Source: a virus (lineage: Duplodnaviria > Caudoviricetes). Taken from it: DNA of 64,000 bases. The notes beneath the pieces were generated by a model. The model did no database searches. It saw nothing but the letters and a program-made list of their open reading frames with translations, and was not told the DNA's origin. Both the position numbers and the translations under genes were made by a program. Below, piece after piece: positions 1 through 64,000 of this stretch. The stretch is from positions 4,586 through 68,585 of the IMG/VR virus record IMGVR_UViG_3300031993_000061; one strand, written 5' to 3'. The stretch's first letter is position 1. Every line of letters begins with the position of its first letter.

Positions 1-417
1 GTGCCGAGAAACAAAGAGATTACGCTGATGTTTGAAACGCCTCTCGGCGCAGTTCAGCAGGCCAAGTTTATCGGCAAGGCCGCCTATGTGGCGCAACATT
101 TGATTTGGCATATGGACGGACTGTTCATTGATGAGGTCGGTCTTGAAATAGACGACGATTGGGATAACATGACAGACGACGAAAAGGCAGAAATTGTCAA
201 ACAATACTGCGAATCCGTCGATAGACAGTCTGCCGAATTAAACGAAGAAATCAAGCAGTCCGAAGAAGCACAAAAACTCAAAGACGCGATTGACTTTGAA
301 AAGGCGCTTTCCAAGGGCGAGGTCAATATACGCGAAGAAAAATTTACCGTGGAGAACGAGGAACAAAATGAGAATACTGAAGTTCAAGAGGAACAGTCCG
401 AGCCAAACGTTCAGTGA
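1..417 (+). CDS. Hypothetical acidic phage protein, possibly 5'-truncated by the window
   Basis: ORF of 138 aa with a Glu-rich C-terminus; no recognisable motif. Confidence 0.6.
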   Translation: MPRNKEITLMFETPLGAVQQAKFIGKAAYVAQHLIWHMDGLFIDEVGLEIDDDWDNMTDDEKAEIVKQYCESVDRQSAELNEEIKQSEEAQKLKDAIDFEKALSKGEVNIREEKFTVENEEQNENTEVQEEQSEPNVQ

Positions 418-1396
418 GCCGTAGTTAAAAGCAGGCGAATTGTGGCTTGACTTAAAGAATAAAGATATTGTCGTTGGCTCTGTCGACGATACACCTGCCT
501 CAAATTTCCATATCCGCTCAAAGCCGAAAATCGGAACGGATATTGTGAATTCGAGCGGTAGTGTTGTTTCTGAATTTATCACAAAGATTGATATTACTGG
601 TGGCGGTAATAATGCCACCGTATTCCAAATTTACAAGAACGGTTCTTCTTCTCCGTCTGAAACAAAAACCGTCTCGATTCAGGGGTCTGTTCAGAACGCC
701 ACAAACGCCACATACGCACAAAAGATTGGCTCTTCAAGCACAAATACCGGTAGCGCATATAAACCTGTATATGTGTCGAATGGTGTTGTGACCGCCATGA
801 ATCCAACATCAAATATCGGTACTTCGACTACTCCGATTTATTTTGACAAGACAAATGGATTTGCGGCTTGTAATGGTATCGAGATGAATACTGGTACAAT
901 TCGTGCAAAGACAATTGTGGCAGGAGATTGGTCTTCTTTGGCTGGAAAGTTGTTGACCATCGGTACTGGAAATGCACTTAAGGCGCATCCTGCCGTCGGT
1001 TTATCAACACAGCCGATTTATATTAAGGATGACGGCACTGCCGATACGTGTAAAAACATATATTTGACAGGGACAACTACGTCATTGGACGGTTTTTCCG
1101 CTGGTACAAAGTCTGTTGGAGATACATTGGACAATATAAGTGGAGATAGTTTTGCTTCTGGTGGCGTCTATCTTGTAAGATGTGTTAGAAGTGGCTCTGT
1201 GTATATGAGTTTTATTATTTCAATCGACAAAAGTTCTGGTGTTACCAACTATTCAGCAATGTCCAGTAATTGTTCATTGAGGTATGTTGGTGGATAGTCT
1301 AAACCGTGGAGATGTTATCAATGTGCGTCTACGTGGGGCAGTTGGTCTGATATTACAGAATCTGTTACTATGATTCACTATAAGCGTATTGGATAA
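368..1396 (+). CDS. Tail fibre / receptor-binding-like protein, 342 aa when TAG is read as Gln (TAG at 422 and 1295)
   Basis: GAGG RBS then ATG368. Read-through gives MRILKFKRNSPSQTFSEPQLKAGELWLDLKNKDIVVG (Mtd_N-like tail-fibre N-terminus), a G/S/T-rich body and a C-terminal WGSWSD motif before TAA. Confidence 0.75.
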
Positions 1397-1402
1397 TCTT
1401 CT

Positions 1403-1876
1403 ATGAACACCATCTATCTACAAGGAAAAATTGTTGACATTGAATTTTCCCACGAATCCAATGATAAACAATATGACAAAGCGTTAATTGAAATTGACGA
1501 CAATGTACATATTCCTATCAAATTCAGGGGGGATATGTTAGAAGTCCATAAAATTGCCGAAAACGATATTGTTGCCACGCAAGGGACACTGCGCACCTAT
1601 TCCAAGTCAATCTATGTGCATACAAACCTTGCGCCAGTCGAAATCGGAGAGGGACAAAATTGTCTTTGTACTTTGCAAGGAAAAGTCGTCAAGTGTGACA
1701 ATCGGTATCACTCCTACATTATTCAATGCTATAAAGATACCTATATTCCCATCAAATCCGATAAAGAATATGAGGTAGACAGCATTATCAATGTGGTCGG
1801 CTATCTGATTGAAAGACAATATACCAAGCGTGGGAAGTCCGATAAATTCATAACTTACGAAGTTGTTGAATTATAA
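1403..1876 (+). CDS. SSB-like tandem OB-fold protein
   Basis: MNTIYLQGKIVDIEFSHES start resembles Firmicute double-OB SSB-like proteins; a second LQGKVVK repeat follows. Confidence 0.55.
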   Translation: MNTIYLQGKIVDIEFSHESNDKQYDKALIEIDDNVHIPIKFRGDMLEVHKIAENDIVATQGTLRTYSKSIYVHTNLAPVEIGEGQNCLCTLQGKVVKCDNRYHSYIIQCYKDTYIPIKSDKEYEVDSIINVVGYLIERQYTKRGKSDKFITYEVVEL

Positions 1877-1966
1877 TTTGAAAATTCCAAATTGGAAATT
1901 CTAACTTAAAATTGCATTATAACATAAATTAAGTTACAATATCATAAAGAGGTTACAAATAACACA

Positions 1967-2962
1967 ATGAGTAGAAAACTTGATATTTTAGTTCCGATGT
2001 ATAATGAAACAGAAGATGTTGTCAAATGTCTTTTCGATAGTATCGCCGTACAGCAAGGCATCAATCTGAAAGATGATGTAGGTGTTATTGTTTGTTGCGA
2101 CGGAGGCAAGGCTCGTCTGTCTGACGAATTTATCGCCAAATATCCGTTCACTGTTGAATTCTATCTGTGCGAACACGGAGGCGTTTCGGCTACAAGGAAT
2201 GCTTGTCTCGACCACTCCACGGCAGACTATGTTATGTGGTGTGATTGTGACGATATGTTTTACTCCGTTTGCGGCATTTATCTTGTGTTCAGAGAAATCG
2301 ACGACCTTGGCGGTTTTGACAGTCTGACTTCGCTCTTTATTGAGGAAAGTCGTGACCCAAATACCAAGAAAACGATATATCTCAACAGAGAAACAGACTC
2401 CACCTTTGTCCACGGTAAAGTACATAAGAGACAATATCTGTTGGATAAGCATATTCGGTGGAATCCAAACCTTACCATTCATGAGGATAGTTACTTCAAT
2501 ATCCTTTGTCAAAACCTTTCTGATAAGGTAAAGTATTCTCCAACGCCGTTTTATCTATGGAAATGGAGAGATGACAGCGTTTGCCGTCACGACCCCAAGT
2601 ATATTCTCAAAACATATACCAATCTCGTGGATAGCAACACAGCCCTTGTGGAAGAGTTCTTACAGCGTGGTATGAAAGACAAGGCGCAGTTCTATGTGGC
2701 GTTTATGATTTTCGACGCCTATTATACCATGAACAAGCCAGAGTGGATTAACCAAGAGAATAAGGAATACAGAGACAAGACCGAGCTTCGTTTCGCTGAA
2801 TACTATAAGAAGCATAAGAAACTGTGGTCTGACGTCCCAGATATTACCAAAATGCAGATTTCCAACGGTGTCAGAACGAGGTCTGTAAATGAGGGAATGG
2901 TAATGGAAAGCATTACCATTGATAAGTGGTTAAAGAGCATTCAGAAGTTGCTGAAGAAGTAA
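1967..2962 (+). CDS. Glycosyltransferase family 2
   Basis: LDILVPMYN, CCDGG, GVSATRNACL, WCDCDD (DxD) and IHEDSYF motifs. Confidence 0.85.
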   Translation: MSRKLDILVPMYNETEDVVKCLFDSIAVQQGINLKDDVGVIVCCDGGKARLSDEFIAKYPFTVEFYLCEHGGVSATRNACLDHSTADYVMWCDCDDMFYSVCGIYLVFREIDDLGGFDSLTSLFIEESRDPNTKKTIYLNRETDSTFVHGKVHKRQYLLDKHIRWNPNLTIHEDSYFNILCQNLSDKVKYSPTPFYLWKWRDDSVCRHDPKYILKTYTNLVDSNTALVEEFLQRGMKDKAQFYVAFMIFDAYYTMNKPEWINQENKEYRDKTELRFAEYYKKHKKLWSDVPDITKMQISNGVRTRSVNEGMVMESITIDKWLKSIQKLLKK

Positions 2963-2963
2963 T

Positions 2964-3347
2964 ATGCAATTTGAATATCTACACCAAATTACGGCACAAG
3001 AAACGATAGACATCGACGATATAGGCAATACGGCAGTGCAGGTTTTCTCCGCTTATGGAGAAACCTGCGTGCTGATTATTAAGACAATCGACGGTATATC
3101 GCAAATTATCGAGTTCGGTCCAATCAACGTTGATATCGAGGAATTGCCGGACAAGGTTGCCTATTCATACGAACGGTGTCAATTTAACCAACGGAAATTG
3201 GTTGGCCGTATAGATAAATTTATTCAGAATCCAAGCGTTGTTCAAGTGGAAGAAATCGACTTCCAACAAGCAAAATCCATTATCAAAAATTTGGTAGACT
3301 TTGTTATTATAGATGATAACGACATAGATTACGATAGGTTGGTATAA
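2964..3347 (+). CDS. Hypothetical protein
   Basis: 127 aa ORF translationally coupled to the GT2 gene. Confidence 0.65.
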   Translation: MQFEYLHQITAQETIDIDDIGNTAVQVFSAYGETCVLIIKTIDGISQIIEFGPINVDIEELPDKVAYSYERCQFNQRKLVGRIDKFIQNPSVVQVEEIDFQQAKSIIKNLVDFVIIDDNDIDYDRLV

Positions 3348-3357
3348 TATACAGACC

Positions 3358-3391
3358 GTGGGTTGACAAAAGAAATCATTTGTGCTATAAT
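3358..3391 (+). promoter_or_regulatory. Early-type sigmaA promoter (GGG-TTGACA-17-TGn-TATAAT)
   Basis: TTGACA 3363-68, TATAAT 3386-91, extended -10. Confidence 0.85.
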
Positions 3392-3423
3392 GTTACCGTA
3401 TCAAATGATAGGTGGTATTGGAT

Positions 3424-3885
3424 ATGCTGATTAAGGTTGCTATTGTTTACGAAGGTGACTACGAGATTGTAGAAACCACGGAAGAACAAGTCGCGGAAAG
3501 CATTGACGTCAATATGATGTCACTTCGTTGTATCAGTAAAGAGCGGCATCTTTATGTTGCATACGGCGATGAGCATTTCTACGAAAATGACTCGCAAGAC
3601 TATCAGTATATCATCAAGGCAAATTGTTCCGACGCTGTATGTGTGGAACAGATGAAAATAGAATCTCTGACAGAAGAAGATATTGCTTTCGTTGACAGAA
3701 GGCATGGTGCTATCTTTTCCGTATATTCCTATTGGGCGATTTCCGCCATTTCGTTCTTTGTCTCCTATTTGTCTCAAAACAAAAAATATCAAGACGATAA
3801 GAACAAAGAATTGGAAGAGGTATATGACGGTTATGGCGATATCAAAACGTATTATGAAAATTTGATGGGTGAAGCGCGTAGGTAA
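3424..3885 (+). CDS. Hypothetical protein
   Basis: ORF directly downstream of the promoter. Confidence 0.6.
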   Translation: MLIKVAIVYEGDYEIVETTEEQVAESIDVNMMSLRCISKERHLYVAYGDEHFYENDSQDYQYIIKANCSDAVCVEQMKIESLTEEDIAFVDRRHGAIFSVYSYWAISAISFFVSYLSQNKKYQDDKNKELEEVYDGYGDIKTYYENLMGEARR

Positions 3886-3886
3886 A

Positions 3887-5029
3887 ATGATTATTCGTAT
3901 TGATAAACTATTTGAAGAATTTGCCAGTCAGCGACTTTTAGACACCGATTATCCAAAGCACGTTCTTCAACACTCCGATGATATTGTAGGCGATTTTGTC
4001 AACCAAGAATACGATATTGGTGCGTCAAGCAGGCCAAAATATCCAATGTTTCCTTATATGACAAAACAAGACTACGAAAAGGCCGCAGACGACTTACGGT
4101 TATCGAATGCGGACGGTTTCATTGGCTATAATTTGCGTGTCAATAAAAAAGACGGCAGTAGCAATTACGAGCCGAGAGCGGTCAAGTATCGCAAAATGGA
4201 TTTGCCGGCAACAAAGCACGACAGAGAATTTTATGAAATGGTGATTTACTCTGTGCGTGATGACAAGGTGATTGCCTATTATCTCTGTACAAAATGGCGT
4301 ATAAAAAAAGAAAGAAAAACGGCCGTTTTTGACTTTGATGGGAAACCTATCGGTGACGACTCGCTTCGTCAGCAGTTATTTGCAGATAAACAGTCAATGG
4401 AAATGGTGTCCAATTATTTGCAAAAACTGTATCATGAGAAGCCGGACGACAACATTGACGAATCCTATTCACAACAGAAAACGCTGACAAATCGCTTCGG
4501 TTCTGTTATCGGATTCATTAAGATTGACCCAACAAACGGAAATCAGATGTTGCTGAACCGTTTTGGTTCTGTCCGTGGCTATTATCAAGCGCGAACAGAC
4601 ATTACCACAAATCGTCTCGGTAGTTTTGTTGGGAATGGGAATCTTTTGATGACGCTATTGTCGGAAGATAATTTGAAAGAGAGCGTTTATAATGGACCAA
4701 TCTTGAGGAATATTATTGTTACGGATGAATTTCGCAAGTGTGCAAAACGGTGCGGATATAATCAGCGGGATATTGATAAGATAGGTTCGTTAATTCAGAA
4801 CAGACCGCAATCGTGGATACCGCTTGGAAGCGGTGTATATAAAATATATTTTTCACCACACGACAAAAATAGCGGCGCTAATGTTAGCGATAGGGTAATT
4901 TTTATTGAGGTAAAACAAGAAAACATTTATTTGATTACTGCGTTTGAGAAAAGCCAAGAAAAGAATATTACCAATAGTGCATTGGAGCAAATTAGAAAGC
5001 AAGCAAAACTGTTGGGCGGTGATGTATAA
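3887..5029 (+). CDS. Multidomain protein with a C-terminal RelE/HigB-like domain
   Basis: Segments separated by IDES and LKES. The last ~115 aa read IIVTDEFRKCAK..LGSGVYKI..DRVIFIEV..IYLITAFEKSQEKNIT, resembling HigB-2-type RelE toxins. Confidence 0.6.
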   Translation: MIIRIDKLFEEFASQRLLDTDYPKHVLQHSDDIVGDFVNQEYDIGASSRPKYPMFPYMTKQDYEKAADDLRLSNADGFIGYNLRVNKKDGSSNYEPRAVKYRKMDLPATKHDREFYEMVIYSVRDDKVIAYYLCTKWRIKKERKTAVFDFDGKPIGDDSLRQQLFADKQSMEMVSNYLQKLYHEKPDDNIDESYSQQKTLTNRFGSVIGFIKIDPTNGNQMLLNRFGSVRGYYQARTDITTNRLGSFVGNGNLLMTLLSEDNLKESVYNGPILRNIIVTDEFRKCAKRCGYNQRDIDKIGSLIQNRPQSWIPLGSGVYKIYFSPHDKNSGANVSDRVIFIEVKQENIYLITAFEKSQEKNITNSALEQIRKQAKLLGGDV

Positions 5030-6204
5030 TGATGAGAAAAAGAAATATCAATAGCGATAATCCATTTTTTGGAATTATGAATGGATTATTGGAAGTTGGG
5101 TATCTGGAGGGTGTTGGCGTAGAATCGCAAGAACTCTACGACGATATTATGTCAGGATACGACGATGATGGAAATCAAATTAAGGAATCTTATTCGCGTT
5201 CTGACTACGTCACATCTCTCAAAGACATTACCTCTCAAATTGTTGACATACTTGACTATTTAGACGAATACGATATGCCGTTCCCGCCCCGTAAGTTTTC
5301 TGTAGACAGTTGGGCTGATTGGAAAGACGAAGTTGAGATGGGCGAGTCTGATGGCGAAATTATCGAGGACGCTTCTGCTCTGCTTGACTTCCTTGAATCA
5401 AAAACGCGCAAGATAAGTGATGACGATGTCGAGGCAGAAGATATGACAGAAATGTTCCGTAAACTGCAAGACAGATATAATCGGTTTGCTAAAATCTGGG
5501 ATGAGAAATACGGCAAGAAAGAAAATCTGCAAGAGAACAGCAATCGGTATCGTAATCTTAACAAAGCACTCTTCGGCGACAAGAGCGGTAAAATCAAAAC
5601 ATGGGCGATTATCTCTCCGCAGAATCCACTCGGTTGGAAAGATAGTACAGAACAAGAATTCGTTGACAAATATGTCGAGTGGACAAAGGATAAAAGCCGA
5701 TATAATGCGGAAGCCAAGAAGCGGTTAAAGGCAACGCAACTTCTCCATAAAATCGAGCAGAACGGCGACACATCTCTGCGATATAGTGGCGCTAAGTATG
5801 TACCACTCTATGGTACATACGGCGAGGCCGAACGCTCCTATATGATATTCAATATCCCCCTCGTGGACGCCAAGTCTATCGCACGCAATTACGGACAAGA
5901 GAGTTTCTTCTTCGCTAATGTCGGAAGCGATAACACTAAGATTGGATATTATGTCACACACGATGCGTGCAAGACATATGATTTGGTCGAGGTGTCAGAG
6001 GTCGTAACAGACGAGGATGGCGCTGAAGACTTCTTCTCCAAGTTCGGCCGCAAATTTAGAATCAATATGAGAGAATTCGGCGATGATATTCCTGAGGTTG
6101 TCAATCAGGGCGAGTTTGATGAGAGTTTCGACGAAAGTCGCACCTTTATGAGTCGCGCCATGCACCGCAGAGAAGCATATCGAACACAAACGCCAAAAGA
6201 ATAA
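5029..6204 (+). CDS. Multidomain phage protein, C-terminal domain DUF3293-like (tentative)
   Basis: IISPQNPLG..GTYGEAERSYMIFNI..YGQESFFF motif; IKES and LQEN junctions. Confidence 0.5.
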   Translation: MMRKRNINSDNPFFGIMNGLLEVGYLEGVGVESQELYDDIMSGYDDDGNQIKESYSRSDYVTSLKDITSQIVDILDYLDEYDMPFPPRKFSVDSWADWKDEVEMGESDGEIIEDASALLDFLESKTRKISDDDVEAEDMTEMFRKLQDRYNRFAKIWDEKYGKKENLQENSNRYRNLNKALFGDKSGKIKTWAIISPQNPLGWKDSTEQEFVDKYVEWTKDKSRYNAEAKKRLKATQLLHKIEQNGDTSLRYSGAKYVPLYGTYGEAERSYMIFNIPLVDAKSIARNYGQESFFFANVGSDNTKIGYYVTHDACKTYDLVEVSEVVTDEDGAEDFFSKFGRKFRINMREFGDDIPEVVNQGEFDESFDESRTFMSRAMHRREAYRTQTPKE

Positions 6205-6317
6205 CAGAGGGTTAATCACACATAACAATATAATGCAAAAAATAAAATAAACGACATAGGATTTTATGTCGTTTATTTTTATCGCTAAATATACAAAATT
6301 TGACAGAGGAAACAAAA

Positions 6318-6542
6318 ATGGAAACAGAAAAACGCACTATTTTGTACACTATTGGGTGTCCAAACTGCAAAGTTCTCGAAAGGAGATTGGAAGCCAAAAA
6401 GATTCCCTACGATACCGTAACGGACTTAGAAATTATGAAACAAAAAGGTATTAAGTCCGCTCCCTTTTTGGAAGTGGATGGCGAGTTGATGAATTTCGGA
6501 AAAGCGTTACAGTGGGTGAGTCAGTATGGAAACAACAACTAA
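6318..6542 (+). CDS. nrdH: Glutaredoxin / NrdH-like redoxin
   Basis: LYTIGCPNCKVL (CxxC) and SAPFLEVDG; overlaps the start of nrdD. Confidence 0.8.
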   Translation: METEKRTILYTIGCPNCKVLERRLEAKKIPYDTVTDLEIMKQKGIKSAPFLEVDGELMNFGKALQWVSQYGNNN

Positions 6543-9462
6543 ATTAGATAGAAATTTCACAATTAAATATAATCAACTGGTACGCGATTATGGTCAGGAA
6601 CTGGCCAATCTGAACGGGTTGTCAGAAGAACAATTAAGTTTAACTTCGTTTATTGATAAGTTCTCTGCCGCAGATACGGTGGCCGACGCTTCGATTGACG
6701 GTAGCGCCAATGTAAAACGGCGCGATATCGTTTCTATGATGCATGAGATGCCGAAGCCGGAACGTAAACTGATTGCGTTCCATAAAATATATATCGAACT
6801 CAATAAGAAATATGGCAAACAAATCTCCGATGAATGGTTGGATAAAGAGTGGACCGGGTGGCTGTATCTTCATGACTCCGACACATCATCGTTCATTCCG
6901 TATTGTTTTGCATATGATATTAGGCGCATGGCCGAGGAAGGCCTCTTTTGGTTAGACCATCAGAATACACAGCCACCTAAACATCTCGAAACATTTGTTG
7001 ACTTTGTCAAAGAGTTTATTAGTTTTACGTCCAACAGGCAGTCTGGCGCTGTCGGCCTACCAAATCTGATTCCATATTTGTACTACTTCTGGAAAAAAGA
7101 TGTTGATAACGGACATTATTATGGAACGCCTGAAAAATTTGCAAAACAGCATATTCAGCGATTTATCTATGCCGTAAATCAACCATACGTGAGAGACGGA
7201 CTTCAAAGCGCATTTACCAACACAAGCATTTTTGACCACGAATATCTTTACGCTCTTTTCGGTGGTTCGCAATTCCCAGACGGTTCTGATATGGTCGACG
7301 ACATTGATGGCATTATGCAGTTCCAAAAATGGTTTTTGGAAGAAATGTCTGACATCAAATCGGAAAATATGTTCACGTTCCCAGTCAATTCGATTTCGAT
7401 TCTTAAAGACGAGAATGGTGAGCCGGTTGATAGAGACTTTGCAGAGTACGCGATTCGACACAATATGAAGTGGTCTGATAGCAATATTTTCGTCGATGAT
7501 AGCGTTACTTCTTTGTCTAATTGTCCAATGAGTGGCGATACTAAAATCACATATTGGAGTAGGTACTATCAAGAATTTAGAACCTCGCCGATTAAAGAGG
7601 TGTACTATAGGTGTCTAAAATACGGAATTGACACTATCAAGGTAATCAGCAATGGTAAATTGATTGATTGCAGAATTAACCAATTTAATGAGTGCCCAAA
7701 CTATCTCATTACTCTTGTAAATGGCGCAAAGTTGCAAACAACGGAACACCATCTCAACAAAGTATTGCGTGGTGGTTATGTCGAAACAAAAGATATTACA
7801 ACCGATGATTATTTACCCATATCATTAACGCCGTTTGAAATGACCAATTCATTGTGTTATGAGGATGGTAAAATTGTTGGGATGTTTTTGGGAGACGGTA
7901 GTTATAAATCTAATTCCGTTGTTACATTTTCGCTTAATAGAATCACAGATGCCGACGATATAGAATTTTTGAAAGAATATTGCATACCGCATTTTGGGGC
8001 CAAAGTTACGGAAGACATACTCACAAGCGGAATTTCTGGATGTGACCTATGCGTTAACGTTGATGTCAATTCGTATTATATGATGGGACTAATAAAGCAG
8101 TTTGTGGTTGGCGATTCCGCTCTTACTAAGTCCATAAGCCCAAAGGTTCTTGGTTGTTCGATGTCTTTCAGACGTGGTATTTTGGATGGTCTTTACACAA
8201 CAGATGGCGGTAATTCAAATAGAATTTACACATCATCTGCGTCGATGAGAGATTCGTTAACACTAATGTTATCGTCGATGGGAATCCCATATAATATTAG
8301 AGAGGACAATAGAGACGGTCGTCTTGGTACAAATCCTAACTATACTATAAGATGGTATACACCGAATGGAAGAACCCAACGCAAAGATGTATATCAAATA
8401 AAGGACGGATATTTCTGGTTTAAGGTTTCATCCGTGGAAAGAGACGACAATTGCAAGATGAGGTGCAGTTATTGTCTTGAAGTAGTAGAAGACAATATTG
8501 AGCCAATATTCATGTTGTCAAACGGTGTATATACGCACAATTGTCGGCTAAAGTCCAATATCCAAGACCTCGGCTATTTCTCGTCCATTGGCGGTACGGC
8601 ATTAAAGGTTGGTAGTGTCAAGGTATCGACCGTCAATTTGGAGCGCGTGGCTCTCGAATCTGATACCGAACAGGAATATCTCGATACCTTATTTGATATT
8701 GTAACACTTGACCTTAAGGTACTCGATGTTGTTCGTCATATTATTCAGCGAAATGCCGAAAAGGGTTTACTGAACAATTTCCAAGACGGATTGCTTGACT
8801 TTCAGCACCTATACAATACTGTTGGATTTATTGGTGTATATGAGACAATGCGTCTGTTTGGGTATACGCGCAGAGACGAGTTTGGTAATACATTCTATAC
8901 CGAAGATGCCGAACGCTTCGGAAAGGACATTTTTGATACAATACAGCGTGCTATTAACGAGTTCTCCAAAGACAAAGATTATGCCATCAATAAAGAACAA
9001 ATACCGGGAGAGTCCGCCGCGAGCAAACTGATGAAGAAGGATAAGATTTTCTTTGGCGACGCAGTACCCAACGATTTGCCTATGCTCGGAAATCAGTTTA
9101 TCCCTCTTGGTATCAAAACGACTCTGACAGAGAGAGTTCGTATTGCATCTCTGTTCGATGGATTCTGTAATGGTGGCTCAATTTTACACGCGAATATCGA
9201 TTCTCCGTTTTCCACATTTGAAAGCGCATGGAAAATGTTCACTTATATTGCAAAGCAGGGTGTGACCTATTTTGCATTCAATCCCAAGATTTCGTCTTGC
9301 GAGCAGAATCACGCATTCTATGGCGATGTATGCCCGAAGTGCGGAGGAAAGGTTGCAAGGGTGTGGAGCAGAATAGTCGGATTTTTCGTGCCTACCGACA
9401 CTTTTTCGAAAGAACGAAAAGAAGAATTTACCCTTAGACTTTGGGACGACATGAATCAATAA
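6526..9462 (+). CDS. nrdD: Anaerobic (class III) ribonucleotide reductase with an intein
   Basis: SNRQSGAVG, TFPVNS, SLSN/CRL, C-terminal CxxC Zn site and SRIVGFF glycyl-radical motif; nrdG nearby. Confidence 0.92.
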   Translation: METTTKLDRNFTIKYNQLVRDYGQELANLNGLSEEQLSLTSFIDKFSAADTVADASIDGSANVKRRDIVSMMHEMPKPERKLIAFHKIYIELNKKYGKQISDEWLDKEWTGWLYLHDSDTSSFIPYCFAYDIRRMAEEGLFWLDHQNTQPPKHLETFVDFVKEFISFTSNRQSGAVGLPNLIPYLYYFWKKDVDNGHYYGTPEKFAKQHIQRFIYAVNQPYVRDGLQSAFTNTSIFDHEYLYALFGGSQFPDGSDMVDDIDGIMQFQKWFLEEMSDIKSENMFTFPVNSISILKDENGEPVDRDFAEYAIRHNMKWSDSNIFVDDSVTSLSNCPMSGDTKITYWSRYYQEFRTSPIKEVYYRCLKYGIDTIKVISNGKLIDCRINQFNECPNYLITLVNGAKLQTTEHHLNKVLRGGYVETKDITTDDYLPISLTPFEMTNSLCYEDGKIVGMFLGDGSYKSNSVVTFSLNRITDADDIEFLKEYCIPHFGAKVTEDILTSGISGCDLCVNVDVNSYYMMGLIKQFVVGDSALTKSISPKVLGCSMSFRRGILDGLYTTDGGNSNRIYTSSASMRDSLTLMLSSMGIPYNIREDNRDGRLGTNPNYTIRWYTPNGRTQRKDVYQIKDGYFWFKVSSVERDDNCKMRCSYCLEVVEDNIEPIFMLSNGVYTHNCRLKSNIQDLGYFSSIGGTALKVGSVKVSTVNLERVALESDTEQEYLDTLFDIVTLDLKVLDVVRHIIQRNAEKGLLNNFQDGLLDFQHLYNTVGFIGVYETMRLFGYTRRDEFGNTFYTEDAERFGKDIFDTIQRAINEFSKDKDYAINKEQIPGESAASKLMKKDKIFFGDAVPNDLPMLGNQFIPLGIKTTLTERVRIASLFDGFCNGGSILHANIDSPFSTFESAWKMFTYIAKQGVTYFAFNPKISSCEQNHAFYGDVCPKCGGKVARVWSRIVGFFVPTDTFSKERKEEFTLRLWDDMNQ
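7522..8541 (+). mobile_element. Intein (340 aa) with a LAGLIDADG homing endonuclease, in nrdD
   Basis: Starts CPMSGDT, ends LSNGVYTHN followed by Cys+1; LAGLIDADG-like blocks VGMFLGDGS and ILDGLYTTDGG. Confidence 0.92.
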
Positions 9463-9466
9463 AAAC

Positions 9467-9500
9467 AAAAGAGTGGGCGTTATTCGCGCCCATTCTTTTT
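9467..9500 (+). terminator. Intrinsic terminator after nrdD
   Basis: AAGAGTGGGCG/CGCCCATTCTT hairpin plus T-tract. Confidence 0.8.
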
Positions 9501-9522
9501 ATGTATAATTTAATAGTATCGA

Positions 9523-9555
9523 TGGGTTGACAAAGACACCCCTTTGTGGTATAAT
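9523..9555 (+). promoter_or_regulatory. Early-type sigmaA promoter
   Basis: TTGACA 9527-32, 17 bp spacer, TGG-TATAAT 9550-55. Confidence 0.85.
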
Positions 9556-9578
9556 GATAATGACAAAAGGGGGTTTTT

Positions 9579-10151
9579 ATGATGAAAATTCTGTATATCC
9601 ACGGTTATAATGGCCACGAAGATGGCATGACGGCGCAGATGATTCGTAACGCTCGTCCGAATGATACGGTGTGTGCGCCCGCTATCGACTATACGCACCC
9701 GCTTGACGCTTGCCGTCAGATTGTCGATGCGGTGAATATCTATCGGCCTGACGCCATTGTTGCTTCGTCTCTCGGCGCATTTTGTGTTCTCCATGAAGAC
9801 TTCGGCGTTTGCAGTGTTCTTATCAATACGGCGCTTCCGAAAGATATGATGAAGATTGTCAGCGATAAATCTATGCTTGCCGAACTTGACGAAATGCTCT
9901 ACGACATTCTGAGCAATTATGACAGGCCGAGAAACGAATTTGTCTACTTCGTTTTTGGCGATAACGATGTGGTTGCCAACAATCGCGAGTATCTGAAATC
10001 TTTATTTTCGTCCGACGGATATGACCATACCTATGTTAAAGAAATGGGACACGCGCTGTCGAAAGAGTGCGTAACGCATGAGTTAAATCACATTCTCAAC
10101 GAGATTGCCTTCTCGGCTCACGTGTTTGGCAACGAAAGGGACTTTCTATGA
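9579..10151 (+). CDS. YqiA/UPF0227-like alpha/beta hydrolase (esterase)
   Basis: ILYIHGYNG, IVASSLGAF nucleophile elbow, FGDNDVV and MGH triad motifs. Confidence 0.8.
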   Translation: MMKILYIHGYNGHEDGMTAQMIRNARPNDTVCAPAIDYTHPLDACRQIVDAVNIYRPDAIVASSLGAFCVLHEDFGVCSVLINTALPKDMMKIVSDKSMLAELDEMLYDILSNYDRPRNEFVYFVFGDNDVVANNREYLKSLFSSDGYDHTYVKEMGHALSKECVTHELNHILNEIAFSAHVFGNERDFL

Positions 10152-10675
10152 AAATCTTACAAGAACATATCGTAAATGCTTGGGAAGCAGAAACAAAACG
10201 GTAGTATCTTGATGAAATATGGGATATGATTACGCTCGCCTATGAAACAATAGGCGGGTGTAATTGCACCAAGGACGAATTATTAGACGAGAATGTCTAT
10301 TGGAAAATGACACGCAGAAACGGAAAAATCACGGCCGTGTGTGTTTACAAGATGACGCCAAATGGGCGTAAAATGTTTTTGTTGGCATCAGACGGTAGCG
10401 AACAAGGAAAGACCGATATTCGCAAGATTATGTCTGAAGATGTAACACAAGAAGAAAGACATTTTTATGCGGAAGTTTCCGGAAAGCCAGAATATATGTA
10501 CAAGAAGCGCGGTGCGAAATCCATTCCGACGTCTGATGTCGAAAAGATTTTGGTCGGCAAAGATATTCAGCCAACTGGAGAAGATGAGTATCGCTATACA
10601 AGACAAGTTGGTCCTGACAAAAAGACATTCACCAAAGTAATGGTTGGAAATCCAAAGATGGAATAGGAGAAATAA
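10148..10675 (+). CDS. Hypothetical, probably virion-internal protein, 175 aa with TAG=Gln (TAG at 10202 and 10664)
   Basis: ATGA overlap with the upstream stop; read-through joins MKILQEHIVNAW to the 10226 ORF and ends at TAA. Confidence 0.7.
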
Positions 10676-10679
10676 GAGA

Positions 10680-11138
10680 ATGGCAATCAATATGGTTGGT
10701 AAGCAAACCGTAAGGGTTTTCTTTGGGATTCAGCAAGATACCGAATTAACGGTAGAAGAGGAAAAGCGATTTTGGAGAGATTTTACCGACGCCGTGGAAA
10801 GCTCGCTTGATGGCGAACTAAGCGACTTCGCGTTAGAAGAAAGTGACATTGATTTTTCACAAGGCGTGCTTGATTGCGACTATCAGTACGACACCACCTT
10901 TGTTGGAAAGTGTTATGGAGAGGGCGATACCAACGAGTTTGGCTATGTCGACGTCGATATTGTCAAAGAGGCATACGGTGTTAATATGGATAAGTTTGCC
11001 GACGCCGTTGAGCGCTCCGATATTTTGAAAGATATTATCGATATCGGAACGGCATTCGCCACCGTTGACGACCCTGACGATTTTGAGTATATCGACGATT
11101 TCGACTTCTACCCGGAGCAAGAGTATTGGGATAGATGA
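10680..11138 (+). CDS. Hypothetical acidic protein
   Basis: ORF coupled to its neighbours. Confidence 0.6.
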   Translation: MAINMVGKQTVRVFFGIQQDTELTVEEEKRFWRDFTDAVESSLDGELSDFALEESDIDFSQGVLDCDYQYDTTFVGKCYGEGDTNEFGYVDVDIVKEAYGVNMDKFADAVERSDILKDIIDIGTAFATVDDPDDFEYIDDFDFYPEQEYWDR

Positions 11139-11608
11139 TAATTAAGGATATCCAAGATTTCGATATTGTCAATTATAAGAAGCCGTCTATGACAATCATT
11201 ATGCCGTTTTGCGACTTCAAGTGCGACAAAGAAAACGGCAATCAGTATTGTCAGAATTGGCCGTTAATCAAGCAACCAAATATCGAAATAGAATCGACCG
11301 ATTTAATTCGTCGTTATTATAATCCACAGATGGTACAGTCTGTTGTCTTTTGTGGATTAGAGCCGTTTTGCAGTTGGAAAGACTTATACGAATTTATCTA
11401 TGTTTTTCGTCAGCAATATACGGACGATATTGTTGTATATAGTGGTTACACAAAATCGGAGATTGAAGCAAAGATACAATGCCTTTCCGACTTTCCAGAT
11501 ATCATTATTAAATTTGGACGATATAGGCCGCACCAGAAGCCGCATTTCGACGACGTACTCGGTGTTTCTTTGGCTTCTGATAATCAATATGCAGAACGCA
11601 TTTCGTGA
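11135..11608 (+). CDS. nrdG: Anaerobic RNR activating enzyme (radical SAM)
   Basis: PFCDFKC..CQN, VVFCGLEPF, VVYSGY, IKFGRY and LASDNQ. Confidence 0.88.
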   Translation: MIIKDIQDFDIVNYKKPSMTIIMPFCDFKCDKENGNQYCQNWPLIKQPNIEIESTDLIRRYYNPQMVQSVVFCGLEPFCSWKDLYEFIYVFRQQYTDDIVVYSGYTKSEIEAKIQCLSDFPDIIIKFGRYRPHQKPHFDDVLGVSLASDNQYAERIS

Positions 11609-11614
11609 GGGATT

Positions 11615-13015
11615 ATGAGCAGAACAATTCGTGTAGAGGCATCCAAAATAAAAGGATTCCCAAAAGAGTTTTTATGTGAGGATATCGCCGCTGTCAGAAA
11701 GCAGTATCCAAAAATTGATGATGTTACTTTTAACAAATTGATTGCCTTTGACCCGACATTCAATAAGGACAGAGATTCGGTCGGAACATATGGTAAATGG
11801 ATTCTCAATGGATTCAATAAGGGGAATATCACCGACAAGGATTTTGGTCATCTTAAAGATGTGTTGACAAGATTCGACGATAACAAGAAGAATCTGAAAC
11901 AGAAGGATATCGGTCTCTATAAGACAGTTAATGACCTCGACGCCATGTTAAACGACGAAGATAGTTATAAGGAACTGTCCCACCGTCAAGAAGTCAGACA
12001 GAGACAGAACGCTCGTAAAAATGCCGACCTCGGAGAAGAAGCGGACATCGTTTACGAAGACGGAGATTGGGAAGTCTGGGTGCCGAAAACCTACGCCGCT
12101 TCGTGCAAACTTGGACAGGGTGCTTCTTGGTGTACGGCGTCTACTGAAAGCGATTATTACTATAAGTATTATAAGAATCAGTACGGCGGAGACTATTATA
12201 TCAATATCAATAAACACGACCCCGATGATAAATATCAATTCCATTTCCAAAGCAACCAGTTTATGGATAAAGATGATAGCGCAATTTCCCTCTTTGATTT
12301 TCTCGGCAAAAATGAGGGTTTGAAAAATTTCTATGCGCCTATTATCTCAGAAACAATGGGAATTGATATTACACAGCCAACGCAGATGATAACACTGTCG
12401 TGGGGCGATTTCGGAATGTACTATAAGCATTACGGACAGAATAGTCGCGATTCGCTCAGTACCGATTTTGTCGAAGACTGCGTCAGCGCGGCCTATGAGT
12501 ATGACGACGAGGGACTGCGCAACGAGATTTTCCATTGGACGTTTGACACGCCATACGAACAACAGTATATTATTGACGCTGTTGAAAATAACGAGGATAA
12601 AATCAACAACAAACATATGCACTATACGGCCGACGAAATCGTTGCGATTCTCTCTGACGATATGGAGACCGAAGATAGCGATATCGTTAAAGATGCGGTT
12701 GGTAGAGCATATGAGTCCGGCCTTGAACAAGGTATCTATAAAGAGGTTATCGACGATTTTACAGACGCCGTGAAAAACGCTACGCCGTATCGCGGAAATG
12801 CCTATGATGTTGTGGAAGCCAACGGCGACGGCTTGATGCTTGAAATCAAAACAGACGAACTGCTGAAATGGGTTGAAAGCGATGCCGACGAAATCGACGA
12901 TGCCGCTTGGCAAATGTATATGAATAACTTCTATTTTAGCGAGCCACGCTATGGGTGGAACGGTTTTGATGATGACGAATTTGTTGCCGTATTGTCCGAC
13001 GAGTTAGACTATTGA
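11615..13015 (+). CDS. Conserved large-phage protein with a WCTA motif (PcfJ-like, tentative)
   Basis: GKWI..KDIGLYKT..PKTYAASCKLGQGASWCTAS..KYQFHFQSNQFMDKDD. Confidence 0.55.
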   Translation: MSRTIRVEASKIKGFPKEFLCEDIAAVRKQYPKIDDVTFNKLIAFDPTFNKDRDSVGTYGKWILNGFNKGNITDKDFGHLKDVLTRFDDNKKNLKQKDIGLYKTVNDLDAMLNDEDSYKELSHRQEVRQRQNARKNADLGEEADIVYEDGDWEVWVPKTYAASCKLGQGASWCTASTESDYYYKYYKNQYGGDYYININKHDPDDKYQFHFQSNQFMDKDDSAISLFDFLGKNEGLKNFYAPIISETMGIDITQPTQMITLSWGDFGMYYKHYGQNSRDSLSTDFVEDCVSAAYEYDDEGLRNEIFHWTFDTPYEQQYIIDAVENNEDKINNKHMHYTADEIVAILSDDMETEDSDIVKDAVGRAYESGLEQGIYKEVIDDFTDAVKNATPYRGNAYDVVEANGDGLMLEIKTDELLKWVESDADEIDDAAWQMYMNNFYFSEPRYGWNGFDDDEFVAVLSDELDY

Positions 13016-13033
13016 GATTACATAATATCAAAC

Positions 13034-13085
13034 AAAAGTCAACCCTATTCCATGGGTTGACTTTTTTCTTTTCTTGTGATATAAT
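13034..13085 (+). terminator. Intrinsic terminator whose 3' arm is the -35 of the next early promoter
   Basis: AAAAGTCAACCC/GGGTTGACTTTT 12-bp hairpin plus T-tract; TTGACT 13057-62, TATAAT 13080-85. Confidence 0.8.
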
Positions 13086-14760
13086 AATAACGCACAAGGA
13101 AAGAGAGGGTAATTCAGATGAAAGAGAAAACCAAGAGAGAACTCAAACATATCGCCGTGACCGCTCTGCGTGATGAATATGGATTCGCTCCCAAACAGAG
13201 CGATGTGAGACTGCTCGAAGCGAGCGGCGATGGTACGTATATTCTGTTCGATGTGCTTGGGAAAGAATATCGGTTCGATTCCTATATTTCCCATATCGGC
13301 GGAATGGAAACCATTTGGTGCGGAAGCGGCACGATTGAAAAAATCAAATCTAAATAAATTCAAATAGAGAGGTATTTTATTACAATGAGTATCAATGTGA
13401 GACAGTTTGTTGAGAATGGGCAGAAGGCGCGGAATATGAAGGACTACCGTATTGCGCTTGGCGAATATGAGTACCGTGTCAACTATGAGGAAGACGTCAA
13501 CAAGGCGTTTGTCAAACTTCGCGTAGACCGTCGCTCTGTCGGTAAGAGAAACTTCAATTTCTTCAATACCATTATCGTCAATCTTGCCGGCCGAGACGTA
13601 GAAGAGCAGATTATGAGCGAACTTCAGTAACAATAACTATCCGAATGGGGGCACAGAAATGAAGTATGTTATCTTTCAAACCGGCGAAACGGTATTGTTT
13701 GCAGAGAGCGTAACCCATGCGTTTGTGGCCGGTAGCAGACCGGTTCGTTCTGCGGGTTTTTGTGTACTTGAAACAAATCGAAATCGGTTTGACGAGATTC
13801 GTGCTAAGGCCATTTGCTATGGAGGTTCAGATTCTCTTGGCGTGACAAGTCGACCGGAAGATGCGGAATACATTTCTGCTATGTGGGTGTAAGAAAGTCA
13901 TATTATGGAAAAAAAGAAGCCGAAATTGGGGGTAATGAAATTTATGAAATATGTTGTGGTAAATCCAGACGATTTCGACACGATTCAAAAAAGGGCGCGG
14001 GTGTTTAGCGATTTGCAGACAGGTGACGTTTTTAGAACTATGACAGAAAGTAATATTATATGCGTTAGATGTGAAAACATTTATTTTTACGATGCTTGTG
14101 GCAATGTGACTGATAAGGTGTTTGCAAATTGTGTTCGTCTGGATAATGGCAGATTGCGATATATAGCAGATGAATGTGCTGTAGAATTATATAGCGATAC
14201 GCTCTTATTCAACGTAAATAAGTTCAGTGCTTTGGAATACAATATAGTAACATAAAATGCAAAATGTCCTGATTGCGGCGAGACGTTTTTTGTAAAAGTA
14301 AATGAAGAGAGGTAAACAATATGTGCGCTTTAGTGGTTGGTCTTATCCATACAATGGTCATTCTGTTCATTATGCCTGAAGGAACGCCGCAGTGGCTTGT
14401 GATTGGTTTCAGCGTATTATGTTGCTTCTTGTATGTGGTTGGTTGTATTGTCAATCAGTTCGAGCAAGAAAAGTACGAAGCGCTTGAAGACACGGTGTCA
14501 AAACTCGAAAAAGAGATTAAGAAATTACAGAGCGAGGTTGACGACGGAAAATGAACGCTTTGAAAACAGCAAGACGAGTGGCAAGAGAAGAAGAAGAAAG
14601 AGCATTTGAGGAAAAGTATCGTCTTGAACAAGAAAAGATTGCCAACATGACGGAAGACGAGCGAAAATCTTACTTAGAAGAAAAACAAAAAGAGAGAGAA
14701 AGGTTGGCAGAATTGTTGGCTTTTCCTGCACTTGTGTCAAATTATTATGGGAAGTAAAAA

Positions 14761-14970
14761 ATGAAGAACATTTTAACCGGTAAACTGAAACTGAAAAAGG
14801 CAACCTGTCCGTATTGTGATTGTGAATTTACTTTTGACATTACTGATATTGACCACGGTCTTTTCGGCAGTACATTGTCTTGTCCGCTTTGTAATGGAAC
14901 TATTAAATCTTTTTCCGGTAGCGGACTGCAGAGAGAGTTTTTTAATAGTTTTGAAGATTACGAGGGATAA
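14761..14970 (+). CDS. Small Zn-ribbon protein (paralog of 19174..19407)
   Basis: CPYCDCEFTF..SCPLCNG..FEDY shared with 19174..19407. Confidence 0.7.
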   Translation: MKNILTGKLKLKKATCPYCDCEFTFDITDIDHGLFGSTLSCPLCNGTIKSFSGSGLQREFFNSFEDYEG

Positions 14971-15139
14971 TAGATGGATAAAGAAATGTTAGACAGATTC
15001 GACGTTCGCGAATTAGAGAAAGTGAAAAAGATTATTGTCGGCATTTACAACTATCATTATGGCACTCCAAACAGCAAGGGTTTAACAGACCGTCTTGAAA
15101 CTATTGAAAAGAAGATAGATGAGTTGATAGGTAATTATT

Positions 15140-15571
15140 ATGAGCGCTAATATGTACAAGGGAAAACAAGTCAATACAAAAGAATGGCTTTACGGTAGTT
15201 TGCTTATACTGAATGGCAATTCTTATATTGTTCCTGACGACGGTGACATAAATTTACTTGACGAGTATGAGGTAGATTATACAACCGTTTGCGAACACAC
15301 AGGCCTCTATAATAATGGAGAGGAGGATATCTGGGAACACGATTATGTGAAACTTTGGTATCCTTATTGTGAGACAGAAGAAAATGAAATCTATGAAGTG
15401 CGAAAAGAATACGATTGTCCCGGCGGTTCGTGGTCGTGTTCTGCATTTATTCTTGATGGTGTTGGGTGTAGTAATTTTATGTCTTTCGAGGATACCATTT
15501 ACGATTATACAAACGAAATTACGGTTGAAATCGTAGGCAATAAATTTGACGGGGTAAAGAAAAATGGATAA
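15140..15571 (+). CDS. YopX family protein
   Basis: YKGKQVNTKEWLYGSL..TVCEHTGL..IWEHD..EIVGNKFD. Confidence 0.8.
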   Translation: MSANMYKGKQVNTKEWLYGSLLILNGNSYIVPDDGDINLLDEYEVDYTTVCEHTGLYNNGEEDIWEHDYVKLWYPYCETEENEIYEVRKEYDCPGGSWSCSAFILDGVGCSNFMSFEDTIYDYTNEITVEIVGNKFDGVKKNG

Positions 15572-15756
15572 TAAAAGTGTTTTCGCAACTCTTCAATTAT
15601 TGAGAGATTTAATTCGGACAATTCGTTTTTATACCGCTAATCTTCCTGATGATGTCCTGCCTAACGATAAATGGGACAAAATAAGAATGAAGTTTTCAGA
15701 AGTTGATTTATTGTTAAGCGAAGCACAAGGAAAAACCATCAATGGAGAGAAAACAA

Positions 15757-16017
15757 ATGAGACTAATTGACGCTGACGAACTTAAAATGAATATGTTTGC
15801 CTATGCGCCGCCCGAAATGATATGGGACCATGGAGACGTCGACCATAAAATCAACGAAATGCCAACAATCGACGCCGTTCCGGTGGTGCGGTGCAAAGAT
15901 TGCAAGCATTTCATGGAGTTTGAAAAACCGCTTGGAAAGTGGCAGGGACTTTGTCATTATTATAACGCTCATAGCGTCATGAAAAATGATTTTTGCAGTA
16001 GGGGCAAACAAAAATGA
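15757..16017 (+). CDS. MRLIDAD-family small phage protein
   Basis: MRLIDADEL..PTIDAVPVVRCKDC..DFCS. Confidence 0.75.
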   Translation: MRLIDADELKMNMFAYAPPEMIWDHGDVDHKINEMPTIDAVPVVRCKDCKHFMEFEKPLGKWQGLCHYYNAHSVMKNDFCSRGKQK

Positions 16018-16687
16018 GAATCATTAAAGAAGGTCGTATAACACCTGCCGAATATATCGCTCAATGCAAAAAATGTGGTTGTGAATTTGGTTTTACTATC
16101 GATGATATTGAAGTAAAAGCGCCAAGTCAATATGATAGTCCTTCTGATAAAAACGCATATTCAATGTGTTGTCCATATTGTAAAGAACATATGCTTGCTG
16201 TGTGGGGTGGCACAAAGGGGTCGTTTTTAGTCGAGTTTATGAATGAATACGCAAGAGATAAGGAAAATTGGTTAAGATAATAAGGAAGTGAAATGAGAAT
16301 TTATAAATATAATCACCAACTTCATAAATGGGAAGATGATTCACAAATCCGTAGAGATTGTTGGGTTACGCCAGATGGCGATGTCTTTAATTGTACGGCT
16401 CATGAGGTATATGCCGAATATATTGTTAAGGAATTCTTTAATGAGTGTGATGATTCTGAATGTTGTGGTGACTATTTAATAAATTTGGGTTGGACAAAAT
16501 TTACCACTTCGTGTATGAATACCTTTTATAAACAAGACGGACTTTATAACAACCTTACGGAACAGCAAAAATACATATATGAAAATTGTTTTGATTTTTA
16601 ATTAAGTTGACTTTTTGCTTTATTCATGTTATCATAATAATGGTACAAATAAATGAAAAATGAGTTTTGCAGTAGAGGTAAACAAAA

Positions 16688-17068
16688 ATGAGACTGATTG
16701 ACGCCAATAAGTTAGTTAAACTTTTAGAAAAACAATGCCTTGTATCTTCTGATGAATACGAAAACGGACATAATTGGGGGATAGACAAAGCCATTACAAT
16801 CGTTACATCTATGACGACTATTGATGATAATAAAAATGAGTATCATGGGTATGCCGTGTTATTTAATAATGGGTCGTATTTGTCGTCTGTACATTGGAAT
16901 AATGGATTTGCGCTAAATGGTCTGGTAACAAAATCAGAAATATTTGATACAATATCAGATGCTCAATATTGGGGCAAAGAATATTTGAAATGGCAAAAAG
17001 CCAAAGATGCAGGTATTAAAACATTTCGTATTATGGAAGTCGAAATGAGGATAAAAGATATTGGGTAA
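16688..17068 (+). CDS. MRLIDAD-family N-terminus fused to an unrelated C-terminal domain
   Basis: Starts MRLIDANKLV but lacks the VRCKDC tail. Confidence 0.65.
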   Translation: MRLIDANKLVKLLEKQCLVSSDEYENGHNWGIDKAITIVTSMTTIDDNKNEYHGYAVLFNNGSYLSSVHWNNGFALNGLVTKSEIFDTISDAQYWGKEYLKWQKAKDAGIKTFRIMEVEMRIKDIG

Positions 17069-19173
17069 GAAAGTATTTGTAGAAAAACTTAACGCCCCAA
17101 CTCGGAATAACCATATTTATACTACCGAAAATATTATGAAAGATATTGTAGACGCTCAGTATGTAAAATACATGATAGATAGAAACATCTGCTTTATTTA
17201 TCGGTATTCTGATGGCGAATTATGGTATTGCGATATTGAAAATATCATAGGTAGAATTGAAAAGTTCGAAATAGAGCAAGATAGTTTATATGCTTATATT
17301 ACAATGATTAAACCAGATTGTTCATATCCAGAAAGATTATATCTGTTCGGCGAGGGCTATGTTGGTGAAGATAATATTGTGACAAACTATGTATTCTATT
17401 GTTGCTTTGTTGATGACAAAAAGGAATATGTAAGATAAACTTGACTACCATTATGAAAATAGATGAACTCAGCATCAAATACTTAAAAGAACCAACAGAT
17501 GCAGATAAAAAGCGAAAAATCTACTGTAAAGATTGTGTTCATTTTTGGGAACATTCTGGTGAGTGTCACATAAATCCATTATACGCAAGGCCGACACTGG
17601 ATTATTCGTCGTGTCCCGCCGCTGAAAGGAATCAATAAGATGGCGGTCATTATTAAGAATCTGCAAATCCCGAAAAATTGTCTGGAATGCCGTATTGATT
17701 GTGATGAATTTTTAAGAATTACCGACAATCCGGAGTATTATAAAGAGCGTGACATTATGCGAAAGACAAGGCCAGACTGGTGTCCGATTATTGGGTATGT
17801 AGAAGATGAAAAATAAGAAAACCAAAAATAACTTTTATGAATTAAGAAAGTACACTATGTATGTAAATGGTATTGTTGGTGTTGAATTCAAACTTTCTTT
17901 GAAAGATAAATTAAAAATACTATTTTGCAGTGGCGTCTCGGTTATTTTATTCCATGGTCTTGCAGAAGACGAAAGATAATTTATCATTTATGACAAATTA
18001 ACACATCAATATAAAGATAACTATTCAAATTTGAATAATTAAGGAGGAAATATGGAAAATAACGCAACGCTCAGAGTGCATCCTAACGACGACGGAACTG
18101 TTACTGTCAATTATTGTGAAAGTCTCGGACAAATGTTGGACTGTCTCGACGACAATCTGATTGCGCAAGACAAAGTCATCGACGCCTTTAAGGTATTTTG
18201 CCAGTACGACCGTTTGAAAAATCTCTATCAGTATGTGACCGTTTTGCCTGTCGGATTTTCAGGTCAGATTGATAGCATGACCGCTGTATATCAAGATGAT
18301 AACGGCGTTATTTATAAAGCATAATGCCAATATATTATTCTAAACCGCCTTATGTTTGTATTTTTCAAGCGCCTGCGCGACTGCCGTCCAAAATAACAGA
18401 CCAACTTCCTAAAATAAATAAAGATTTGGTTATTGTTGATGATGAAATTTATTATAGCAGAAACAAAGAATTGCTTGATAAGAATCTGTCTAAGATTAAG
18501 CAAACAAACGCTCGTAACGACTATAACTCGCAGATAAGGCATTATCTTAGTCAGCACAAATACGAATATAACGAACGCCATAGTGCGGAGAGCGACTATT
18601 ATTATGTAAATATAGATGCTTTTACCATTAGAATAAGAGTATCAAATCATATAAAGTACAATAGAGAAATAACTTATTTGGAATTTAAGTACGGAAACCC
18701 AAAGTCAAAGCAGAAAATAAGGGATGAAGTACAAACAAGAATGGATGCCGTTATTAAAAAGAAACCATCCAATAGGATTTATCATAAACTTTGTATAGGA
18801 GAAAAGTAAAAATGACTGAGTCTTGGAGAAAGGCCGTTCTCGACCATATTCCTCACGGAGAAGAGGGAAATATTGAATTAAACTGGAATGATACAATTGC
18901 TATGCAGAAAATTCTGATTGAGAACGGATATGCAGTTTGTATTACCGGTGGGGCGTTCAAAGATACTTACCGACTCTCTTGGGTGTATGCTGGCGATGTT
19001 GACGATACAAAATATGCAGATTACGATAATGTAATATTTTCTTCCGCCGATTATCTTGAAGATTATCCAGAAGCGGTGTATCATACAGAAGATGAAGAAG
19101 AATCAGACGATGAACCAGAAGATGGATATGAGTCTGAAGATATGTCAGAACTTACACCAGAGGATTATGCCGA

Positions 19174-19407
19174 ATGAAAAATATTATAGGGCATGGATAT
19201 CTGAAAACCAAAAAGGCCGTTTGTCCGTATTGTGATTGTGAGTTTACGTTTAATATTACCGATATTGACAATAATTTTGCCGGTCCCTCATTGTCTTGCC
19301 CTCTGTGTAACGGAACAGTCGAACGATATATCGGTACAGGTTTTTTGAGACAATTTTTCGAGTCGTTTGAAGATTACAAAGAGAAAGAGGATAGCGAGAA
19401 TAAATAA
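19174..19407 (+). CDS. Small Zn-ribbon protein (paralog of 14761..14970)
   Basis: CPYCDCEFTF..SCPLCNG. Confidence 0.7.
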   Translation: MKNIIGHGYLKTKKAVCPYCDCEFTFNITDIDNNFAGPSLSCPLCNGTVERYIGTGFLRQFFESFEDYKEKEDSENK

Positions 19408-19866
19408 TGAAGAAAATTATTGAAGAATGAAAACTCGATACTATGAATTACTTGCATATAGGGGTAAAATATGAAACAAGAATTTACACTGACAAGAAAA
19501 CGCTATAAGTATTATGTCGTTCACGACGGCGATATGCACAAGGTCATCTGTGTATCGCATTATGCAGGAAAGTCGTATCGCGGTATTGCTATTTGCTCGC
19601 CAGACGATACCTTTAATTTGGATAAAGGAATGACTCTTGCTAAACTGCGCTGTGACCGCAAAATTAACGCCGTGAAGAACAAGTATGTTGATGATAGGAT
19701 TATGTCGGCCAACATTATGCTTGCGCTCGTACAGAAAGAATTACGCGAACTGGCGTGTCTGAAAGTAAAGTATATGAAAGAAGATGTGGAAACAGAATCT
19801 GCTCTTCAAAATACAGAGTGGTAATAGGAAAATGGCGTCGTAGGAAACACGGCGCTTTTTCTGTCG

Positions 19867-19899
19867 TGGGTTGACGGATTGATTTGTTTGTGATATAAT
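19867..19899 (+). promoter_or_regulatory. Early-type sigmaA promoter preceded by a terminator hairpin (about 19832-19862)
   Basis: TTGACG 19871-76, TGA-TATAAT 19894-99. Confidence 0.8.
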
Positions 19900-21921
19900 G
19901 ATACCATAAAATATAGTATCGGGGTTATAACGATGGTGGTTTGGGTTGTTATGCGTGTGTGTGATTATGAATATGGATGCCGTGATGTAGATGCTGTATT
20001 CGATAATCAAGAAAGCGCGAATGAGTATGTAGAAAAGCAGACAAACGGAAACAATGAATTGCCATTGTGGAATGGGCACATTATTGATAACTATTCGGTC
20101 GAGCCGTGGGAAGTGAGAAAATAAAATGAGTTGGAAACTTTATGATAAAGTAACGATTGTTGCTAAACCCGTAGAAGTATATGACTATAAGCAACATAAG
20201 ATTGTCTATCAAGGTTACGAGCAGGGATATGTTGTTGAATATGGAAACAAGAAAATGCTCGATTCTGCTATTACATGGGCTGTTGGGTATCAAAAAGACA
20301 AGACTCCAGAACAATTTGATTTTGACAATAACGGATTTTTATTGACAATTCACAATTCGGCCGGCGGCAGTTCTCAGGGTGGGAAACTCTCTTTTATGAG
20401 CTGTTGGATTGAGAAAGATGGTCATAAGTTCCTTATCGGTATCAATTCAGAACTGCTGGTCGAGTTAATCAAAAACACTACTATTATAAATGGCGTTTGT
20501 CAATCAGAAGTTTGTTTTGCAAGAAAAGATGGTCAAGTCGGCGTACTGACCAAAGACATGGATTCTTACAAAGAAGCGGTTGAGTATGAAAATCGTTCTA
20601 CCGAATTGAATAAAAAGAAAACGACAAAGTGGATTATCGGCCATGTTTACGAAACGGTTTCTACAAAAGTTATTTATCTCGGAAAATTGTATCAGTGGTA
20701 TGATATGGAACGAGTTGACTCAGACCGTAAAATGTGGAAGAGCGGAAGAATAAATCTTATTCTTCGCAAAACTCCGAAAGTTAAATATCTGGTTTGTCAC
20801 ATTGAAAAAAGTCGTTGGACCGGAAAAGAAGATAGATGGTATGAACTATTGGACAAGTTGCCGTCCAAGACAGACTCTGGCGTCGTCAAAACAGAAGAAG
20901 AATGTAAAGAAGAAATCAACTCGTATCTCGACACGATAGACAAAGAATTGATAGATTATTTTGACGAACATAGAAGTTGGTATTATTATGAAAAAATTGG
21001 TTTATCGTGTTCCGAAAATTCGCCTAAACTTTATGATGATGAAATGAAGAAAAGATTTGAAACGCAGAGGTATTATTTTTGTGAAAATAGTGTGTAAGGA
21101 TTGCGCTTTCTATCAAGATGGAAACTGTCATCATAACGGTATTTTTCCGAAACTTGAATATAGCACCTGTCCTTGTGCAACCAAAAGACCAAAAGCATAC
21201 AAGGTTTTCGATTACCGAGCGCCGGAAGAAAGTATTGTTGTTTTCGCAACGACGGCTGGTAAGGCAAAAATGATTGCTTTGTCGGATGCTTATGATGGTT
21301 ATGATTTTATTGAACTGCGAGCATATCGGATAAAACCGCTTGATGTATGCTATAAGCAAGGAAAAACCGTCATGGATTGGTATGACCAACAGGACAGATT
21401 GGATATGTTTAATCTTGGCGGTTATCGGTGCGAAGAAATCGGATATGGTCTATGTGATGACTGTCTCGCAAAAGATAAATGCGATATTTACAACGATTAT
21501 CAAGAATATTTGAAAGAGTTGGAAAAAGAAAAATGACGAAACAGAAGGCGCTTGAAACAATCGAAATGTTAGGCCTTGATAACAGAGGTTATGCAAATCT
21601 GAAAGAGGCAATCAATGTTGCCATTGAGTGTTTAAGAGAATCTTGTGACAAAGAGCAGAAAGCAGAAAATCAACCGTGTAAATGTTATCGAGAAACTACA
21701 GAAATACACTATCTTTCAGAGTTTGCGCAGGGTGTTTATTTTGCTAAAACTGGTAAAAGAAAAACATCTACAGAATCTCTTGTCGGAAGATGTATGGGTA
21801 CAAAAGAGGTAGATGTTTGCTCTTGTGGTGGAGATTGTCGTAAATGTGATTTTTATCCAGAAAAACGAAAACTCAATTTTGAGCGTTTTCCTGGTGAGTA
21901 TACTGAAAGGTGTAATAAGAA

Positions 21922-22251
21922 ATGAGCGTTATCATTAAGTGTATGAAAATGCCAGCAGGATGTATGGATTGCAATCTTTTGTATATGGACCGCGGTGGGG
22001 CTTACTGTATGGCAACCAATAATTGCGCTGAAGAGGAAGGCGGTGCAGACCAATATGAATATACTCGACCAGATTGGTGCCCGTTAGTAGAACTTCCGGG
22101 CAACCACGGTCGTCTTGTAGATGCTGATGAAATGCTTGCTAAGGCGAAAAAACAGTCAGGACCTATGACCGGAGACGGATGGGATAACTTGGGCGTATAC
22201 GCTCTGATTGAAAGCCAAAAGACAGTTGTCGAAGCAGAGGACAAAAAATGA
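21922..22251 (+). CDS. Small Cys-rich phage protein (MSVIIK..CxxC..CPL..HGRLxDAD family)
   Basis: Paralogs at 17640, 22430 and 27298. Confidence 0.7.
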   Translation: MSVIIKCMKMPAGCMDCNLLYMDRGGAYCMATNNCAEEEGGADQYEYTRPDWCPLVELPGNHGRLVDADEMLAKAKKQSGPMTGDGWDNLGVYALIESQKTVVEAEDKK

Positions 22252-22880
22252 AAAAAGTCAGACTGGATATAAAAATCAATGTTCCAGACAGTTTTCAATC
22301 GGGGGAGTGTGAGAAGTGTCCACTCCATATCAATCGCAGTTTTGAGAATTTTCCGGGTAGTTATACGGAATACATTCAATGTTTATTTTATTTTAACAGA
22401 GCAACGTGTCCGTTAGAGGAAGTGAAAAAATGAGCGTTATTGCAAAGGGTGTTAATTTTCCAGAAGCGTGTATTGACTGTCCGTTTGCACACCTGACAAT
22501 CACAGATATATGGCGTTGTTCGTGTTTGACAGAAAACGGTCGAATAGAAAATCTTGCGAGCAAACTCAATAACTGTCCGCTCGTCGAAATCCCGATAGAA
22601 CACGGTCGTCTGATTGATGAAAATGAAGCACTCATCAATTATGCAAAAATGCCGTCTATGCCAGCACCGGAAATACTTGCTGTTACGAAAACGATTATTC
22701 CGTCAGAAGGAGATAAAAAATGAATAATAACGCTCAATTAAAAGAAGTGTTCTCCGCTATGGATAAATTGCTTCTCAATCGTTCAATCAAGCAACCGTCC
22801 GAAAAACGACCGAGATGGCGAGATAATCTTTTATCTTATGATGAGGTAGAATATATCCTCAATAACTGGGAGTGGAGAAT

Positions 22881-23150
22881 ATGAGACTGATTGACGCTGA
22901 TAGTATCGTATTAGATTATGGCGGTTTGGCCAAAATATCGCCTTATGATTTTCAAGGAATTGCCGAATATTTTTTGAAACAAATTAGGAGATTGCCAACC
23001 GTTGACGCCGTTCCTGTGGTGCGATGCAAGGATTGTGTTGATTTTGTAAAAGGAAAAGACAAAATGGGCGAAATAAGATATTGCAATCTGAACTCGATTT
23101 ATGGATGTGATGAAAATAGTTTTTGTTCGTTTGGGAGGAAGAAAAGATGA
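22881..23150 (+). CDS. MRLIDAD-family small phage protein
   Basis: MRLIDAD..PTVDAVPVVRCKDC. Confidence 0.75.
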   Translation: MRLIDADSIVLDYGGLAKISPYDFQGIAEYFLKQIRRLPTVDAVPVVRCKDCVDFVKGKDKMGEIRYCNLNSIYGCDENSFCSFGRKKR

Positions 23151-23621
23151 TAGCAATTAAAAAATGCCCATATTGCGGAGATGCGTGGCTATACGTTACA
23201 AAAGAAGATAAGTACAAAATTAACTGTCTTTGCGGATTTGCCTATAAGAAAACCCCGGAATGTGCAGACAGCGAATTGGCAAAATCTGTTTGGAATGGTA
23301 TTGTTAATGCGGAGAAAGAAAAGATGGCTGATATGATGCAGTTCCCAGAAACATGGGAAGAATTTGAGAAACAATACGGTTTTACTGATAAGGAACGGGT
23401 ATATACAAATGGGTCGAGATTGATACCCTCATTCAGGGTTGAACAATGGCTTGAAAATAAGACTGACAGACTTCGTATGGTGCAGGCATCCGTACACACT
23501 ATTATGAATATTGCAAAAACAGACAGTATAAAAGATAAATGTTTTAGAAATGCGGCAAGACTTGTTCAAAACGCTATTGATGGAAAGTACCAAGATTTTG
23601 AACCAATTCCAGAGGTAAAAA

Positions 23622-23867
23622 ATGAGACTAATTGACGCTGACGAACTTATTTCATACTTAAATAGCGTTGCCGGTTGTTTTGACAGTACGAGAGAAGTCG
23701 AAGATAATACAATCGAAGCAATAGAGATTGCTCCAACAGTAGACGCCGTTCCGGTTGTGAGATGCAAAGATTGTTCATTCCGTTACACGAAAATGTGTTT
23801 TTCAAAACACGAAACTGGTGACATGGATTTTTGCAGTTGTGGACAAGAAAAGGAGATTGGAAAATGA
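23622..23867 (+). CDS. MRLIDAD-family small phage protein
   Basis: MRLIDADEL..PTVDAVPVVRCKDC. Confidence 0.75.
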   Translation: MRLIDADELISYLNSVAGCFDSTREVEDNTIEAIEIAPTVDAVPVVRCKDCSFRYTKMCFSKHETGDMDFCSCGQEKEIGK

Positions 23868-24466
23868 GTAAATCAGTTCTTATAAGCATACACCCGAAAT
23901 GGTGTGAAAATATAGCGAATGGGGAAAAGACCATAGAGGTCAGAAAAACACAACCGAAGATTGATATGCCGTTTAAGTGTTATATATATTGTACCAACGA
24001 CAGAAAAACAATGCTTGAGAAGTCGAATTATGATGGGAGCATCTACCTAAATGGCAATATATACTATCCACATAAAATGGACTGCTCCCTTAATGGCAAA
24101 GTTATCGGCGAGTTTGTATGTGACACAATAATCACGCTATCATTTTATTCGAGTGACATATCGTTCTTTGATACCAATCCGCCGTTTACCGTTCCTGATA
24201 CGTGTCTTACTGATAAGGAAATAGCGGAATACCTCGGAAACGGTAAAACTGGGTATGGATGGCATATATCAGACTTAAAGATATATAACAAACCGAAAGA
24301 ATTGAATGAGTTTTATAAGCCGTGTCCGAACGACGTTCTGTGTGCTGGTTGTAAGCACGCTTTTGTTCCAGATGATGAAGACGAAACACTTGCTCTTATT
24401 GCCTGTGACAACAGAGTTACAAAACCGCCACAGTCGTGGTGTTATGTATCAGAAATGATGGGTTGA
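23864..24466 (+). CDS. ASCH-domain (PUA-like) protein
   Basis: VLISIHPKWCENIANGEKTIEVRK..GKVIGEF..GWHI..PPQSWCY. Confidence 0.85.
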   Translation: MSKSVLISIHPKWCENIANGEKTIEVRKTQPKIDMPFKCYIYCTNDRKTMLEKSNYDGSIYLNGNIYYPHKMDCSLNGKVIGEFVCDTIITLSFYSSDISFFDTNPPFTVPDTCLTDKEIAEYLGNGKTGYGWHISDLKIYNKPKELNEFYKPCPNDVLCAGCKHAFVPDDEDETLALIACDNRVTKPPQSWCYVSEMMG

Positions 24467-24491
24467 CAAATATCATAAGATTTGATATACT
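24459..24491 (+). promoter_or_regulatory. Early-type promoter overlapping the ASCH gene stop codon
   Basis: TTGACA 24463-68 contains the TGA stop; TATACT 24486-91. Confidence 0.75.
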
Positions 24492-24529
24492 ATAAGAAAA
24501 TCAAAACAAAGAGAGGATATATTATTACA

Positions 24530-24829
24530 ATGGCTAACAAAGAAACGACAAAGAAACTGGTGGCAACCAAGAGAGTCAAGAATGTGCTTTTTCGCAACAT
24601 CGAATCTCGCGACAACGATTCCATTCTGTACGCAACGCTTCTCAAAGAGGAATATAATTGTTCCGATAACATGAGATATGGTACGATGGAAAGGCGCGTG
24701 AGAGAGGGCGTCCTGCCGTCGAGAGACCTTGTTTCTCGGATTCGCAGAAAGTTGCAGAACGAAGATAAAACGATTCGTGGCACGCTTTGGAATAAGCGCC
24801 ATAGAGCAACCACAAATTCTGTGGGTTGA
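24530..24829 (+). CDS. Hypothetical basic phage protein
   Basis: GAGAGG RBS; stop codon lies within the next promoter's -35. Confidence 0.65.
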   Translation: MANKETTKKLVATKRVKNVLFRNIESRDNDSILYATLLKEEYNCSDNMRYGTMERRVREGVLPSRDLVSRIRRKLQNEDKTIRGTLWNKRHRATTNSVG

Positions 24830-24854
24830 CTTTTCCCGCACAATGCGGTATAAT
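24822..24854 (+). promoter_or_regulatory. Early-type promoter for the primase-helicase operon
   Basis: TTGACT 24826-31, TATAAT 24849-54. Confidence 0.8.
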
Positions 24855-24890
24855 AAGCAAGACATTAAACAATAACAAGAGGGCGTTTTA

Positions 24891-26813
24891 TTGATGATAG
24901 TAGATAGCAAAATGATTCAGAAGGCAAAAGAAAAGTTGGGCGACAGAAATGCCGATTTGATTGCCGAATTGCTCAATGTCAGTAAATGGGATGCCCGCAA
25001 TAAGAAGGGGTGTTGTCCGTTTCATACAGAGAACACCCCCAGTTTTATTTACAATCCGAAGTCATATAATTTCCATTGTTTCGGTTGCGGTGCTAACGCC
25101 GATTATATTGACGCACGTGTACATAGCGGTATGTCATATCTCGAAGCGTGTAAAGCGTTGTTTGATGAAGCCGAAATGGATTATCCAATGAGCGAGCTTC
25201 ATGTCAAAACAAAGCGTTCGTATCGCTATCCACATGAAGAATTACTTCTGACAGATAACTGCCAAGCGAGGAAGTATCTGAATCTCCGTGGAATCAGCGA
25301 CAAAACGATTGACGCCTCTCCTATCAAACAAGACGAGAACGGAAACATCGCCTTTGAGTATTATGATAGCAACAGCGTATTGACAATGGTGAAATATCGT
25401 CCGTCTCGCAAAATCAATAAAGAGAACGGCGATATTAAGAGTTGGTGTCAGAAAGACGCAGATACCGCTCCCATTCTGTGGCGCATGGATAAAATCAATC
25501 CGAGCCAGCCATTGACCATTACGGAAGGGGAACTTGATACGCTTGCTGTAATGGAATGCGGTGTTCATAATGTTGTATCCGTTCCTCTTGGCAGTCAGAA
25601 TCTCCATTGGATAGAAGAATGCTTTGATTGGCTTGAACAGTTTGAAAGCATTATTATTTGCGGCGATAACGACGATGCCGGTGTCAAAATGCGTAAAGAA
25701 GCCATTTCGCGTCTCGGTTCTTGGCGTTGCAAATATGTTGATATTCCAAAGGTGATGACCGATAAAAACGGCAACAGACGCTCTGTGAAAGACGCTAACG
25801 AAGTCTTGTTCTATTGCGGAGCAGAAACGCTTCGTAATATGATTAGCGATGCTACCGATGCAGAGGTGTCGAGCGTTATCAATGTATCAGACATTGAGGA
25901 TATCAATATCGCTGACGTTGACGGTGTAGAGACTGGTATCGCCGAATTAGACCACACGCTTATGCGACTGTTTTATGGGACGCTGACGGTTGTATCGGGA
26001 AAGCCCGGAGCGGGAAAGACCAGTCTGCTTTCACAACTGATTTGCCAGTCGATGGAACAGGACATTACACCGTTTTTCTTCTCGCGAGAAATGCCGAACT
26101 ATCTGCAACGCTCATGGTTGTATTCGATTATGGCAGGACCGTCTCATATGGAGCGGAAAGAGACGAGTAACGGCACAGAGTATTATGTGGTCGATAAAGA
26201 CATCAAGGATAAAATCAATCGTTATTATTCTAAGAAGTGGTTTCTCTATCGAGACGACGCTTCCAATAAGTTGGACGACATTCTGTCGTCTATGGAAGAT
26301 TGTCTGCGGAAATACGGTTGTAAGTTCTTTATCCTCGATAACTTGATGACAATGGATATCGGAGGTGACGCAAACAGCGAGTTGAAAAAGCAGACAGAAA
26401 CGATTAACCGACTGATTGCGTTTGCTATTAAGTGGCAAGCGGCCGTTGTGTTGGTCTGCCATCCGAGGAAGATGGCACAAGGCGAGGATGTCGGAACTTA
26501 CGATATTAGCGGCACGGCAAACATTATCAACCTCGCCCATAGAACGCTTGCGCTACGCCGTATTAACAATGAAAAAGAGGGAAGCAATTATAATGTTCGT
26601 CTGAATATCATCAAGGACAGATTGTTCGGACACGCCAACAAAACGATTGACCTCTATTATGATGTTCCGTCGAGACGATTCTATACAAATAACGAGGAAT
26701 TCAACCGTTCCTATAAATGGGAGTCTGCTTCTGGCGTGGAGCATAAAACGACAACCGACCCACGGTTGAATGAAACATCGGGAAACAACGAAGAATACGA
26801 GGATATTTTCTAA
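24891..26813 (+). CDS. Bifunctional DNA primase-helicase (T7 gp4/Twinkle-like with CHC2 Zn finger)
   Basis: CCPFHTENTPSF..HCFGC, TOPRIM ITEGELD and GDNDDAG, Walker A SGKPGAGKT, ILDNL and LVCHPRK. Confidence 0.93.
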   Translation: MMIVDSKMIQKAKEKLGDRNADLIAELLNVSKWDARNKKGCCPFHTENTPSFIYNPKSYNFHCFGCGANADYIDARVHSGMSYLEACKALFDEAEMDYPMSELHVKTKRSYRYPHEELLLTDNCQARKYLNLRGISDKTIDASPIKQDENGNIAFEYYDSNSVLTMVKYRPSRKINKENGDIKSWCQKDADTAPILWRMDKINPSQPLTITEGELDTLAVMECGVHNVVSVPLGSQNLHWIEECFDWLEQFESIIICGDNDDAGVKMRKEAISRLGSWRCKYVDIPKVMTDKNGNRRSVKDANEVLFYCGAETLRNMISDATDAEVSSVINVSDIEDINIADVDGVETGIAELDHTLMRLFYGTLTVVSGKPGAGKTSLLSQLICQSMEQDITPFFFSREMPNYLQRSWLYSIMAGPSHMERKETSNGTEYYVVDKDIKDKINRYYSKKWFLYRDDASNKLDDILSSMEDCLRKYGCKFFILDNLMTMDIGGDANSELKKQTETINRLIAFAIKWQAAVVLVCHPRKMAQGEDVGTYDISGTANIINLAHRTLALRRINNEKEGSNYNVRLNIIKDRLFGHANKTIDLYYDVPSRRFYTNNEEFNRSYKWESASGVEHKTTTDPRLNETSGNNEEYEDIF

Positions 26814-27118
26814 TGACATTTTTTATTGGACTGCTCTGTTTCTGTATCGGCGGTTTGGTTGGAGGTAGCATTGTGATGGCGTGCGCCAATGGTGTTATTG
26901 CCAATCTGACGGAAACTTGGGTAAACGCGCTTGTCGCTCTCAACGCATTAGATTTAGTTGTAGAGGACGAAGACGATAAGGTGTATAAGAACGCTACCGT
27001 TGTTGTAGAAAAAGACGCAGGCGGCGAAAAAACGATATCGTGGTATAGACAAGACGACACGATTGAAATGACAATGGAAGAGTGGGAAAAAGAAAAGGAA
27101 CAGAAGAAGAATGATTAA
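26813..27118 (+). CDS. Small membrane protein
   Basis: N-terminal hydrophobic segment TFFIGLLCFCIGGLVGGSIVMAC. Confidence 0.6.
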   Translation: MTFFIGLLCFCIGGLVGGSIVMACANGVIANLTETWVNALVALNALDLVVEDEDDKVYKNATVVVEKDAGGEKTISWYRQDDTIEMTMEEWEKEKEQKKND

Positions 27119-27493
27119 CGAAAATGATTGGCGTGAACTTCTGCGCAAACTCACAGAGACATACTGCGACTTCGGATATCCGATTGAAAAAACGCTTGAC
27201 AATATTAAAAAGACGCTCATTATTGCGGTTGAAGACGAATGGTATTGTATCGGCGTATATGACGAAAGACAAATAGAAAAAGGGGATAAGAAAAGCCGTG
27301 TCGGTTCTGATTAAAGGATATAAAATCCCATTCCGTTGTCAAGAATGCCCGTTTTGGAAATACGAACAGCCGATATGGTGGCGAGATGAATATATTATGT
27401 GGTGTTCTGTAACGGGTGAAGATTTATCGAAATTAGACCCAATGAAACGGTCAGATAATTGTCCTATGACAGAAGTAAAAGACGGTGAAACAA

Positions 27494-28261
27494 ATGATTA
27501 AAGTAGAAAATATTTCAATAATGAATCTTGATGGCGCTATGCGTGCCTTGCGGAATCCTATGAACTCATGGGAAAAATCAGATTCTGAATATTGTTATAT
27601 GACAGAGTGCAAGGACTGCTGTTGGTCGTCTATTGACGTGAATTGTGACGATGAAAATGCTGAAAATTGGACAGCGGGTATATGTTGTAATTCTCCGTTG
27701 TTTATGAAAGGTATTGTTCGGTGTTCTACCTATCCGGAAAACTTTGTTATCGGCGTTGAGGATTTGAAACTCTGTCAGCGTATGCTGAATGCAGGCGACT
27801 CTGACTCGAAGTTTATGCGACAGATTTTTGTCAATATGGATATTGTCGCACCGACATATTTCTGCGCAGAGTTTGATACTTACAAAGTAGCAACCGTTAG
27901 AAATAGTTGCAGTTTTATGCACAAGGGTACGGCGAAACCGTTTGAACGCTCCGATTTCAGTTTTGACAATGTTGACGAACATTCTATGGTCGTGATTGAC
28001 GATACGATTGCAGAACTGAATGCTCTGCGGGATAGGTATCTCGAAACAAAAGATAAAGAAATCTTTTTGGCCATTCGGCAAATGCTTCCTATGGGATATA
28101 ATTATCGCTTTACTTGGAGTGCGAACTATGCTGTTCTCCGAAACATTTATTTTCAGAGACGGAATCACAGACTCCCTGAATGGCGTGAATTTTGTCGCAT
28201 TCTCGAAGCGTTCCCATACGGAAAAGATTTGATTTGCTATACAAAGGAAGAAGAGAAATGA
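27494..28261 (+). CDS. thyX: ThyX-like flavin-dependent thymidylate synthase (phage type)
   Basis: KFMRQI..IVAPTYFCAEFDTYKV..NSCSFMHK..RQMLPMGY..NIYFQRRNHRLPEW. Confidence 0.75.
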   Translation: MIKVENISIMNLDGAMRALRNPMNSWEKSDSEYCYMTECKDCCWSSIDVNCDDENAENWTAGICCNSPLFMKGIVRCSTYPENFVIGVEDLKLCQRMLNAGDSDSKFMRQIFVNMDIVAPTYFCAEFDTYKVATVRNSCSFMHKGTAKPFERSDFSFDNVDEHSMVVIDDTIAELNALRDRYLETKDKEIFLAIRQMLPMGYNYRFTWSANYAVLRNIYFQRRNHRLPEWREFCRILEAFPYGKDLICYTKEEEK

Positions 28262-28782
28262 TTCAAGACAGTGGAAGCAGAAGAGAGTTTGAGAGCGGTG
28301 CGGTAAGAGATATTGCCGTAGGTAAGGGGCGTTGCGACCTTGTTCCGCTCGATGTTATCAATGGGTTTTACAGCGTGTACAGATGGTATGATTCTCACAG
28401 AGATATCAACACACCGTATCGCATGAATATCTTTAATTGTCTTAACTTATATATTGCGGAAGGGAAAGCAAACTACCTCTATTTTGCCATGGCTGAATTT
28501 TGTATCTTCCATACGCACTGGGACTTTTCTACGGCCGTGATTGAGTTAAGTAAACTATACGAAGAGGGGTGTCAGAAATACGGAGATAGGAACTGGGAGA
28601 AAGGCATTCCTCTCCATTGTTATATTGATAGCGGAACAAGACATTTTTTGAAGTTTTTGCGTGGCGATGACGATGAGCGTCATGACCGTGCGTTTTTGTG
28701 GAATATGGCTGGCGCCATTTGGACACAGAAACATCGTCCGAATTGTATCGACTTACCGTTCGCAGAAAAACCATCTGTATAA
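28258..28782 (+). CDS. dATP/dGTP diphosphohydrolase (DUF5664)
   Basis: RREFESGAVRD..GKGRCDL..EEGCQKYGDRNWEKGIP..RH..DERH..AFLWN. Confidence 0.85.
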   Translation: MIQDSGSRREFESGAVRDIAVGKGRCDLVPLDVINGFYSVYRWYDSHRDINTPYRMNIFNCLNLYIAEGKANYLYFAMAEFCIFHTHWDFSTAVIELSKLYEEGCQKYGDRNWEKGIPLHCYIDSGTRHFLKFLRGDDDERHDRAFLWNMAGAIWTQKHRPNCIDLPFAEKPSV

Positions 28783-28785
28783 TTT
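28776..28785 (+). promoter_or_regulatory. Putative late promoter (TGTATAATTT, no -35)
   Basis: Motif recurs upstream of virion-type genes. Confidence 0.55.
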
Positions 28786-28822
28786 AGGTAGATAAATCTA
28801 TCTATCAACAGAGGATTACGGT

Positions 28823-29020
28823 ATGGCTGATAAGAAATACACAACAGAGGAAGTATTTGATTACTTCTTTGATAAATATAACGACGGCGATTTGGAACAT
28901 TCCCTCGATGTGGCTTCTGAAAAGACAAGATAGTATATCCAAAAGCACGGTATGGACGTTGAGGAATGGAATGAATTTATCGACAATAACGGATTAGAAG
29001 AGAGTTATAAATTAAGATGA
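28823..29020 (+). CDS. Small hypothetical protein, 65 aa with TAG=Gln (TAG at 28931)
   Basis: GAGG RBS; read-through reaches a TGA overlapping the next ATG. Confidence 0.6.
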
Positions 29021-29730
29021 TGTTACTTGAAGAATACAATATCGAGATTCACGATGAATTAAATCCTCGGATTTGGGACGGAGATGAACTCCGTCCTCGT
29101 ATTAAGCAGGGCGTTCTTCGTGTTGTTGATGAGTTTCAAGATTATATCGGATACCAATTACCGATTGTTGACATTGTTTTGGTTGGCTCTAACGCAAGTT
29201 ACAACTATACGGAACATTCTGATTTGGATGTCCACTTGATACTCAATTTTGAGAACATTGACGACAATAAAGAGTTGGTTAATATGTTGTGTCAAGGATG
29301 GAAGTCGTCGTTTAACAGCGCCTATGATATTCAGTTGGGCGGCCAAGACGTCGAACTTTACTGCGAAGATATGATGACTTCTACCAACTCGAACGGCATT
29401 TATTCCGTCTTGCAAGACCGTTGGTTGAAATATCCGCAACCAATTGAGATTCCGAAAGACAGCATTGATATCGAATCTTTTGTTCAGCCGGTCAAAGTAG
29501 AAGCAGAAGATGTGCTGAATTTTGGTTCTCTTGAAGATGTCGAAAAAATGATAGATTGGCTTTACTATCAGCGCAAACTTGCTTTGCAGACGGATGGTGA
29601 ATTTTCTGTCGGAAATCTTGTCTTTAAGGCGATTCGTAATGAAGGTCTGTTAGACAAGTTGAAAGATAGACGGTATGAACTGAAATCGAAAGAACTGACC
29701 GTAGAAAAGTTAGATTGTGATATTGAATAA
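29017..29730 (+). CDS. Pol-beta superfamily nucleotidyltransferase (large-phage type)
   Basis: LNPRIW..DIVLVGSNASYNYTEHSDLDVH..GQDVELY..GEFSVGNLVFK. Confidence 0.85.
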   Translation: MMLLEEYNIEIHDELNPRIWDGDELRPRIKQGVLRVVDEFQDYIGYQLPIVDIVLVGSNASYNYTEHSDLDVHLILNFENIDDNKELVNMLCQGWKSSFNSAYDIQLGGQDVELYCEDMMTSTNSNGIYSVLQDRWLKYPQPIEIPKDSIDIESFVQPVKVEAEDVLNFGSLEDVEKMIDWLYYQRKLALQTDGEFSVGNLVFKAIRNEGLLDKLKDRRYELKSKELTVEKLDCDIE

Positions 29731-29736
29731 CGTAGT

Positions 29737-29768
29737 GGGTTGACAAATCCTTTCGCTTATGATATAAT
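29737..29768 (+). promoter_or_regulatory. Early-type sigmaA promoter
   Basis: TTGACA 29740-45, TGA-TATAAT 29763-68. Confidence 0.85.
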
Positions 29769-29801
29769 AGTATCGTAAGATGAGAAAGAGGGGAAACGCA
29801 A

Positions 29802-30590
29802 ATGAAATACTATGTTATTAAGGTCACCGCTACCGCAACCGATGACAATCTCAATTTCAAAGGTGCCGTGCATACCTATTATTGCGGAAGAAATCAAAAG
29901 TTGCTTGGTGGCGACGACGCAAATGGCGCACTCAAAGCGAGCAATATCCTGTCTTTCGAGAACAGCCCCAATCGTTCTTGGCTTATCAAAGAATACGGTT
30001 ACAAAAGACTGTGCGACGCCAAGCGTTCCTATATTTACAAAAATCCTTGCAACGAATCGTGGTATCATTGGCGCGAGGTTTGTGAAATTGTCGAGGTCGA
30101 AGCGTAATGAAATACATCAACACAAGTACAGAGAACCGCAAGACGGCCGATAAGATTCACGATGAACTTGTCAAGGCCGATATAGGCAAGGTCGACGATG
30201 TATGGATGAACGACGAATACTATGTGGTATCGTGGATTCCGTACGGCAAGAAGAATTACGACAGAGCCGTTGACATTATCAATCGTTATATCTGGGATGA
30301 TGTATGAAACGGTCAGAATTCGCAACAGAAAGGTCGAGAATATGGGAAACTACGTTGTAAGACGAAATCAGATTGAACATATTTGGAAAGTCAGTTATAT
30401 CAAAAACGGTTTTAAGTTCCCCATTTTTGTTCGCGGAACGGAAGATGAAATGCGCGACTATCTCGAAAGTGAGATGGGCTATGTCGGCTCATATCACGCA
30501 CTTACAGAGAAAGAAGAGAGCGCGGTATACGAACTGCAACTGACGGTTTATCTTGCGCCACGTGTCAATCCTAACGACGACATTAGGTGA
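29802..30590 (+). other. Three small hypothetical early ORFs (29802..30107, 30107..30307, 30342..30590)
   Basis: Coupled + strand ORFs after the promoter. Confidence 0.65.
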
Positions 30591-31303
30591 TTCAGATGAC
30601 AGAGCCGGTACGGTCGAACAGAGCAACGGATTCCATTATTGAAAAGGCAATCCAGAAACACTACAATCTCGTCTATCGTATTAACAATATCGCATACGAA
30701 CGTTGTAGTGACAGAGACTTGCAGATTGCCGGCGTGGATGTTTATTTGACATTCGCAAGACAAGACAAACGGAATTGTGTTGACGAAAAATGTGCTACGA
30801 ATTATTGGGACAGACCGCTCAACACCTTTTCGATGGAACTTTCCTTTGATATGTGTGATAAACAGAGCGGTCTTCCTATTGGTAAGCGATATAAAGGTTG
30901 GTTTGTCAATCCGAATAACATTTCGGAATATTATGCACTTGGATATGTTTCCGCTGAAAGCAAAGAGAATTTGATTCAAGGACAGTTAAAGTCATTTGAA
31001 TGCATTTTGGTCAACAAAGACAAAATCCGCGCTTATCTGAAAGACGCCATGAAAGTGACAGACCTTACCGAAGTCGAGGCAGAACTGCAAGCAAGAATCG
31101 ACGCAGGCATAGGAAAACTCAATCAGCGAGGCGGATATTTCTACTATCCTGCCGATGGTATTAAGGTGGTGCGTTCCGAACAGTTGGCAGAGAAACCTGT
31201 CAATATCGTCATTAGTAAACAGACACTATCATCTCTTTCCGATATTCATTGTATCATTACACACCCGGAGAAAGATACATTTGTATATAGGAAGGTATAC
31301 TGA
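30587..31303 (+). CDS. Putative PD-(D/E)xK nuclease-like protein
   Basis: LQIAGVDV..VDEK..FSMEL..GWF pattern. Confidence 0.55.
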   Translation: MIQMTEPVRSNRATDSIIEKAIQKHYNLVYRINNIAYERCSDRDLQIAGVDVYLTFARQDKRNCVDEKCATNYWDRPLNTFSMELSFDMCDKQSGLPIGKRYKGWFVNPNNISEYYALGYVSAESKENLIQGQLKSFECILVNKDKIRAYLKDAMKVTDLTEVEAELQARIDAGIGKLNQRGGYFYYPADGIKVVRSEQLAEKPVNIVISKQTLSSLSDIHCIITHPEKDTFVYRKVY

Positions 31304-31366
31304 ATGTATTTAGCCGAAATGGAATATCCAAAAATTCGGTGGGTTGACAAATCACATATGATGTGA
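31304..31366 (+). pseudogene. Remnant 5' end of a DUF29-like gene, truncated at an early promoter
   Basis: MYLAEMEYPK resembles the starts of 31461 (MQLNEMSYPR) and 33409 (MYLTEMAYSR). Confidence 0.5.
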
Positions 31367-31372
31367 TATAAT
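31340..31372 (+). promoter_or_regulatory. Early-type promoter upstream of the tRNA cluster
   Basis: TTGACA 31344-49, TGA-TATAAT 31367-72. Confidence 0.85.
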
Positions 31373-31460
31373 AGTATCATCAAAGAACAATCATCAATTC
31401 GGTGTTCCTCGGTGAAAATCCGAGTCTTGGGCCGAAAGATAAAACGATGAGGTATCAAAT

Positions 31461-31820
31461 ATGCAATTAAACGAAATGTCTTATCCGAGAAGCGAGGTCA
31501 TTGATAGGTGTGCTTCTCTTGGCGAAAAGTTTATAGAGCATTTTGAAAAGTCATATATTGGCGGCATTGATTCAAAAGATTTGAAACATCATTGTGCCGA
31601 AATGCAGTCTTGGTATGATACCGTAAATCGCATGACAATTAAGCCAAGAGCAAAGATGTTAGATATCGACCAAATGATTAACTGGTTTTTCCTTGCTGGT
31701 GGGTCTCTCGAATATATGTTCAATAATAACGACGATATGCAAAACGCTTATAACAAGTTTATCAAATTACTTCTCATGAGCGACGATGTTTATAACTCAA
31801 TGTTAAAAGTTTTTGCATAA
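31461..31820 (+). CDS. DUF29-like protein (tentative)
   Basis: EMSYPRSEVI..FIEHFEK..HHCAEM; paralog of 33409. Confidence 0.5.
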   Translation: MQLNEMSYPRSEVIDRCASLGEKFIEHFEKSYIGGIDSKDLKHHCAEMQSWYDTVNRMTIKPRAKMLDIDQMINWFFLAGGSLEYMFNNNDDMQNAYNKFIKLLLMSDDVYNSMLKVFA

Positions 31821-31830
31821 ACACATTGGT

Positions 31831-31903
31831 GCTTATTCAGAAGTCAATAAGTCAAAGGTTGAGTTAGACGGTGACATTAGTTGGTTCGAGTCCAACCTTA
31901 GCA
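31831..31903 (+). pseudogene. Degenerate tRNA-like sequence
   Basis: Perfect T-arm GTTGG-TTCGAGT-CCAAC at the expected position in 73 nt; acceptor stem mismatched and no anticodon arm. Confidence 0.35.
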
Positions 31904-31937
31904 AAAAGTCACACTGTTCACAACCGCCAATAGAGAC

Positions 31938-32012
31938 GCCCCGTTGGCGCAAAGGTAGCGCACGAGATTTGTAATCCCGTGGTTGTCCGTCCGAGTCGGA
32001 CACGGGGCTCCA
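31938..32012 (+). tRNA. tRNA-Thr(UGU)
   Basis: GCCCCGT/ACGGGGC acceptor stem, loop TTTGTAA, encoded CCA; atypical T-loop TCCGAGT. Confidence 0.88.
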
Positions 32013-32292
32013 ACTGCTTGTTTGAATAATCCACTAAGAGAACAAGACTTATCAGATGAAGGATTACATCGTGGATAAGGGTGACGGCTAAGGCATAAAT
32101 CCGTCAATGTGAGATACCATTTATTTTTTCTTCCTAAATCTCACGAACAACATTATCTCCGCAAGTTAGCAAATGGCGAGCAAATATTGTTGTACAACAA
32201 TATCGCAGAAACCACTATAATGCACCGTGAGTCCGGACATACTAATAGTCGTGTGCTGATGTGGAATAACGGCATTCGTGCGGAGATATTAT

Positions 32293-32366
32293 CGAGAATG
32301 TAGTGTAATGGTAGCACGCCACATTTGGGATGTGGAAGAGCCGTTCAAATCGGACATTTTCGACCA
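32293..32366 (+). tRNA. tRNA-Pro(UGG)
   Basis: CGAGAAT/ATTTTCG acceptor stem, CCACA-TTTGGGA-TGTGG anticodon arm, A73, CCA. Confidence 0.9.
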
Positions 32367-32416
32367 TCTTGGTGTGTTATTCTACAAAAATAAAATCAAA
32401 GAAAAGAAAACACAAA

Positions 32417-32848
32417 ATGAGTAAGCACGACAAAAAATATCAATTAAAAGAGGGTTGTATTTATAAACCACAGTTGCTTTCTAACTTTTCTTTACATATC
32501 GACACCGATGACGACGTTGGTGTGTTAAATAAAAGTTTGGTAAGCGTTCATCTTCCAATCAAGAACTTCGGCGATGTTCAGTCAGGTTGTGGAGAACTTG
32601 GGTTGCAGTTTATTGATTTCCCTGAACTTCATACCTATTCGGAAGCGTACAATCTTGCGAATAATATTGTGAATGGCGCGGTAGACCACCTTGAGGTGAT
32701 TGCCTACAATGGAGACTGGTCGCCGAATACACGGTATTGTATCAAACTTGGACATCTTGCCTCGTTGAGTTCTAACGCTTTTAAGCAGGCAGAAGGATAC
32801 CACTATATCTATCTTGACATATCCGTTAAGGATATGACGATTAAGTAA
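32417..32848 (+). CDS. Hypothetical protein within the tRNA cluster
   Basis: 143 aa ORF. Confidence 0.6.
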   Translation: MSKHDKKYQLKEGCIYKPQLLSNFSLHIDTDDDVGVLNKSLVSVHLPIKNFGDVQSGCGELGLQFIDFPELHTYSEAYNLANNIVNGAVDHLEVIAYNGDWSPNTRYCIKLGHLASLSSNAFKQAEGYHYIYLDISVKDMTIK

Positions 32849-32879
32849 CACAACAATAGAAATAACACACCAAATATAT

Positions 32880-32969
32880 AGACGGTTACCCAAGTGGTTA
32901 AGGGAGCGGGCTTTGACCCCGTCAGATGTAATATCCTTTGCGTAGGTTCGAGTCCTACACCGTCTGCCA
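32880..32969 (+). tRNA. tRNA with UUG (Gln) anticodon and a long class II-type variable arm
   Basis: AGACGGT/ACCGTCT acceptor stem, GCGGG-CTTTGAC-CCCGT anticodon arm, 19-nt variable region, G73, CCA; 90 nt. Confidence 0.85.
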
Positions 32970-33192
32970 TCGAAGCACCATCTGGTGTAAACTTAGTGCA
33001 AAGTTATCGCATAGCACCATCTGGTGTTGGTCGAAAGACCAAAGCGGATTGTATGCACATTTGGTAGGGTTCGCCCTTAATGAATCCTTGTGCGTATGTT
33101 CGACCCTGAGTTTTAACAACGCAGACTGTCAGCCGAGGGGCAGTATCCATAACTGCAAGAAATGGGTGGCGGCTCGGAAAGACGAGCAATAC

Positions 33193-33266
33193 TGGGGTGT
33201 CGTTTAATGGCAAGACTTGGCGCTCTAACCGCCATAATGTCTGTTCGATTCAGACCGCCCCCGCCA
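33193..33266 (+). tRNA. Amber suppressor tRNA(CUA), Gln-like
   Basis: TGGCG-CTCTAAC-CGCCA anticodon arm; unpaired U1-C72, G2-C71, G3-C70 and G73 (Gln-type); T-arm GTCTG-TTCGATT-CAGAC; CCA. Confidence 0.93.
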
Positions 33267-33408
33267 TAGAAATTATTTAGGGGCTTTGTACTTAATAAGC
33301 GTGTTTATTATTTGATAAAGCATTTTACAAAGCGTTGGGTTTTAAGGTTTTAATGTATTGCCACTAATGGGGCTTTGTAAAAACAAATTGTTTTATACGA
33401 GGTATCAT

Positions 33409-33870
33409 ATGTATCTTACGGAAATGGCGTATAGCCGAGACAATGCTATTGAGTATGTAAGGGATGTTCTTCCCGAGATTAAGGAACATTTAATCAAATG
33501 TATTCTGTATCAAGACATGACTGACACGGTATCGCATTGGATAAATACAGAAATAACGCCGGATATTTATGATATTGCGACAATCAAGACAAAAACGCCT
33601 CGTGGTAAACTAACGGAAAACGATTACATTACACTTTTCATAGAGTCATTTAATGATGATGTAGAAGATGCCGCTCGTGACATGATGAGTTTTTACCGTC
33701 ATAATCGGCGTAATCCAGAGTATCCAATCCGTGTACCAACGGAAGAAAATGCACAAAAGTTGGCGCGAGTCTACGATTATTTTAAGACGCAGTTTTCCAA
33801 AAACTTCTCTGAGAAGACAACGTTGACAAAAGAACAAATCAATCAGGTAATGTGGGGGCTTCTTGCATAA
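33409..33870 (+). CDS. DUF29-like protein (tentative)
   Basis: EMAYSRDNAI..IKEHLIKCILY..SHWINTEI pattern. Confidence 0.55.
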   Translation: MYLTEMAYSRDNAIEYVRDVLPEIKEHLIKCILYQDMTDTVSHWINTEITPDIYDIATIKTKTPRGKLTENDYITLFIESFNDDVEDAARDMMSFYRHNRRNPEYPIRVPTEENAQKLARVYDYFKTQFSKNFSEKTTLTKEQINQVMWGLLA

Positions 33871-33877
33871 TAAATCT

Positions 33878-34345
33878 GCTTCCGTGGCGGAATAGGCAGA
33901 CGCAACGGACTTTCTTCCTATCAGACAATAAAAGAGAGCGTCATAATGGAAACATTATGAATGAATGTTGGCTAAAACGGCGAAAGGATAGGACAACGCC
34001 GTGCTAAATTGAATAATTAGGTGCTACGACAGACCGCCTAACGTAACCTTTGATATGGTGCGGGTTAGTGAAACGCTGTAGTTAAATGGGATTTGAGAAA
34101 CAGCCAATTATTCATAAATGTGTAGAGACGATACACCAACTACCTAAGTCAAAAGATATGGTAAAGACATAGTCCAGACCACAACGCTAAGAAAACGTAA
34201 GTGAGAATCTTACCTTCGCCGAGGTGCGATGTAGTGACGAGTACATGATGAGACAAGAACGTCTTGGTGGCTATGGCAACATAGTGTGGTAAGAAAATCC
34301 GTTGACCGAAAGGTCGTGTGGGTTCGATTCCCACCGGAAGCACCA
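33878..34345 (+). tRNA. trnL: tRNA-Leu(UAA) split by a group I intron (exons 33878-33912 and 34294-34345)
   Basis: Joined exons give GCTTCCG/CGGAAGC acceptor stem, ACGGA-CTTAAAA-TCCGT anticodon arm, long variable arm, A73 and CCA. Confidence 0.92.
33913..34293 (+). mobile_element. Group I intron (381 nt, no ORF) between U34 and A35 of tRNA-Leu
   Basis: Follows a U and ends in G; P4 AACGGCGAAA/AACGCCGTGCTAAAT, R-like TGTAGAGACGATA, S-like AAGACATAGTCC. Confidence 0.9.
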
Positions 34346-34436
34346 GAGCGAGATTGTGAGCAAATGAAAGCCACTCGCGTTGTCTCAAAAAATGGCATAT
34401 GTGTCCTCGCGATAAGGTTAATCGCCCAAATATCAT

Positions 34437-34508
34437 GCTTTCTTAATTCAACGGGAGAAGGGCCTGCGGTTGCGGCGCCAGTTGTGAGTTCGAGTCTCAC
34501 AGAAAGCA
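34437..34508 (+). ncRNA. tRNA-like element with an irregular anticodon arm
   Basis: GCTTTCT/AGAAAGC acceptor stem and GTGAG-TTCGAGT-CTCAC T-arm; bulged stem with a 9-nt loop; no encoded CCA. Confidence 0.55.
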
Positions 34509-34676
34509 ATAGAGCCAAAACAATAAGGAAGCGCTAAAAGTTGATGTATATCTGCTGATGGCCACAGCGTATGCCAGTTAAGCATAAACAACTGATATAC
34601 TAAAGACGAAAAGATATTGTTTTGGCACACCTATCCTCGGTTCGCATAACTGTTCATCGCACAAAAAGAAATTCCG

Positions 34677-34709
34677 TGGGTTGACAAGTCCGCTCCATTG
34701 TGGTATAAT
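34677..34709 (+). promoter_or_regulatory. Early-type sigmaA promoter
   Basis: TTGACA 34681-86, TGG-TATAAT 34704-09. Confidence 0.85.
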
Positions 34710-34740
34710 GATAATACCGAATGAAAGAGAGGTTTGAAAT

Positions 34741-35013
34741 ATGCTTACTGCAAAACAGAGAAGGTCAATCCGTCATAGAATCGCAACGCTCAATAGTCGT
34801 ATGTCGCTGATGGCGATGATTGCGTTTGCGTGTATCCTTGCGTCTGCGTTAATTTGCGAATGGAACATCGCCGTATCTGCGGTTTGCCTTGTGCCTGCGC
34901 TTATCTGTTGCGTTATATATGTCAAAACAGAAAAAGAGGCGCAGAAACTCGAAGATATCCTCTATGACGATGATACAGAGAGACTGCACGAGACGACCGA
35001 TAGGTCAGAATAA
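34741..35013 (+). CDS. Small two-TM membrane protein
   Basis: GAGAGG RBS; two hydrophobic segments. Confidence 0.7.
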   Translation: MLTAKQRRSIRHRIATLNSRMSLMAMIAFACILASALICEWNIAVSAVCLVPALICCVIYVKTEKEAQKLEDILYDDDTERLHETTDRSE

Positions 35014-35050
35014 AACGGTTATCGCTTTACCGTATAGGGCGCAATTATAT

Positions 35051-35104
35051 TGAGATGTGTGTTGGTACACATAATAGCAGGTTCAATCCCTGCCATCTCA
35101 ACCA
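35051..35104 (+). ncRNA. 54-nt mini-tRNA-like RNA (acceptor stem, one hairpin, T-arm, ACCA)
   Basis: TGAGATG/CATCTCA 7-bp stem, TGTGT-TGGT-ACACA hairpin, GCAGG-TTCAATC-CCTGC T-arm, A-CCA end. Confidence 0.75.
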
Positions 35105-35108
35105 AATA

Positions 35109-35224
35109 GCGACACACAGTTTCGCGTGGTTCTGTTGTGTTGCGACTTCATTTCATCTCTCCTTTCATTTCTCACCTCCTCCTTTCTTTTATTCAACTAC
35201 TTCCCATTCCATCAAAAACCACGC
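35109..35224 (+). ncRNA. Candidate pseudoknotted sRNA displaying anti-SD/anti-AUG tracts
   Basis: Stem 35109-19/35132-43; loop GCGTGGTT (35124-31) complementary to AACCACGC (35217-24); the enclosed pyrimidine tract includes TCACCTCCTCCTTTCT. Confidence 0.6.
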
Positions 35225-35231
35225 CATTAAC

Positions 35232-35290
35232 AAAGTCAACTCGCGTTTTGGGATTCGTGGGTTGACTTTTTGTTATATCTATGATATAAT
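35232..35290 (+). terminator. Terminator hairpin overlapping the -35 of the next early promoter
   Basis: AAAGTCAAC..GTTGACTTT plus T-tract; TTGACT 35262-67, TATAAT 35285-90. Confidence 0.7.
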
Positions 35291-35320
35291 AGTATCAGAA
35301 AAGAAAGAGAGGGTTTGTCC

Positions 35321-35788
35321 ATGAAACTTGTCGATGTTATCAATCAGATTAGCGGAAAGAAGAATGGTACTTGGTTCTCCGTCAAGTACAAGAGCCATCC
35401 TGCCGTTAAGGCGTCATTCAAGAAACTTGGTATCACCGTTGTCAAGTATAGCGACAATGTGGTGCGCACAGGTGTTGCTTATGACAATATCGGCTCGGTT
35501 ATCCGCAAGAAATCTTCTGCGGACTATGTACCTGCTCCCAAGAGAGAGAACAACAACGAGTGGGTTATTCCGAACAAGATTCTGTTCAATAACAACACCA
35601 ATAAGTATGCCGTTCGCCTCGGCTTCTGCAACGGCCACAAGGCAAAGGTTTCCTACAAAGCATACGATGTCAACGGTAACGAGATTCCGTTTGACAAAGA
35701 CTACGTGATTGATTCCTATTGGAACAAACCGACCACCGACCTCTCCGTTATGAATATCGCAATCGACAACATTGTGTCGATTGGTTGA
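35321..35788 (+). CDS. Hypothetical basic early protein
   Basis: GAGAGGG RBS; single-gene unit between promoter and terminator. Confidence 0.75.
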   Translation: MKLVDVINQISGKKNGTWFSVKYKSHPAVKASFKKLGITVVKYSDNVVRTGVAYDNIGSVIRKKSSADYVPAPKRENNNEWVIPNKILFNNNTNKYAVRLGFCNGHKAKVSYKAYDVNGNEIPFDKDYVIDSYWNKPTTDLSVMNIAIDNIVSIG

Positions 35789-35800
35789 TAAGCGAAATAG

Positions 35801-35842
35801 AAAACAGCCACCAAAATGGTGGCTGTTTTTGTTGTATAATTT
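35801..35842 (+). terminator. Terminator immediately followed by a putative late promoter
   Basis: AAAACAGCCACC/GGTGGCTGTTTT hairpin; TGTATAATTT 35833-42. Confidence 0.8.
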
Positions 35843-35918
35843 AGTATGAATTGAAAGAATCCACTGTATGAGCGGACATTCTACATATATCAGAACAAGA
35901 GGACAAAAACAGAAACAG

Positions 35919-36359
35919 ATGGATGCAACAATTTGGGTCGCTATCGTTACAGCAATCGCCGCCGTGCTTGTGGCTGTTATTAACGCTTACGGAAAGGGAA
36001 AAGCAAGGCGCGAAGATTTAGCCGAGCAGGAAAAGGCCATCGAGAAGCACTTTGAAGATACCATGAAACAACTCGAAGAAGATAAACGTGAGTATCTGCA
36101 ACGCGCTTCCGAACAAGTGGAAAAACTCGACGAAATCATTAGGGGCAACGAAGAATTGAAAGAAGGCACTATGCAGTTGCTCGGTAGCGAAATCGACAGA
36201 GTTTATTTTAAGTATAAGGGAAAGGATTCCATTCCTTTATCGGAGTATCAAAACATTAAACAAATTTTTGAAATCTACGACAAACTCGGCGGTAATGGAG
36301 AAAGGCGCAAGCATTGGCTTCAAATCGACCATTTACCAGTCGTAGATGACGAAAAGTAA
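35919..36359 (+). CDS. Membrane-anchored coiled-coil protein (lysis-accessory-like)
   Basis: N-terminal TM IWVAIVTAIAAVLVAVINAY; C-terminal YKGK..YDKLGGNG pattern. Confidence 0.6.
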   Translation: MDATIWVAIVTAIAAVLVAVINAYGKGKARREDLAEQEKAIEKHFEDTMKQLEEDKREYLQRASEQVEKLDEIIRGNEELKEGTMQLLGSEIDRVYFKYKGKDSIPLSEYQNIKQIFEIYDKLGGNGERRKHWLQIDHLPVVDDEK

Positions 36360-36392
36360 GTTGTACGACGAAGTAGTCAAGGACTAATCGAA

Positions 36393-38396
36393 ATGGATAA
36401 CAGAGCATAGCAAATTTTAGCAGGGTTGTCAGAAGAAGAGAAAAAATAGGTTCTTGCCATTTTGGCTGAGTATCAGAAGAATGGTAATTCTGAACAATTC
36501 AATGAAATCAAGTATGCCGATTATGATGAGATTCCAGTTGACATCAATACCTTTATGCGAGATGAAGAATATCTCGGCAAGGGTCTTATTGATGAAAACG
36601 GAAGATTCACGGTGTTCCCATATTGGGTCAAAACATTAAATCAAATTTTTCCAACCAATGTTGATACCGCATATAATACATTTGTTGCCACGGGAGGCAT
36701 TGGTCTTGGGAAGTCGTTTGTATAGGTTATCTGCGGTATCTATATTCTCTATCGTTTAATGTGCTTAAAAAATCCATATACTTTCTATGGATTACAGCCG
36801 ATAGATATTATCACATTTGCCTTTATGAATATTACCATAGAGGCCGCAGAGGGCGTGGCTTGGAGCAAATTCCAACAGTTAGTACAGTCGTCTCCATGGT
36901 TTATGAAAAGAGGTACTATTACCGGAACTACCAACTTGGTATGGAATCCCCCAAAAGGAATCGAACTGATTTATGGTTCGAGAGATACACACGTACTTGG
37001 CCGTGCCGTGTTCTGGGGAATGGTTGATGAGTTAGATTTCCAACAGAACAAAGACTTGGAGCAACAGCGAGAAAAGGCACGCAAAATTGTTTCTGCACTT
37101 GCGCGAAGAATGGAATCGCGTTTTATGAAAGGGAACAAAAATCCCACGCTCTTATGCCTTGCTTCTTCTAAGACAGATTAGCAGGCGTTTATTGAGCGCT
37201 ACATTGAAGATAAGCGCGGCAAGGGTAGTAAGACAACTCTTATTGTAGATGAGCCGTAGTGGGTAATCCGTGACGATAAGGACAGTCCTATTAAGTTCCG
37301 TGTTGCCGTTGGTAATAAATTTCTTGAATCCGAAATTATCCCTGACAATGTTGTTGATACAAAGTCGTATTTAGATAGAGGGTTCAGCATATTAGAAGTG
37401 CCGTCAGGTTATCGAGAGTCCTTTGAAGATAACCTTCCAAAGGCGTTACAAGAAATTGCAGGCATAGCGACAAGCGGAACAAACCGTTATCTGCTTGGCG
37501 CAAGAATACAAGAGGCAAAGAACTACGCATTACAAAACCCATTCAGTTCAGATGTTATTGAGTGCGGTTTGAATACAGACAATCAGTATTACGAATGGTT
37601 TGATATTTCAAAAATTGACCCTGCTATGAAAAGCAAACCGCTGTTCATACACCTCGATATGTCTGTGTCTGGTGACAAGACGGGTATTGCCGGTGTGTGG
37701 ATAAGAGGTAAGCGGCCTACAAGAAATGGCGTTCCTTCTAATGACCTGTACTATCAATTGGCGTTTGGCGTCTCCGTGAAAGCACCGAAAGGATATCAAA
37801 TCTCATTTGCCAAAAACAGAGAGTTTATCTACTGGTTAAAGCAATAGGGTTTTAATATCAGAGGAATTTCAACAGACTCATTCCAAAGTGTGGAAACTGG
37901 CCAATCATTACAGCAGGGCGGATTTAACTATAAGATGATTTCTGTCGATAGGGTTGATTCGCAAAGCCGTACTTGTTTGCCGTATCTTACGATGAAGAAT
38001 GCCATTTATGAAAAAAGACTTGCTCTCATTGACATTCGGTTGATGACGGAAGAGATGGTTGGTCTTGAAATTGACGCAAATGGTCGTGTCGACCATAGCC
38101 CATCTGGCATCAATTCGAAGGATTTATGCGATGCTATCTGCGGTGCAACATATCACGCTTCTCAACACGCAGAAGAGTATGCGTTAGAGTATGGTGAGAA
38201 TTTGATTGAACAAATTCCGCAAGTAAACCGTTCTTCCATCGAAGAACAACATTCGGATATTCAAAAAGAATTTGAAGCGGCGTTGCGACAGCAATTCAGT
38301 TAGCAATATCGCGAACCTCAATCTATGTTCAGCCCAGAAGTAGAGCGCAGATTGAAAAGGCAAAGACAGATAAATAACGGTATTTTGGTTTGGTAA
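36393..38396 (+). CDS. terL: Terminase large subunit, 667 aa with 7 TAG codons read as Gln
   Basis: One frame throughout, with TAGs at 36408, 36447, 36723, 37179, 37257, 37845 and 38301. Walker A TGGIGLGKS, Walker B GMVDE, RNase H-like IHLDMSVSGDKTG, ISTDSFQS and SKDLCDA; directly precedes the portal gene. Confidence 0.92.
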
Positions 38397-38401
38397 AATA
38401 A

Positions 38402-40081
38402 ATGGAAGATATTTTTGATAAACGTATTATTACGGTGCCAGTACAGCCGAAGAACATTGGTGTTGATACGAATGACGAGGTTGTGAAAAAGGTCGCCGAA
38501 GGAGAAGAAGCCACAGGTTTAAGTCAGTTATCTACCATCTCGATGGATAGAGATATGGCTTATAATCAGATTGACGATATGTGTAGTGACAGCCGTATGG
38601 CGTCCGCACTCGAAGCGTATGCCGAGGAAGCAACTTGTATCGGTAACGACGGCCGTATCGTCTATGTCGATTCGATGGATACCGATGTTGCCAAAATGGT
38701 AACGCATTTCCTCGATGCTATGGATATCGACAAGTATATCTATTCGTGGGCGTACTCTCTGATTAAATATGGCGATGTTTATATTCGTATGTACCGTCGT
38801 TCGGACGTTGAGCCGGATTATATGCGGAATAGAAAATTAGACGAAACATTGGAAGTCAATTATTATAATAAGAATGTTGACCCCTATGTTGACTACTGCG
38901 AGCAGATTTTGAATCCTGCCGAAATGTTTGAGTTAAAAAAATTCGGCAAAACATACGCCTATATTCAATGTCCGATTGCTTCTCTGAATGTCAACCAAAG
39001 AGACAAAACACGCCTTGCCTATATGCTTCAACGCACAAGGGATACCGGTGATGTGAAACTGTTTCAACCGACAGAGTTTGTACATGGTTGTCTGAATCAG
39101 TCATCGTCTCGCGTGGCGGAAACGCTCCAAATTTTTGACGATGAAACAGAAGGCGGAGATATTTATACTGTCAATAGAGGACAATCGCTGTTCTATAATG
39201 TCTATCCATTATGGAGACAAATGCAGTTGCTTGAAAACTCTATGCTGTTAAATCGTATCAACAAGAACGCCATTTTACGGTTGCTGACTGTTGAGGTTGG
39301 TAATGTTCCGTCAGAAGAGGATGCCAATTCGATTGTTTCTGCAGTCGCTAATATGTTGCAGACGAAGATGTCTATCAGCACAAAAACGATGTCGAATCTG
39401 TATTTGTCTGACAGTCCAACAGTCAACTACGCCGTTATGCCGACCAAAAATGGCGCAGGCGCCGTTGGATTCCAAGACATTGGTGGTACGACTGGCGAAT
39501 CGGAAAACCTCGACGACATCAATTATTATCGCGATAAGTTATTCGGCAGTTTGCGGTTACCAAAGCAAATGTTCGGAGAAACAACAGGTGATAGCGCTGG
39601 TTTTGACGCAGGTGGCTCGTTAGCACAGCAGAGTCTACGGTTCGGAAAGGCCGTGCGCAGAATCCAGTCTGTTCTGATTGACACAATTACCGATATGATA
39701 AACCTCCGTCTGTACGATAGAGGGCTTACGAACTATATCGACAAATTCTTGATTAAAATGCATTTCCCCATTACGCAAGAAGACACCGTCAACCAAACCC
39801 ATAGAAAAGAACAAATCGACCTTGTTCTCCGTATTATGGATTCGTTGGAAGGTGTTGCCGAGGGTAGTGCAAGACTTACCATTCTCCGTTATCTGCTGTC
39901 GACGGTTATCGACGACGCCGATGTGCTTACCGCTATTCAGTCCGAACTGGAAGAGCAGTCTGAAACCGCTGAACAAAAAGAGGAAATAGCAGAAGAAGAG
40001 CAACGAGAGGAACAAGAAGAAGAAAGGCCTCGCGGAGGCCTTAATGCCGAATCTCCGGAAATAGAAGAAATAGAGCCGTAA
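38402..40081 (+). CDS. Portal protein (T4 gp20-like)
   Basis: LIKYGDVY, RQMQLLENSMLLNRI, VEVGNVP, LDDINYYRDKLFGSLRLPK and LRFGKAVRRIQ. Confidence 0.88.
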   Translation: MEDIFDKRIITVPVQPKNIGVDTNDEVVKKVAEGEEATGLSQLSTISMDRDMAYNQIDDMCSDSRMASALEAYAEEATCIGNDGRIVYVDSMDTDVAKMVTHFLDAMDIDKYIYSWAYSLIKYGDVYIRMYRRSDVEPDYMRNRKLDETLEVNYYNKNVDPYVDYCEQILNPAEMFELKKFGKTYAYIQCPIASLNVNQRDKTRLAYMLQRTRDTGDVKLFQPTEFVHGCLNQSSSRVAETLQIFDDETEGGDIYTVNRGQSLFYNVYPLWRQMQLLENSMLLNRINKNAILRLLTVEVGNVPSEEDANSIVSAVANMLQTKMSISTKTMSNLYLSDSPTVNYAVMPTKNGAGAVGFQDIGGTTGESENLDDINYYRDKLFGSLRLPKQMFGETTGDSAGFDAGGSLAQQSLRFGKAVRRIQSVLIDTITDMINLRLYDRGLTNYIDKFLIKMHFPITQEDTVNQTHRKEQIDLVLRIMDSLEGVAEGSARLTILRYLLSTVIDDADVLTAIQSELEEQSETAEQKEEIAEEEQREEQEEERPRGGLNAESPEIEEIEP

Positions 40082-40105
40082 ATTTAAGGAACAAAAAGGA
40101 CTATT

Positions 40106-40525
40106 ATGATTATTACAAGACAAGATTTACTTACTATCGTAGCCGATAATGCGGAACTTATCAGACAGGTTTATGAAAATCCAGAATCTGTTCTGAAACA
40201 ATGTAAGCAAAACGGTGCATTAGAAATTTTCAACTTTTACGATTATTGTCGAAAGAGTTACAATCAAAAACATTCAAAGATTTATATCAACATCGTTAAA
40301 GAGGTTGAAGAACCAAAAAAGGTCTTGACAACACTCTCCGCACTGATTACGCAGATTCTTTTATTTGCCGAGCAGTCACAACATAGGGACATTTTCCTTA
40401 GACAGTCTCGTCTGAATGAGATTATTCGTGTCATTCAGAATTATGTCGAAAACAGAGACCTTACCTATGCAGTTAAGTTAATCAGAGACATCAGGGACGA
40501 TGTGAAATTTCTCGAAAATCTTTGA
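40106..40525 (+). CDS. Hypothetical head-module protein
   Basis: 139 aa ORF between portal and protease genes. Confidence 0.7.
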   Translation: MIITRQDLLTIVADNAELIRQVYENPESVLKQCKQNGALEIFNFYDYCRKSYNQKHSKIYINIVKEVEEPKKVLTTLSALITQILLFAEQSQHRDIFLRQSRLNEIIRVIQNYVENRDLTYAVKLIRDIRDDVKFLENL

Positions 40526-40526
40526 T

Positions 40527-40578
40527 TGTATAATTTAGGTATAAGACAACGATTCACGGAACAATTCTTGTATAATTT
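40527..40578 (+). promoter_or_regulatory. Tandem putative late promoters upstream of the protease and capsid genes
   Basis: TGTATAATTT at 40527 and 40569. Confidence 0.6.
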
Positions 40579-40633
40579 TGTGTATTGATAATTCCGATGC
40601 TGTTGGCAACGGAAAATCGTAAGGATAAATGTA

Positions 40634-42409
40634 ATGGAAAAAATTGGATTAACAAGCGATACGCTTAATATCTCCAAAGACACGCCGATAAACATTAACG
40701 GTTCGCCGGTGCTTTGTACATTAGAGGGAGTTATTGCGGATTTCAAAAATCCAACTCGTAATGGAAGATTTTATTCCAAGCAGTTATGGGAAAAGGCGCT
40801 GAAATCTGATACCATCCAAGAGCAGATTGCCAACGGTGGTATTATGATGGAGTTGAACCACCCGGAAGATAGAGACGAAACGGATTTGTCTTGTGTGGCG
40901 GCCATTATGCCTGAATTACCGAAAGAAACGGACGACGGCAAACTCATCGCAAAGGTACACGTTATTGATACTCCAATGGGTAAGATTGCTAACACGCTTG
41001 CTCGTTATGGATATAAACTCGGCATTTCCAGTCGTGGTAACGGCGATGTCGATTACAGAGGTCAAGTGGTAGAAGACACCTATCAACTTCAATGTTGGGA
41101 TTTGGTGGCTATGCCTGCCGTTAAGGATGCGCGGTTAAGTCTCGTAACAGAATCGCTTCACAAACCATCCTTAACAGAATCGTTAAACAAAATTGTAGAA
41201 CAGTCCAGTGATGATGACAAGAAAGTCATTATGGAAAAACTGGCGCAGTTAAATATTACGCTAACGTCAGAAAACACCGACGAAGCAAGGGAAGTTTCCA
41301 TACCCGTCGAGGTAGAAACATCTGACAATGGGGATATTACGGTATCGCAACTTGAAAAGCCGATTATTGCCGGTTCTGACAAGTTTAACGAATTGACAGA
41401 TGCCTATCCCGAAATCACCATTACCGCAGAAGTAATGGATGACGCACGTGAACAGATGGAAACCAATGCGGAAGATGTGGAAGCGGAAGTTGCCGACAGT
41501 AATGTCGATAACGGTGTATCTGATGATGCCATAGATGTAGGGATTGAGACAGGCGAGAAAGCCGATGATGTCGGAGACCCGTTAATCAAAGACCTGCAAG
41601 AATCTCTGAAAGAAAGAAACGAACTTGTAAAGGCAAACGATGAATTGCAATCTGCTTTGTCAGTTGGCTATGCCAAGGAACAGCAACTAACGACGGAATT
41701 AAACCGTTGCAAGTCCAAGATTCAAGAACTCGTCGAATCCACGAAAGTGGTGGTCGGTTTACGAGCAAGGAGTAATAAACTTGAAGAGAACGTAAATCAA
41801 CTCTCGGAATCTCTGAAAGATAGTCAGCAATCTAACACGAAACTTACTAAAACTGTCAACGTACAGTCGGCAAGTATTCGTCAGTTAGAGAGATTAAAGG
41901 AACATCACGACAAAGAGCGCGTAAATACGGCTCGCAAGTTATCCGAATCCACCAATACTATCAAGAGATTACAAGACGAACTGCAAAAGCAAAGGAAACT
42001 GTTTGAAAACAAACTTTCCGAAACCAAAAAGTCTGCGCAAGATGAGTACAGCACTAAGTTAGAAACGGTGAGCAACGAAAACAAGTCGCTCATCAATGAA
42101 AACGAAATGCTGAAAACGAAACTTGACAAACTTTCCGAGGCGTATGCGCATTCTGTTTGTGACGCTTATGACGTCGATTATGACTTGGTGGCTGATACCG
42201 CAAAAAACGGCACACCATCCGAGGTAAAGAAACTTGCAGAGTCGCTTGCTCGAAGAAGGGTTGTTGAAAACAGACTTCCCTTTACCAATAATTCCGTCAA
42301 GAAAATCAATTACATCAGACCTGCCGATAACATGACGGAGCGTCGTTATCGCAATAGCGACGATATAGGAATCGACGAGGTCGAACAATTCAAACATTAC
42401 GAAAGGTAA
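40634..42409 (+). CDS. Prohead core protease (T4 gp21-like) fused to a coiled-coil scaffold-like region
   Basis: RNGRFY, ELNHP, DTPMGKI, GISSRGNG and WDLVAMPA; long coiled-coil C-terminus. Confidence 0.88.
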   Translation: MEKIGLTSDTLNISKDTPININGSPVLCTLEGVIADFKNPTRNGRFYSKQLWEKALKSDTIQEQIANGGIMMELNHPEDRDETDLSCVAAIMPELPKETDDGKLIAKVHVIDTPMGKIANTLARYGYKLGISSRGNGDVDYRGQVVEDTYQLQCWDLVAMPAVKDARLSLVTESLHKPSLTESLNKIVEQSSDDDKKVIMEKLAQLNITLTSENTDEAREVSIPVEVETSDNGDITVSQLEKPIIAGSDKFNELTDAYPEITITAEVMDDAREQMETNAEDVEAEVADSNVDNGVSDDAIDVGIETGEKADDVGDPLIKDLQESLKERNELVKANDELQSALSVGYAKEQQLTTELNRCKSKIQELVESTKVVVGLRARSNKLEENVNQLSESLKDSQQSNTKLTKTVNVQSASIRQLERLKEHHDKERVNTARKLSESTNTIKRLQDELQKQRKLFENKLSETKKSAQDEYSTKLETVSNENKSLINENEMLKTKLDKLSEAYAHSVCDAYDVDYDLVADTAKNGTPSEVKKLAESLARRRVVENRLPFTNNSVKKINYIRPADNMTERRYRNSDDIGIDEVEQFKHYER

Positions 42410-42414
42410 ACATA

Positions 42415-45400
42415 ATGGCTTCTTTACTCGAAAAGTACCAGAATCGTCTTACTCGTGCTAACAACGAGTACAAGTCGAGAACTGGTCGTCAACTCACCGA
42501 GTCCAAGAAGATGATGACTGCCGCTATTCTTGAGAATACCGCCGCTTTCCTCAACTTCAAAGCTCGTCAAATGAACGAAGCGCTTGACAATTCTGTCGGC
42601 GTTCAAACCACAGACATCGGCTAAATTAAAAATGGCCGTTTAAGCGGTAACGCTTAAATAAATCTTTGATAATTTCAAAGAGAAAACCCTGTGAATTCGG
42701 TGAAACTCTTGTGTGTTTACGAATTGCACACAAGACAATACCGAGCCAAGATGGTGTAAAAACCATAAGGCGTAACGACTATCGAAAGCATAAATATAGA
42801 AGAAATATCTATATGAGAAGCAAGTAGAGTACACTCAAAGTTGAGTGGAAGTGCAGGGCATCTTGATAACGGTAATAGAAATCAAGATGAAGAGATAGTC
42901 TGAACACTATGGTGACATAGTGAGAACAAACGGAAACGGTTTGTTCGTAACACAATTGCTTTCAAGAAATTCGTTCTTGATATCACCGAGGCGTCTCTCC
43001 CGAACCTCGTCGCTCCTGAACTTGCTATGGTCGTTGACCTCCCGCACAAGACTGGTTGGATTCTGTATCGTAAGTATACTGCCAACAGCCGTAAGGGCGT
43101 CCGTCTGAGCGATGGTACATTTGCTGACCCGCAGACCATGAACACCACCAGCGCCTTCCCTGCCGACAAAGACGTCCTCTTCGGTACGCTGAAGAACGGC
43201 CGTCCGCAGAGCGAGTACACCTCGTCTGTTGTCGAGATGGGTTCTGTCGCCCTCTCTTCTACTGCTACCACTCTCCGTTGGTCTCCTATCGTCAAGGGTT
43301 CTATCTTTGCCGAGAAGAGCGACACATTCTATGTTGATGGCGGCGATGGATTCCTCTATTCGTTTGCCAAGGCCACATACCACGTCGAAAAGGTTAATGG
43401 CGTTCGCCACATCATCACCACCGCTACCGGTGTTGAGGTTGCTCCTACCGATGGTACTAAGGATTCTTCGTCCGAAATCAAGTACGGTTCGTTCCGTGAT
43501 TCGATGTATGCAGACACTGGCGCCACTACCGTTTTCGGTTCTATTAAGACTGGCTCGTCCATTACAGTCGACCTCGAATATCAGTACAACAACGAATTCG
43601 TCCCTAAACATTCTTGGGGCAGTTTTGAACAGAGGATTGCGGCTTAAGTAAATTTGAATGAAGTAGAAACGATACGTAATAAATAATGGGTCAAATATAA
43701 AGTTCATATATGATACCACACATATTCCTGACGGTTGGAAGTTGGGTGGTTTACCGACAACAAGCGGTCGTATATGGATAACAAATGGTGTCGACCAAAA
43801 GACAATCGAAAAGACTGATACCATTCCGGACGGTTGGAAAAAGGGTCGATTAAAAGCCACAGAAACGGCAAAACGGAATATGTCAAAATCACACATCGGA
43901 GAAATCAATATAACAGATGGTGTGAACGAACGACATATTAAAAGCGGCGAATCAATACCATACGGATGGCGCGTCGGCAAGTCGGATAAAATGAAATCAA
44001 AACTTTCACATTCGACAAAAGGACGATACAACATCACGAATGGTAGTGAAATGAGACACGTCAGAACGCTTGATAATATTCCGAGCGGATGGCGAAGAGG
44101 GAATGTCGATGTTTCGGAAGAAACAAGAAGGAAACTTTCCATTACATCATCTTCCGAACATAAGAAAGCCTCAGAGATTAATACAAAGAGAAAAAACAAC
44201 AGTTTCTGTAAGTCTACACCAGAAGAAATTTATTACAACCGTCTGATTGAACAATATGGTCGCGACGATGTATTTAGACAGTACCGCGACGAAAGATACC
44301 CATTTAATTGCGATTTCTACATCAAATCAAAAGATATGTTCATTGAATGCAATTTTCATTGGACGCACGGAAAACATCCATACGACAGCAATTCCGCAGA
44401 GGATTAGAACAAAGTCCAAATGTGGAAAGAAAGAATCGATAAAAGCAAATTTTATCGAACGGCGATTTATGTATGGACTGAATTAGACGTGCGCAAGAGT
44501 GAAATTGCAAAACGAAACAATCTGAACTTTCAAGCAGTATATCAACTCTGATTCAACTGAAACACTCCGTGAACTGCTGGAAACTCTTATATGTTATGGA
44601 ATGGCATATAAGACAATCAGCAACCAAGCCCATTAAAAAATGGGAAGGTTCAACGACCATCGAAAGTATATCAACCGAGAAACACGGTTGAGAATAAACG
44701 AGTAGAGTACACCACAGTGTGGTGGAAGTGCGGAGAACATACACAAGGATAAAACAAATGTATGTTATGATATGGTCTCACCTTTATAGTGATATAAAGA
44801 GAATGGTTGGACACGAACCATTCGCAAGATATGTGCAGAATGACATTCCTCTTATCGGCGTGACAGACGAGGGTATCCAGCTCAATGCTAAACCTCGTAG
44901 AATCGCCATCTACTTCTCGCAACTTGCCGCCTTTGAAGCCCAGAAGGATTACGGCCGTGACCTCGGTGCTGAACTCCGTGAGCGTGCCGCCTTTGAGATT
45001 CAGAAGGAAATCGATAATGAGGTTGTTGAGAAAGTTATCGCTTGTGGTAATGCCAATACTGCCAACACCGTCAGTTGGTACTCGGTTGCCGACCTCGGCG
45101 TGACCAAGAGAGACCATTACGAGACTCTTGCTGTTGCTCTTGCCGATGCCGACGCCGCTATGTATAACGCCACCGAGAAGTACAGCGGCACTTATCTCCT
45201 TTGCGGACCTAAGGGTATGCGTTTCTTCTCGATGATGAATGGCTTCAAGGCGCTCAACGCCAACCGCTTTGGCTTTGGTCCTTATGTCGCTGGCGAACTC
45301 AATGGCCACAAAATCATCGTTACGCCGATTATCCGCGACGAAGCGATGTATGTCGGCGTGAACACCGCTGACGCTTCTGCCGTTCTGCTCGGCATCTACA

Positions 45401-45564
45401 TGGCTGTTGCTCCTACTCAGCTTGTGGAATTTGCTGACGGTGGTAACTCGCAGGGCTTCTCTACGCTGTATGACTGCGTAGTCATCAACCCCAATCTTGT
45501 CGTTAAGATTAACGTCATTCCTGAGCGCGAACCCGTCACAATCACCGTTGACGACGGTGAATAA
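42415..45564 (+). CDS. Major capsid protein (T4 gp23-like), 527 aa after splicing (exons 42415-42622, 42959-43605, 44836-45564)
   Basis: Exons join in frame (..TTDIG-S-FKKFVLDI..LPNLVA..; ..NNEFVP-QNDIPL..). Gp23-like LNAKPRRI..QLAAFEAQKDYG.D..AAFEIQKEIDNEV..GFSTLY. Confidence 0.88.
42623..42958 (+). mobile_element. Group I intron 1 of the capsid gene (336 nt, no ORF)
   Basis: P1 CGGCU/GGCCG with a U-G pair at the splice site; GAATTCGGTGAAA/AATACCGAGCCAAG; AAGAGATAGTCT; terminal G. Confidence 0.9.
43606..44835 (+). mobile_element. Group I intron 2 of the capsid gene (1230 nt) with an endonuclease ORF 5' of the catalytic core
   Basis: Follows a U and ends in G; CATTCT can pair with 3' exon AGAATG (P10); core GAACTGCTGGAA/AATCAGCAACCAAG, TTCAACGACCAT, GATATGGTCT. 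Confidence 0.88.
43658..44551 (+). CDS. Intron-encoded putative homing endonuclease, 297 aa with TAG=Gln (TAG at 43664 and 44405)
   Basis: Repeated (W/N)ITNG..IPxGWxxG NUMOD-like modules, then a Vsr/DUF559-like YRDERYPFNCDFY..FIECNFHWTH domain. Read-through restores the C-terminal FYRTAIYVWTELDVRK. Confidence 0.8.
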
Positions 45565-45591
45565 TCTATCCTATCATAGATTAACTCCCTT

Positions 45592-45655
45592 AGGGGCGTG
45601 CGTAAGCACGCCCCTTTTTCTATGGGTAGACAAACACGAAATTTTGTTGTATAAT
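45592..45655 (+). terminator. Terminator after the capsid gene followed by a promoter-like element
   Basis: AGGGGCGTGC/GCACGCCCCT plus T-tract; TAGACA-17-TATAAT at 45627-55. Confidence 0.8.
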
Positions 45656-45683
45656 TATCATAAGAACAACCAACGAGGGTCTT

Positions 45684-47021
45684 ATGGAAATTACCAAAGA
45701 ATCCATTGAACAATTTTATATAGCCGAAAATCACAATTATAAAGATAGCGCCAAGCATTTCGGCATAACCGCTCGAAAGTTTATGAGTATTATCCAATCT
45801 TACGGAATCAGCAAACGTTCTATGGGTCAAGTGGCCAAAACGGTCGTGACAAGAACGCATGAGAGTTATGTGTCTGGCGGAAAGAAGTCATCTGATACAC
45901 AACGCCGAAATTGGGAGCAGAAGTCTGACGAAGAAAAATCGGCGTGGTCTCGCAAGATGAGCGAATCTCATAAGACGGCGCAGTATCAATCTATCAAGGC
46001 GTTACAAAATAGTGCCTATCGTTCTTCTCTTACGGATGAAGAAAATGCGAAACAGAACCAAATGCGTAGCGAATCAATGAAAGAATATTGGGCGTCGCTG
46101 TCGAAAGAGGAAAAGGACGAGAAAATTGCCAAACAGTTTTCTGGCATGATGTCTGCTTCTCATATTGCTAATACAAGGCCAAATCTCGACTTTATGAGAA
46201 AGTTGGAAGAAAACAACATTCCTTACCAGAGAGAATTTCGTATCGGCAAATACGCCTATGATTTTCTGATAGGAAAAACTGTTGTCGAAATCAATCCGTC
46301 TGTTACGCACAATATCACGTGGTCTCCATTTGAAAACAATAAGGCAAATACAGATAAGCATTATCATTCAGAGAAAACACAAAATGCCATCGATAATGGG
46401 TATCGCTGTATTCATATATGGGATTGGGATGATGTTGACAAAATTATTGACTTGCTGAAATCAAGAGATAAGATATATGCCCGTCTATGCGTTGTTGAGG
46501 AAATATCAGAACAAGAGGCGGAAGATTTTATCAACACCTATCATCTGCAAGGTTATGTGAAATCAGAACTGCGGTTTGGATTGCGCCACAACGGTGAATT
46601 AGTTGCCGTAATGACGTTTGGTAAGCCGAGGTATAATCACAACTATCAGTATGAATTACTTCGTTTCTGCGCCAAATACAGCGTTACTGGTGGGTCTTCA
46701 AAACTATTCCATTATTTTATCGAAAATTATAAACCGTCGTCTGTTATCAGTTATTGTGACAACAGCAAGTTTAGCGGCAATACCTATATCAATCTCGGAT
46801 TTATCAGAGAGCGATTTTCTTATGGGAAACACTGGTATAATGTCCGCACTAAAGTTCATATCACGGACAATCTGTTACGAGCAAGAGGTTTCGACCAACT
46901 GTTCGGTGATGTTTATGGGAGATTTGGTAAAGGAACAAATAACGATGAGTTAATGAGACAATTTGGTTTTGTCGAAATCATTGACGCAGGCCAATCAACC
47001 TATATTTATAAACGAGGATAA
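45684..47021 (+). CDS. Free-standing Hef-like putative homing endonuclease
   Basis: REFRIGKYAYDF..VEIN..RCIHIWDWD..IYARLC..HLQG..YELLRFC..GGSSKLF..ISYCD. Confidence 0.75.
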   Translation: MEITKESIEQFYIAENHNYKDSAKHFGITARKFMSIIQSYGISKRSMGQVAKTVVTRTHESYVSGGKKSSDTQRRNWEQKSDEEKSAWSRKMSESHKTAQYQSIKALQNSAYRSSLTDEENAKQNQMRSESMKEYWASLSKEEKDEKIAKQFSGMMSASHIANTRPNLDFMRKLEENNIPYQREFRIGKYAYDFLIGKTVVEINPSVTHNITWSPFENNKANTDKHYHSEKTQNAIDNGYRCIHIWDWDDVDKIIDLLKSRDKIYARLCVVEEISEQEAEDFINTYHLQGYVKSELRFGLRHNGELVAVMTFGKPRYNHNYQYELLRFCAKYSVTGGSSKLFHYFIENYKPSSVISYCDNSKFSGNTYINLGFIRERFSYGKHWYNVRTKVHITDNLLRARGFDQLFGDVYGRFGKGTNNDELMRQFGFVEIIDAGQSTYIYKRG

Positions 47022-47022
47022 C

Positions 47023-47358
47023 ATGATGAAAAAATCGACGTTTACTATTGCTTGCGATGACGGTACATTCAAAGAGGTAGATGGATATACAGATACAATT
47101 TTTCTTATGAACGGTCGTTCTGTGTCTGTTGGATTTGATAAGCGTTCAACATATGGTTGGTGTGCTACGGAAATCAGAAGTGGTACAATGATTCCGATTA
47201 AAGATGAATTTCGTCAGACGAGACAGATGGCAAAGGAATATATTGAGACAAGATTGTTGTCTGCTTGTGAGTCCGTTTTTTGCGGAGAACGCTATGAAAA
47301 GGCGTGTGAAAGATTAGCAAAATATGATGGAAAAGATTTGTTGTATAATTTAGAGTGA
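47023..47358 (+). CDS. Hypothetical protein
   Basis: ORF coupled to the endonuclease gene. Confidence 0.6.
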   Translation: MMKKSTFTIACDDGTFKEVDGYTDTIFLMNGRSVSVGFDKRSTYGWCATEIRSGTMIPIKDEFRQTRQMAKEYIETRLLSACESVFCGERYEKACERLAKYDGKDLLYNLE

Positions 47359-47393
47359 AAAATCAAATTATTCCTTAAGGAGTTATTTCTAAA

Positions 47394-47840
47394 ATGGCTG
47401 ACTTTATCTTAAAAGACCCGAATAAGATTATTGTCAATAATGGTGGTGATGAAGGCGGCGCAGTTGTTTTGAAACTGAATTCCGGATTCAATAAACTTTT
47501 ATTTCAAGACGATAAACCTGTCACGCCGAGTAACTTCCCTTATGATAAAGTTCCGAATGTTTATCTCGTTATGGGTTCTGGTAGTTTTTTGAGTTGTGGA
47601 AGAACAAACCAAAGCGGAACTACCTATAAAGTTGACTTTGTCGGTATAAATTACAATACAACTTCAAGCGTATATCAAAATGTAATTTACACGTTTAAGT
47701 CAACTTCGGAATCGACACAATTTTCGATGGAAACATCGAGACTATCTCCGATTGTTCCGACGATTGGTCCGAATGATGGTGGAAAATATCTCCGGCTGAA
47801 AGATGATAGAAGTGCATTGGAATGGGTAACGATTGAATAA
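47394..47840 (+). CDS. Putative late structural protein
   Basis: TGTATAATTT at 47342, TAAGGAG RBS; N-terminus MADFILKDP shared with 47994. Confidence 0.65.
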   Translation: MADFILKDPNKIIVNNGGDEGGAVVLKLNSGFNKLLFQDDKPVTPSNFPYDKVPNVYLVMGSGSFLSCGRTNQSGTTYKVDFVGINYNTTSSVYQNVIYTFKSTSESTQFSMETSRLSPIVPTIGPNDGGKYLRLKDDRSALEWVTIE

Positions 47841-47993
47841 ATAACAAACCAATGGCTTGTGAGGTCGTGAAAACAGACGTTTATATGCGGGTGACCAGAT
47901 AACCATTACTGTTGTAGCAGATTCATAATCAAATTAAGAAAAAATAAATACAAATTTATTAAACTATAAAATTTTTAAGGAGTTATTTCTAAA

Positions 47994-48338
47994 ATGGCTG
48001 ATATTATTCTGAAAGACCCAAAGCAACTGTTACTGGGTGCTGAATTAACAGAAGCGTCTTTAACGGCTACATTTGCCTCTTCTGTTTCTGGTATTGTTTT
48101 GTATCCAGAAATTGGTTCTGTTGCCAGCGAAAGCGGCATCGGCGTGGATGTCGACCAACCAGATGGCACGAGTAATGTGCTTAGTCTTAACACCATTGTT
48201 GGTGGTATTGTCATTGGCGAATTGCCAAGCGCTGCTACGAGTGTTACTTCGGCTGTTGGATGTGTGGCTGAAGTCGCCGACGGCGGCGGAGTTCTTATTA
48301 AAGTCACTTCCACAAGCGCTACTGTTACTTTTGCTTAA
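47994..48338 (+). CDS. Putative late structural protein (beta-rich, decoration-like)
   Basis: Same 27-bp RBS/start block as 47394; followed by a terminator at about 48359-48390. Confidence 0.65.
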   Translation: MADIILKDPKQLLLGAELTEASLTATFASSVSGIVLYPEIGSVASESGIGVDVDQPDGTSNVLSLNTIVGGIVIGELPSAATSVTSAVGCVAEVADGGGVLIKVTSTSATVTFA

Positions 48339-48459
48339 TCCATAACAGACATCTATCAAAAATGGGGTCGCCAATAACGACTCCTTTTTTGATATGGGTT
48401 GACATTATTAGTTTCATTTGATATAATAGTTTCACCGATACGGTGAAAGGGGTATTATT

Positions 48460-48891
48460 ATGTTTGGGAATTGTCCCTATCCTTGTAACAACAAAACAGA
48501 GGACGGCTATTGTTTGTTTACGGCGTGTAAGAATCCGAAGTACCAGAATAATGCTTTTCTTGCGGATATGCCGCTCTGTTTTGAAGTGCATAAATTTATC
48601 TGTTACGACAAAACGCAAGGTTTCGTATTACTGAAAGACGAACAAAACGCACGATATGTGCCTGTCAAGTCTTCGGAAATTACAAGCGAACACTATGATT
48701 TGTTACTATACGCTTCTTATAACGATGCTGTTTCAATGTGCGCTACCATGAACGAAACCATGCATACCAACTATGAGCCGAGAGAGTTTGTCATTAAGGC
48801 AAGTGAGATTACGACCGTCTTTGAGGATATTAAGACTGGATTGTGGCAAGCCGTGGAGTATGTTAAGAATGAGCAGACAAAATCAGAATAA
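48460..48891 (+). CDS. Hypothetical early protein with an N-terminal Cys cluster
   Basis: Promoter TTGACA 48399 / TATAAT 48422. Confidence 0.7.
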   Translation: MFGNCPYPCNNKTEDGYCLFTACKNPKYQNNAFLADMPLCFEVHKFICYDKTQGFVLLKDEQNARYVPVKSSEITSEHYDLLLYASYNDAVSMCATMNETMHTNYEPREFVIKASEITTVFEDIKTGLWQAVEYVKNEQTKSE

Positions 48892-48940
48892 TCTTGTATA
48901 ATTTTATAAAAATATATTTTTGATTTACGAGGTTATTACT

Positions 48941-49051
48941 ATGGCCGTTGATTTAACAAACTGGGAAGAAGCCCTTAATAAGATTTTGGAGTTGCTGGAA
49001 CAGATTAAAGAGAACACCACTCCTGCTGAAGACGACGAGAACAATCCATAA
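48941..49051 (+). CDS. 36-aa small protein under a putative late promoter
   Basis: TGTATAATTT 48895, GAGG RBS; MAVDLTNWEEALNKILELLEQIKENT amphipathic helix. Confidence 0.5.
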   Translation: MAVDLTNWEEALNKILELLEQIKENTTPAEDDENNP

Positions 49052-49123
49052 TATATGGGTTGACTTTTCGGTTCGATTGTGCTATAATAGAAGTATCAGA
49101 GAAGAAAGAAGAGGATAACAGAT

Positions 49124-50176
49124 ATGCCAATCGGCGACGTTTATAAAGTCAATAGAGAACCTGTTCTTGTCAAGACCTATAAGGATGGCTCGACGAGATG
49201 GCATAGCGAAGCGTGTCCGAAATGTGGCGGGACTGGCTACCTTCACGGCTATGAGCATATAGACGGTGCACGGTGTTGGAAATGTAACGCCACTGGCCGT
49301 TATCCTCACGAGTGGACAGAACCGTCTGACGAGCGCATTGAGAAGCAGAGAGCCAAAGAAAAGGCAAAACTGATAGCGCAAGCCGACGAGAAGAATGCCT
49401 ACTTTATGAAATCTCACGGATTCAACGATGACGGCAAGACATATCTCGTTCTTGGCGATACCTATTCCATCAAGGACGACCTGAAATCTCTCGGCGCAAA
49501 GTTTGATTATCTGATGGGCTGGAAACTGCCGAAAGATACCGACAAATATCCGACTGTCGAAATCGCGATTGACGAAGTGACAGACAAAGACGAAAATGGT
49601 TGGCTCATCTATAAGCCGAATATGGATATCGAAGAGGTTGTCAAGAAGAAGAAACAAGCGTATGCAGACAGCCACAAATCCGAAGAAGAAAAAGACAAGA
49701 ATGTCAAAATATCTGACTATCTCGGAAATGTCGGCGAAAAGATTACCGTGACGGCCAAACTCATTAAAGAGTACACATACGATACCAACTATGGGTACTA
49801 TGGCGGCACAAGCACCATTTATACTTTTGAGGACGATAATGGTAATAAAATCCTGTGGACGACATCTTCTATGCCATATGTGAACGATAAGCCGATTGAG
49901 AGCGGAAAAACATATACTATTACCGGTACGGTGAAAGAACATAAAGAATATAAGGGCGAAAAAGAGACCGTTCTGACAAGGTGTAAACTGACAGCGGCCA
50001 CAAATGAGTCTCTTAACTACATCGTAGAAGAAACAGAAGATGATGCCATCATGCGTCGCGAAGAGTGGAATAAAGACGCCGGATATTACGAGAGAGATGG
50101 TGTATATAAGCCGAAGGTAGATGTCAAAACCGGAGCGATGATTCTACCAAAAGAAATCTATGATATGTGGAATTGA
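49124..50176 (+). CDS. Zn-ribbon plus OB-fold phage protein with an added C-terminal module
   Basis: CPKCGGTG..CWKCNATG; YLGNVGEKIT..TGTVKEHKEYKGEKETVLTRCK; promoter 49060/49083. Confidence 0.7.
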   Translation: MPIGDVYKVNREPVLVKTYKDGSTRWHSEACPKCGGTGYLHGYEHIDGARCWKCNATGRYPHEWTEPSDERIEKQRAKEKAKLIAQADEKNAYFMKSHGFNDDGKTYLVLGDTYSIKDDLKSLGAKFDYLMGWKLPKDTDKYPTVEIAIDEVTDKDENGWLIYKPNMDIEEVVKKKKQAYADSHKSEEEKDKNVKISDYLGNVGEKITVTAKLIKEYTYDTNYGYYGGTSTIYTFEDDNGNKILWTTSSMPYVNDKPIESGKTYTITGTVKEHKEYKGEKETVLTRCKLTAATNESLNYIVEETEDDAIMRREEWNKDAGYYERDGVYKPKVDVKTGAMILPKEIYDMWN

Positions 50177-50182
50177 GACAAT

Positions 50183-50617
50183 ATGCAAAAATATGATATC
50201 TATTATGTCTCAATGTCTTATGTATAGGACAGAATTGTCTCGGATAATCCAAGAACGAAGAGACGACCGTGTGTGATTAAAGAAATCTATGATGATACTG
50301 TTGTCTTAATGGCCATGATTACATCTAAACGACATCAAAATCAGTATGAGATACGCGATTGGCGAGACGCAGGCCTAACAAAACCATCGTACATCAATTA
50401 TGCTGTTGAGTAGAAATATCAGAAAAAAGATATTAAGCAGAACGATTATGTCGGACATTTGTCTGCTTTCGATATACATCGTATTAAATCACAGCATCTT
50501 GATGAAGATTTCGACCCCAACGGTCATTATACGGAAGACGGCGTTTTTGTTCCAAAGCATGACCCAATCACCGGCATCCCGCTGATACCGAAAGATATTT
50601 GGGATATGTGGGACTAA
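50183..50617 (+). CDS. PemK/MazF-like endoribonuclease, 144 aa with TAG=Gln (TAG at 50225 and 50411)
   Basis: KYDIYYVSMSY..TKRRPCVI..MAMITSK..IRDWRDAGLTKPSYI..VGHLSAFD; absent from the standard-code ORF track. Confidence 0.72.
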
Positions 50618-50732
50618 ATTATAGATAAGGGATTGCTCAATAAGCAGTCCCTCTTCTTTCTTTTATGGGTTGACGAACCCATATTTTTTGTTGTATAATT
50701 TACATAGACTGAATAGATAAAAAGGTATCGCT

Positions 50733-51200
50733 ATGCGACAAAGATTATGTGAAGCAACCATATACGATATTAACCGAAGATTCGGTAATAATATCCGTGT
50801 GTAGAGAAGCAAGAAATACTCTGTACGTATTAAAGAATATCTGTTAGACCCACTTTATATTATCTTTGAGGTAACTGGCGGAACAAAGCCGTATGAAGTT
50901 CATGTGGCTTTTGAAAAGGTTGCGCCAAAAACCGTATCGGCTCTGAAAAATTCTCTGAAAAACGGTCAGGTCAAAATCAGTTGCGCGTGCAAAGATTTCG
51001 CATACAGATTTAATTACAGCGCCACGAAGAACAACTTCTCTCTTGGTGGAGAACACAGACCGTCGAATATTACCAATCCGAATGATTCGCTTGGTCCTGC
51101 TTGTAAACACGTGGCGGCCGTTTTGAAGAATACAAACTGGGTATACGCATTGATGGCCGATATGAAGAAAACAGAACGCAAAGAGGACGAGAAGAAATGA
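50733..51200 (+). CDS. SWIM Zn-finger protein, 155 aa with TAG=Gln (TAG at 50802)
   Basis: VTGGTKPYEV..ISCACKDFAYR..CKHVAAVL; upstream promoter 50670-50701. Confidence 0.75.
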
Positions 51201-53911
51201 TAATCAGTATTTACTACTTGAAACCTCAATATGAAGAATTCTTCCGACAGTCCTATGATTATATCGTAGACGCCACTGGTGAAAATCCGAAGAAATCCTA
51301 TTATGAGAAAGTTTTTACCGGCGAGGTAGAAGAAGAGGTCGATATCGACGGTCTCTATGATATTGTGACGAATGATATGCCACAGAATTTTGTCGGACAC
51401 GACTTTGGTGTTTCTGATGTCATAGGGATTGATAAGGGTAACGAACATCTCAAAGAGGGTTCTTATTACTTCTGTGACATTATCGGATGGGATAAGTTAC
51501 ATAGTTGGGAAGAGGAAGAGAAAGAAAATATCAACGAGGCGGACGAAAACCGACAAAACAATCTGTTCTTTTCTACCGAGAAACCATTTGATAAATCAAA
51601 AGGCATGACTGGTCGCGGTGAAGAGGGTGCATTCTTCTGGGAAGATGAAAAGACGGCCAGAGAGACAATGAAAAATCTCAACCACGCCGATGGTTATGTG
51701 TACTCGATTTATTCGCCAGATGTGCAAAAACCGTTGGTGATAGACGACGATATTGTCAAGTGGGACGGTGACAATCTGTCAGACTTATTGCTTTGCAAAC
51801 TCCATAATGAACCGTATGATATTTGGAGAGACGGCGACCCACGCGACTTTATCCATCCAGATAAGATTCATATAGATAACCTTGTCCCTGAAGATGAAAA
51901 AATTCTATTAAGAGCCAAAAACTTTCATGACGTCTTCCGTTTTATCCGGTCAAAGGGATTTGACCATATCCAATATCTGAATAAAATGGATACGCCAGTC
52001 AATCCGCAATATGCTATTATTTTGGATTATAACAGTCGGTTTGATTTTGATACGCTAACAGAATTGACGGAATCGGAAGCGTATGACCAAATAAAAAATC
52101 GTAACGAAAGAGAAAGTGAAAACAATATGAAAGAATCCGCACCGCTGTACGAATCAGACGACATTGACGAGAAGTTGATTCAGTCTGCTTCCGACGACGC
52201 TTTCAAAAAGAATGTGGCCACCGAAATCAAAGCCGGCAAGCCACAAAAGCAAGCCCTTGCGATTGCCTATGATATTCAGAGGAAAAATAAGAAGTCTATG
52301 AAAGAAGCCAATACAGAAGAATCCAAAGGAATGATTGATGTTCTCGGTGATGTCAAGGAATCCGTTGACGGAAAAGCCGATTTTGAAGTTACCATTAACG
52401 AAGTTGACGACGAACTCGAACCTATTGACGGAACGGAAACGGTCGTTCCTGTTACTGTTGACGAGGTAATCAAGCGTTTCAGCGATAAGACATATCAATG
52501 GGCTATTCGTGGTTGGACGAGAGACAACGCGAATGAATACTTCAAAACTCATTCCAATAGCGAACTTGCTCACATGGTTAGCGATATCGCTTATGATAAA
52601 TATCATCAACAGCCGGAAAACAAACATAAACTCCATCACTTCACAAAGATTGAACTTGTGAATCCAGAGGCGCTTCCGAGCCAAGAGGAAATTGATGAAA
52701 AGAGTTTCCAAGAGTTAAGAAAGAAACTCGGAAAGATTCTGTTGCCTCCGAGATATAAGACAGAATCGTTAGGAGAAGCATCTCCAAATTATAACGCCTC
52801 GCCTAATAGTTGGATTATTGAACTTGTACCAGAAACGCCGATTGGTTTACGCAGAATGTATTGGAACGGAAAATCATTTGAAGAGTTTGCAAACATTCAT
52901 GACCCAGAAATCGCAAAGAAGTGTCCTATGTATAGCAAGAAAGACGCTATTGAGAAACAGAAAGAATTACGCAAGCAATATCCAGACGATATGATTCTTC
53001 TTTGGTGGTACGGCCTTGCGAATGAGTCGCTGACGGAATCCGAAGAACTCGATAGACACTATTTTGCTTCACTCGTGAAACTTGGTGACCATCCTTACGA
53101 CGGATATTCCATTTTGAACGACGGGTACTTTGTCAGAAGAATTCATGCCGAGTCCGACGACGACGCTATTCAGCAGTTCCGCGATTGGGTGGACAACGGC
53201 GGTACGAGCCAAAGAGAGTCCAAGGTTTGCGAATCGAAATATGATATTCATTACAGCACCGACAGTCTTGATGGAGAAGAATTAAAGTATATCGAAGAAT
53301 TTGAGGGCGACCATGTGGCTCTGCTCGATTATATCAAGCAAATGCGTGATAATGGTTGCTACAATATCTGGACGTCCGAAATTACCGGAGATGTTGACGA
53401 GGACGATTTTGATGACGAAGATTCTGACGACCGTTATGAGCGCATTCGTCACAAAATGGTTTATGATTCCGATGGTTTCACGACAGACTATACGCTTTAT
53501 TTCGACCACAAGGACAATAACTATTTTACCGTTTTCGGCGATGACGAACTGTACGGCCCCGATTCCGAACACGATATGGATTTCGAGGCAAACGAAAAGG
53601 CCGCTATTGAATGGTTTGAAGACTACAATGGTCTTATCGACGACGACGAAGAAGAGTTTGATTTCGACATTGACGACATCGAACCATACGAGGGTGGCGT
53701 TATCAAAAACGAGTGGAAGTTTGAGTCGTTAAAGGAATCCGATGACGACAGACCGCTTCGCGTTTGCCGCTCTTGCCTGATGGGAATCGAAGCACACGAA
53801 GGAAATCAGCACGCCAAGCATATTTATATCGATGTCGATGATGTCGACGAAGAAGAAACCAAATGTGATTGGTGCGAAGAGACTGGTTTTGACGAATTGT
53901 GGGAAATCTAA
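51197..53911 (+). CDS. 904-aa polyvalent multidomain protein (YodL-like N-terminus, ART-like domain, C-terminal Zn ribbon)
   Basis: YEKVFTGEV..PQNFVGHDFGVSDVI..CDIIGW (YodL-like); GAFFWED..KPL..KGFDHIQY; CRSC..CDWC; many xxES junctions. Confidence 0.6.
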   Translation: MIISIYYLKPQYEEFFRQSYDYIVDATGENPKKSYYEKVFTGEVEEEVDIDGLYDIVTNDMPQNFVGHDFGVSDVIGIDKGNEHLKEGSYYFCDIIGWDKLHSWEEEEKENINEADENRQNNLFFSTEKPFDKSKGMTGRGEEGAFFWEDEKTARETMKNLNHADGYVYSIYSPDVQKPLVIDDDIVKWDGDNLSDLLLCKLHNEPYDIWRDGDPRDFIHPDKIHIDNLVPEDEKILLRAKNFHDVFRFIRSKGFDHIQYLNKMDTPVNPQYAIILDYNSRFDFDTLTELTESEAYDQIKNRNERESENNMKESAPLYESDDIDEKLIQSASDDAFKKNVATEIKAGKPQKQALAIAYDIQRKNKKSMKEANTEESKGMIDVLGDVKESVDGKADFEVTINEVDDELEPIDGTETVVPVTVDEVIKRFSDKTYQWAIRGWTRDNANEYFKTHSNSELAHMVSDIAYDKYHQQPENKHKLHHFTKIELVNPEALPSQEEIDEKSFQELRKKLGKILLPPRYKTESLGEASPNYNASPNSWIIELVPETPIGLRRMYWNGKSFEEFANIHDPEIAKKCPMYSKKDAIEKQKELRKQYPDDMILLWWYGLANESLTESEELDRHYFASLVKLGDHPYDGYSILNDGYFVRRIHAESDDDAIQQFRDWVDNGGTSQRESKVCESKYDIHYSTDSLDGEELKYIEEFEGDHVALLDYIKQMRDNGCYNIWTSEITGDVDEDDFDDEDSDDRYERIRHKMVYDSDGFTTDYTLYFDHKDNNYFTVFGDDELYGPDSEHDMDFEANEKAAIEWFEDYNGLIDDDEEEFDFDIDDIEPYEGGVIKNEWKFESLKESDDDRPLRVCRSCLMGIEAHEGNQHAKHIYIDVDDVDEEETKCDWCEETGFDELWEI

Positions 53912-53931
53912 ATAAGAGAGGATAATGATAT

Positions 53932-54315
53932 ATGAGCAAGACGAAAGATGTCCTTATTCGAGCATTAAAGACGCTGTGGCAGGCGTCGGTTGCCTACCTG
54001 CTTCTCAACGCCAAGGTAATTGCCGACGCGATTGCAACCGACCTTGAAGTTGGCGGTTTCGAGACAATCAAGTCTGTCGGAATGTCGATTCTGCTCGGCG
54101 CAGTAGCCGCTGGCTTATCCGCTGTCTACAATGCCTTTTTACGCGACAAAATCAATCCGAATTATGCACAAGTTGAAGACGATACAAGCGAGGATGAAAT
54201 CGGTATTATTCCCTCTCTCCAAGACGAAGAGGAAGAAGAAATCGAAGACGATGTGCTTGCTACCGCTCTTGAAGATGAGGAATCTGACAGCGCCGATAAC
54301 GACGGCGAGGAATAA
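53932..54315 (+). CDS. Holin (r1t-like) with an acidic tail
   Basis: LIRALKTLWQASVAYL..ILLGAVAAGLSAVYN; two TM segments. Confidence 0.72.
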   Translation: MSKTKDVLIRALKTLWQASVAYLLLNAKVIADAIATDLEVGGFETIKSVGMSILLGAVAAGLSAVYNAFLRDKINPNYAQVEDDTSEDEIGIIPSLQDEEEEEIEDDVLATALEDEESDSADNDGEE

Positions 54316-54403
54316 TACAAATGAGTGGCGGAATGGAGCGGACTCTGTTCCGCCACTTGTATAATTTAGATAGACCAAATCTCGATAAGAGGATTTATAG
54401 ATA

Positions 54404-55420
54404 ATGAAGTATATTAAACGACCCGAACAGCTCGAACGGAGCAGAAAATCGCTCAACGAATCCGTCAAAAGCGAACTGCTTGACGAGCGTAAAAATGCGG
54501 CCAAAGAAACGGCCAGAAAGATTTTAGAGAGCAAGAAAAAGCGTCCATCCAAGAAACTCGATGAGCGTGCCGAGATGAACATCAAGAACATCGATTGGCT
54601 TGAACTGAACGAACTTTTGGCGAGTCTGAAAGAAACGCTTGACGCTGAACTTAACGACGACCTCGATTACTTCCGTGTTGATGTATGGAGAGAGGGCGGC
54701 AAGGCATATCTCGACTTGTACACAAAAGACGCCGACGAAGTTTCTCTCTTCGGTGATTTCTCCGTCGAAGATATTTTGTCCATCGATAATCCAAAAGACT
54801 ACGGTCTTGATAAAGACTTGTTCAAGGAAGTCAAAGACAAGATTCTCGCCGAAAAGGACGAAATCGAAAAGAAGTTTATTCCGAAGATTGCCAAAGATTG
54901 GGGATTCCGTAATGTAAAACCGAGAGAGTCTGTGGAGTCTCTGAAAGAAAGTGATGACAACTATTCTGCTGTTGACGATATGATTGCAGGCAACCTGTTT
55001 AAGGAATTCAATCACTATATTCTGAAAAATTTACCGAGCGCCAAGTATTATGACGACAGAGGCAATATTGTTGTTGCTTCTAACTATGATAGCGGCGAGC
55101 AAGCGTCCTATGATATTGACGACGGAGGACAGACCATTTATATCAGTCTGATTGAAAAGGATGACGCCGCGCTTGCTGAATTTGTGGCCGATATGTTCAA
55201 TCTGAGATGCGGTTTTGACGAGCAGAGAAAACCAAATCCCGGCTACAATTATGTGTATAAGATTTATGTTCCTCATCGTGTCAACGAAATGCCGATTGCG
55301 AAATTCATTTATGAAATCGGCATCGACCCAAATGTGTTCAAGGATTCCAAGAGGGCGCAAGGCGCGATTGATTCCGAACAGAGAAAGGCACAGAAGAAAG
55401 CCAAGAGCGAAAAGAGGTAA
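54404..55420 (+). CDS. Putative virion-internal multidomain protein
   Basis: Hairpin 54325-57 then TGTATAATTT 54358; LNES, LDER and LKES motifs. Confidence 0.55.
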   Translation: MKYIKRPEQLERSRKSLNESVKSELLDERKNAAKETARKILESKKKRPSKKLDERAEMNIKNIDWLELNELLASLKETLDAELNDDLDYFRVDVWREGGKAYLDLYTKDADEVSLFGDFSVEDILSIDNPKDYGLDKDLFKEVKDKILAEKDEIEKKFIPKIAKDWGFRNVKPRESVESLKESDDNYSAVDDMIAGNLFKEFNHYILKNLPSAKYYDDRGNIVVASNYDSGEQASYDIDDGGQTIYISLIEKDDAALAEFVADMFNLRCGFDEQRKPNPGYNYVYKIYVPHRVNEMPIAKFIYEIGIDPNVFKDSKRAQGAIDSEQRKAQKKAKSEKR

Positions 55421-55426
55421 TGAACG

Positions 55427-56023
55427 ATGGCAAGAATTGTCAATTCTCCATTAAGTGCCTCGACTGTTAATTTTCAGTATTTGTCAGGCGGCTCTTTGTA
55501 GACGCTCACACTTGACGCCACAAGTTTTATGGGTGGTGGCGGAGCAACGTACAGCGCAGGTAGTGGCCTTACGCTGAATGGAACGACATTTTCCGTTGAA
55601 TCTACGATTTATGGAAAGATGACTTCTATGCCCGCCTTTGGTTCGAACAGCAGTTATTTTCTCGCGAACAACGGTACTTGGCAGTCGATTCAAGCGTAGC
55701 CAGCCATCGTATTTACGGCGTCCACAACGTCTTCCGGTACGATGACTTTATCAGACGGAGCAAATGTGCTTAGCATCTATAATGCCGCATCTACCGGTCA
55801 GCCCGTTTATATCTATTGTAACGTATTTGATGCCATGGGTGGCAACGCCATGTGGCATATAGACAGATGTACGTCTATGGCTGGCATTAGCGCCATTATG
55901 TTGTATGGCGCCGCCGTGATATATGGCGTGTCTACCCAACTTAAAATGCGTGCCGTTTACGGGACGTATACTTCGACAGCCATTACCTTGACGACGGCAG
56001 ATTTTACCATGACAAATTCTTAA
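55427..56023 (+). CDS. Tail fibre / adhesin-like protein, 198 aa with TAG=Gln (TAG at 55499 and 55697)
   Basis: Read-through gives TYSAGSGLTLNGTTFSV and YFLANNGTWQ; S/T/G-rich; joins the 55742 ORF. Confidence 0.7.
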
Positions 56024-56035
56024 TAAGAGGTTTAT

Positions 56036-56887
56036 ATGAACTTAATTCAATGTATTCACTATGATAGCGGAAACTACATTTGGGCGAGCGGTGAAGTTGA
56101 GAACAAAATGAATGTTCCAACACAAGCAACGCCTGTTGGAATTGTGCTTCACTCTACTGGCGATTCAGCCAAAGACTTAAAGCGCTATGTGCAACCGTCA
56201 AAGAGCGACCCCAAGTACCAAGAACTTATCAATCTGATTGGTAAAAACATTTATAACAATTCTTGGAATAGGGCGACGTCCAAAAAGGGCGTTCACTATA
56301 TGATTGGCAAACTGAAAGACGGCTCGGTTGCGACAGCCCAAATGTTGCCTGAAAACTTTGCTTGTTGGGGTTGCGGTAGTGGAAAGAATGGCTCTTACAA
56401 CTACGACCCAACGCAACATATCCAAATCGAATTAGAGCAAGGGAATGACGCTCTGTTTGATACCGTCTACAAGGAAGCCGTTGCGCTTTGTGCCGATATT
56501 TGTATTCGCTACGGATGGACAGCAGACAATATATGCTCTCACAACGAGGCGAGAATCGCGGGTTTTGCGAGCAATCACACAGACCCCGATACTTGGTTTA
56601 AGAAGCACAACAAGACGATGAATCAATTCCGTGCCGATGTCAAGACGGCGATTGCGCAAAAGGACGACGAGCCGTATGAGCCGTCTGTCGGAGAGGTTAT
56701 CCGTTTTGTCGGCACAAAACAGTGGACGAACGCCAATGCCGCTGACGCTAAGGCCAAGAAAGCGTCGCCGTGCGCCGCTTCTGTCAAGAAGATATATAAA
56801 CTCGGAAAATCCAAACATCCTTATTATATTACTGGCAACTGGGTGAATGGCTGGGTAAATGCCGAAGATATTAGGAAGAAGAAATAA
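56036..56887 (+). CDS. Endolysin, N-acetylmuramoyl-L-alanine amidase (Amidase_2) with an SH3-like C-terminus
   Basis: GIVLHSTG..VHYMIG..WGCG..HIQIELE..ICSHNE..SNHTDP; C-terminal HPYYI..GWVNAEDI. Confidence 0.9.
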   Translation: MNLIQCIHYDSGNYIWASGEVENKMNVPTQATPVGIVLHSTGDSAKDLKRYVQPSKSDPKYQELINLIGKNIYNNSWNRATSKKGVHYMIGKLKDGSVATAQMLPENFACWGCGSGKNGSYNYDPTQHIQIELEQGNDALFDTVYKEAVALCADICIRYGWTADNICSHNEARIAGFASNHTDPDTWFKKHNKTMNQFRADVKTAIAQKDDEPYEPSVGEVIRFVGTKQWTNANAADAKAKKASPCAASVKKIYKLGKSKHPYYITGNWVNGWVNAEDIRKKK

Positions 56888-57135
56888 TGAAAAGAATTAC
56901 CGTAGACGAATTATTCAGCCGTTGCGTTCAGCCAGCGGAAACTATCGTTATCTTTTATATCGACGATTCCTTTTTGAAGACAGATATTATTCGTCAAGTA
57001 AAATTATGGCAGGTGCTTGCCGGTCGTCTTCCGAAAAAGGTGTTAGATTCCTATGTGGACGGTTGGGATTTTGCACACAATACTTTCCGTGTCGTAGTTG
57101 ACTTGAACGAAGCCGACTTTATGGCGGATGATTAA
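56887..57135 (+). CDS. Hypothetical protein
   Basis: Coupled ORF. Confidence 0.6.
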   Translation: MKRITVDELFSRCVQPAETIVIFYIDDSFLKTDIIRQVKLWQVLAGRLPKKVLDSYVDGWDFAHNTFRVVVDLNEADFMADD

Positions 57136-57152
57136 GATAGGAACTTCACATT

Positions 57153-58103
57153 ATGACAGACAGAGAATTAGATAAGGCAAGAAAATTACTGCCTTTGGGG
57201 AAAAAGAAGTACGCCGATTGGACAGACGACGAAAAGAAACTGTCCGCCGAACTCTCTTGCCGTGATATGATTAACTCAATTTTGGCGTATAATTGGCACG
57301 GACAAACGGCTGACGAAATCGTTGGCGAGCAAGAAGCAGACCGTTGGAATTACCTTGACAAGTTTATCAACGGTGACGATATGAGACCTCCGCTCGGCCG
57401 TGAGCGTGTTGTCGAACTTGTGCAAGAGCAAATGGACGACATTGACTCCGTTGTCAAAGATACCGTTACGGATAGCGAGGGTATTTCCTACAATAGCATT
57501 AAGTGGAAGCGCGAATCTTGCGAGAAAAAGGTTGAGGAAGCAAAACCTTCAAAGCCAAAGAGACACGCTATTGACGCTGATGTGTTGAAGAGATTCCGTT
57601 GCGTAAAAGAATCAAAATGCAACGAGGGAAAATACGGTTTCTTAAAGCGTTACAAAGAATATCGTATTATCGAAACGCCGTCCACATATGTTATTACCGA
57701 CCCTCACGGAACTACCGTTGGATAGTCTCCTACGCTGTCTGGCGCAGAAGGGTTGATTGACGAAATTGTCAACAACACATCGCAGACGGAATCTAAATGC
57801 AACGAGGCGGAGAGACCCGCTCGCTCCAATAAAGCCGGGCAGTTGTTCTCGAAAGCACAGCACTTGTATGATATTGGCGCACGAGCCGCTGATTTTGCAG
57901 AGAAGTTCTCTCCGAAAGAGTTGGCCGAACTGTGGGCCGCTTGTATGATTTCTGCCGAGAATCCTTTCGGCCAAGCGTATGACGACGAAGTATACGACGC
58001 CATTCAGTACCTTGGCGATGTTGAGCCAAAGGTTGCCGAAGGCATTATGATTGCCGCAAGCAATATCTACGACAGAAAATATCATAAACCGCAAGGTGTT
58101 TGA
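57153..58103 (+). CDS. Putative virion-internal multidomain protein, 316 aa with TAG=Gln (TAG at 57723)
   Basis: Read-through joins the 57153 and 57753 ORFs in frame; repeated ESKCNE motif; terminator at about 58112-58150. Confidence 0.7.
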
Positions 58104-58154
58104 GATTGTAAAAAAAAGGTTGAGCGAAACGCTCGGCCTTTTTTTTATTTTCCA

Positions 58155-58187
58155 TGGGTTGACAAAGTGGAATGATTATGATATAAT
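58155..58187 (+). promoter_or_regulatory. Early-type sigmaA promoter
   Basis: TTGACA 58159-64, TGA-TATAAT 58182-87. Confidence 0.85.
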
Positions 58188-58217
58188 AGTGGCAGAAATG
58201 AAAGAGAGGTATTTGAT

Positions 58218-58897
58218 ATGTTGTTCTACACCGAGAAGGCCAGACTGTCCGCTATTGCCGACATTCGTAAGAAAATTTCCGTTGTGATGTCCATGAAGAA
58301 TGGTGAGATGTCCTATACGGACGCTCGTGGTATTGTCGATTATCTTCTTATGATGATTGACCAAATTGAGGCCGAACAGCGCGACGTTGACGCAAAGGCA
58401 ACGAAAAGATAAGAGAGGTATTTGAGATGACTTATGCAGAGTATCGTAAATCAAAGCAGACCGAAGCCGACAATCTTCCCATCTTCTTTGCGTTCAACAA
58501 AGAGCAGTTCTACGACGCTTGTGAAAAGCGCAATATCAAACTTGATGGCTCTACCAAACTTGTCGCCATTGGTGGCGGCGGTTATTGTACCAAAGAAGAT
58601 TGGCCTATCGTCAAGGAGTTTATGGAAAAGAAAGACCCCATTACCGAGTTGATGAAAGACTACGATTTCGCCTTTGACGCTATCTATTACGAGATGGGGA
58701 ATCACGAGTATCACATCAACTACTATCAGGGCGATTACGACGTCTGCTCTTGCTTCGGCAACTGTGAATGGGGCGGCGAAGAAATGAAGGGCGAACAGTA
58801 TCTTGTCGATATGGGCTATGGCGAGGAAACTATCCGCGCCTACAAAGACGCCCGGAAAAAGTTTATGAAAGACGCCATTGATAACGACTGGTATTGA
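58218..58897 (+). other. Two small early ORFs (58218..58412 and 58427..58897)
   Basis: Both have GAGAGG RBS; the second has the FAF..QF..GGY..YEMGNHEY pattern common in Firmicute phages. Confidence 0.7.
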
Positions 58898-58997
58898 TGA
58901 TACCGTCTATCAGCGCGTATAATGCGCTGTGAGCGATGTTTGGCTTTTGCGGTTAATGATACCAAGAAAGCCAAACTTTTCATTATAGAGCAAATGT

Positions 58998-60362
58998 GTG
59001 CGTGACAGAGGTATTTTAGAGTTGGGAAATCAATATAGTTTAATTGTCGGCGTAAATGATTTAGCGACAAAGTATCCAGAGATTGCCTCCGAATGGGACT
59101 ATGAGAAGAATGGCGAACTAACGCCACAGCACACTTATTGTAACAGCAATAAAAAGGTGTGGTGGATTGGTGCGTGTGGCCATTCGTATATGGCAAATCC
59201 GAATAATCGTACACATGGTAGCGGATGTCCATATTGCCGTGGAATGAAGGTTTTGTCAGGATTTAACGATTTGTTATCTCGGTATCCTTCAGTAGCGTCG
59301 GAGTGGAATTATGTCAAAAATGATATTTTGCCACATAATGTACAATGTCATACAAAAAAGACATACTGGTGGAAATGCGCATATGGACACGAGTGGCAAC
59401 AATCTGTTATAAGAAGAACTATTGATGGATGTAAGTGTCCAATGTGTAAGAATGGCAATCATGTAAGTTTTCCGGAAAAAGCCATGCTGTTCTATGTTGT
59501 TCAAATCTTTAATGATGCAGTTGGAAATTATCGTTCTGATTGGCTAAATGGTTTCGAATTAGATATCTTTATTCCATCTATTAACACGGCTATTGAGTAC
59601 GACGGAGAAAGATGGCACAATGAGGCGAGTAGCGACAAGGAACTAAGAAAGTATTTGCTTTGCAAAGAACAAAATATAAAACTAATTCGTATCAGGGAGC
59701 GTATAGTGGGCAATGAGCGTTTGATATCCGATTCGTGTATTTCAATATCAAATGCCAACATATATAAGAGTAAGAAGGCGTTTTCATCGCTCATATATGA
59801 GACTTTATGTCAGTTGACCGCATTCAGACCGTGGCTACGCAAGAACATTGATATAGACATAGAAAGAGATTGCCAGACAATTAAGTCGTCGTATCTCTAT
59901 GGTAATGCCAAAAACAACCTGAAAGAGTTAGTACCAGACATAGACAAATATTGGGATTACAGTAAAAATGCCAACTCTCCGAATTTGCACAACGCCTATT
60001 CCAGAGACAATGCGTGGTGGATTTGCCCAGATTGTGGCATATCGTTCCAAAAGACCGCCACTAATTGGTATCGTCGTGGGGATATCAGACCGTATTGTCC
60101 AGAGTGTACACAAAAACACCGCTATCTAAAGGCGAGCCTGCATAAGCAAAAACCCATAATCGGCACAGATAAATTAGGTGAGCAACTTCGATTCAATAGT
60201 GCGAGAGAAGCATCTGAATATTTATATGATAATTTTGGCGTGTCACGGGACTCGTACAAGAATATTAGCGCTTGTCTGCGCGGAAAACAGAACACCGCCT
60301 ACGGTTATCATTGGGAATATGTCGACAATGAACCTTGGGTTGACAACGAAAACACAAAGTGA
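58998..60362 (+). CDS. Zn-ribbon repeat (DUF4379-like) protein with a Vsr/DUF559-like nuclease domain; putative free-standing endonuclease
   Basis: Repeated YPEIASEWD..KVWW.C..GH..CP.C; ELDIFIPSINTAIEYDGERWH. Confidence 0.72.
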   Translation: MRDRGILELGNQYSLIVGVNDLATKYPEIASEWDYEKNGELTPQHTYCNSNKKVWWIGACGHSYMANPNNRTHGSGCPYCRGMKVLSGFNDLLSRYPSVASEWNYVKNDILPHNVQCHTKKTYWWKCAYGHEWQQSVIRRTIDGCKCPMCKNGNHVSFPEKAMLFYVVQIFNDAVGNYRSDWLNGFELDIFIPSINTAIEYDGERWHNEASSDKELRKYLLCKEQNIKLIRIRERIVGNERLISDSCISISNANIYKSKKAFSSLIYETLCQLTAFRPWLRKNIDIDIERDCQTIKSSYLYGNAKNNLKELVPDIDKYWDYSKNANSPNLHNAYSRDNAWWICPDCGISFQKTATNWYRRGDIRPYCPECTQKHRYLKASLHKQKPIIGTDKLGEQLRFNSAREASEYLYDNFGVSRDSYKNISACLRGKQNTAYGYHWEYVDNEPWVDNENTK

Positions 60363-60401
60363 TATAATTTAGGTAACAAAACAAAACGAGAGGGTATCTC
60401 A

Positions 60402-63400
60402 TTGAACTATACACCTTATCACGTTCATACCGATTATTCTTTGCTTGACAGTTGCACGCAATATACCGACTATATTGACAAAGCAAAAGAATGTGGTATG
60501 TCGGCGATTGCATTTTCGGAACACGGCAAAATCAGCGGTTGGTTTAAGAAAATGCAATATTGTCGTAAAAACGGTCTGAAATATATTCATGCGGTTGAGT
60601 GTTATTTGACCAAAGAATTAGACGCAAAATTACGAGACAATTATCATACCATTCTAATTGCCAAAAATACGGCAGGCATGAAAGAACTGAATACCGTTAT
60701 CGGAAAGTCATTCGATAAAGACCATTTCTATTATAGTAACAGAATTTCTTTTGATGAGTTTCTTTCACTTTCCGATAACATTCTGACAACGTCTGCTTGT
60801 TTGGCAAGTCCGTTGAACAAATTGGAAAAGTTAGACCCTTATTACGATAAACTTCTGAATCGCTACGACTATTTAGAGATTCAGCCACACGACGATGACG
60901 AACAGAGGGCATTCAATATCGACCTTGCCTTTATGGCTGATAAATGGCATAAGCCGTTGATTGCAGGTACGGATACACACTCTTTGAATTCGTATAAGGC
61001 AGAATGCAGAACGATTCTGATGAAATATAAAGGCAAATCTTATGGTAATGAAGACCATTTTGATTTGGTTTTCAAAACATATGAAGAATTGCTTTATGCT
61101 TTTGAGAAACAGAACTGTCTGCCGGAAAGTGTATATCGCGAAGCCATTGAAAACACGAACACAATGGCCAATATGATAGAAGAATATGATGTGGACACTT
61201 CCGCTAAATATCCGATTCTATACGGCTCGAAAGAGGCAGACCACGAGAAGTTTATTGAACGGATTCATACCAAGTTCCAAGAAAAAATTGACAATGGGAT
61301 TATTCCGCAGAATCAAGTAGAGTCGTTCAAAAAGGCCATCGACGAAGAAATCCGTGTCTTTACCAAAATTGGTATGGACGGCTTTATGCTTTCGATGTCT
61401 GAAATCCTTGATTGGTGTCACCAAAACGGCATTGTGACAGGTACGGCAAGAGGTTCTGTTGGCGGTAGCCGTGTGGCGTATCTTATCGATATTATTGATA
61501 TGAATCCCGAAGATTGGGGAACTATCTTCTCTCGGTTTGCGAATGAAAATCGAATTGAGCTCGGTTGATTATCACTATTGAGCCGAGCGTTTGAATAAAC
61601 CTATTGAACTGCTGGAAACTCCTTAGAGACACATTAACCACAACGTATGCATGAAACAAGGCAAGGCGTGAAGGTTTGAAAATAATGTGTATTGGACAAT
61701 CAGCAACAAAGCCCCGAACAGGGGAATGCTCAACGACCATCGAAAGCATAGCCAAATGGCAAAGAAGCGAGTAGAGTAGGGCGACAGCCCGAAGTGGTAG
61801 GCATCCGACATCGGATGAAGATATGGTCTGGTCTTTATGGAAACATAAAGTGAGTGAATCTCATTTATATTAAGTGTGTTATATATAATTTAGACAGAAA
61901 GGTGGTGATAATGTGGGAAAAATGCATGATATTACTAATAATAGATATAATCACTGGACGGTATTGCGATTCGACAAGAGAGACGGCGAGAGATATCGAT
62001 GGATTTGCCGGTGTGACTGTGGTACGATACGCAGTGTAGAGGCATCGTCGTTAAAATCTGGCGCAACAAAGTGTTGTGGTTGTATTAAGCATCCGGCCAA
62101 GGGGAACTTGAAGCACGGTGGCAGGAATGAACGCCTATATGGTGTATGGAACGGAATGAAAAACCGTTGCTACGATGCTGACGATAGGGCTTTTAAGTGG
62201 TATGGTGGAAGAGGAATCAAAGTATGCGACGAGTGGGTCAATGATTATGGTGCATTTCGTCAGTGGGCATTAGAGAACGGCTACGATGATTCGTTGAATA
62301 AATATGAATGTACCATAGACAGAATCAATGATAATGGCGACTATTCACCAGACAATTGTAGGTTTACCAATATGGTAGTTCAAAACAACAATCGTCGCTC
62401 TAACGTCGTGATAACATTCAATGGTGAAAGCCATACTTTGAAAGAATGGTCATATATCACTGGGCTTAATTATTCCATGCTAAAGAAACGATACAAGTAT
62501 GGGTGGAGCGCAGAACGAATGTTATCAACACCAAACACACACAAACACACTTAATATAAAAACATAAACGGACATAGATACTGACGTCATCGAAGAAGAC
62601 AGGCCAAAAATATTCCGTCACGTTATCGACAGATTCGGAGAGGAAAAATGCGCGAGAGTGACGGCGTTTGGTACAATTGCAGACAAGGCCGCCATTGATG
62701 AGATAGGCGGTGCGCTTGCCAAGTATTGGGACGAGCAACACCAAGATGGTGGCGACAATCCGTATTCGCTCGCTCGTATCAAGGCCATCAAGAAAGAGTA
62801 TTCTGAAAACCCAGACGCTACCAAACAAAAGTATAAAGATATTTTCTATTATTACGACGGTCTTGTTGGGACAAAAGTCTCACAGTCCATTCACCCCGCT
62901 GGTATGGTTATCTCGCCAGTAAATCTCCGAGAGAATTATGGCGTATTCAACAAGGACGGCGACGACTGCTTGTTCCTCGATATGGATGAATGCCACGATT
63001 TAGGCCTTGTAAAATACGACTTCCTTTGTCTTGTCAATGTCAAGATTATTAAGGAAACTTGTGAAATGCTCGGCATACCATATCCGAAATCATACCAAAT
63101 GAATTGGAATGACGAAGCCGTATGGAAAGATATGCTACGCACTTCAAGCGGTATCTTTCAGATGGAATCAGACTTTGCTTTTCAGTTGTTAAGCAAACTG
63201 AAACCGAAAAACATTGTCGAGATGTCGCACATTACGGCCGCAATCCGTCCTGCTGGTGCTTCGTACCGAGATGACCTTGTGGCAAGAAAACGTCACGATA
63301 ATGGCTCTAAATTGATTAACGACCTTTTGGACAAGAACTATGGCTTCTTGATTTATCAAGAGGATGTGACCAAGTTCCTAACGGATATTTGTGGATTCAG

Positions 63401-64000
63401 CGGTGGCGAAGCAGACACCATGCGTCGAGCGATTGCCAAGAAAAAGGTAGAGCAAGTCAACGCACAGATTCCGAAAATTATTGATGGCTATTGTGCGTCG
63501 TCCGACAAACCGAGAGCCGTTGCTGAAAAAGAAGCACAATCTTTTATCCGTGTTATGCAAGATGCAGGCGACTATATGTTCAATTACAGCCATTCCGTCG
63601 CCTACTGTCTTATCGGCTATATGTGCGCCTATTTCCGCTATTATCACCCGGTCGAATTTATCACGGCATTATTAAACAACGCCAAAGATTCCGCTGATAC
63701 GCAGAAATTTACAGAGTTGGCAAGGGTATACGGTATCACCATTACTGCACCGAAGTTCGGTATCTCTCTCGGTCATTATGCCCCTCTCACAGAGCAGAAA
63801 ATGATTGCTAAGGGGATGTCGTCTATCAAGGGTATTTCTGACGATGTGGCAAACAAGTTGGCCGACGTGGCAAAAGAATTGGATTCTGATTATCTTGTCG
63901 ATGTCTTTGTCGGAGCGGTGAATCACGGTGTGAATTCCGATAAATTAGAGACGCTGATGAAGGTCGACTTCTTTGATAAATATGGCAATTTCAGAGAGGT
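60402..64000 (+). CDS. dnaE: DNA polymerase III alpha-type (C-family) phage polymerase, split by a group I intron (exon 1 60402-61565, exon 2 from 62571 past the window end)
   Basis: PHP motifs HVHTDYSLLD and SEHG; GTARGSVGGS; spliced FANENRIELG-DIDTD; IHPAGMV, KYDFLCL, IFQMES, FNYSHSVAY; promoter 60340/60363. Confidence 0.93.
61566..62570 (+). mobile_element. Group I intron in dnaE (1005 nt) with an HNH endonuclease ORF
   Basis: P1 CTCGGU/GCCGAG with a U-G pair at the splice site; core GAACTGCTGGAA/AATCAGCAACAAAG, AAGATATGGTCT; terminal G. Confidence 0.92.
61913..62554 (+). CDS. Intron-encoded HNH homing endonuclease
   Basis: WICRCDCG..CGC..RLYGVWNGMKNRC..YGGRGI..IDRINDNGDYSPDNCR. Confidence 0.85.
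   Translation: MGKMHDITNNRYNHWTVLRFDKRDGERYRWICRCDCGTIRSVEASSLKSGATKCCGCIKHPAKGNLKHGGRNERLYGVWNGMKNRCYDADDRAFKWYGGRGIKVCDEWVNDYGAFRQWALENGYDDSLNKYECTIDRINDNGDYSPDNCRFTNMVVQNNNRRSNVVITFNGESHTLKEWSYITGLNYSMLKKRYKYGWSAERMLSTPNTHKHT

What the first reader, a model, noticed from the sequence alone, without database searches (positions are those of the whole stretch)
33193..38396. TAG reassigned to Gln with a phage CUA suppressor tRNA; terminase carries 7 of the 20 TAGs
Seen: 20 in-frame TAGs in 9 genes (tail fibres at 368 and 55427, 10148, 28823, terL x7, capsid-intron endonuclease, MazF-like, SWIM, 57153). Read-through restores continuous frames and motifs, and supported genes end in TAA or TGA. 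Replication, nucleotide-metabolism and early genes have no internal TAG. The suppressor has Gln-type identity (unpaired 1-72, G2-C71, G3-C70, G73, loop CTCTAAC). Established: code-15 gut phages exist. Inference: with TAG at terminase codons 6 and 19, DNA packaging is gated on the code switch, whereas portal, protease and capsid are not.
Basis: partly seen in the sequence, partly recalled or inferred. Interest (0 to 1): 0.78.

Follow-up and report, generated by a model that had tools for sequence, protein, structure and literature searches.

The report
Phage that reads TAG as glutamine
This phage fragment reads the stop codon TAG as glutamine using its own suppressor tRNA, and its DNA-packaging enzyme cannot be made without that read-through; the case is real but belongs to an already described kind of gut-phage recoding.

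Summary
A canonical cloverleaf tRNA with anticodon CUA lies at 33193-33266. The large terminase gene (36393-38396) has 7 in-frame TAGs and no TAA or TGA, yet is homologous over its full length to 110 intact terminases. Two of its TAGs fall on invariant or near-invariant Gln columns. In the closest relative (76% identical, also TAG-recoded), TAG and CAA swap at four positions. The tRNA body is Gln-type: a pattern taken from its acceptor and D arm retrieved 97 tRNA-Gln among 98 bacterial tRNAs. That this "gates" packaging is inferred; tolerance of a poorly read codon in a low-copy enzyme fits equally well. No release factor or GlnRS was found, but the record is a fragment. TAG→Gln recoding, its late-gene bias, phage suppressor tRNAs and mixed codes within one clade are all published (Borges 2021, Peters 2022, Babkin 2023). 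This is a new member of a known kind.

The parts
33193..33266 (+). Suppressor tRNA, anticodon CUA, Gln-type body, encoded CCA end
   Evidence: ARAGORN. Rfam tRNA, 45.3 bits. Sequence read. A pattern from its acceptor and D arm retrieves 97 tRNA-Gln among 98 bacterial tRNAs. It is 68-78% identical to bacterial tRNA-Gln.
36393..38396 (+). Large terminase subunit gene (667 codons) with TAG at codons 6, 19, 111, 263, 289, 485 and 637 (nt 36408, 36447, 36723, 37179, 37257, 37845, 38301); ends in TAA
   Evidence: tblastn to annotated phage terminases. 110 full-length homologs at 53-77% identity, Pfam PF27249 precomputed. Codon-level comparison with L001.
31938..32969 (+). tRNA cluster just upstream of the suppressor: Thr(UGU) 31938-32012, Pro(UGG) 32293-32366, and an unusual 90-nt tRNA(UUG) at 32880-32969
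31344..31372 (+). Perfect sigma-70-type promoter with extended -10 (TTGACA-17-TATAAT, TG), the nearest one upstream of the tRNA cluster
   Evidence: There are 17 near-perfect sites in the window, all on the + strand, against 0.74 expected.
50733..51200 (+). SWIM zinc-finger gene, TAG at codon 24 (nt 50802)
   Evidence: Pfam SWIM. The ortholog in L001 aligns from residue 1 and has Q opposite the TAG. The relative's own TAG80 lies opposite Q here.
50183..50617 (+). MazF/PemK-like gene, TAG at codons 15 and 77
   Evidence: PHROG 1936 (E 9e-6, residues 1-101) and a weak PemK match (residues 4-102) span both TAGs. Coding score is positive in all three segments.
55427..56023 (+). Structural-block gene of unknown function, TAG at codons 25 and 91
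   Evidence: The ortholog in L001/L002 aligns over residues 1-137. Codon 25 lies in a conserved stretch, opposite S.
57153..58103 (+). Gene of unknown function, TAG at codon 191
   Evidence: Coding score is 0.43 before and 0.46 after the TAG. Code-11 calls on a 128-kb ENA contig split it into 190 and 116 aa in the same frame.
43658..44551 (+). Homing-endonuclease-like ORF inside the second group I intron of the major capsid gene; TAG at codon 250 (verified) and codon 3 (doubtful)
   Evidence: tblastn to Lak phages covers residues 142-297, running through codon 250 to the C terminus. Intron found by Rfam RF00028.
10148..10675 (+). Conserved gene of unknown function in the nucleotide-metabolism block; TAG at codon 19 (verified) and codon 173 (2 codons before TAA, ambiguous)
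   Evidence: Homologs in Tenacibaculum phage pT24, a Vibrio phage and phage C48C1 align from residue 3 or 4 across codon 19, where they carry E, K and a gap.
28823..29020 (+). Small acidic ORF, TAG at codon 37; unverified
   Evidence: The read-through ORF ends in an ATGA overlap with the next gene at 29017. No homolog was found.
425..1396 (+). Tail-fibre-like gene; TAG at 1295-1297 is plausible, TAG at 422-424 is probably outside the gene
   Evidence: No family match.
38402..45564 (+). TAG-free morphogenesis genes: portal 38402-40081, prohead protease 40634-42409, and the major capsid gene in three exons (about 42415-42612, 42958-43605, 44836-45564)
   Evidence: Pfam Portal_T4, Peptidase_S77 and Gp23. 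TAG counts. Exon mapping against the intact capsid gene of L001.

Best explanation
The window is a fragment of a large tailed phage with T4-type portal, prohead protease and capsid genes. The same genes lie on a 128-kb contig. The phage uses genetic code 15: TAG is a glutamine codon, and TAA and TGA are the only stops.

Shown:
- The phage encodes a tRNA with anticodon CUA.
- That tRNA's acceptor stem and D arm are those of bacterial tRNA-Gln.

Inferred:
- The host Gln-charging system loads this tRNA with Gln.
- The tRNA then competes with host release factor 1 at TAG.

Consequences. Genes carrying TAG yield full-length protein only once enough suppressor tRNA is present. These are mainly low-copy genes of the structural block: terminase x7, a SWIM protein, a MazF-like protein, an intron endonuclease and tail-region genes. 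Most replication and nucleotide-metabolism genes, and the abundant portal, protease and capsid proteins, contain no TAG at all. They are read identically under either code.

Terminase therefore depends absolutely on read-through. Whether that dependence is a selected timing or dosage device, or a by-product of weak selection against TAG in a low-copy enzyme, is open.
For: Read-through in terL:
- 7 TAG, 0 TAA and 0 TGA in a frame homologous end to end to intact terminases.

Meaning of TAG:
- TAG289 lies on a column that is Q in 110/110 homologs; TAG485 on one that is Q in 103/110.
- The mean Q fraction at TAG sites is 0.28, against 0.35 at the CAA/CAG Gln sites of this gene and a background of 0.046.
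- The closest relative (L001/L002, terL 76% identical) is itself TAG-recoded. Only one terL TAG position is shared, and TAG and CAA swap at codons 35, 289, 485 and 624.
- Over 9 ortholog pairs and 25 unshared TAG sites, the opposite residues are Q 7, D 5, N 3, E 2, K 2, H 2. The binomial p is 1e-4, and the BLOSUM62 sum is best for Q, then E.

The tRNA:
- A CUA tRNA is found by two methods.
- A 16-base pattern drawn only from its own acceptor and D arm hits bacterial tRNAs that are 97/98 tRNA-Gln.

TAG is not a stop here:
- All 97 retained genes end in TAA (63) or TGA (34).
- TAG is almost absent from the 55-gene early block, while a standard-code relative ends 4/16 genes in TAG and a TGA-recoded relative 5/16.

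Distribution:
- TAG/(TAG+Gln codons) is 0.017 in the early block and 0.065 in the late block (Fisher p 0.003).
- terL against portal+protease+capsid is 7/43 vs 0/66 (p 0.001) here, 6/38 vs 4/79 (p 0.08) in L001, and 14/35 vs 3/50 (p 0.0002) in L218.

Family context:
- Of 83 terL relatives, 69 have no in-frame stop, 11 have in-frame TGA (26 of 37 opposite W) and 3 have in-frame TAG.

Published precedent:
- Code 15 in gut phages with late-gene bias (bioRxiv 10.1101/2021.08.26.457843).
- Proteomic proof of TAG=Q in crAss-like phages (PMC9523058).
- TerL with TAG at conserved Gln positions in phAss-1 (PMC10607447).
Against: - TAG111 falls on a column that is Ala in 105/110 homologs (GCT in the closest relative), just after the Walker A motif. 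Gln there is unexpected.
- The endonuclease TAG250 lies opposite Ile in its Lak homologs.
- No protein data exist, so the inserted residue is inferred.
- The tRNA has a U1.C72 mismatch where all the bacterial tRNA-Gln retrieved have U1-A72. How it is charged is unknown.
- No release factor, GlnRS/GluRS or other code-change gene is on the record or in the Pfam calls for the next 10 kb of the longer contig. However, the record is only about 35% complete by CheckV.
- Host and host code are unknown.
- At least one gene in the early block (10148) carries a verified TAG, so the early/late split is not clean.
- Whole-window coding density does not separate code 15 from code 11 (0.857 vs 0.898, no better than reassigning TAA or TGA), because there are only about 25 TAGs.
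Confidence: 0.88

Rival explanations
1. TAG is read through but as an amino acid other than Gln. One route is Glu, via a non-discriminating GluRS without amidation. Another is mixed decoding.
For: Glu is the second-best fit at TAG sites (BLOSUM62 sums of 30 vs 36 pairwise, and 2.9 vs 6.6 on the terL columns). D, E and N together account for 10 of 25 opposite residues. TAG111 sits on an Ala column and endonuclease TAG250 on an Ile column. The U1.C72 mismatch departs from the U1-A72 seen in every bacterial tRNA-Gln retrieved.
Against: An invariant Q column (110/110) and a 94% Q column coincide with TAGs. TAG and CAA swap at four terL positions, and again in the SWIM and 35868 orthologs. The tRNA body is Gln-type. 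Mass spectrometry showed TAG=Q in other phages (PMC9523058).
Confidence: 0.07
2. The recoding is real, but the TAG load of terminase has no timing function. TAG is simply a poorly decoded codon. It drifts in from CAA/CAG wherever selection on translation efficiency is weak (low-copy enzymes, selfish endonucleases, accessory genes). It is purged from early genes and from abundant structural proteins.
For: TAG-free late genes have the highest codon-bias scores (capsid exons 0.51-0.52, 49124 0.53, 51197 0.54, 54404 0.59). TAG-bearing genes score lower (terL 0.26, endonuclease 0.14, SWIM 0.25). TAG positions turn over fast: 1 of 12 terL positions is shared with a relative that is 76% identical. 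The relative's protease has 4 TAGs while the window's has none. The suppressor lies downstream of a consensus host-type promoter, which gives no sign of delayed expression.
Against: terL is the most TAG-rich of the neighbouring morphogenesis genes in all three TAG-recoded members examined, including one only 47% identical. That is also what selection for TAG in terL would give. Published work argues for a regulatory role in other clades (10.1101/2021.08.26.457843).
Confidence: 0.45
3. The TAGs are damage or error: a decaying phage, a chimeric assembly, or sequencing artefacts. On this view terL is a pseudogene.
For: The record is a single metagenome-derived fragment. TAG111 replaces a near-invariant Ala.
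Against: All internal stops are TAG; there are no TAA or TGA and no frameshifts. The same genes occur on independent contigs, including one of 128 kb. Two other lineages show the same pattern. A matching suppressor tRNA is encoded 3 kb upstream.
Confidence: 0.02

Closest known systems
Code-15 (TAG to Gln) gut phages: crAss-like, Lak and the 'gemstone' clades of Borges et al. (bioRxiv 10.1101/2021.08.26.457843); proteomic proof in PMC9523058
   Same: In-frame TAG in structural and late genes, aligned with Gln in homologs. A phage-encoded tRNA(CUA). Replication genes mostly free of TAG. An intron homing endonuclease carrying recoded stops. Clades that mix codes 11, 4 and 15.
   Different: This lineage has T4-type portal, protease and capsid genes and a PF27249-type terminase, and I could not assign it to a named clade. 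No code-change module (aaRS or release factor) is seen on the fragment. Here the bias toward TAG is strongest in terminase, whereas that paper emphasises lysis genes.
phAss-1 / proposed Phassvirus (PMC10607447)
   Same: TerL is broken by TAGs that fall on conserved Gln positions. tRNA-Sup(CTA) genes are predicted to be Gln type. No dedicated aaRS is encoded.
   Different: phAss-1 is a 136-kb siphovirus-type genome with 3 suppressor genes and TAG in 28% of its ORFs, portal included. Here only about 10-15% of ORFs carry TAG and the portal has none. No nucleotide similarity to any phage record was found.
supE-type amber suppressor: tRNA-Gln with the anticodon changed from CUG to CUA (E. coli genetics; from my own knowledge)
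   Same: A Gln-type tRNA body with a CUA anticodon. U35 and the acceptor-stem identity set (weak 1-72 pair, G2-C71, G3-C70, G73) are retained.
   Different: Phage-borne rather than a host mutant allele. It has a U1.C72 mismatch rather than U1-A72, and it serves genes that require it.
Theta (HDV-like) ribozyme-associated suppressor tRNAs of recoded gut phages (PMC10879173)
   Same: A suppressor tRNA inside a phage tRNA cluster next to recoded late genes.
   Different: No HDV-like ribozyme was found next to this tRNA (Rfam E-value mode). The tRNA also encodes its own CCA, which only 4.5% of theta-associated tRNAs do.

Membership tests
TAG-to-Gln recoded phage (genetic code 15) | In-frame TAG inside conserved genes whose homology continues across the TAG | tested here: met
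   terL x7, SWIM, 55427, 10148, the intron endonuclease and the MazF-like gene.
TAG-to-Gln recoded phage (genetic code 15) | TAG positions align preferentially with Gln in homologs | tested here: met
   Invariant Q at 289 and 94% Q at 485. Q opposite 7 of 25 unshared sites (p 1e-4). Q gives the best substitution score. Exceptions: an Ala column at 111 and Ile opposite the endonuclease TAG.
TAG-to-Gln recoded phage (genetic code 15) | Phage-encoded suppressor tRNA with anticodon CUA | tested here: met
   33193-33266.
TAG-to-Gln recoded phage (genetic code 15) | The suppressor tRNA is of glutamine type | tested here: met
   The acceptor and D-arm pattern retrieves 97 tRNA-Gln among 98 tRNAs. G2-C71, G3-C70 and G73 are read from the sequence. 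Charging itself was not tested.
TAG-to-Gln recoded phage (genetic code 15) | TAG is not used as a terminator; genes end in TAA or TGA | tested here: met
   63 TAA and 34 TGA. At most 1 of 55 early-block genes could end in TAG, against 25-31% in relatives using code 11 or code 4. A few C-terminal TAGs remain ambiguous.
TAG-to-Gln recoded phage (genetic code 15) | Peptide evidence for Gln at TAG | not testable with these tools
   Needs proteomics.
TAG-to-Gln recoded phage (genetic code 15) | The host uses the standard code | not tested
   The host is unknown. Consensus sigma-70 extended -10 promoters and Gram-positive-type lysin domains in a relative hint at a Bacillota host, but no more than that.
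Phage 'code-change module' (suppressor tRNA + aaRS + release factor; Borges et al.) | A release factor and/or cognate aaRS encoded next to the suppressor tRNA | tested here: not met
   No RF-1, PCRF or tRNA-synt_1c match on the 68.6-kb record, and none in the Pfam kb beyond the window on the 128-kb contig. The rest of the genome was not seen.
Pyrrolysine decoding of TAG | A tRNA-Pyl architecture, and Lys-like residues at TAG columns | tested here: not met
   The tRNA fits the general tRNA model over its full length, with a normal GG D loop and a TTCGATT T loop. The TAG columns are Q, not K. ARAGORN's 'Pyl' label comes from the anticodon alone.

The most novel reading that the evidence does not exclude
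Terminase is a preferred carrier of amber codons in this phage family. In three TAG-recoded members, the large terminase gene is several-fold richer in TAG than the adjacent portal, protease and capsid genes. At least two of the three are far apart (47% terL identity), and TAG positions are almost entirely unshared. On this reading, selection keeps terminase dependent on suppressor level. Genome packaging then starts only when the code switch is complete, which acts as a translational checkpoint separate from the lysis-gene bias already described.
Probability: 0.25. Interest if true: 0.5.

Novelty: new member of a known kind. Interest (0 to 1): 0.3.

Why it matters
The practical point is annotation. 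Under the standard code the terminase, an intron endonuclease and about ten other genes of this phage are chopped into fragments. That is how they were called on a 128-kb public contig, where one gene appears as separate 190-aa and 116-aa products.

The window also adds a lineage with T4-type head genes to the list of code-15 phages. One terminase family (at least 44% identity) contains standard-code, TGA→Trp and TAG→Gln members side by side. That makes it a convenient natural series for studying how recoding arises.

The repeated TAG enrichment of terminase relative to neighbouring head genes is a small, testable addition to the idea that recoding times late functions. None of this changes the known picture.

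Tried and rejected
- Whole-window coding density under code 11, compared with TAG, TAA or TGA read as sense, did not discriminate. There are too few TAGs.
- Close relatives were not found by a peptide-pattern scan of viral contigs with the single protein, nor by blastn against phage records. The alignment-based scan did work.
- An exact 15-mer of the suppressor's anticodon arm found 17 viral stretches, none of them a tRNA, so these were chance matches.
- No HDV-like or theta ribozyme lies next to the tRNAs.
- The genome search could not reach the Logan relative or draw relatives of a virus record.
- Two look-ups of genes from the start of the record, meant to view the upstream part of the 128-kb contig, found nothing on record. 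A first attempt had wrong coordinates.
- The records holding the L218 and L219 relatives contain no tRNA, and both are fragments.
- A D-arm pattern from the odd 90-nt tRNA(UUG) was not diagnostic: it hit Cys, His and Gln tRNAs, and none had a long variable arm.
- Pyrrolysine, pseudogene and assembly-error readings were considered and rejected (see rivals and membership test).
- The search of earlier findings returned nothing for this genome.

Full report
**What the window is.** The window is bases 4586-68585 of a 68,585-bp IMG/VR virus record. The record is linear, and CheckV puts it at about 35% complete. Nearly all genes are on the + strand. Family scans give the following:
- an anaerobic ribonucleotide reductase (6526-9462) and a primase-helicase (24891-26813) in a replication and nucleotide-metabolism block;
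- a tRNA cluster at 31938-33266;
- a head-and-tail block with large terminase (36393-38396), T4-type portal (38402-40081), prohead protease (40634-42409) and a gp23-type capsid gene;
- a DnaE-type polymerase from 60402 onward.

The same genes occur on a 128,448-bp ENA contig, where they were called in the standard code and are therefore fragmented.

**Checking the observation.** A 74-nt tRNA with anticodon CUA lies at 33193-33266. ARAGORN finds it, and the Rfam tRNA model scores it at 45.3 bits over its full length.

With TAG read through, the frame 36393-38396 is a 667-codon ORF with TAG at codons 6, 19, 111, 263, 289, 485 and 637 and no TAA or TGA. Its product matches annotated phage terminases over 87-95% of its length. 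It also matches 2,494 database proteins, and the best 120 are 53-76% identical over nearly the full length.

- Fourteen are supported by homology that runs across the TAG: terL x7, SWIM codon 24, 55427 codon 25, 10148 codon 19, intron-endonuclease codon 250, and MazF-like codons 15 and 77. The fourteenth is 57153 codon 191, which rests on codon usage and on two same-frame ORFs in a code-11 call on another contig.
- Three are plausible but unverified.
- Three are doubtful. The TAG at 422 is probably upstream of the real start of the tail-fibre-like gene. The TAG at 10664 is two codons before a TAA. The TAG at 43664 is codon 3 of the endonuclease ORF.

More credible TAGs lie on the same record upstream of the window.

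**What TAG means.** In an alignment with 110 full-length terminases, TAG289 falls on a column that is Q in 110/110, and TAG485 on one that is Q in 103/110. The mean Q fraction at the seven TAG columns is 0.28. At the 36 ordinary Gln codons of the same gene it is 0.35, and the background is 0.046.

The closest relative is a 79-kb Logan contig (L001/L002) with terL 76% identical. It is itself TAG-recoded, with six TAGs in terL. Only codon 263 is shared. Window TAG289 and TAG485 are CAA in the relative, and the relative's TAG35 and TAG621 are CAA here. The SWIM ortholog and the gene upstream of terL show the same reciprocal TAG/Q pattern.

Over nine ortholog pairs there are 25 unshared TAG sites. 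The opposite residue is Q 7 times, D 5, N 3, and E, K and H twice each. The chance of 7 or more Q is 1e-4. Q has the best BLOSUM62 sum, followed by E.

Two sites do not fit. TAG111, just after the Walker A motif, is on a column that is Ala in 105/110 homologs. The endonuclease TAG lies opposite Ile in its Lak-phage homologs.

**What kind of tRNA it is.** I avoided relying on remembered identity rules. I took a 16-base pattern only from the suppressor's own acceptor 5' strand and D arm and scanned bacterial genomes with it. Of 120 stretches returned, 98 are tRNA genes that begin exactly at the match, and 97 of those are tRNA-Gln (50 UUG, 47 CUG). The suppressor is 68-78% identical to them. They all end with A72-G73, whereas the suppressor has C72.

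So the body is Gln-type with a one-base anticodon change, like a supE allele (this comparison is from my own knowledge). The 1-72 mismatch, and how the tRNA is charged, remain open. No HDV-like theta ribozyme flanks it (compare PMC10879173). It follows tRNA-Thr, tRNA-Pro and a tRNA(UUG) downstream of a perfect TTGACA-17-TGnTATAAT promoter at 31344.

**Is TAG still a stop?** All 97 retained genes end in TAA (63) or TGA (34). That is partly by construction. However, in the 55-gene early block TAG is almost absent in any role: at most one gene could end in it. By contrast, a standard-code relative (L147) ends 4 of 16 genes in TAG, and a TGA-recoded relative (L146) ends 5 of 16 in TAG.

**Distribution of TAG.** TAG as a share of TAG+CAA+CAG is 0.017 in the early block and 0.065 elsewhere (Fisher p 0.003). 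The early-block figure is inflated by N-terminal artefacts. The split is not absolute, since the gene at 10148 next to the reductase has a verified TAG.

| Genome | terL, TAG/(TAG+Gln) | portal+protease+capsid | Fisher p |
|---|---|---|---|
| window | 7/43 | 0/66 | 0.001 |
| L001 | 6/38 | 4/79 | 0.08 |
| L218 (terL 47% identical) | 14/35 | 3/50 | 0.0002 |

In L218 no capsid gene was held, so that comparison covers portal and protease only.

At the same time, the TAG-free late genes are those with the strongest codon bias. TAG positions turn over quickly. The relative's protease carries four TAGs.

The data therefore fit two readings about equally well. One is selected dependence of packaging on the code switch. 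The other is tolerance of a weak codon in a low-copy enzyme. The word 'gated' goes beyond the evidence.

**Family context.** An alignment-based scan of viral contigs returned 80 terminase relatives. Together with three contigs fetched through protein look-ups, 69 have no in-frame stop. Eleven have in-frame TGA, with 26 of 37 opposite Trp in the window's protein. Three have in-frame TAG. One terminase family thus holds codes 11, 4 and 15. Borges et al. report the same for four of their eight clades (10.1101/2021.08.26.457843).

**Code-change accessories.** No release-factor or GlnRS/GluRS-type domain is on the record, and none appears in the Pfam calls for 10 kb beyond the window on the longer contig. 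With roughly half or more of the genome unseen, this says little.

**Comparison with what is known.**
- TAG→Gln recoding in gut phages, suppressor tRNAs, late-gene bias, recoded intron endonucleases and mixed-code clades are described in 10.1101/2021.08.26.457843.
- Gln at TAG was shown by mass spectrometry in PMC9523058.
- A terminase broken by TAGs at conserved Gln positions is described for phAss-1 in PMC10607447.

The window meets every sequence-level criterion for a code-15 phage that I could test, and it lacks a code-change module on the part seen. It is a new member of a known kind. The only mildly new element is the recurrent TAG enrichment of terminase.

Noticed in passing
window 42415-45564: The major capsid (gp23-type) gene is split into three exons by two group I introns. 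Rfam RF00028 scores 73.0 bits at 42613-42922 and 70.8 bits at 44463-44799. Comparison with the intact 556-aa capsid gene of L001 puts the exons at about 42415-42612, 42958-43605 and 44836-45564. In both introns the 3' splice site lies about 35 nt beyond the end of the Rfam model. The second intron carries the TAG-bearing endonuclease ORF, whose 3' end overlaps the ribozyme core.
   Followed up: partly
window 60402-63998: A DnaE-type DNA polymerase III alpha gene (PHP and DNA_pol3_alpha domains in the calls on the 128-kb contig) is interrupted by a third group I intron at 61547-61850 (75.6 bits). The 213-aa ORF at 61913-62554, between the two polymerase pieces, has no family match.
   Followed up: no
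window 33903-34188: A sub-threshold group I intron match (39.2 bits against a gathering score of 50, E 8e-8 in the local search) lies between the suppressor tRNA and the terminase, in a stretch with only short, low-scoring ORFs.
   Followed up: no
window 32880-32969: A 90-nt tRNA with anticodon UUG (Rfam 56.1 bits) has a 16-nt insertion in the variable region. That is unlike any of the 116 bacterial tRNA-Gln retrieved here (72-77 nt). Its acceptor stem is A1-U72, G2-C71, A3-U70, with G73. A D-arm pattern search hit Cys, His and Gln tRNAs and did not settle its identity. Which amino acid it carries is unclear.
   Followed up: partly
window 34437-34508: A tRNA-like element found by Rfam only (38.7 bits), not by ARAGORN. 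The acceptor, D and T arms are good, but the anticodon arm folds as a long stem with a 4-nt loop. It may be a decayed tRNA or a tRNA-like signal.
   Followed up: no
window, 17 sites from 3363 to 60368, all + strand: There are 17 near-perfect sigma-70 promoters (TTGACA-17-TATAAT, at most 1 mismatch), mostly with the extended -10 TG, against 0.74 expected by chance. They occur in both the replication and the structural blocks (for example at 48399 and 49060, before highly codon-biased tail genes). Transcription therefore seems to rely on the host's primary sigma factor throughout, which hints at a non-Bacteroidota host.
   Followed up: partly
L146, L150, L209, L212-L214, L216, L223-L226 (terL relatives): Eleven relatives of this terminase carry in-frame TGA, mostly opposite Trp (code 4). 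L146 (61% identical) has all five of its terL TGAs opposite Trp and ends 5 of 16 genes in TAG. Sister lineages of the window phage have thus been recoded in the opposite direction.
   Followed up: partly
window 36723-36725 (terL codon 111): This TAG replaces an Ala that is conserved in 105 of 110 homologs (GCT in the closest relative, three base changes away), directly after the Walker A GKS motif. It is the one terL site where Gln looks out of place.
   Followed up: no
window 33280-33290 and 33369-33379: The 11-mer GGGGCTTTGTA occurs twice, 89 nt apart, just downstream of the suppressor tRNA and around the start of the next ORF. There are no other exact copies in the window.
   Followed up: no
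window 45684-47021 and 58929-60362: Two free-standing HNH or homing-endonuclease genes (PHROG 3339 and 559; DUF4379 treble-clef repeats), each preceded by a consensus promoter. Together with three or four introns, they make this genome unusually rich in selfish elements.
   Followed up: no
record upstream of the window (G000:C1 4266-5002) into window 1-417: A gene that, by synteny with the Pep_deformylase gene called at the matching place in the relative L002, looks like a peptide deformylase. It ends at window 417 and overlaps the long ORF of the tail-fibre-like gene. I did not scan it against families.
   Followed up: no

Follow-up and report, generated by a model that had tools for sequence, protein, structure and literature searches.

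A TAG-recoded MazF-like phage gene adjoins a gene ending in a portable C-terminal tail: a candidate toxin-antitoxin module

The window analyzed here is a stretch of 64,000 nucleotides from a member of the Caudoviricetes (positions 4,586 to 68,585 of the IMG/VR record IMGVR_UViG_3300031993_000061), the source record being 68.6 kb in length and estimated to be 35% complete. On the + strand, an ATG-to-TAA open reading frame (ORF) of 144 codons at positions 50183–50617 contains in-frame TAG triplets at codons 15 (50225–50227) and 77 (50411–50413), just as the first-pass annotation of this DNA had described, and the amino acid motifs quoted there are present in the translation in which TAG is read as glutamine. 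Under this reading the product, P0001, comprises 144 aa, with a MazF/PemK-like domain spanning residues 1 to ~105 and, fused to it in frame, a C-terminal tail encoded at 50498–50614 (+) and ending in ...LIPKDIWDMWD (tail B). The gene directly upstream (49124–50176, +) encodes a protein of 350 aa, contains no TAG and ends in a tail as well, encoded at 50066–50173 (+) and terminating in ...LPKEIYDMWN (tail A). Only 6 nt separate its stop from the start of the MazF-like gene. This two-gene unit is opened by a sigma-70-like promoter at 49060–49088 (+) (TTGACT-17-TGcTATAAT, 11/12 matches, including the TG, with an upstream ATGGGTTGAC motif) and closed by an intrinsic-terminator-like hairpin with a T-run at 50628–50652 (+), behind which the next promoter is located at 50670–50699. 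The arrangement corresponds to that of type II bicistronic operons, in which the partner gene lies directly upstream.

There is good support for TAG being read as Gln (code 15) in this phage. A suppressor tRNA with the anticodon CTA (CUA) is encoded at 33193–33266 (+), and its acceptor is of the Gln type (weak 1-72 pair, G2-C71, G3-C70, G73) with regard to the identity elements known from E. coli GlnRS. The gene for the large terminase TerL (36393–38396) harbors seven TAGs that must be sense codons, and both TAGs of the MazF-like gene align with CAA (Gln) in the closest homologs, which are found at loci L004 and L005. The ORF indeed needs TAG to be read as sense. Altogether, about 30 in-frame TAGs are found in ~17,400 codons of the + strand (~0.17%), distributed over ~19 of 87 ORFs; these 87 ORFs were called under TAG=Gln and therefore by construction end in TAA (60) or TGA (27). 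A few TAGs are located 2–12 codons ahead of a stop and could be terminators.

The PemK/MazF fold assigned to the ORF in the first-pass annotation is confirmed by profile and structure comparisons. The Pfam model PemK_toxin matches residues 4–102 of P0001 at model positions 3–102 of 109, i.e. over nearly its full length, with an E-value of 0.0031 and a score of 18.2 bits, which is below the gathering cutoff of 23.1 bits; PHROG 1936 (“MazF-like growth inhibitor”) matches with 9.2e-6. An AlphaFold2 model based on a 65-sequence alignment has a mean pLDDT of 90.8, which rises to ~97 across residues 1–105, and its top Foldseek matches in the PDB are all MazF toxins (MoxT, SaMazF, MazF-mt3 and BsMazF; probability 1.00, target-normalized TM scores of 0.62–0.70). 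The fold predicted for P0001 is thus that of MazF, which is defined by a twisted antiparallel beta-sheet or barrel with a helix at its C-terminal end.

Among 1.84 billion representatives, an exhaustive HMMER search identified 66 relatives of P0001, including 11 below 1e-10. No close relatives were detected by tblastn against phage records, by a scan of viral contigs or by megablast of 12 kb, and the sole near-length match in a word-indexed protein search was a fragment, P0002, which is not a MazF. PemK_toxin is matched by 35 of the 39 tested clade members (best 5.6e-11), and the members from L071 (34.4 bits) and L072 (29.3 bits) exceed the cutoff. In the alignment of 39 clade sequences R28 and P29 are invariant, and T47, W60, G64, L65, S69, G91, L93 and D97 are near-invariant and intact in P0001. 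When the clade profile is aligned with the solved MazF chains of S. aureus (matched at 5e-8) and B. cereus, RRP falls on GVRP(V) and ITS on (A)AIT; B. subtilis MazF chains are matched as well. We take the RRP and ITS positions to correspond to Arg25 and Thr48 of B. subtilis MazF, both of which are catalytic; the putative catalytic residues of P0001 are R28 and T47. A codon-wise comparison of the MazF-like genes of the window and L005 (29 identical, 34 synonymous and 44 non-synonymous codons) yields a pattern resembling purifying selection. Clade members also form the N-terminus of long proteins (205–1141 aa) with nucleotidyltransferase, SAM-lyase or ferritin-like domains. The MazF-like protein of L004 (P0003) is without its first ~10 residues. 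Judged by its sequences, the clade is distinct and mostly phage-borne and keeps the predicted catalytic Arg (R28) and Thr (T47). We are highly confident that the gene is real, adopts the MazF fold and is recoded, all three together, and its product probably acts as a MazF-like toxin with RNase activity.

The protein encoded upstream combines a Zn-ribbon, an alpha/beta middle domain and an RPA/SSB-like OB fold (~residues 200–291) with a disordered linker (residues 294–303) and, at its C-terminus, tail A. It matches PHROG 30451 with 6e-43; its AlphaFold2 model has a pLDDT of 83.7, and for the OB fold Foldseek ranks RPA and further OB domains that bind ssDNA highest. Most of its 64 homologs are ~260–290 aa long and lack the tail. 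No recognized antitoxin family was found in this protein with Pfam, NCBIfam or Foldseek, and a MazE, AbrB or RHH DNA-binding antitoxin is absent. The earlier statement that no MazE-like antitoxin ORF is adjacent thus holds for the MazE family as such, but it overlooks that the adjoining upstream gene carries a conserved partner peptide. This tail of ~35 aa follows the consensus ...G.Y..DG..VP..D..TG..[IL]PK[DE]I[WY]DMW[DN], and neither a Pfam nor an NCBIfam model covers it.

We examined the tail at every reachable locus of a clade member (~0.7 Mb of fetched DNA). The strict C-terminal pattern [ILV]P[KS][DE]x[WY][DE]xW[DE] is present in 10 of the 13 genes located directly upstream of a MazF-like gene and in none of the 4,747 remaining stop-to-stop frames with a length of 50 aa or more, a comparison to be read with the fact that the pattern was written post hoc, after most examples were known, and that only L082 was fully prospective. 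Three loci (L072, L075 and L080) have a degenerate version of the tail only. The distance from the upstream gene to the MazF-like start ranges from a 3-nt overlap to a 9-nt gap, and tight spacing is found in 12 loci besides the window. Save for the tail, the upstream partners are mutually unrelated: they include the Zn-ribbon/OB protein, family-less proteins of 108–400 aa and, in L072, a protein with a SocA/Panacea antitoxin domain (Pfam 1.6e-20; NCBIfam SocA_antitoxin 4.5e-25 with 88 bits, which is below the 190-bit cutoff). They end, for instance, in ...IFIPKDLWDEWDY, ...LPILPKGEYEDWEY, ...IPYLPKEFWEDWD or ...LIPKDLYDEWD. Since the upstream gene ends in a tail module shared across the loci of the clade, the MazF-like gene is not an orphan, as it had been called.

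The pairing of the tail with the MazF lineage spans the standard, TGA=Trp and TAG=Gln codes and GC contents of 29–44%. Within L004, P0070 and P0003 form a natural pair that is TAG-free. Loci with the tail only exist as well (L003 and L006/L007), and in the latter two the tail forms an ORF of its own with 56–65 aa, which is the size of an antitoxin. The OB-fold core gene also occurs at 63 viral loci that are more distant, none of which has the tail or a MazF within 4 kb. In whole phage records the tail is confined to the MazF slot (the record of the window, 68 kb) or to a single toxin island (G001, 126.6 kb). Synonymous sites within the tail vary freely and its register shifts, from which we conclude that it is conserved at the level of the peptide; a nucleotide-level signal in its place was rejected on the same grounds. 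A weak Shine-Dalgarno-like contribution may come from the TGG-GA(T/G) at its end. When the tail profile (longer class) was searched against 5.8 billion proteins, only P0069 and P0070 were retrieved, the motif being too short for the E-value scale of such a search.

Comparison with the L003 locus reveals how the window acquired two tails. L003 is 96–97% identical to the window on both sides and does not contain ~50011–50500 (blastn and junction alignment). The toxin therefore sits in a gain/loss cassette of ~0.49 kb (50011–50500, +), consisting of the linker and tail A, a TGA stop, the 6-nt spacer and codons 1 to ~105 of the MazF-like gene. In L003 the upstream gene is an uninterrupted ORF that runs into a tail of the tail B type, and the fragment P0002 stems from this locus: in it, the C-terminus of the upstream-gene homolog continues without a break into the part that matches the final 38 residues of P0001. 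The L003 tail and tail B are almost identical, and tail B corresponds to the original tail of the upstream gene; its fusion to the toxin in cis would result from insertion of the cassette directly ahead of it. As proteins, tails A and B are 52% identical; at the DNA level they share only 26 nt at 81%, and on this basis we rejected an assembly artefact or a collapsed repeat. The tail of L005 shares 71% identity with tail A, and the MazF-like gene closest to that of the window is found at this locus as well; tail A and the toxin thus travel together.

MazF::tail fusions were found in three divergent proteins from three lineages (P0001, P0032 and P0033). By comparison, ~55 of 60 MazF-like proteins are without a tail of their own, and almost all of these have a tail-ending gene directly upstream. 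In the G001 island the tail is also attached to a YafQ-family toxin (Pfam 2.2e-11), and the island encodes a protein with an MqsR-type Pfam match, in which two such repeats seem to be present by eye. Another protein of the island appears by eye to be RelE/Gp49-like at its C-terminus. The gene following YafQ::tail in G001 is the counterpart of an L082 gene that still starts with a MazF-like domain; what is left of the decayed MazF-like gene of G001 is 25 codons and, behind them in a different frame, a fragment of a tail, and the tails are swapped relative to L082. Recent MazF deletions would thus partly explain the tails on toxin proteins, and the comparisons of G001 with L082 and of the window with L003 indicate that MazF-like genes are repeatedly gained and lost by rearrangement at the tails. 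The recurrent cis tails might reflect self-inhibition, a by-product of insertion or head-to-tail chaining.

The first-pass annotation had regarded the two TAGs as a safety catch on an orphan MazF, with the mRNA being made early and the protein appearing only once the suppressor tRNA has accumulated. The promoter on which this idea relied is real: its class is marked by (A/G)TGGGTTGAC, which occurs 18 times, exclusively on the + strand, compared to 3.4 expected occurrences, and which is absent from the structural block (35.3–45.6 kb). The class is hence used by non-structural genes, and an early/middle-type assignment of the promoter at 49060 is plausible. Further points are in line with a catch. 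The gene does depend on TAG suppression; its upstream partner has no TAG and the toxin two, so that the partner would be translated first; the TAG density of 2 in 144 codons is nominally high (P 0.023); and in-frame stops that delay harmful nucleases have already been proposed for recoded phages, including an intron endonuclease of the early region (bioRxiv 10.1101/2021.08.26.457843). However, the gene is accompanied by a tail-bearing partner, and the TAG sites are not conserved, since the L005 gene has one TAG at another site and the L004 gene none, although the L004 phage also looks TAG-recoded in that none of its genes convincingly stops at TAG. The nominal enrichment is lost upon correction for 87 ORFs and amounts to P 0.052 when TAGs are counted as a share of the Gln codons, so that a TAG enrichment specific to the toxin gene had to be rejected. 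The lack of TAGs in the 350-codon upstream gene is expected by chance (P 0.57), and TAG-bearing genes are scattered across the window, including neighbors such as the SWIM gene. Moreover, the tRNA cluster with the suppressor tRNA lies behind a consensus promoter of the same class at 31344–31372 (+; 12/12 matches, including the TG), and no terminator-like site was detected between this promoter and the suppressor tRNA in the scanned region 31200–33500, so that no built-in delay is evident. Nothing singles out the MazF-like gene over other TAG-bearing genes in this respect. From these results we conclude that the TAGs are best read as ordinary Gln codons; we consider a dedicated safety catch to be quite unlikely, while the placement of the TAGs might still have a modest effect of the type “partner first, toxin second”.

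The reading that we favor, to which we give slightly better than even chances as a whole, is that of a functional MazF toxin in a TAG=Gln phage that is partnered by the upstream tail in a type II-like toxin-antitoxin pair. The MazF-like domain (residues 1 to ~105) would represent the endoribonuclease toxin half of the compact two-gene unit, and the partner determinant would be the ~35-aa C-terminal tail on the disordered linker of the upstream OB-fold protein. With its nucleic-acid-binding body and flexible C-terminal peptide, the layout of this protein can be likened to that of type II antitoxins. In the MazE-MazF pair, substrate binding is blocked by the C-terminal tail of MazE, which occupies the concave face of the MazF dimer (PMC12557383), and by analogy the phage tail most likely binds and masks the toxin. 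Binding and neutralization of the toxin by the tail are suggested by comparative genomics and represent the best-supported mechanism. The tail in cis, tail B, may in addition allow the toxin to inhibit itself. According to this scenario, a [tail A + MazF] cassette of L005-like origin was presumably inserted upstream of the older tail B, and both TAGs probably arose from CAA/CAG as ordinary code-15 Gln codons, with no dedicated switch. The biological role of the pair could be host shut-off, addiction or inter-phage competition.

The fact that tails are also found on toxins themselves (YafQ::tail and MazF::tail) is a counter-point to a simple antitoxin model, and the tail-only loci, the degenerate tails of three loci, the sub-cutoff Pfam score of P0001 and the lack of a MazE, AbrB or RHH antitoxin likewise count against the favored reading. 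Two further explanations were considered. The tail could be a shared docking or targeting peptide that brings a set of effectors (RNase toxins, the OB-fold protein and others) to a third-party receptor, e.g. for packaging into the capsid and co-injection or for binding to a host hub, with MazF as one cargo among several. Its presence on several kinds of proteins within one island, including YafQ- and MazF-type toxins, the recurrence of MazF::tail fusions in three lineages and the flexible linker preceding the tail, as seen in cargo-loading or hub-binding peptides, would be compatible with such a function. Nevertheless, most MazF-like proteins leave the tail to the gene upstream, none of the other genes in the 68 kb and 127 kb of the two phage records carries one, and YafQ::tail of G001 precedes the very gene that in L082 begins with a MazF-like domain, which together make a docking tail unlikely in our view. 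Conversely, the MazF-like domain itself could be a tail-binding adaptor that assembles effector complexes in a cohesin/dockerin-like manner, with an RNase activity that is secondary or lost. Such an adaptor would account for the diversity of the tail-bearing neighbors and for the domain heading long proteins with other effector domains, but the clade keeps the catalytic Arg without exception and the Thr with hardly any, the partner with a Panacea antitoxin domain in L072 implies toxicity, and MazF-like genes are repeatedly deleted or decayed, as expected of toxins; we thus regard this explanation as quite unlikely.

Finally, the gene might be a non-functional relic, either because the TAGs are true stops or because the fusion to tail B was accidental and the gene is decaying. 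The cassette is indeed an indel relative to a close relative, decay of a MazF-like gene is documented by the remnant in G001, and an in-frame junction has a chance of one in three. On the other hand, the domain is of full length with its near-invariant residues intact, both TAGs are located at Gln positions in a phage that is recoded genome-wide, the MazF::tail architecture recurs independently, and synonymous changes exceed the expectation for neutral decay. We therefore consider a relic to be very improbable. Returning to the toxin-antitoxin pair, one could go further and regard the tail as a portable neutralizing or docking peptide of the entire clade, transferable to whichever protein is encoded upstream, to other toxins or to the toxin itself, with the tail-only phages (L003 and L006/L007) as immune “cheaters” comparable to the orphan immunity genes of polymorphic toxin systems, and with the cassettes and islands as a product of warfare between co-infecting phages. 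We put this forward as a tentative and rather doubtful extension.

The evidence points to a so far unrecognized build of toxin-antitoxin systems in phages, in which a MazF lineage is paired, whatever the otherwise unrelated partner protein, with one short and transferable peptide at the C-terminus of that partner; judged from sequence comparison, the best reading is a new MazF toxin-antitoxin module of recoded and low-GC phages whose partner determinant is a portable tail. If the peptide binds the toxin, it would represent a minimal natural scaffold for MazF inhibitors, it would explain “orphan” phage toxins that have no recognizable antitoxin, and it would provide a testable case of an RNase conflict between phages or between phage and host. 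Genes of recoded phages are fragmented in public protein databases, and the sole near-length match of P0001 was a misleading fragment, which implies that neighborhood-based discovery of toxin-antitoxin systems misses pairs in such phages.

Among known systems, the code-15 gut phages (Borges et al., bioRxiv 10.1101/2021.08.26.457843; Peters et al., PMC9523058) share with the window a tRNA-CUA, TAGs in TerL as a structural or packaging gene, and replication genes in which TAGs are few or missing. The hypothesis that recoding postpones harmful late proteins stems from this work. In these studies lysis, structural and intron-endonuclease genes are described as preferentially recoded and toxins are not mentioned; by comparison, the TAGs of the window are sparse and scattered, with no significant or conserved bias toward the toxin gene. 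Relatives of P0001 that head multidomain proteins with nucleotidyltransferase or SAM-lyase domains resemble the polyvalent proteins of Iyer et al. (2017, PMC5512222). PemK, MazF, CcdB and Kid do not occur in that paper, whose RNases have the BECR fold, and P0001 itself, with 144 aa and one domain plus tail, differs from polyvalent proteins, which are large, contain 2–15 effector domains and are delivered early. The fused, self-inhibited toxin-antitoxin protein CapRel SJ46 (PMC9712102) combines an N-terminal toxin with a C-terminal antitoxin-like element, as do P0001, P0032 and P0033; it has another toxin fold, and in P0001 the C-terminal element is much smaller, self-inhibition is a putative property and the fusion can be traced to the insertion of a cassette.

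With the MazF/PemK/Kid/EndoA family (PF02452; 4MDX/4ME7 from B. subtilis, 4MZP from S. aureus and 5HK0, MazF-mt3 of M. tuberculosis) P0001 shares the fold, the positions of the predicted catalytic Arg (RP) and Thr (IT), the partner gene directly upstream and the compact operon. It has ~20–25% identity and scores under the Pfam cutoff, and in contrast to this family its clade is marked by the signatures DW..AGL.KPS and GHLS..DI, has a ~35-aa portable tail on unrelated scaffolds in place of MazE, AbrB or RHH proteins and often heads long multidomain phage proteins, P0001 being fused to a tail in cis. Panacea antitoxins (PanA) paired with PanT toxins of the PemK/MazF fold have been validated experimentally (Kurata et al. 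2022, PMC8832971). The same pairing with a Panacea (DUF4065/SocA-like) protein in L072 supports the toxin-antitoxin reading of the clade, and PanA is likewise a modular antitoxin scaffold that is combined with different toxins, also in phages. Unlike in PanA systems, the partner in the window is without a Panacea domain, and it is the tail, not a globular domain, that is conserved across the partners of this MazF lineage.

Judging from the sequences, the pair of MazF-like toxin and tail, i.e. the conserved C-terminal peptide that ends the gene directly upstream, occurs in phages that use three or more genetic codes, since some clade members (L074 and L076) are located on contigs of 29-30% GC that require TGA to be read as Trp. 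In L076, a gene bearing an intein/LAGLIDADG element adjoins the toxin gene. In one relative (L006, positions 4933-6171, and likewise L007), the OB-fold core gene ends at 286 aa. Behind it come two small tail ORFs of 65 aa and 56 aa that stand free, and no MazF-like gene. These free-standing tails may represent orphan "immunity" peptides.

A 126.6-kb phage with terminal repeats (G001) carries an island of RNase-toxin-type genes close to one genome end (positions 5357-11001 of L081, which is G001:C1:114000-126576). The island encodes YafQ::tail, X::tail and MazF::tail fusions, a 403-aa::tail protein and a decayed MazF remnant (10057-10199). It also includes a protein of 500 aa that has a Pfam match of MqsR type (by eye, two such repeats) and a protein whose C-terminus appeared RelE/Gp49-like, likewise by eye.

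In the window, the large terminase gene (36393-38396) holds 7 of the approximately 30 in-frame TAGs, and the genes for portal, protease, NrdD, primase-helicase and DNA polymerase contain none. A motif associated with promoters, (A/G)TGGGTTGAC, has 18 copies, all on the + strand, compared to 3.4 expected; eight of these are at 9522, 13052, 24458, 31339, 48394, 49055, 50665 and 58154. Because the motif was not found in the terminase-portal-protease block (35.3-45.6 kb), it probably marks a non-structural (early/middle) transcription class.

Immediately 3' of the toxin unit, a SWIM zinc-finger ORF with one TAG (50733-51200) has its own promoter at 50670 and overlaps the 5' end of an ORF of 904 aa and unknown function (51197-53911). 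Two genes resemble HNH homing endonucleases (45684-47021 and, with one TAG, 58929-60362). The second directly precedes a short DNA polymerase ORF (60402-61568), whose match to a 1190-position model is confined to positions 42-442. This suggests a polymerase gene broken up by mobile elements.

ARAGORN called a Gln(ttg) tRNA at 32880-32969, which is 90 nt long and has a long variable arm and a discriminator G. It might be charged with an amino acid other than Gln; the Gln anticodon is odd on its body, which has the type II architecture of Ser, Leu and Tyr tRNAs.
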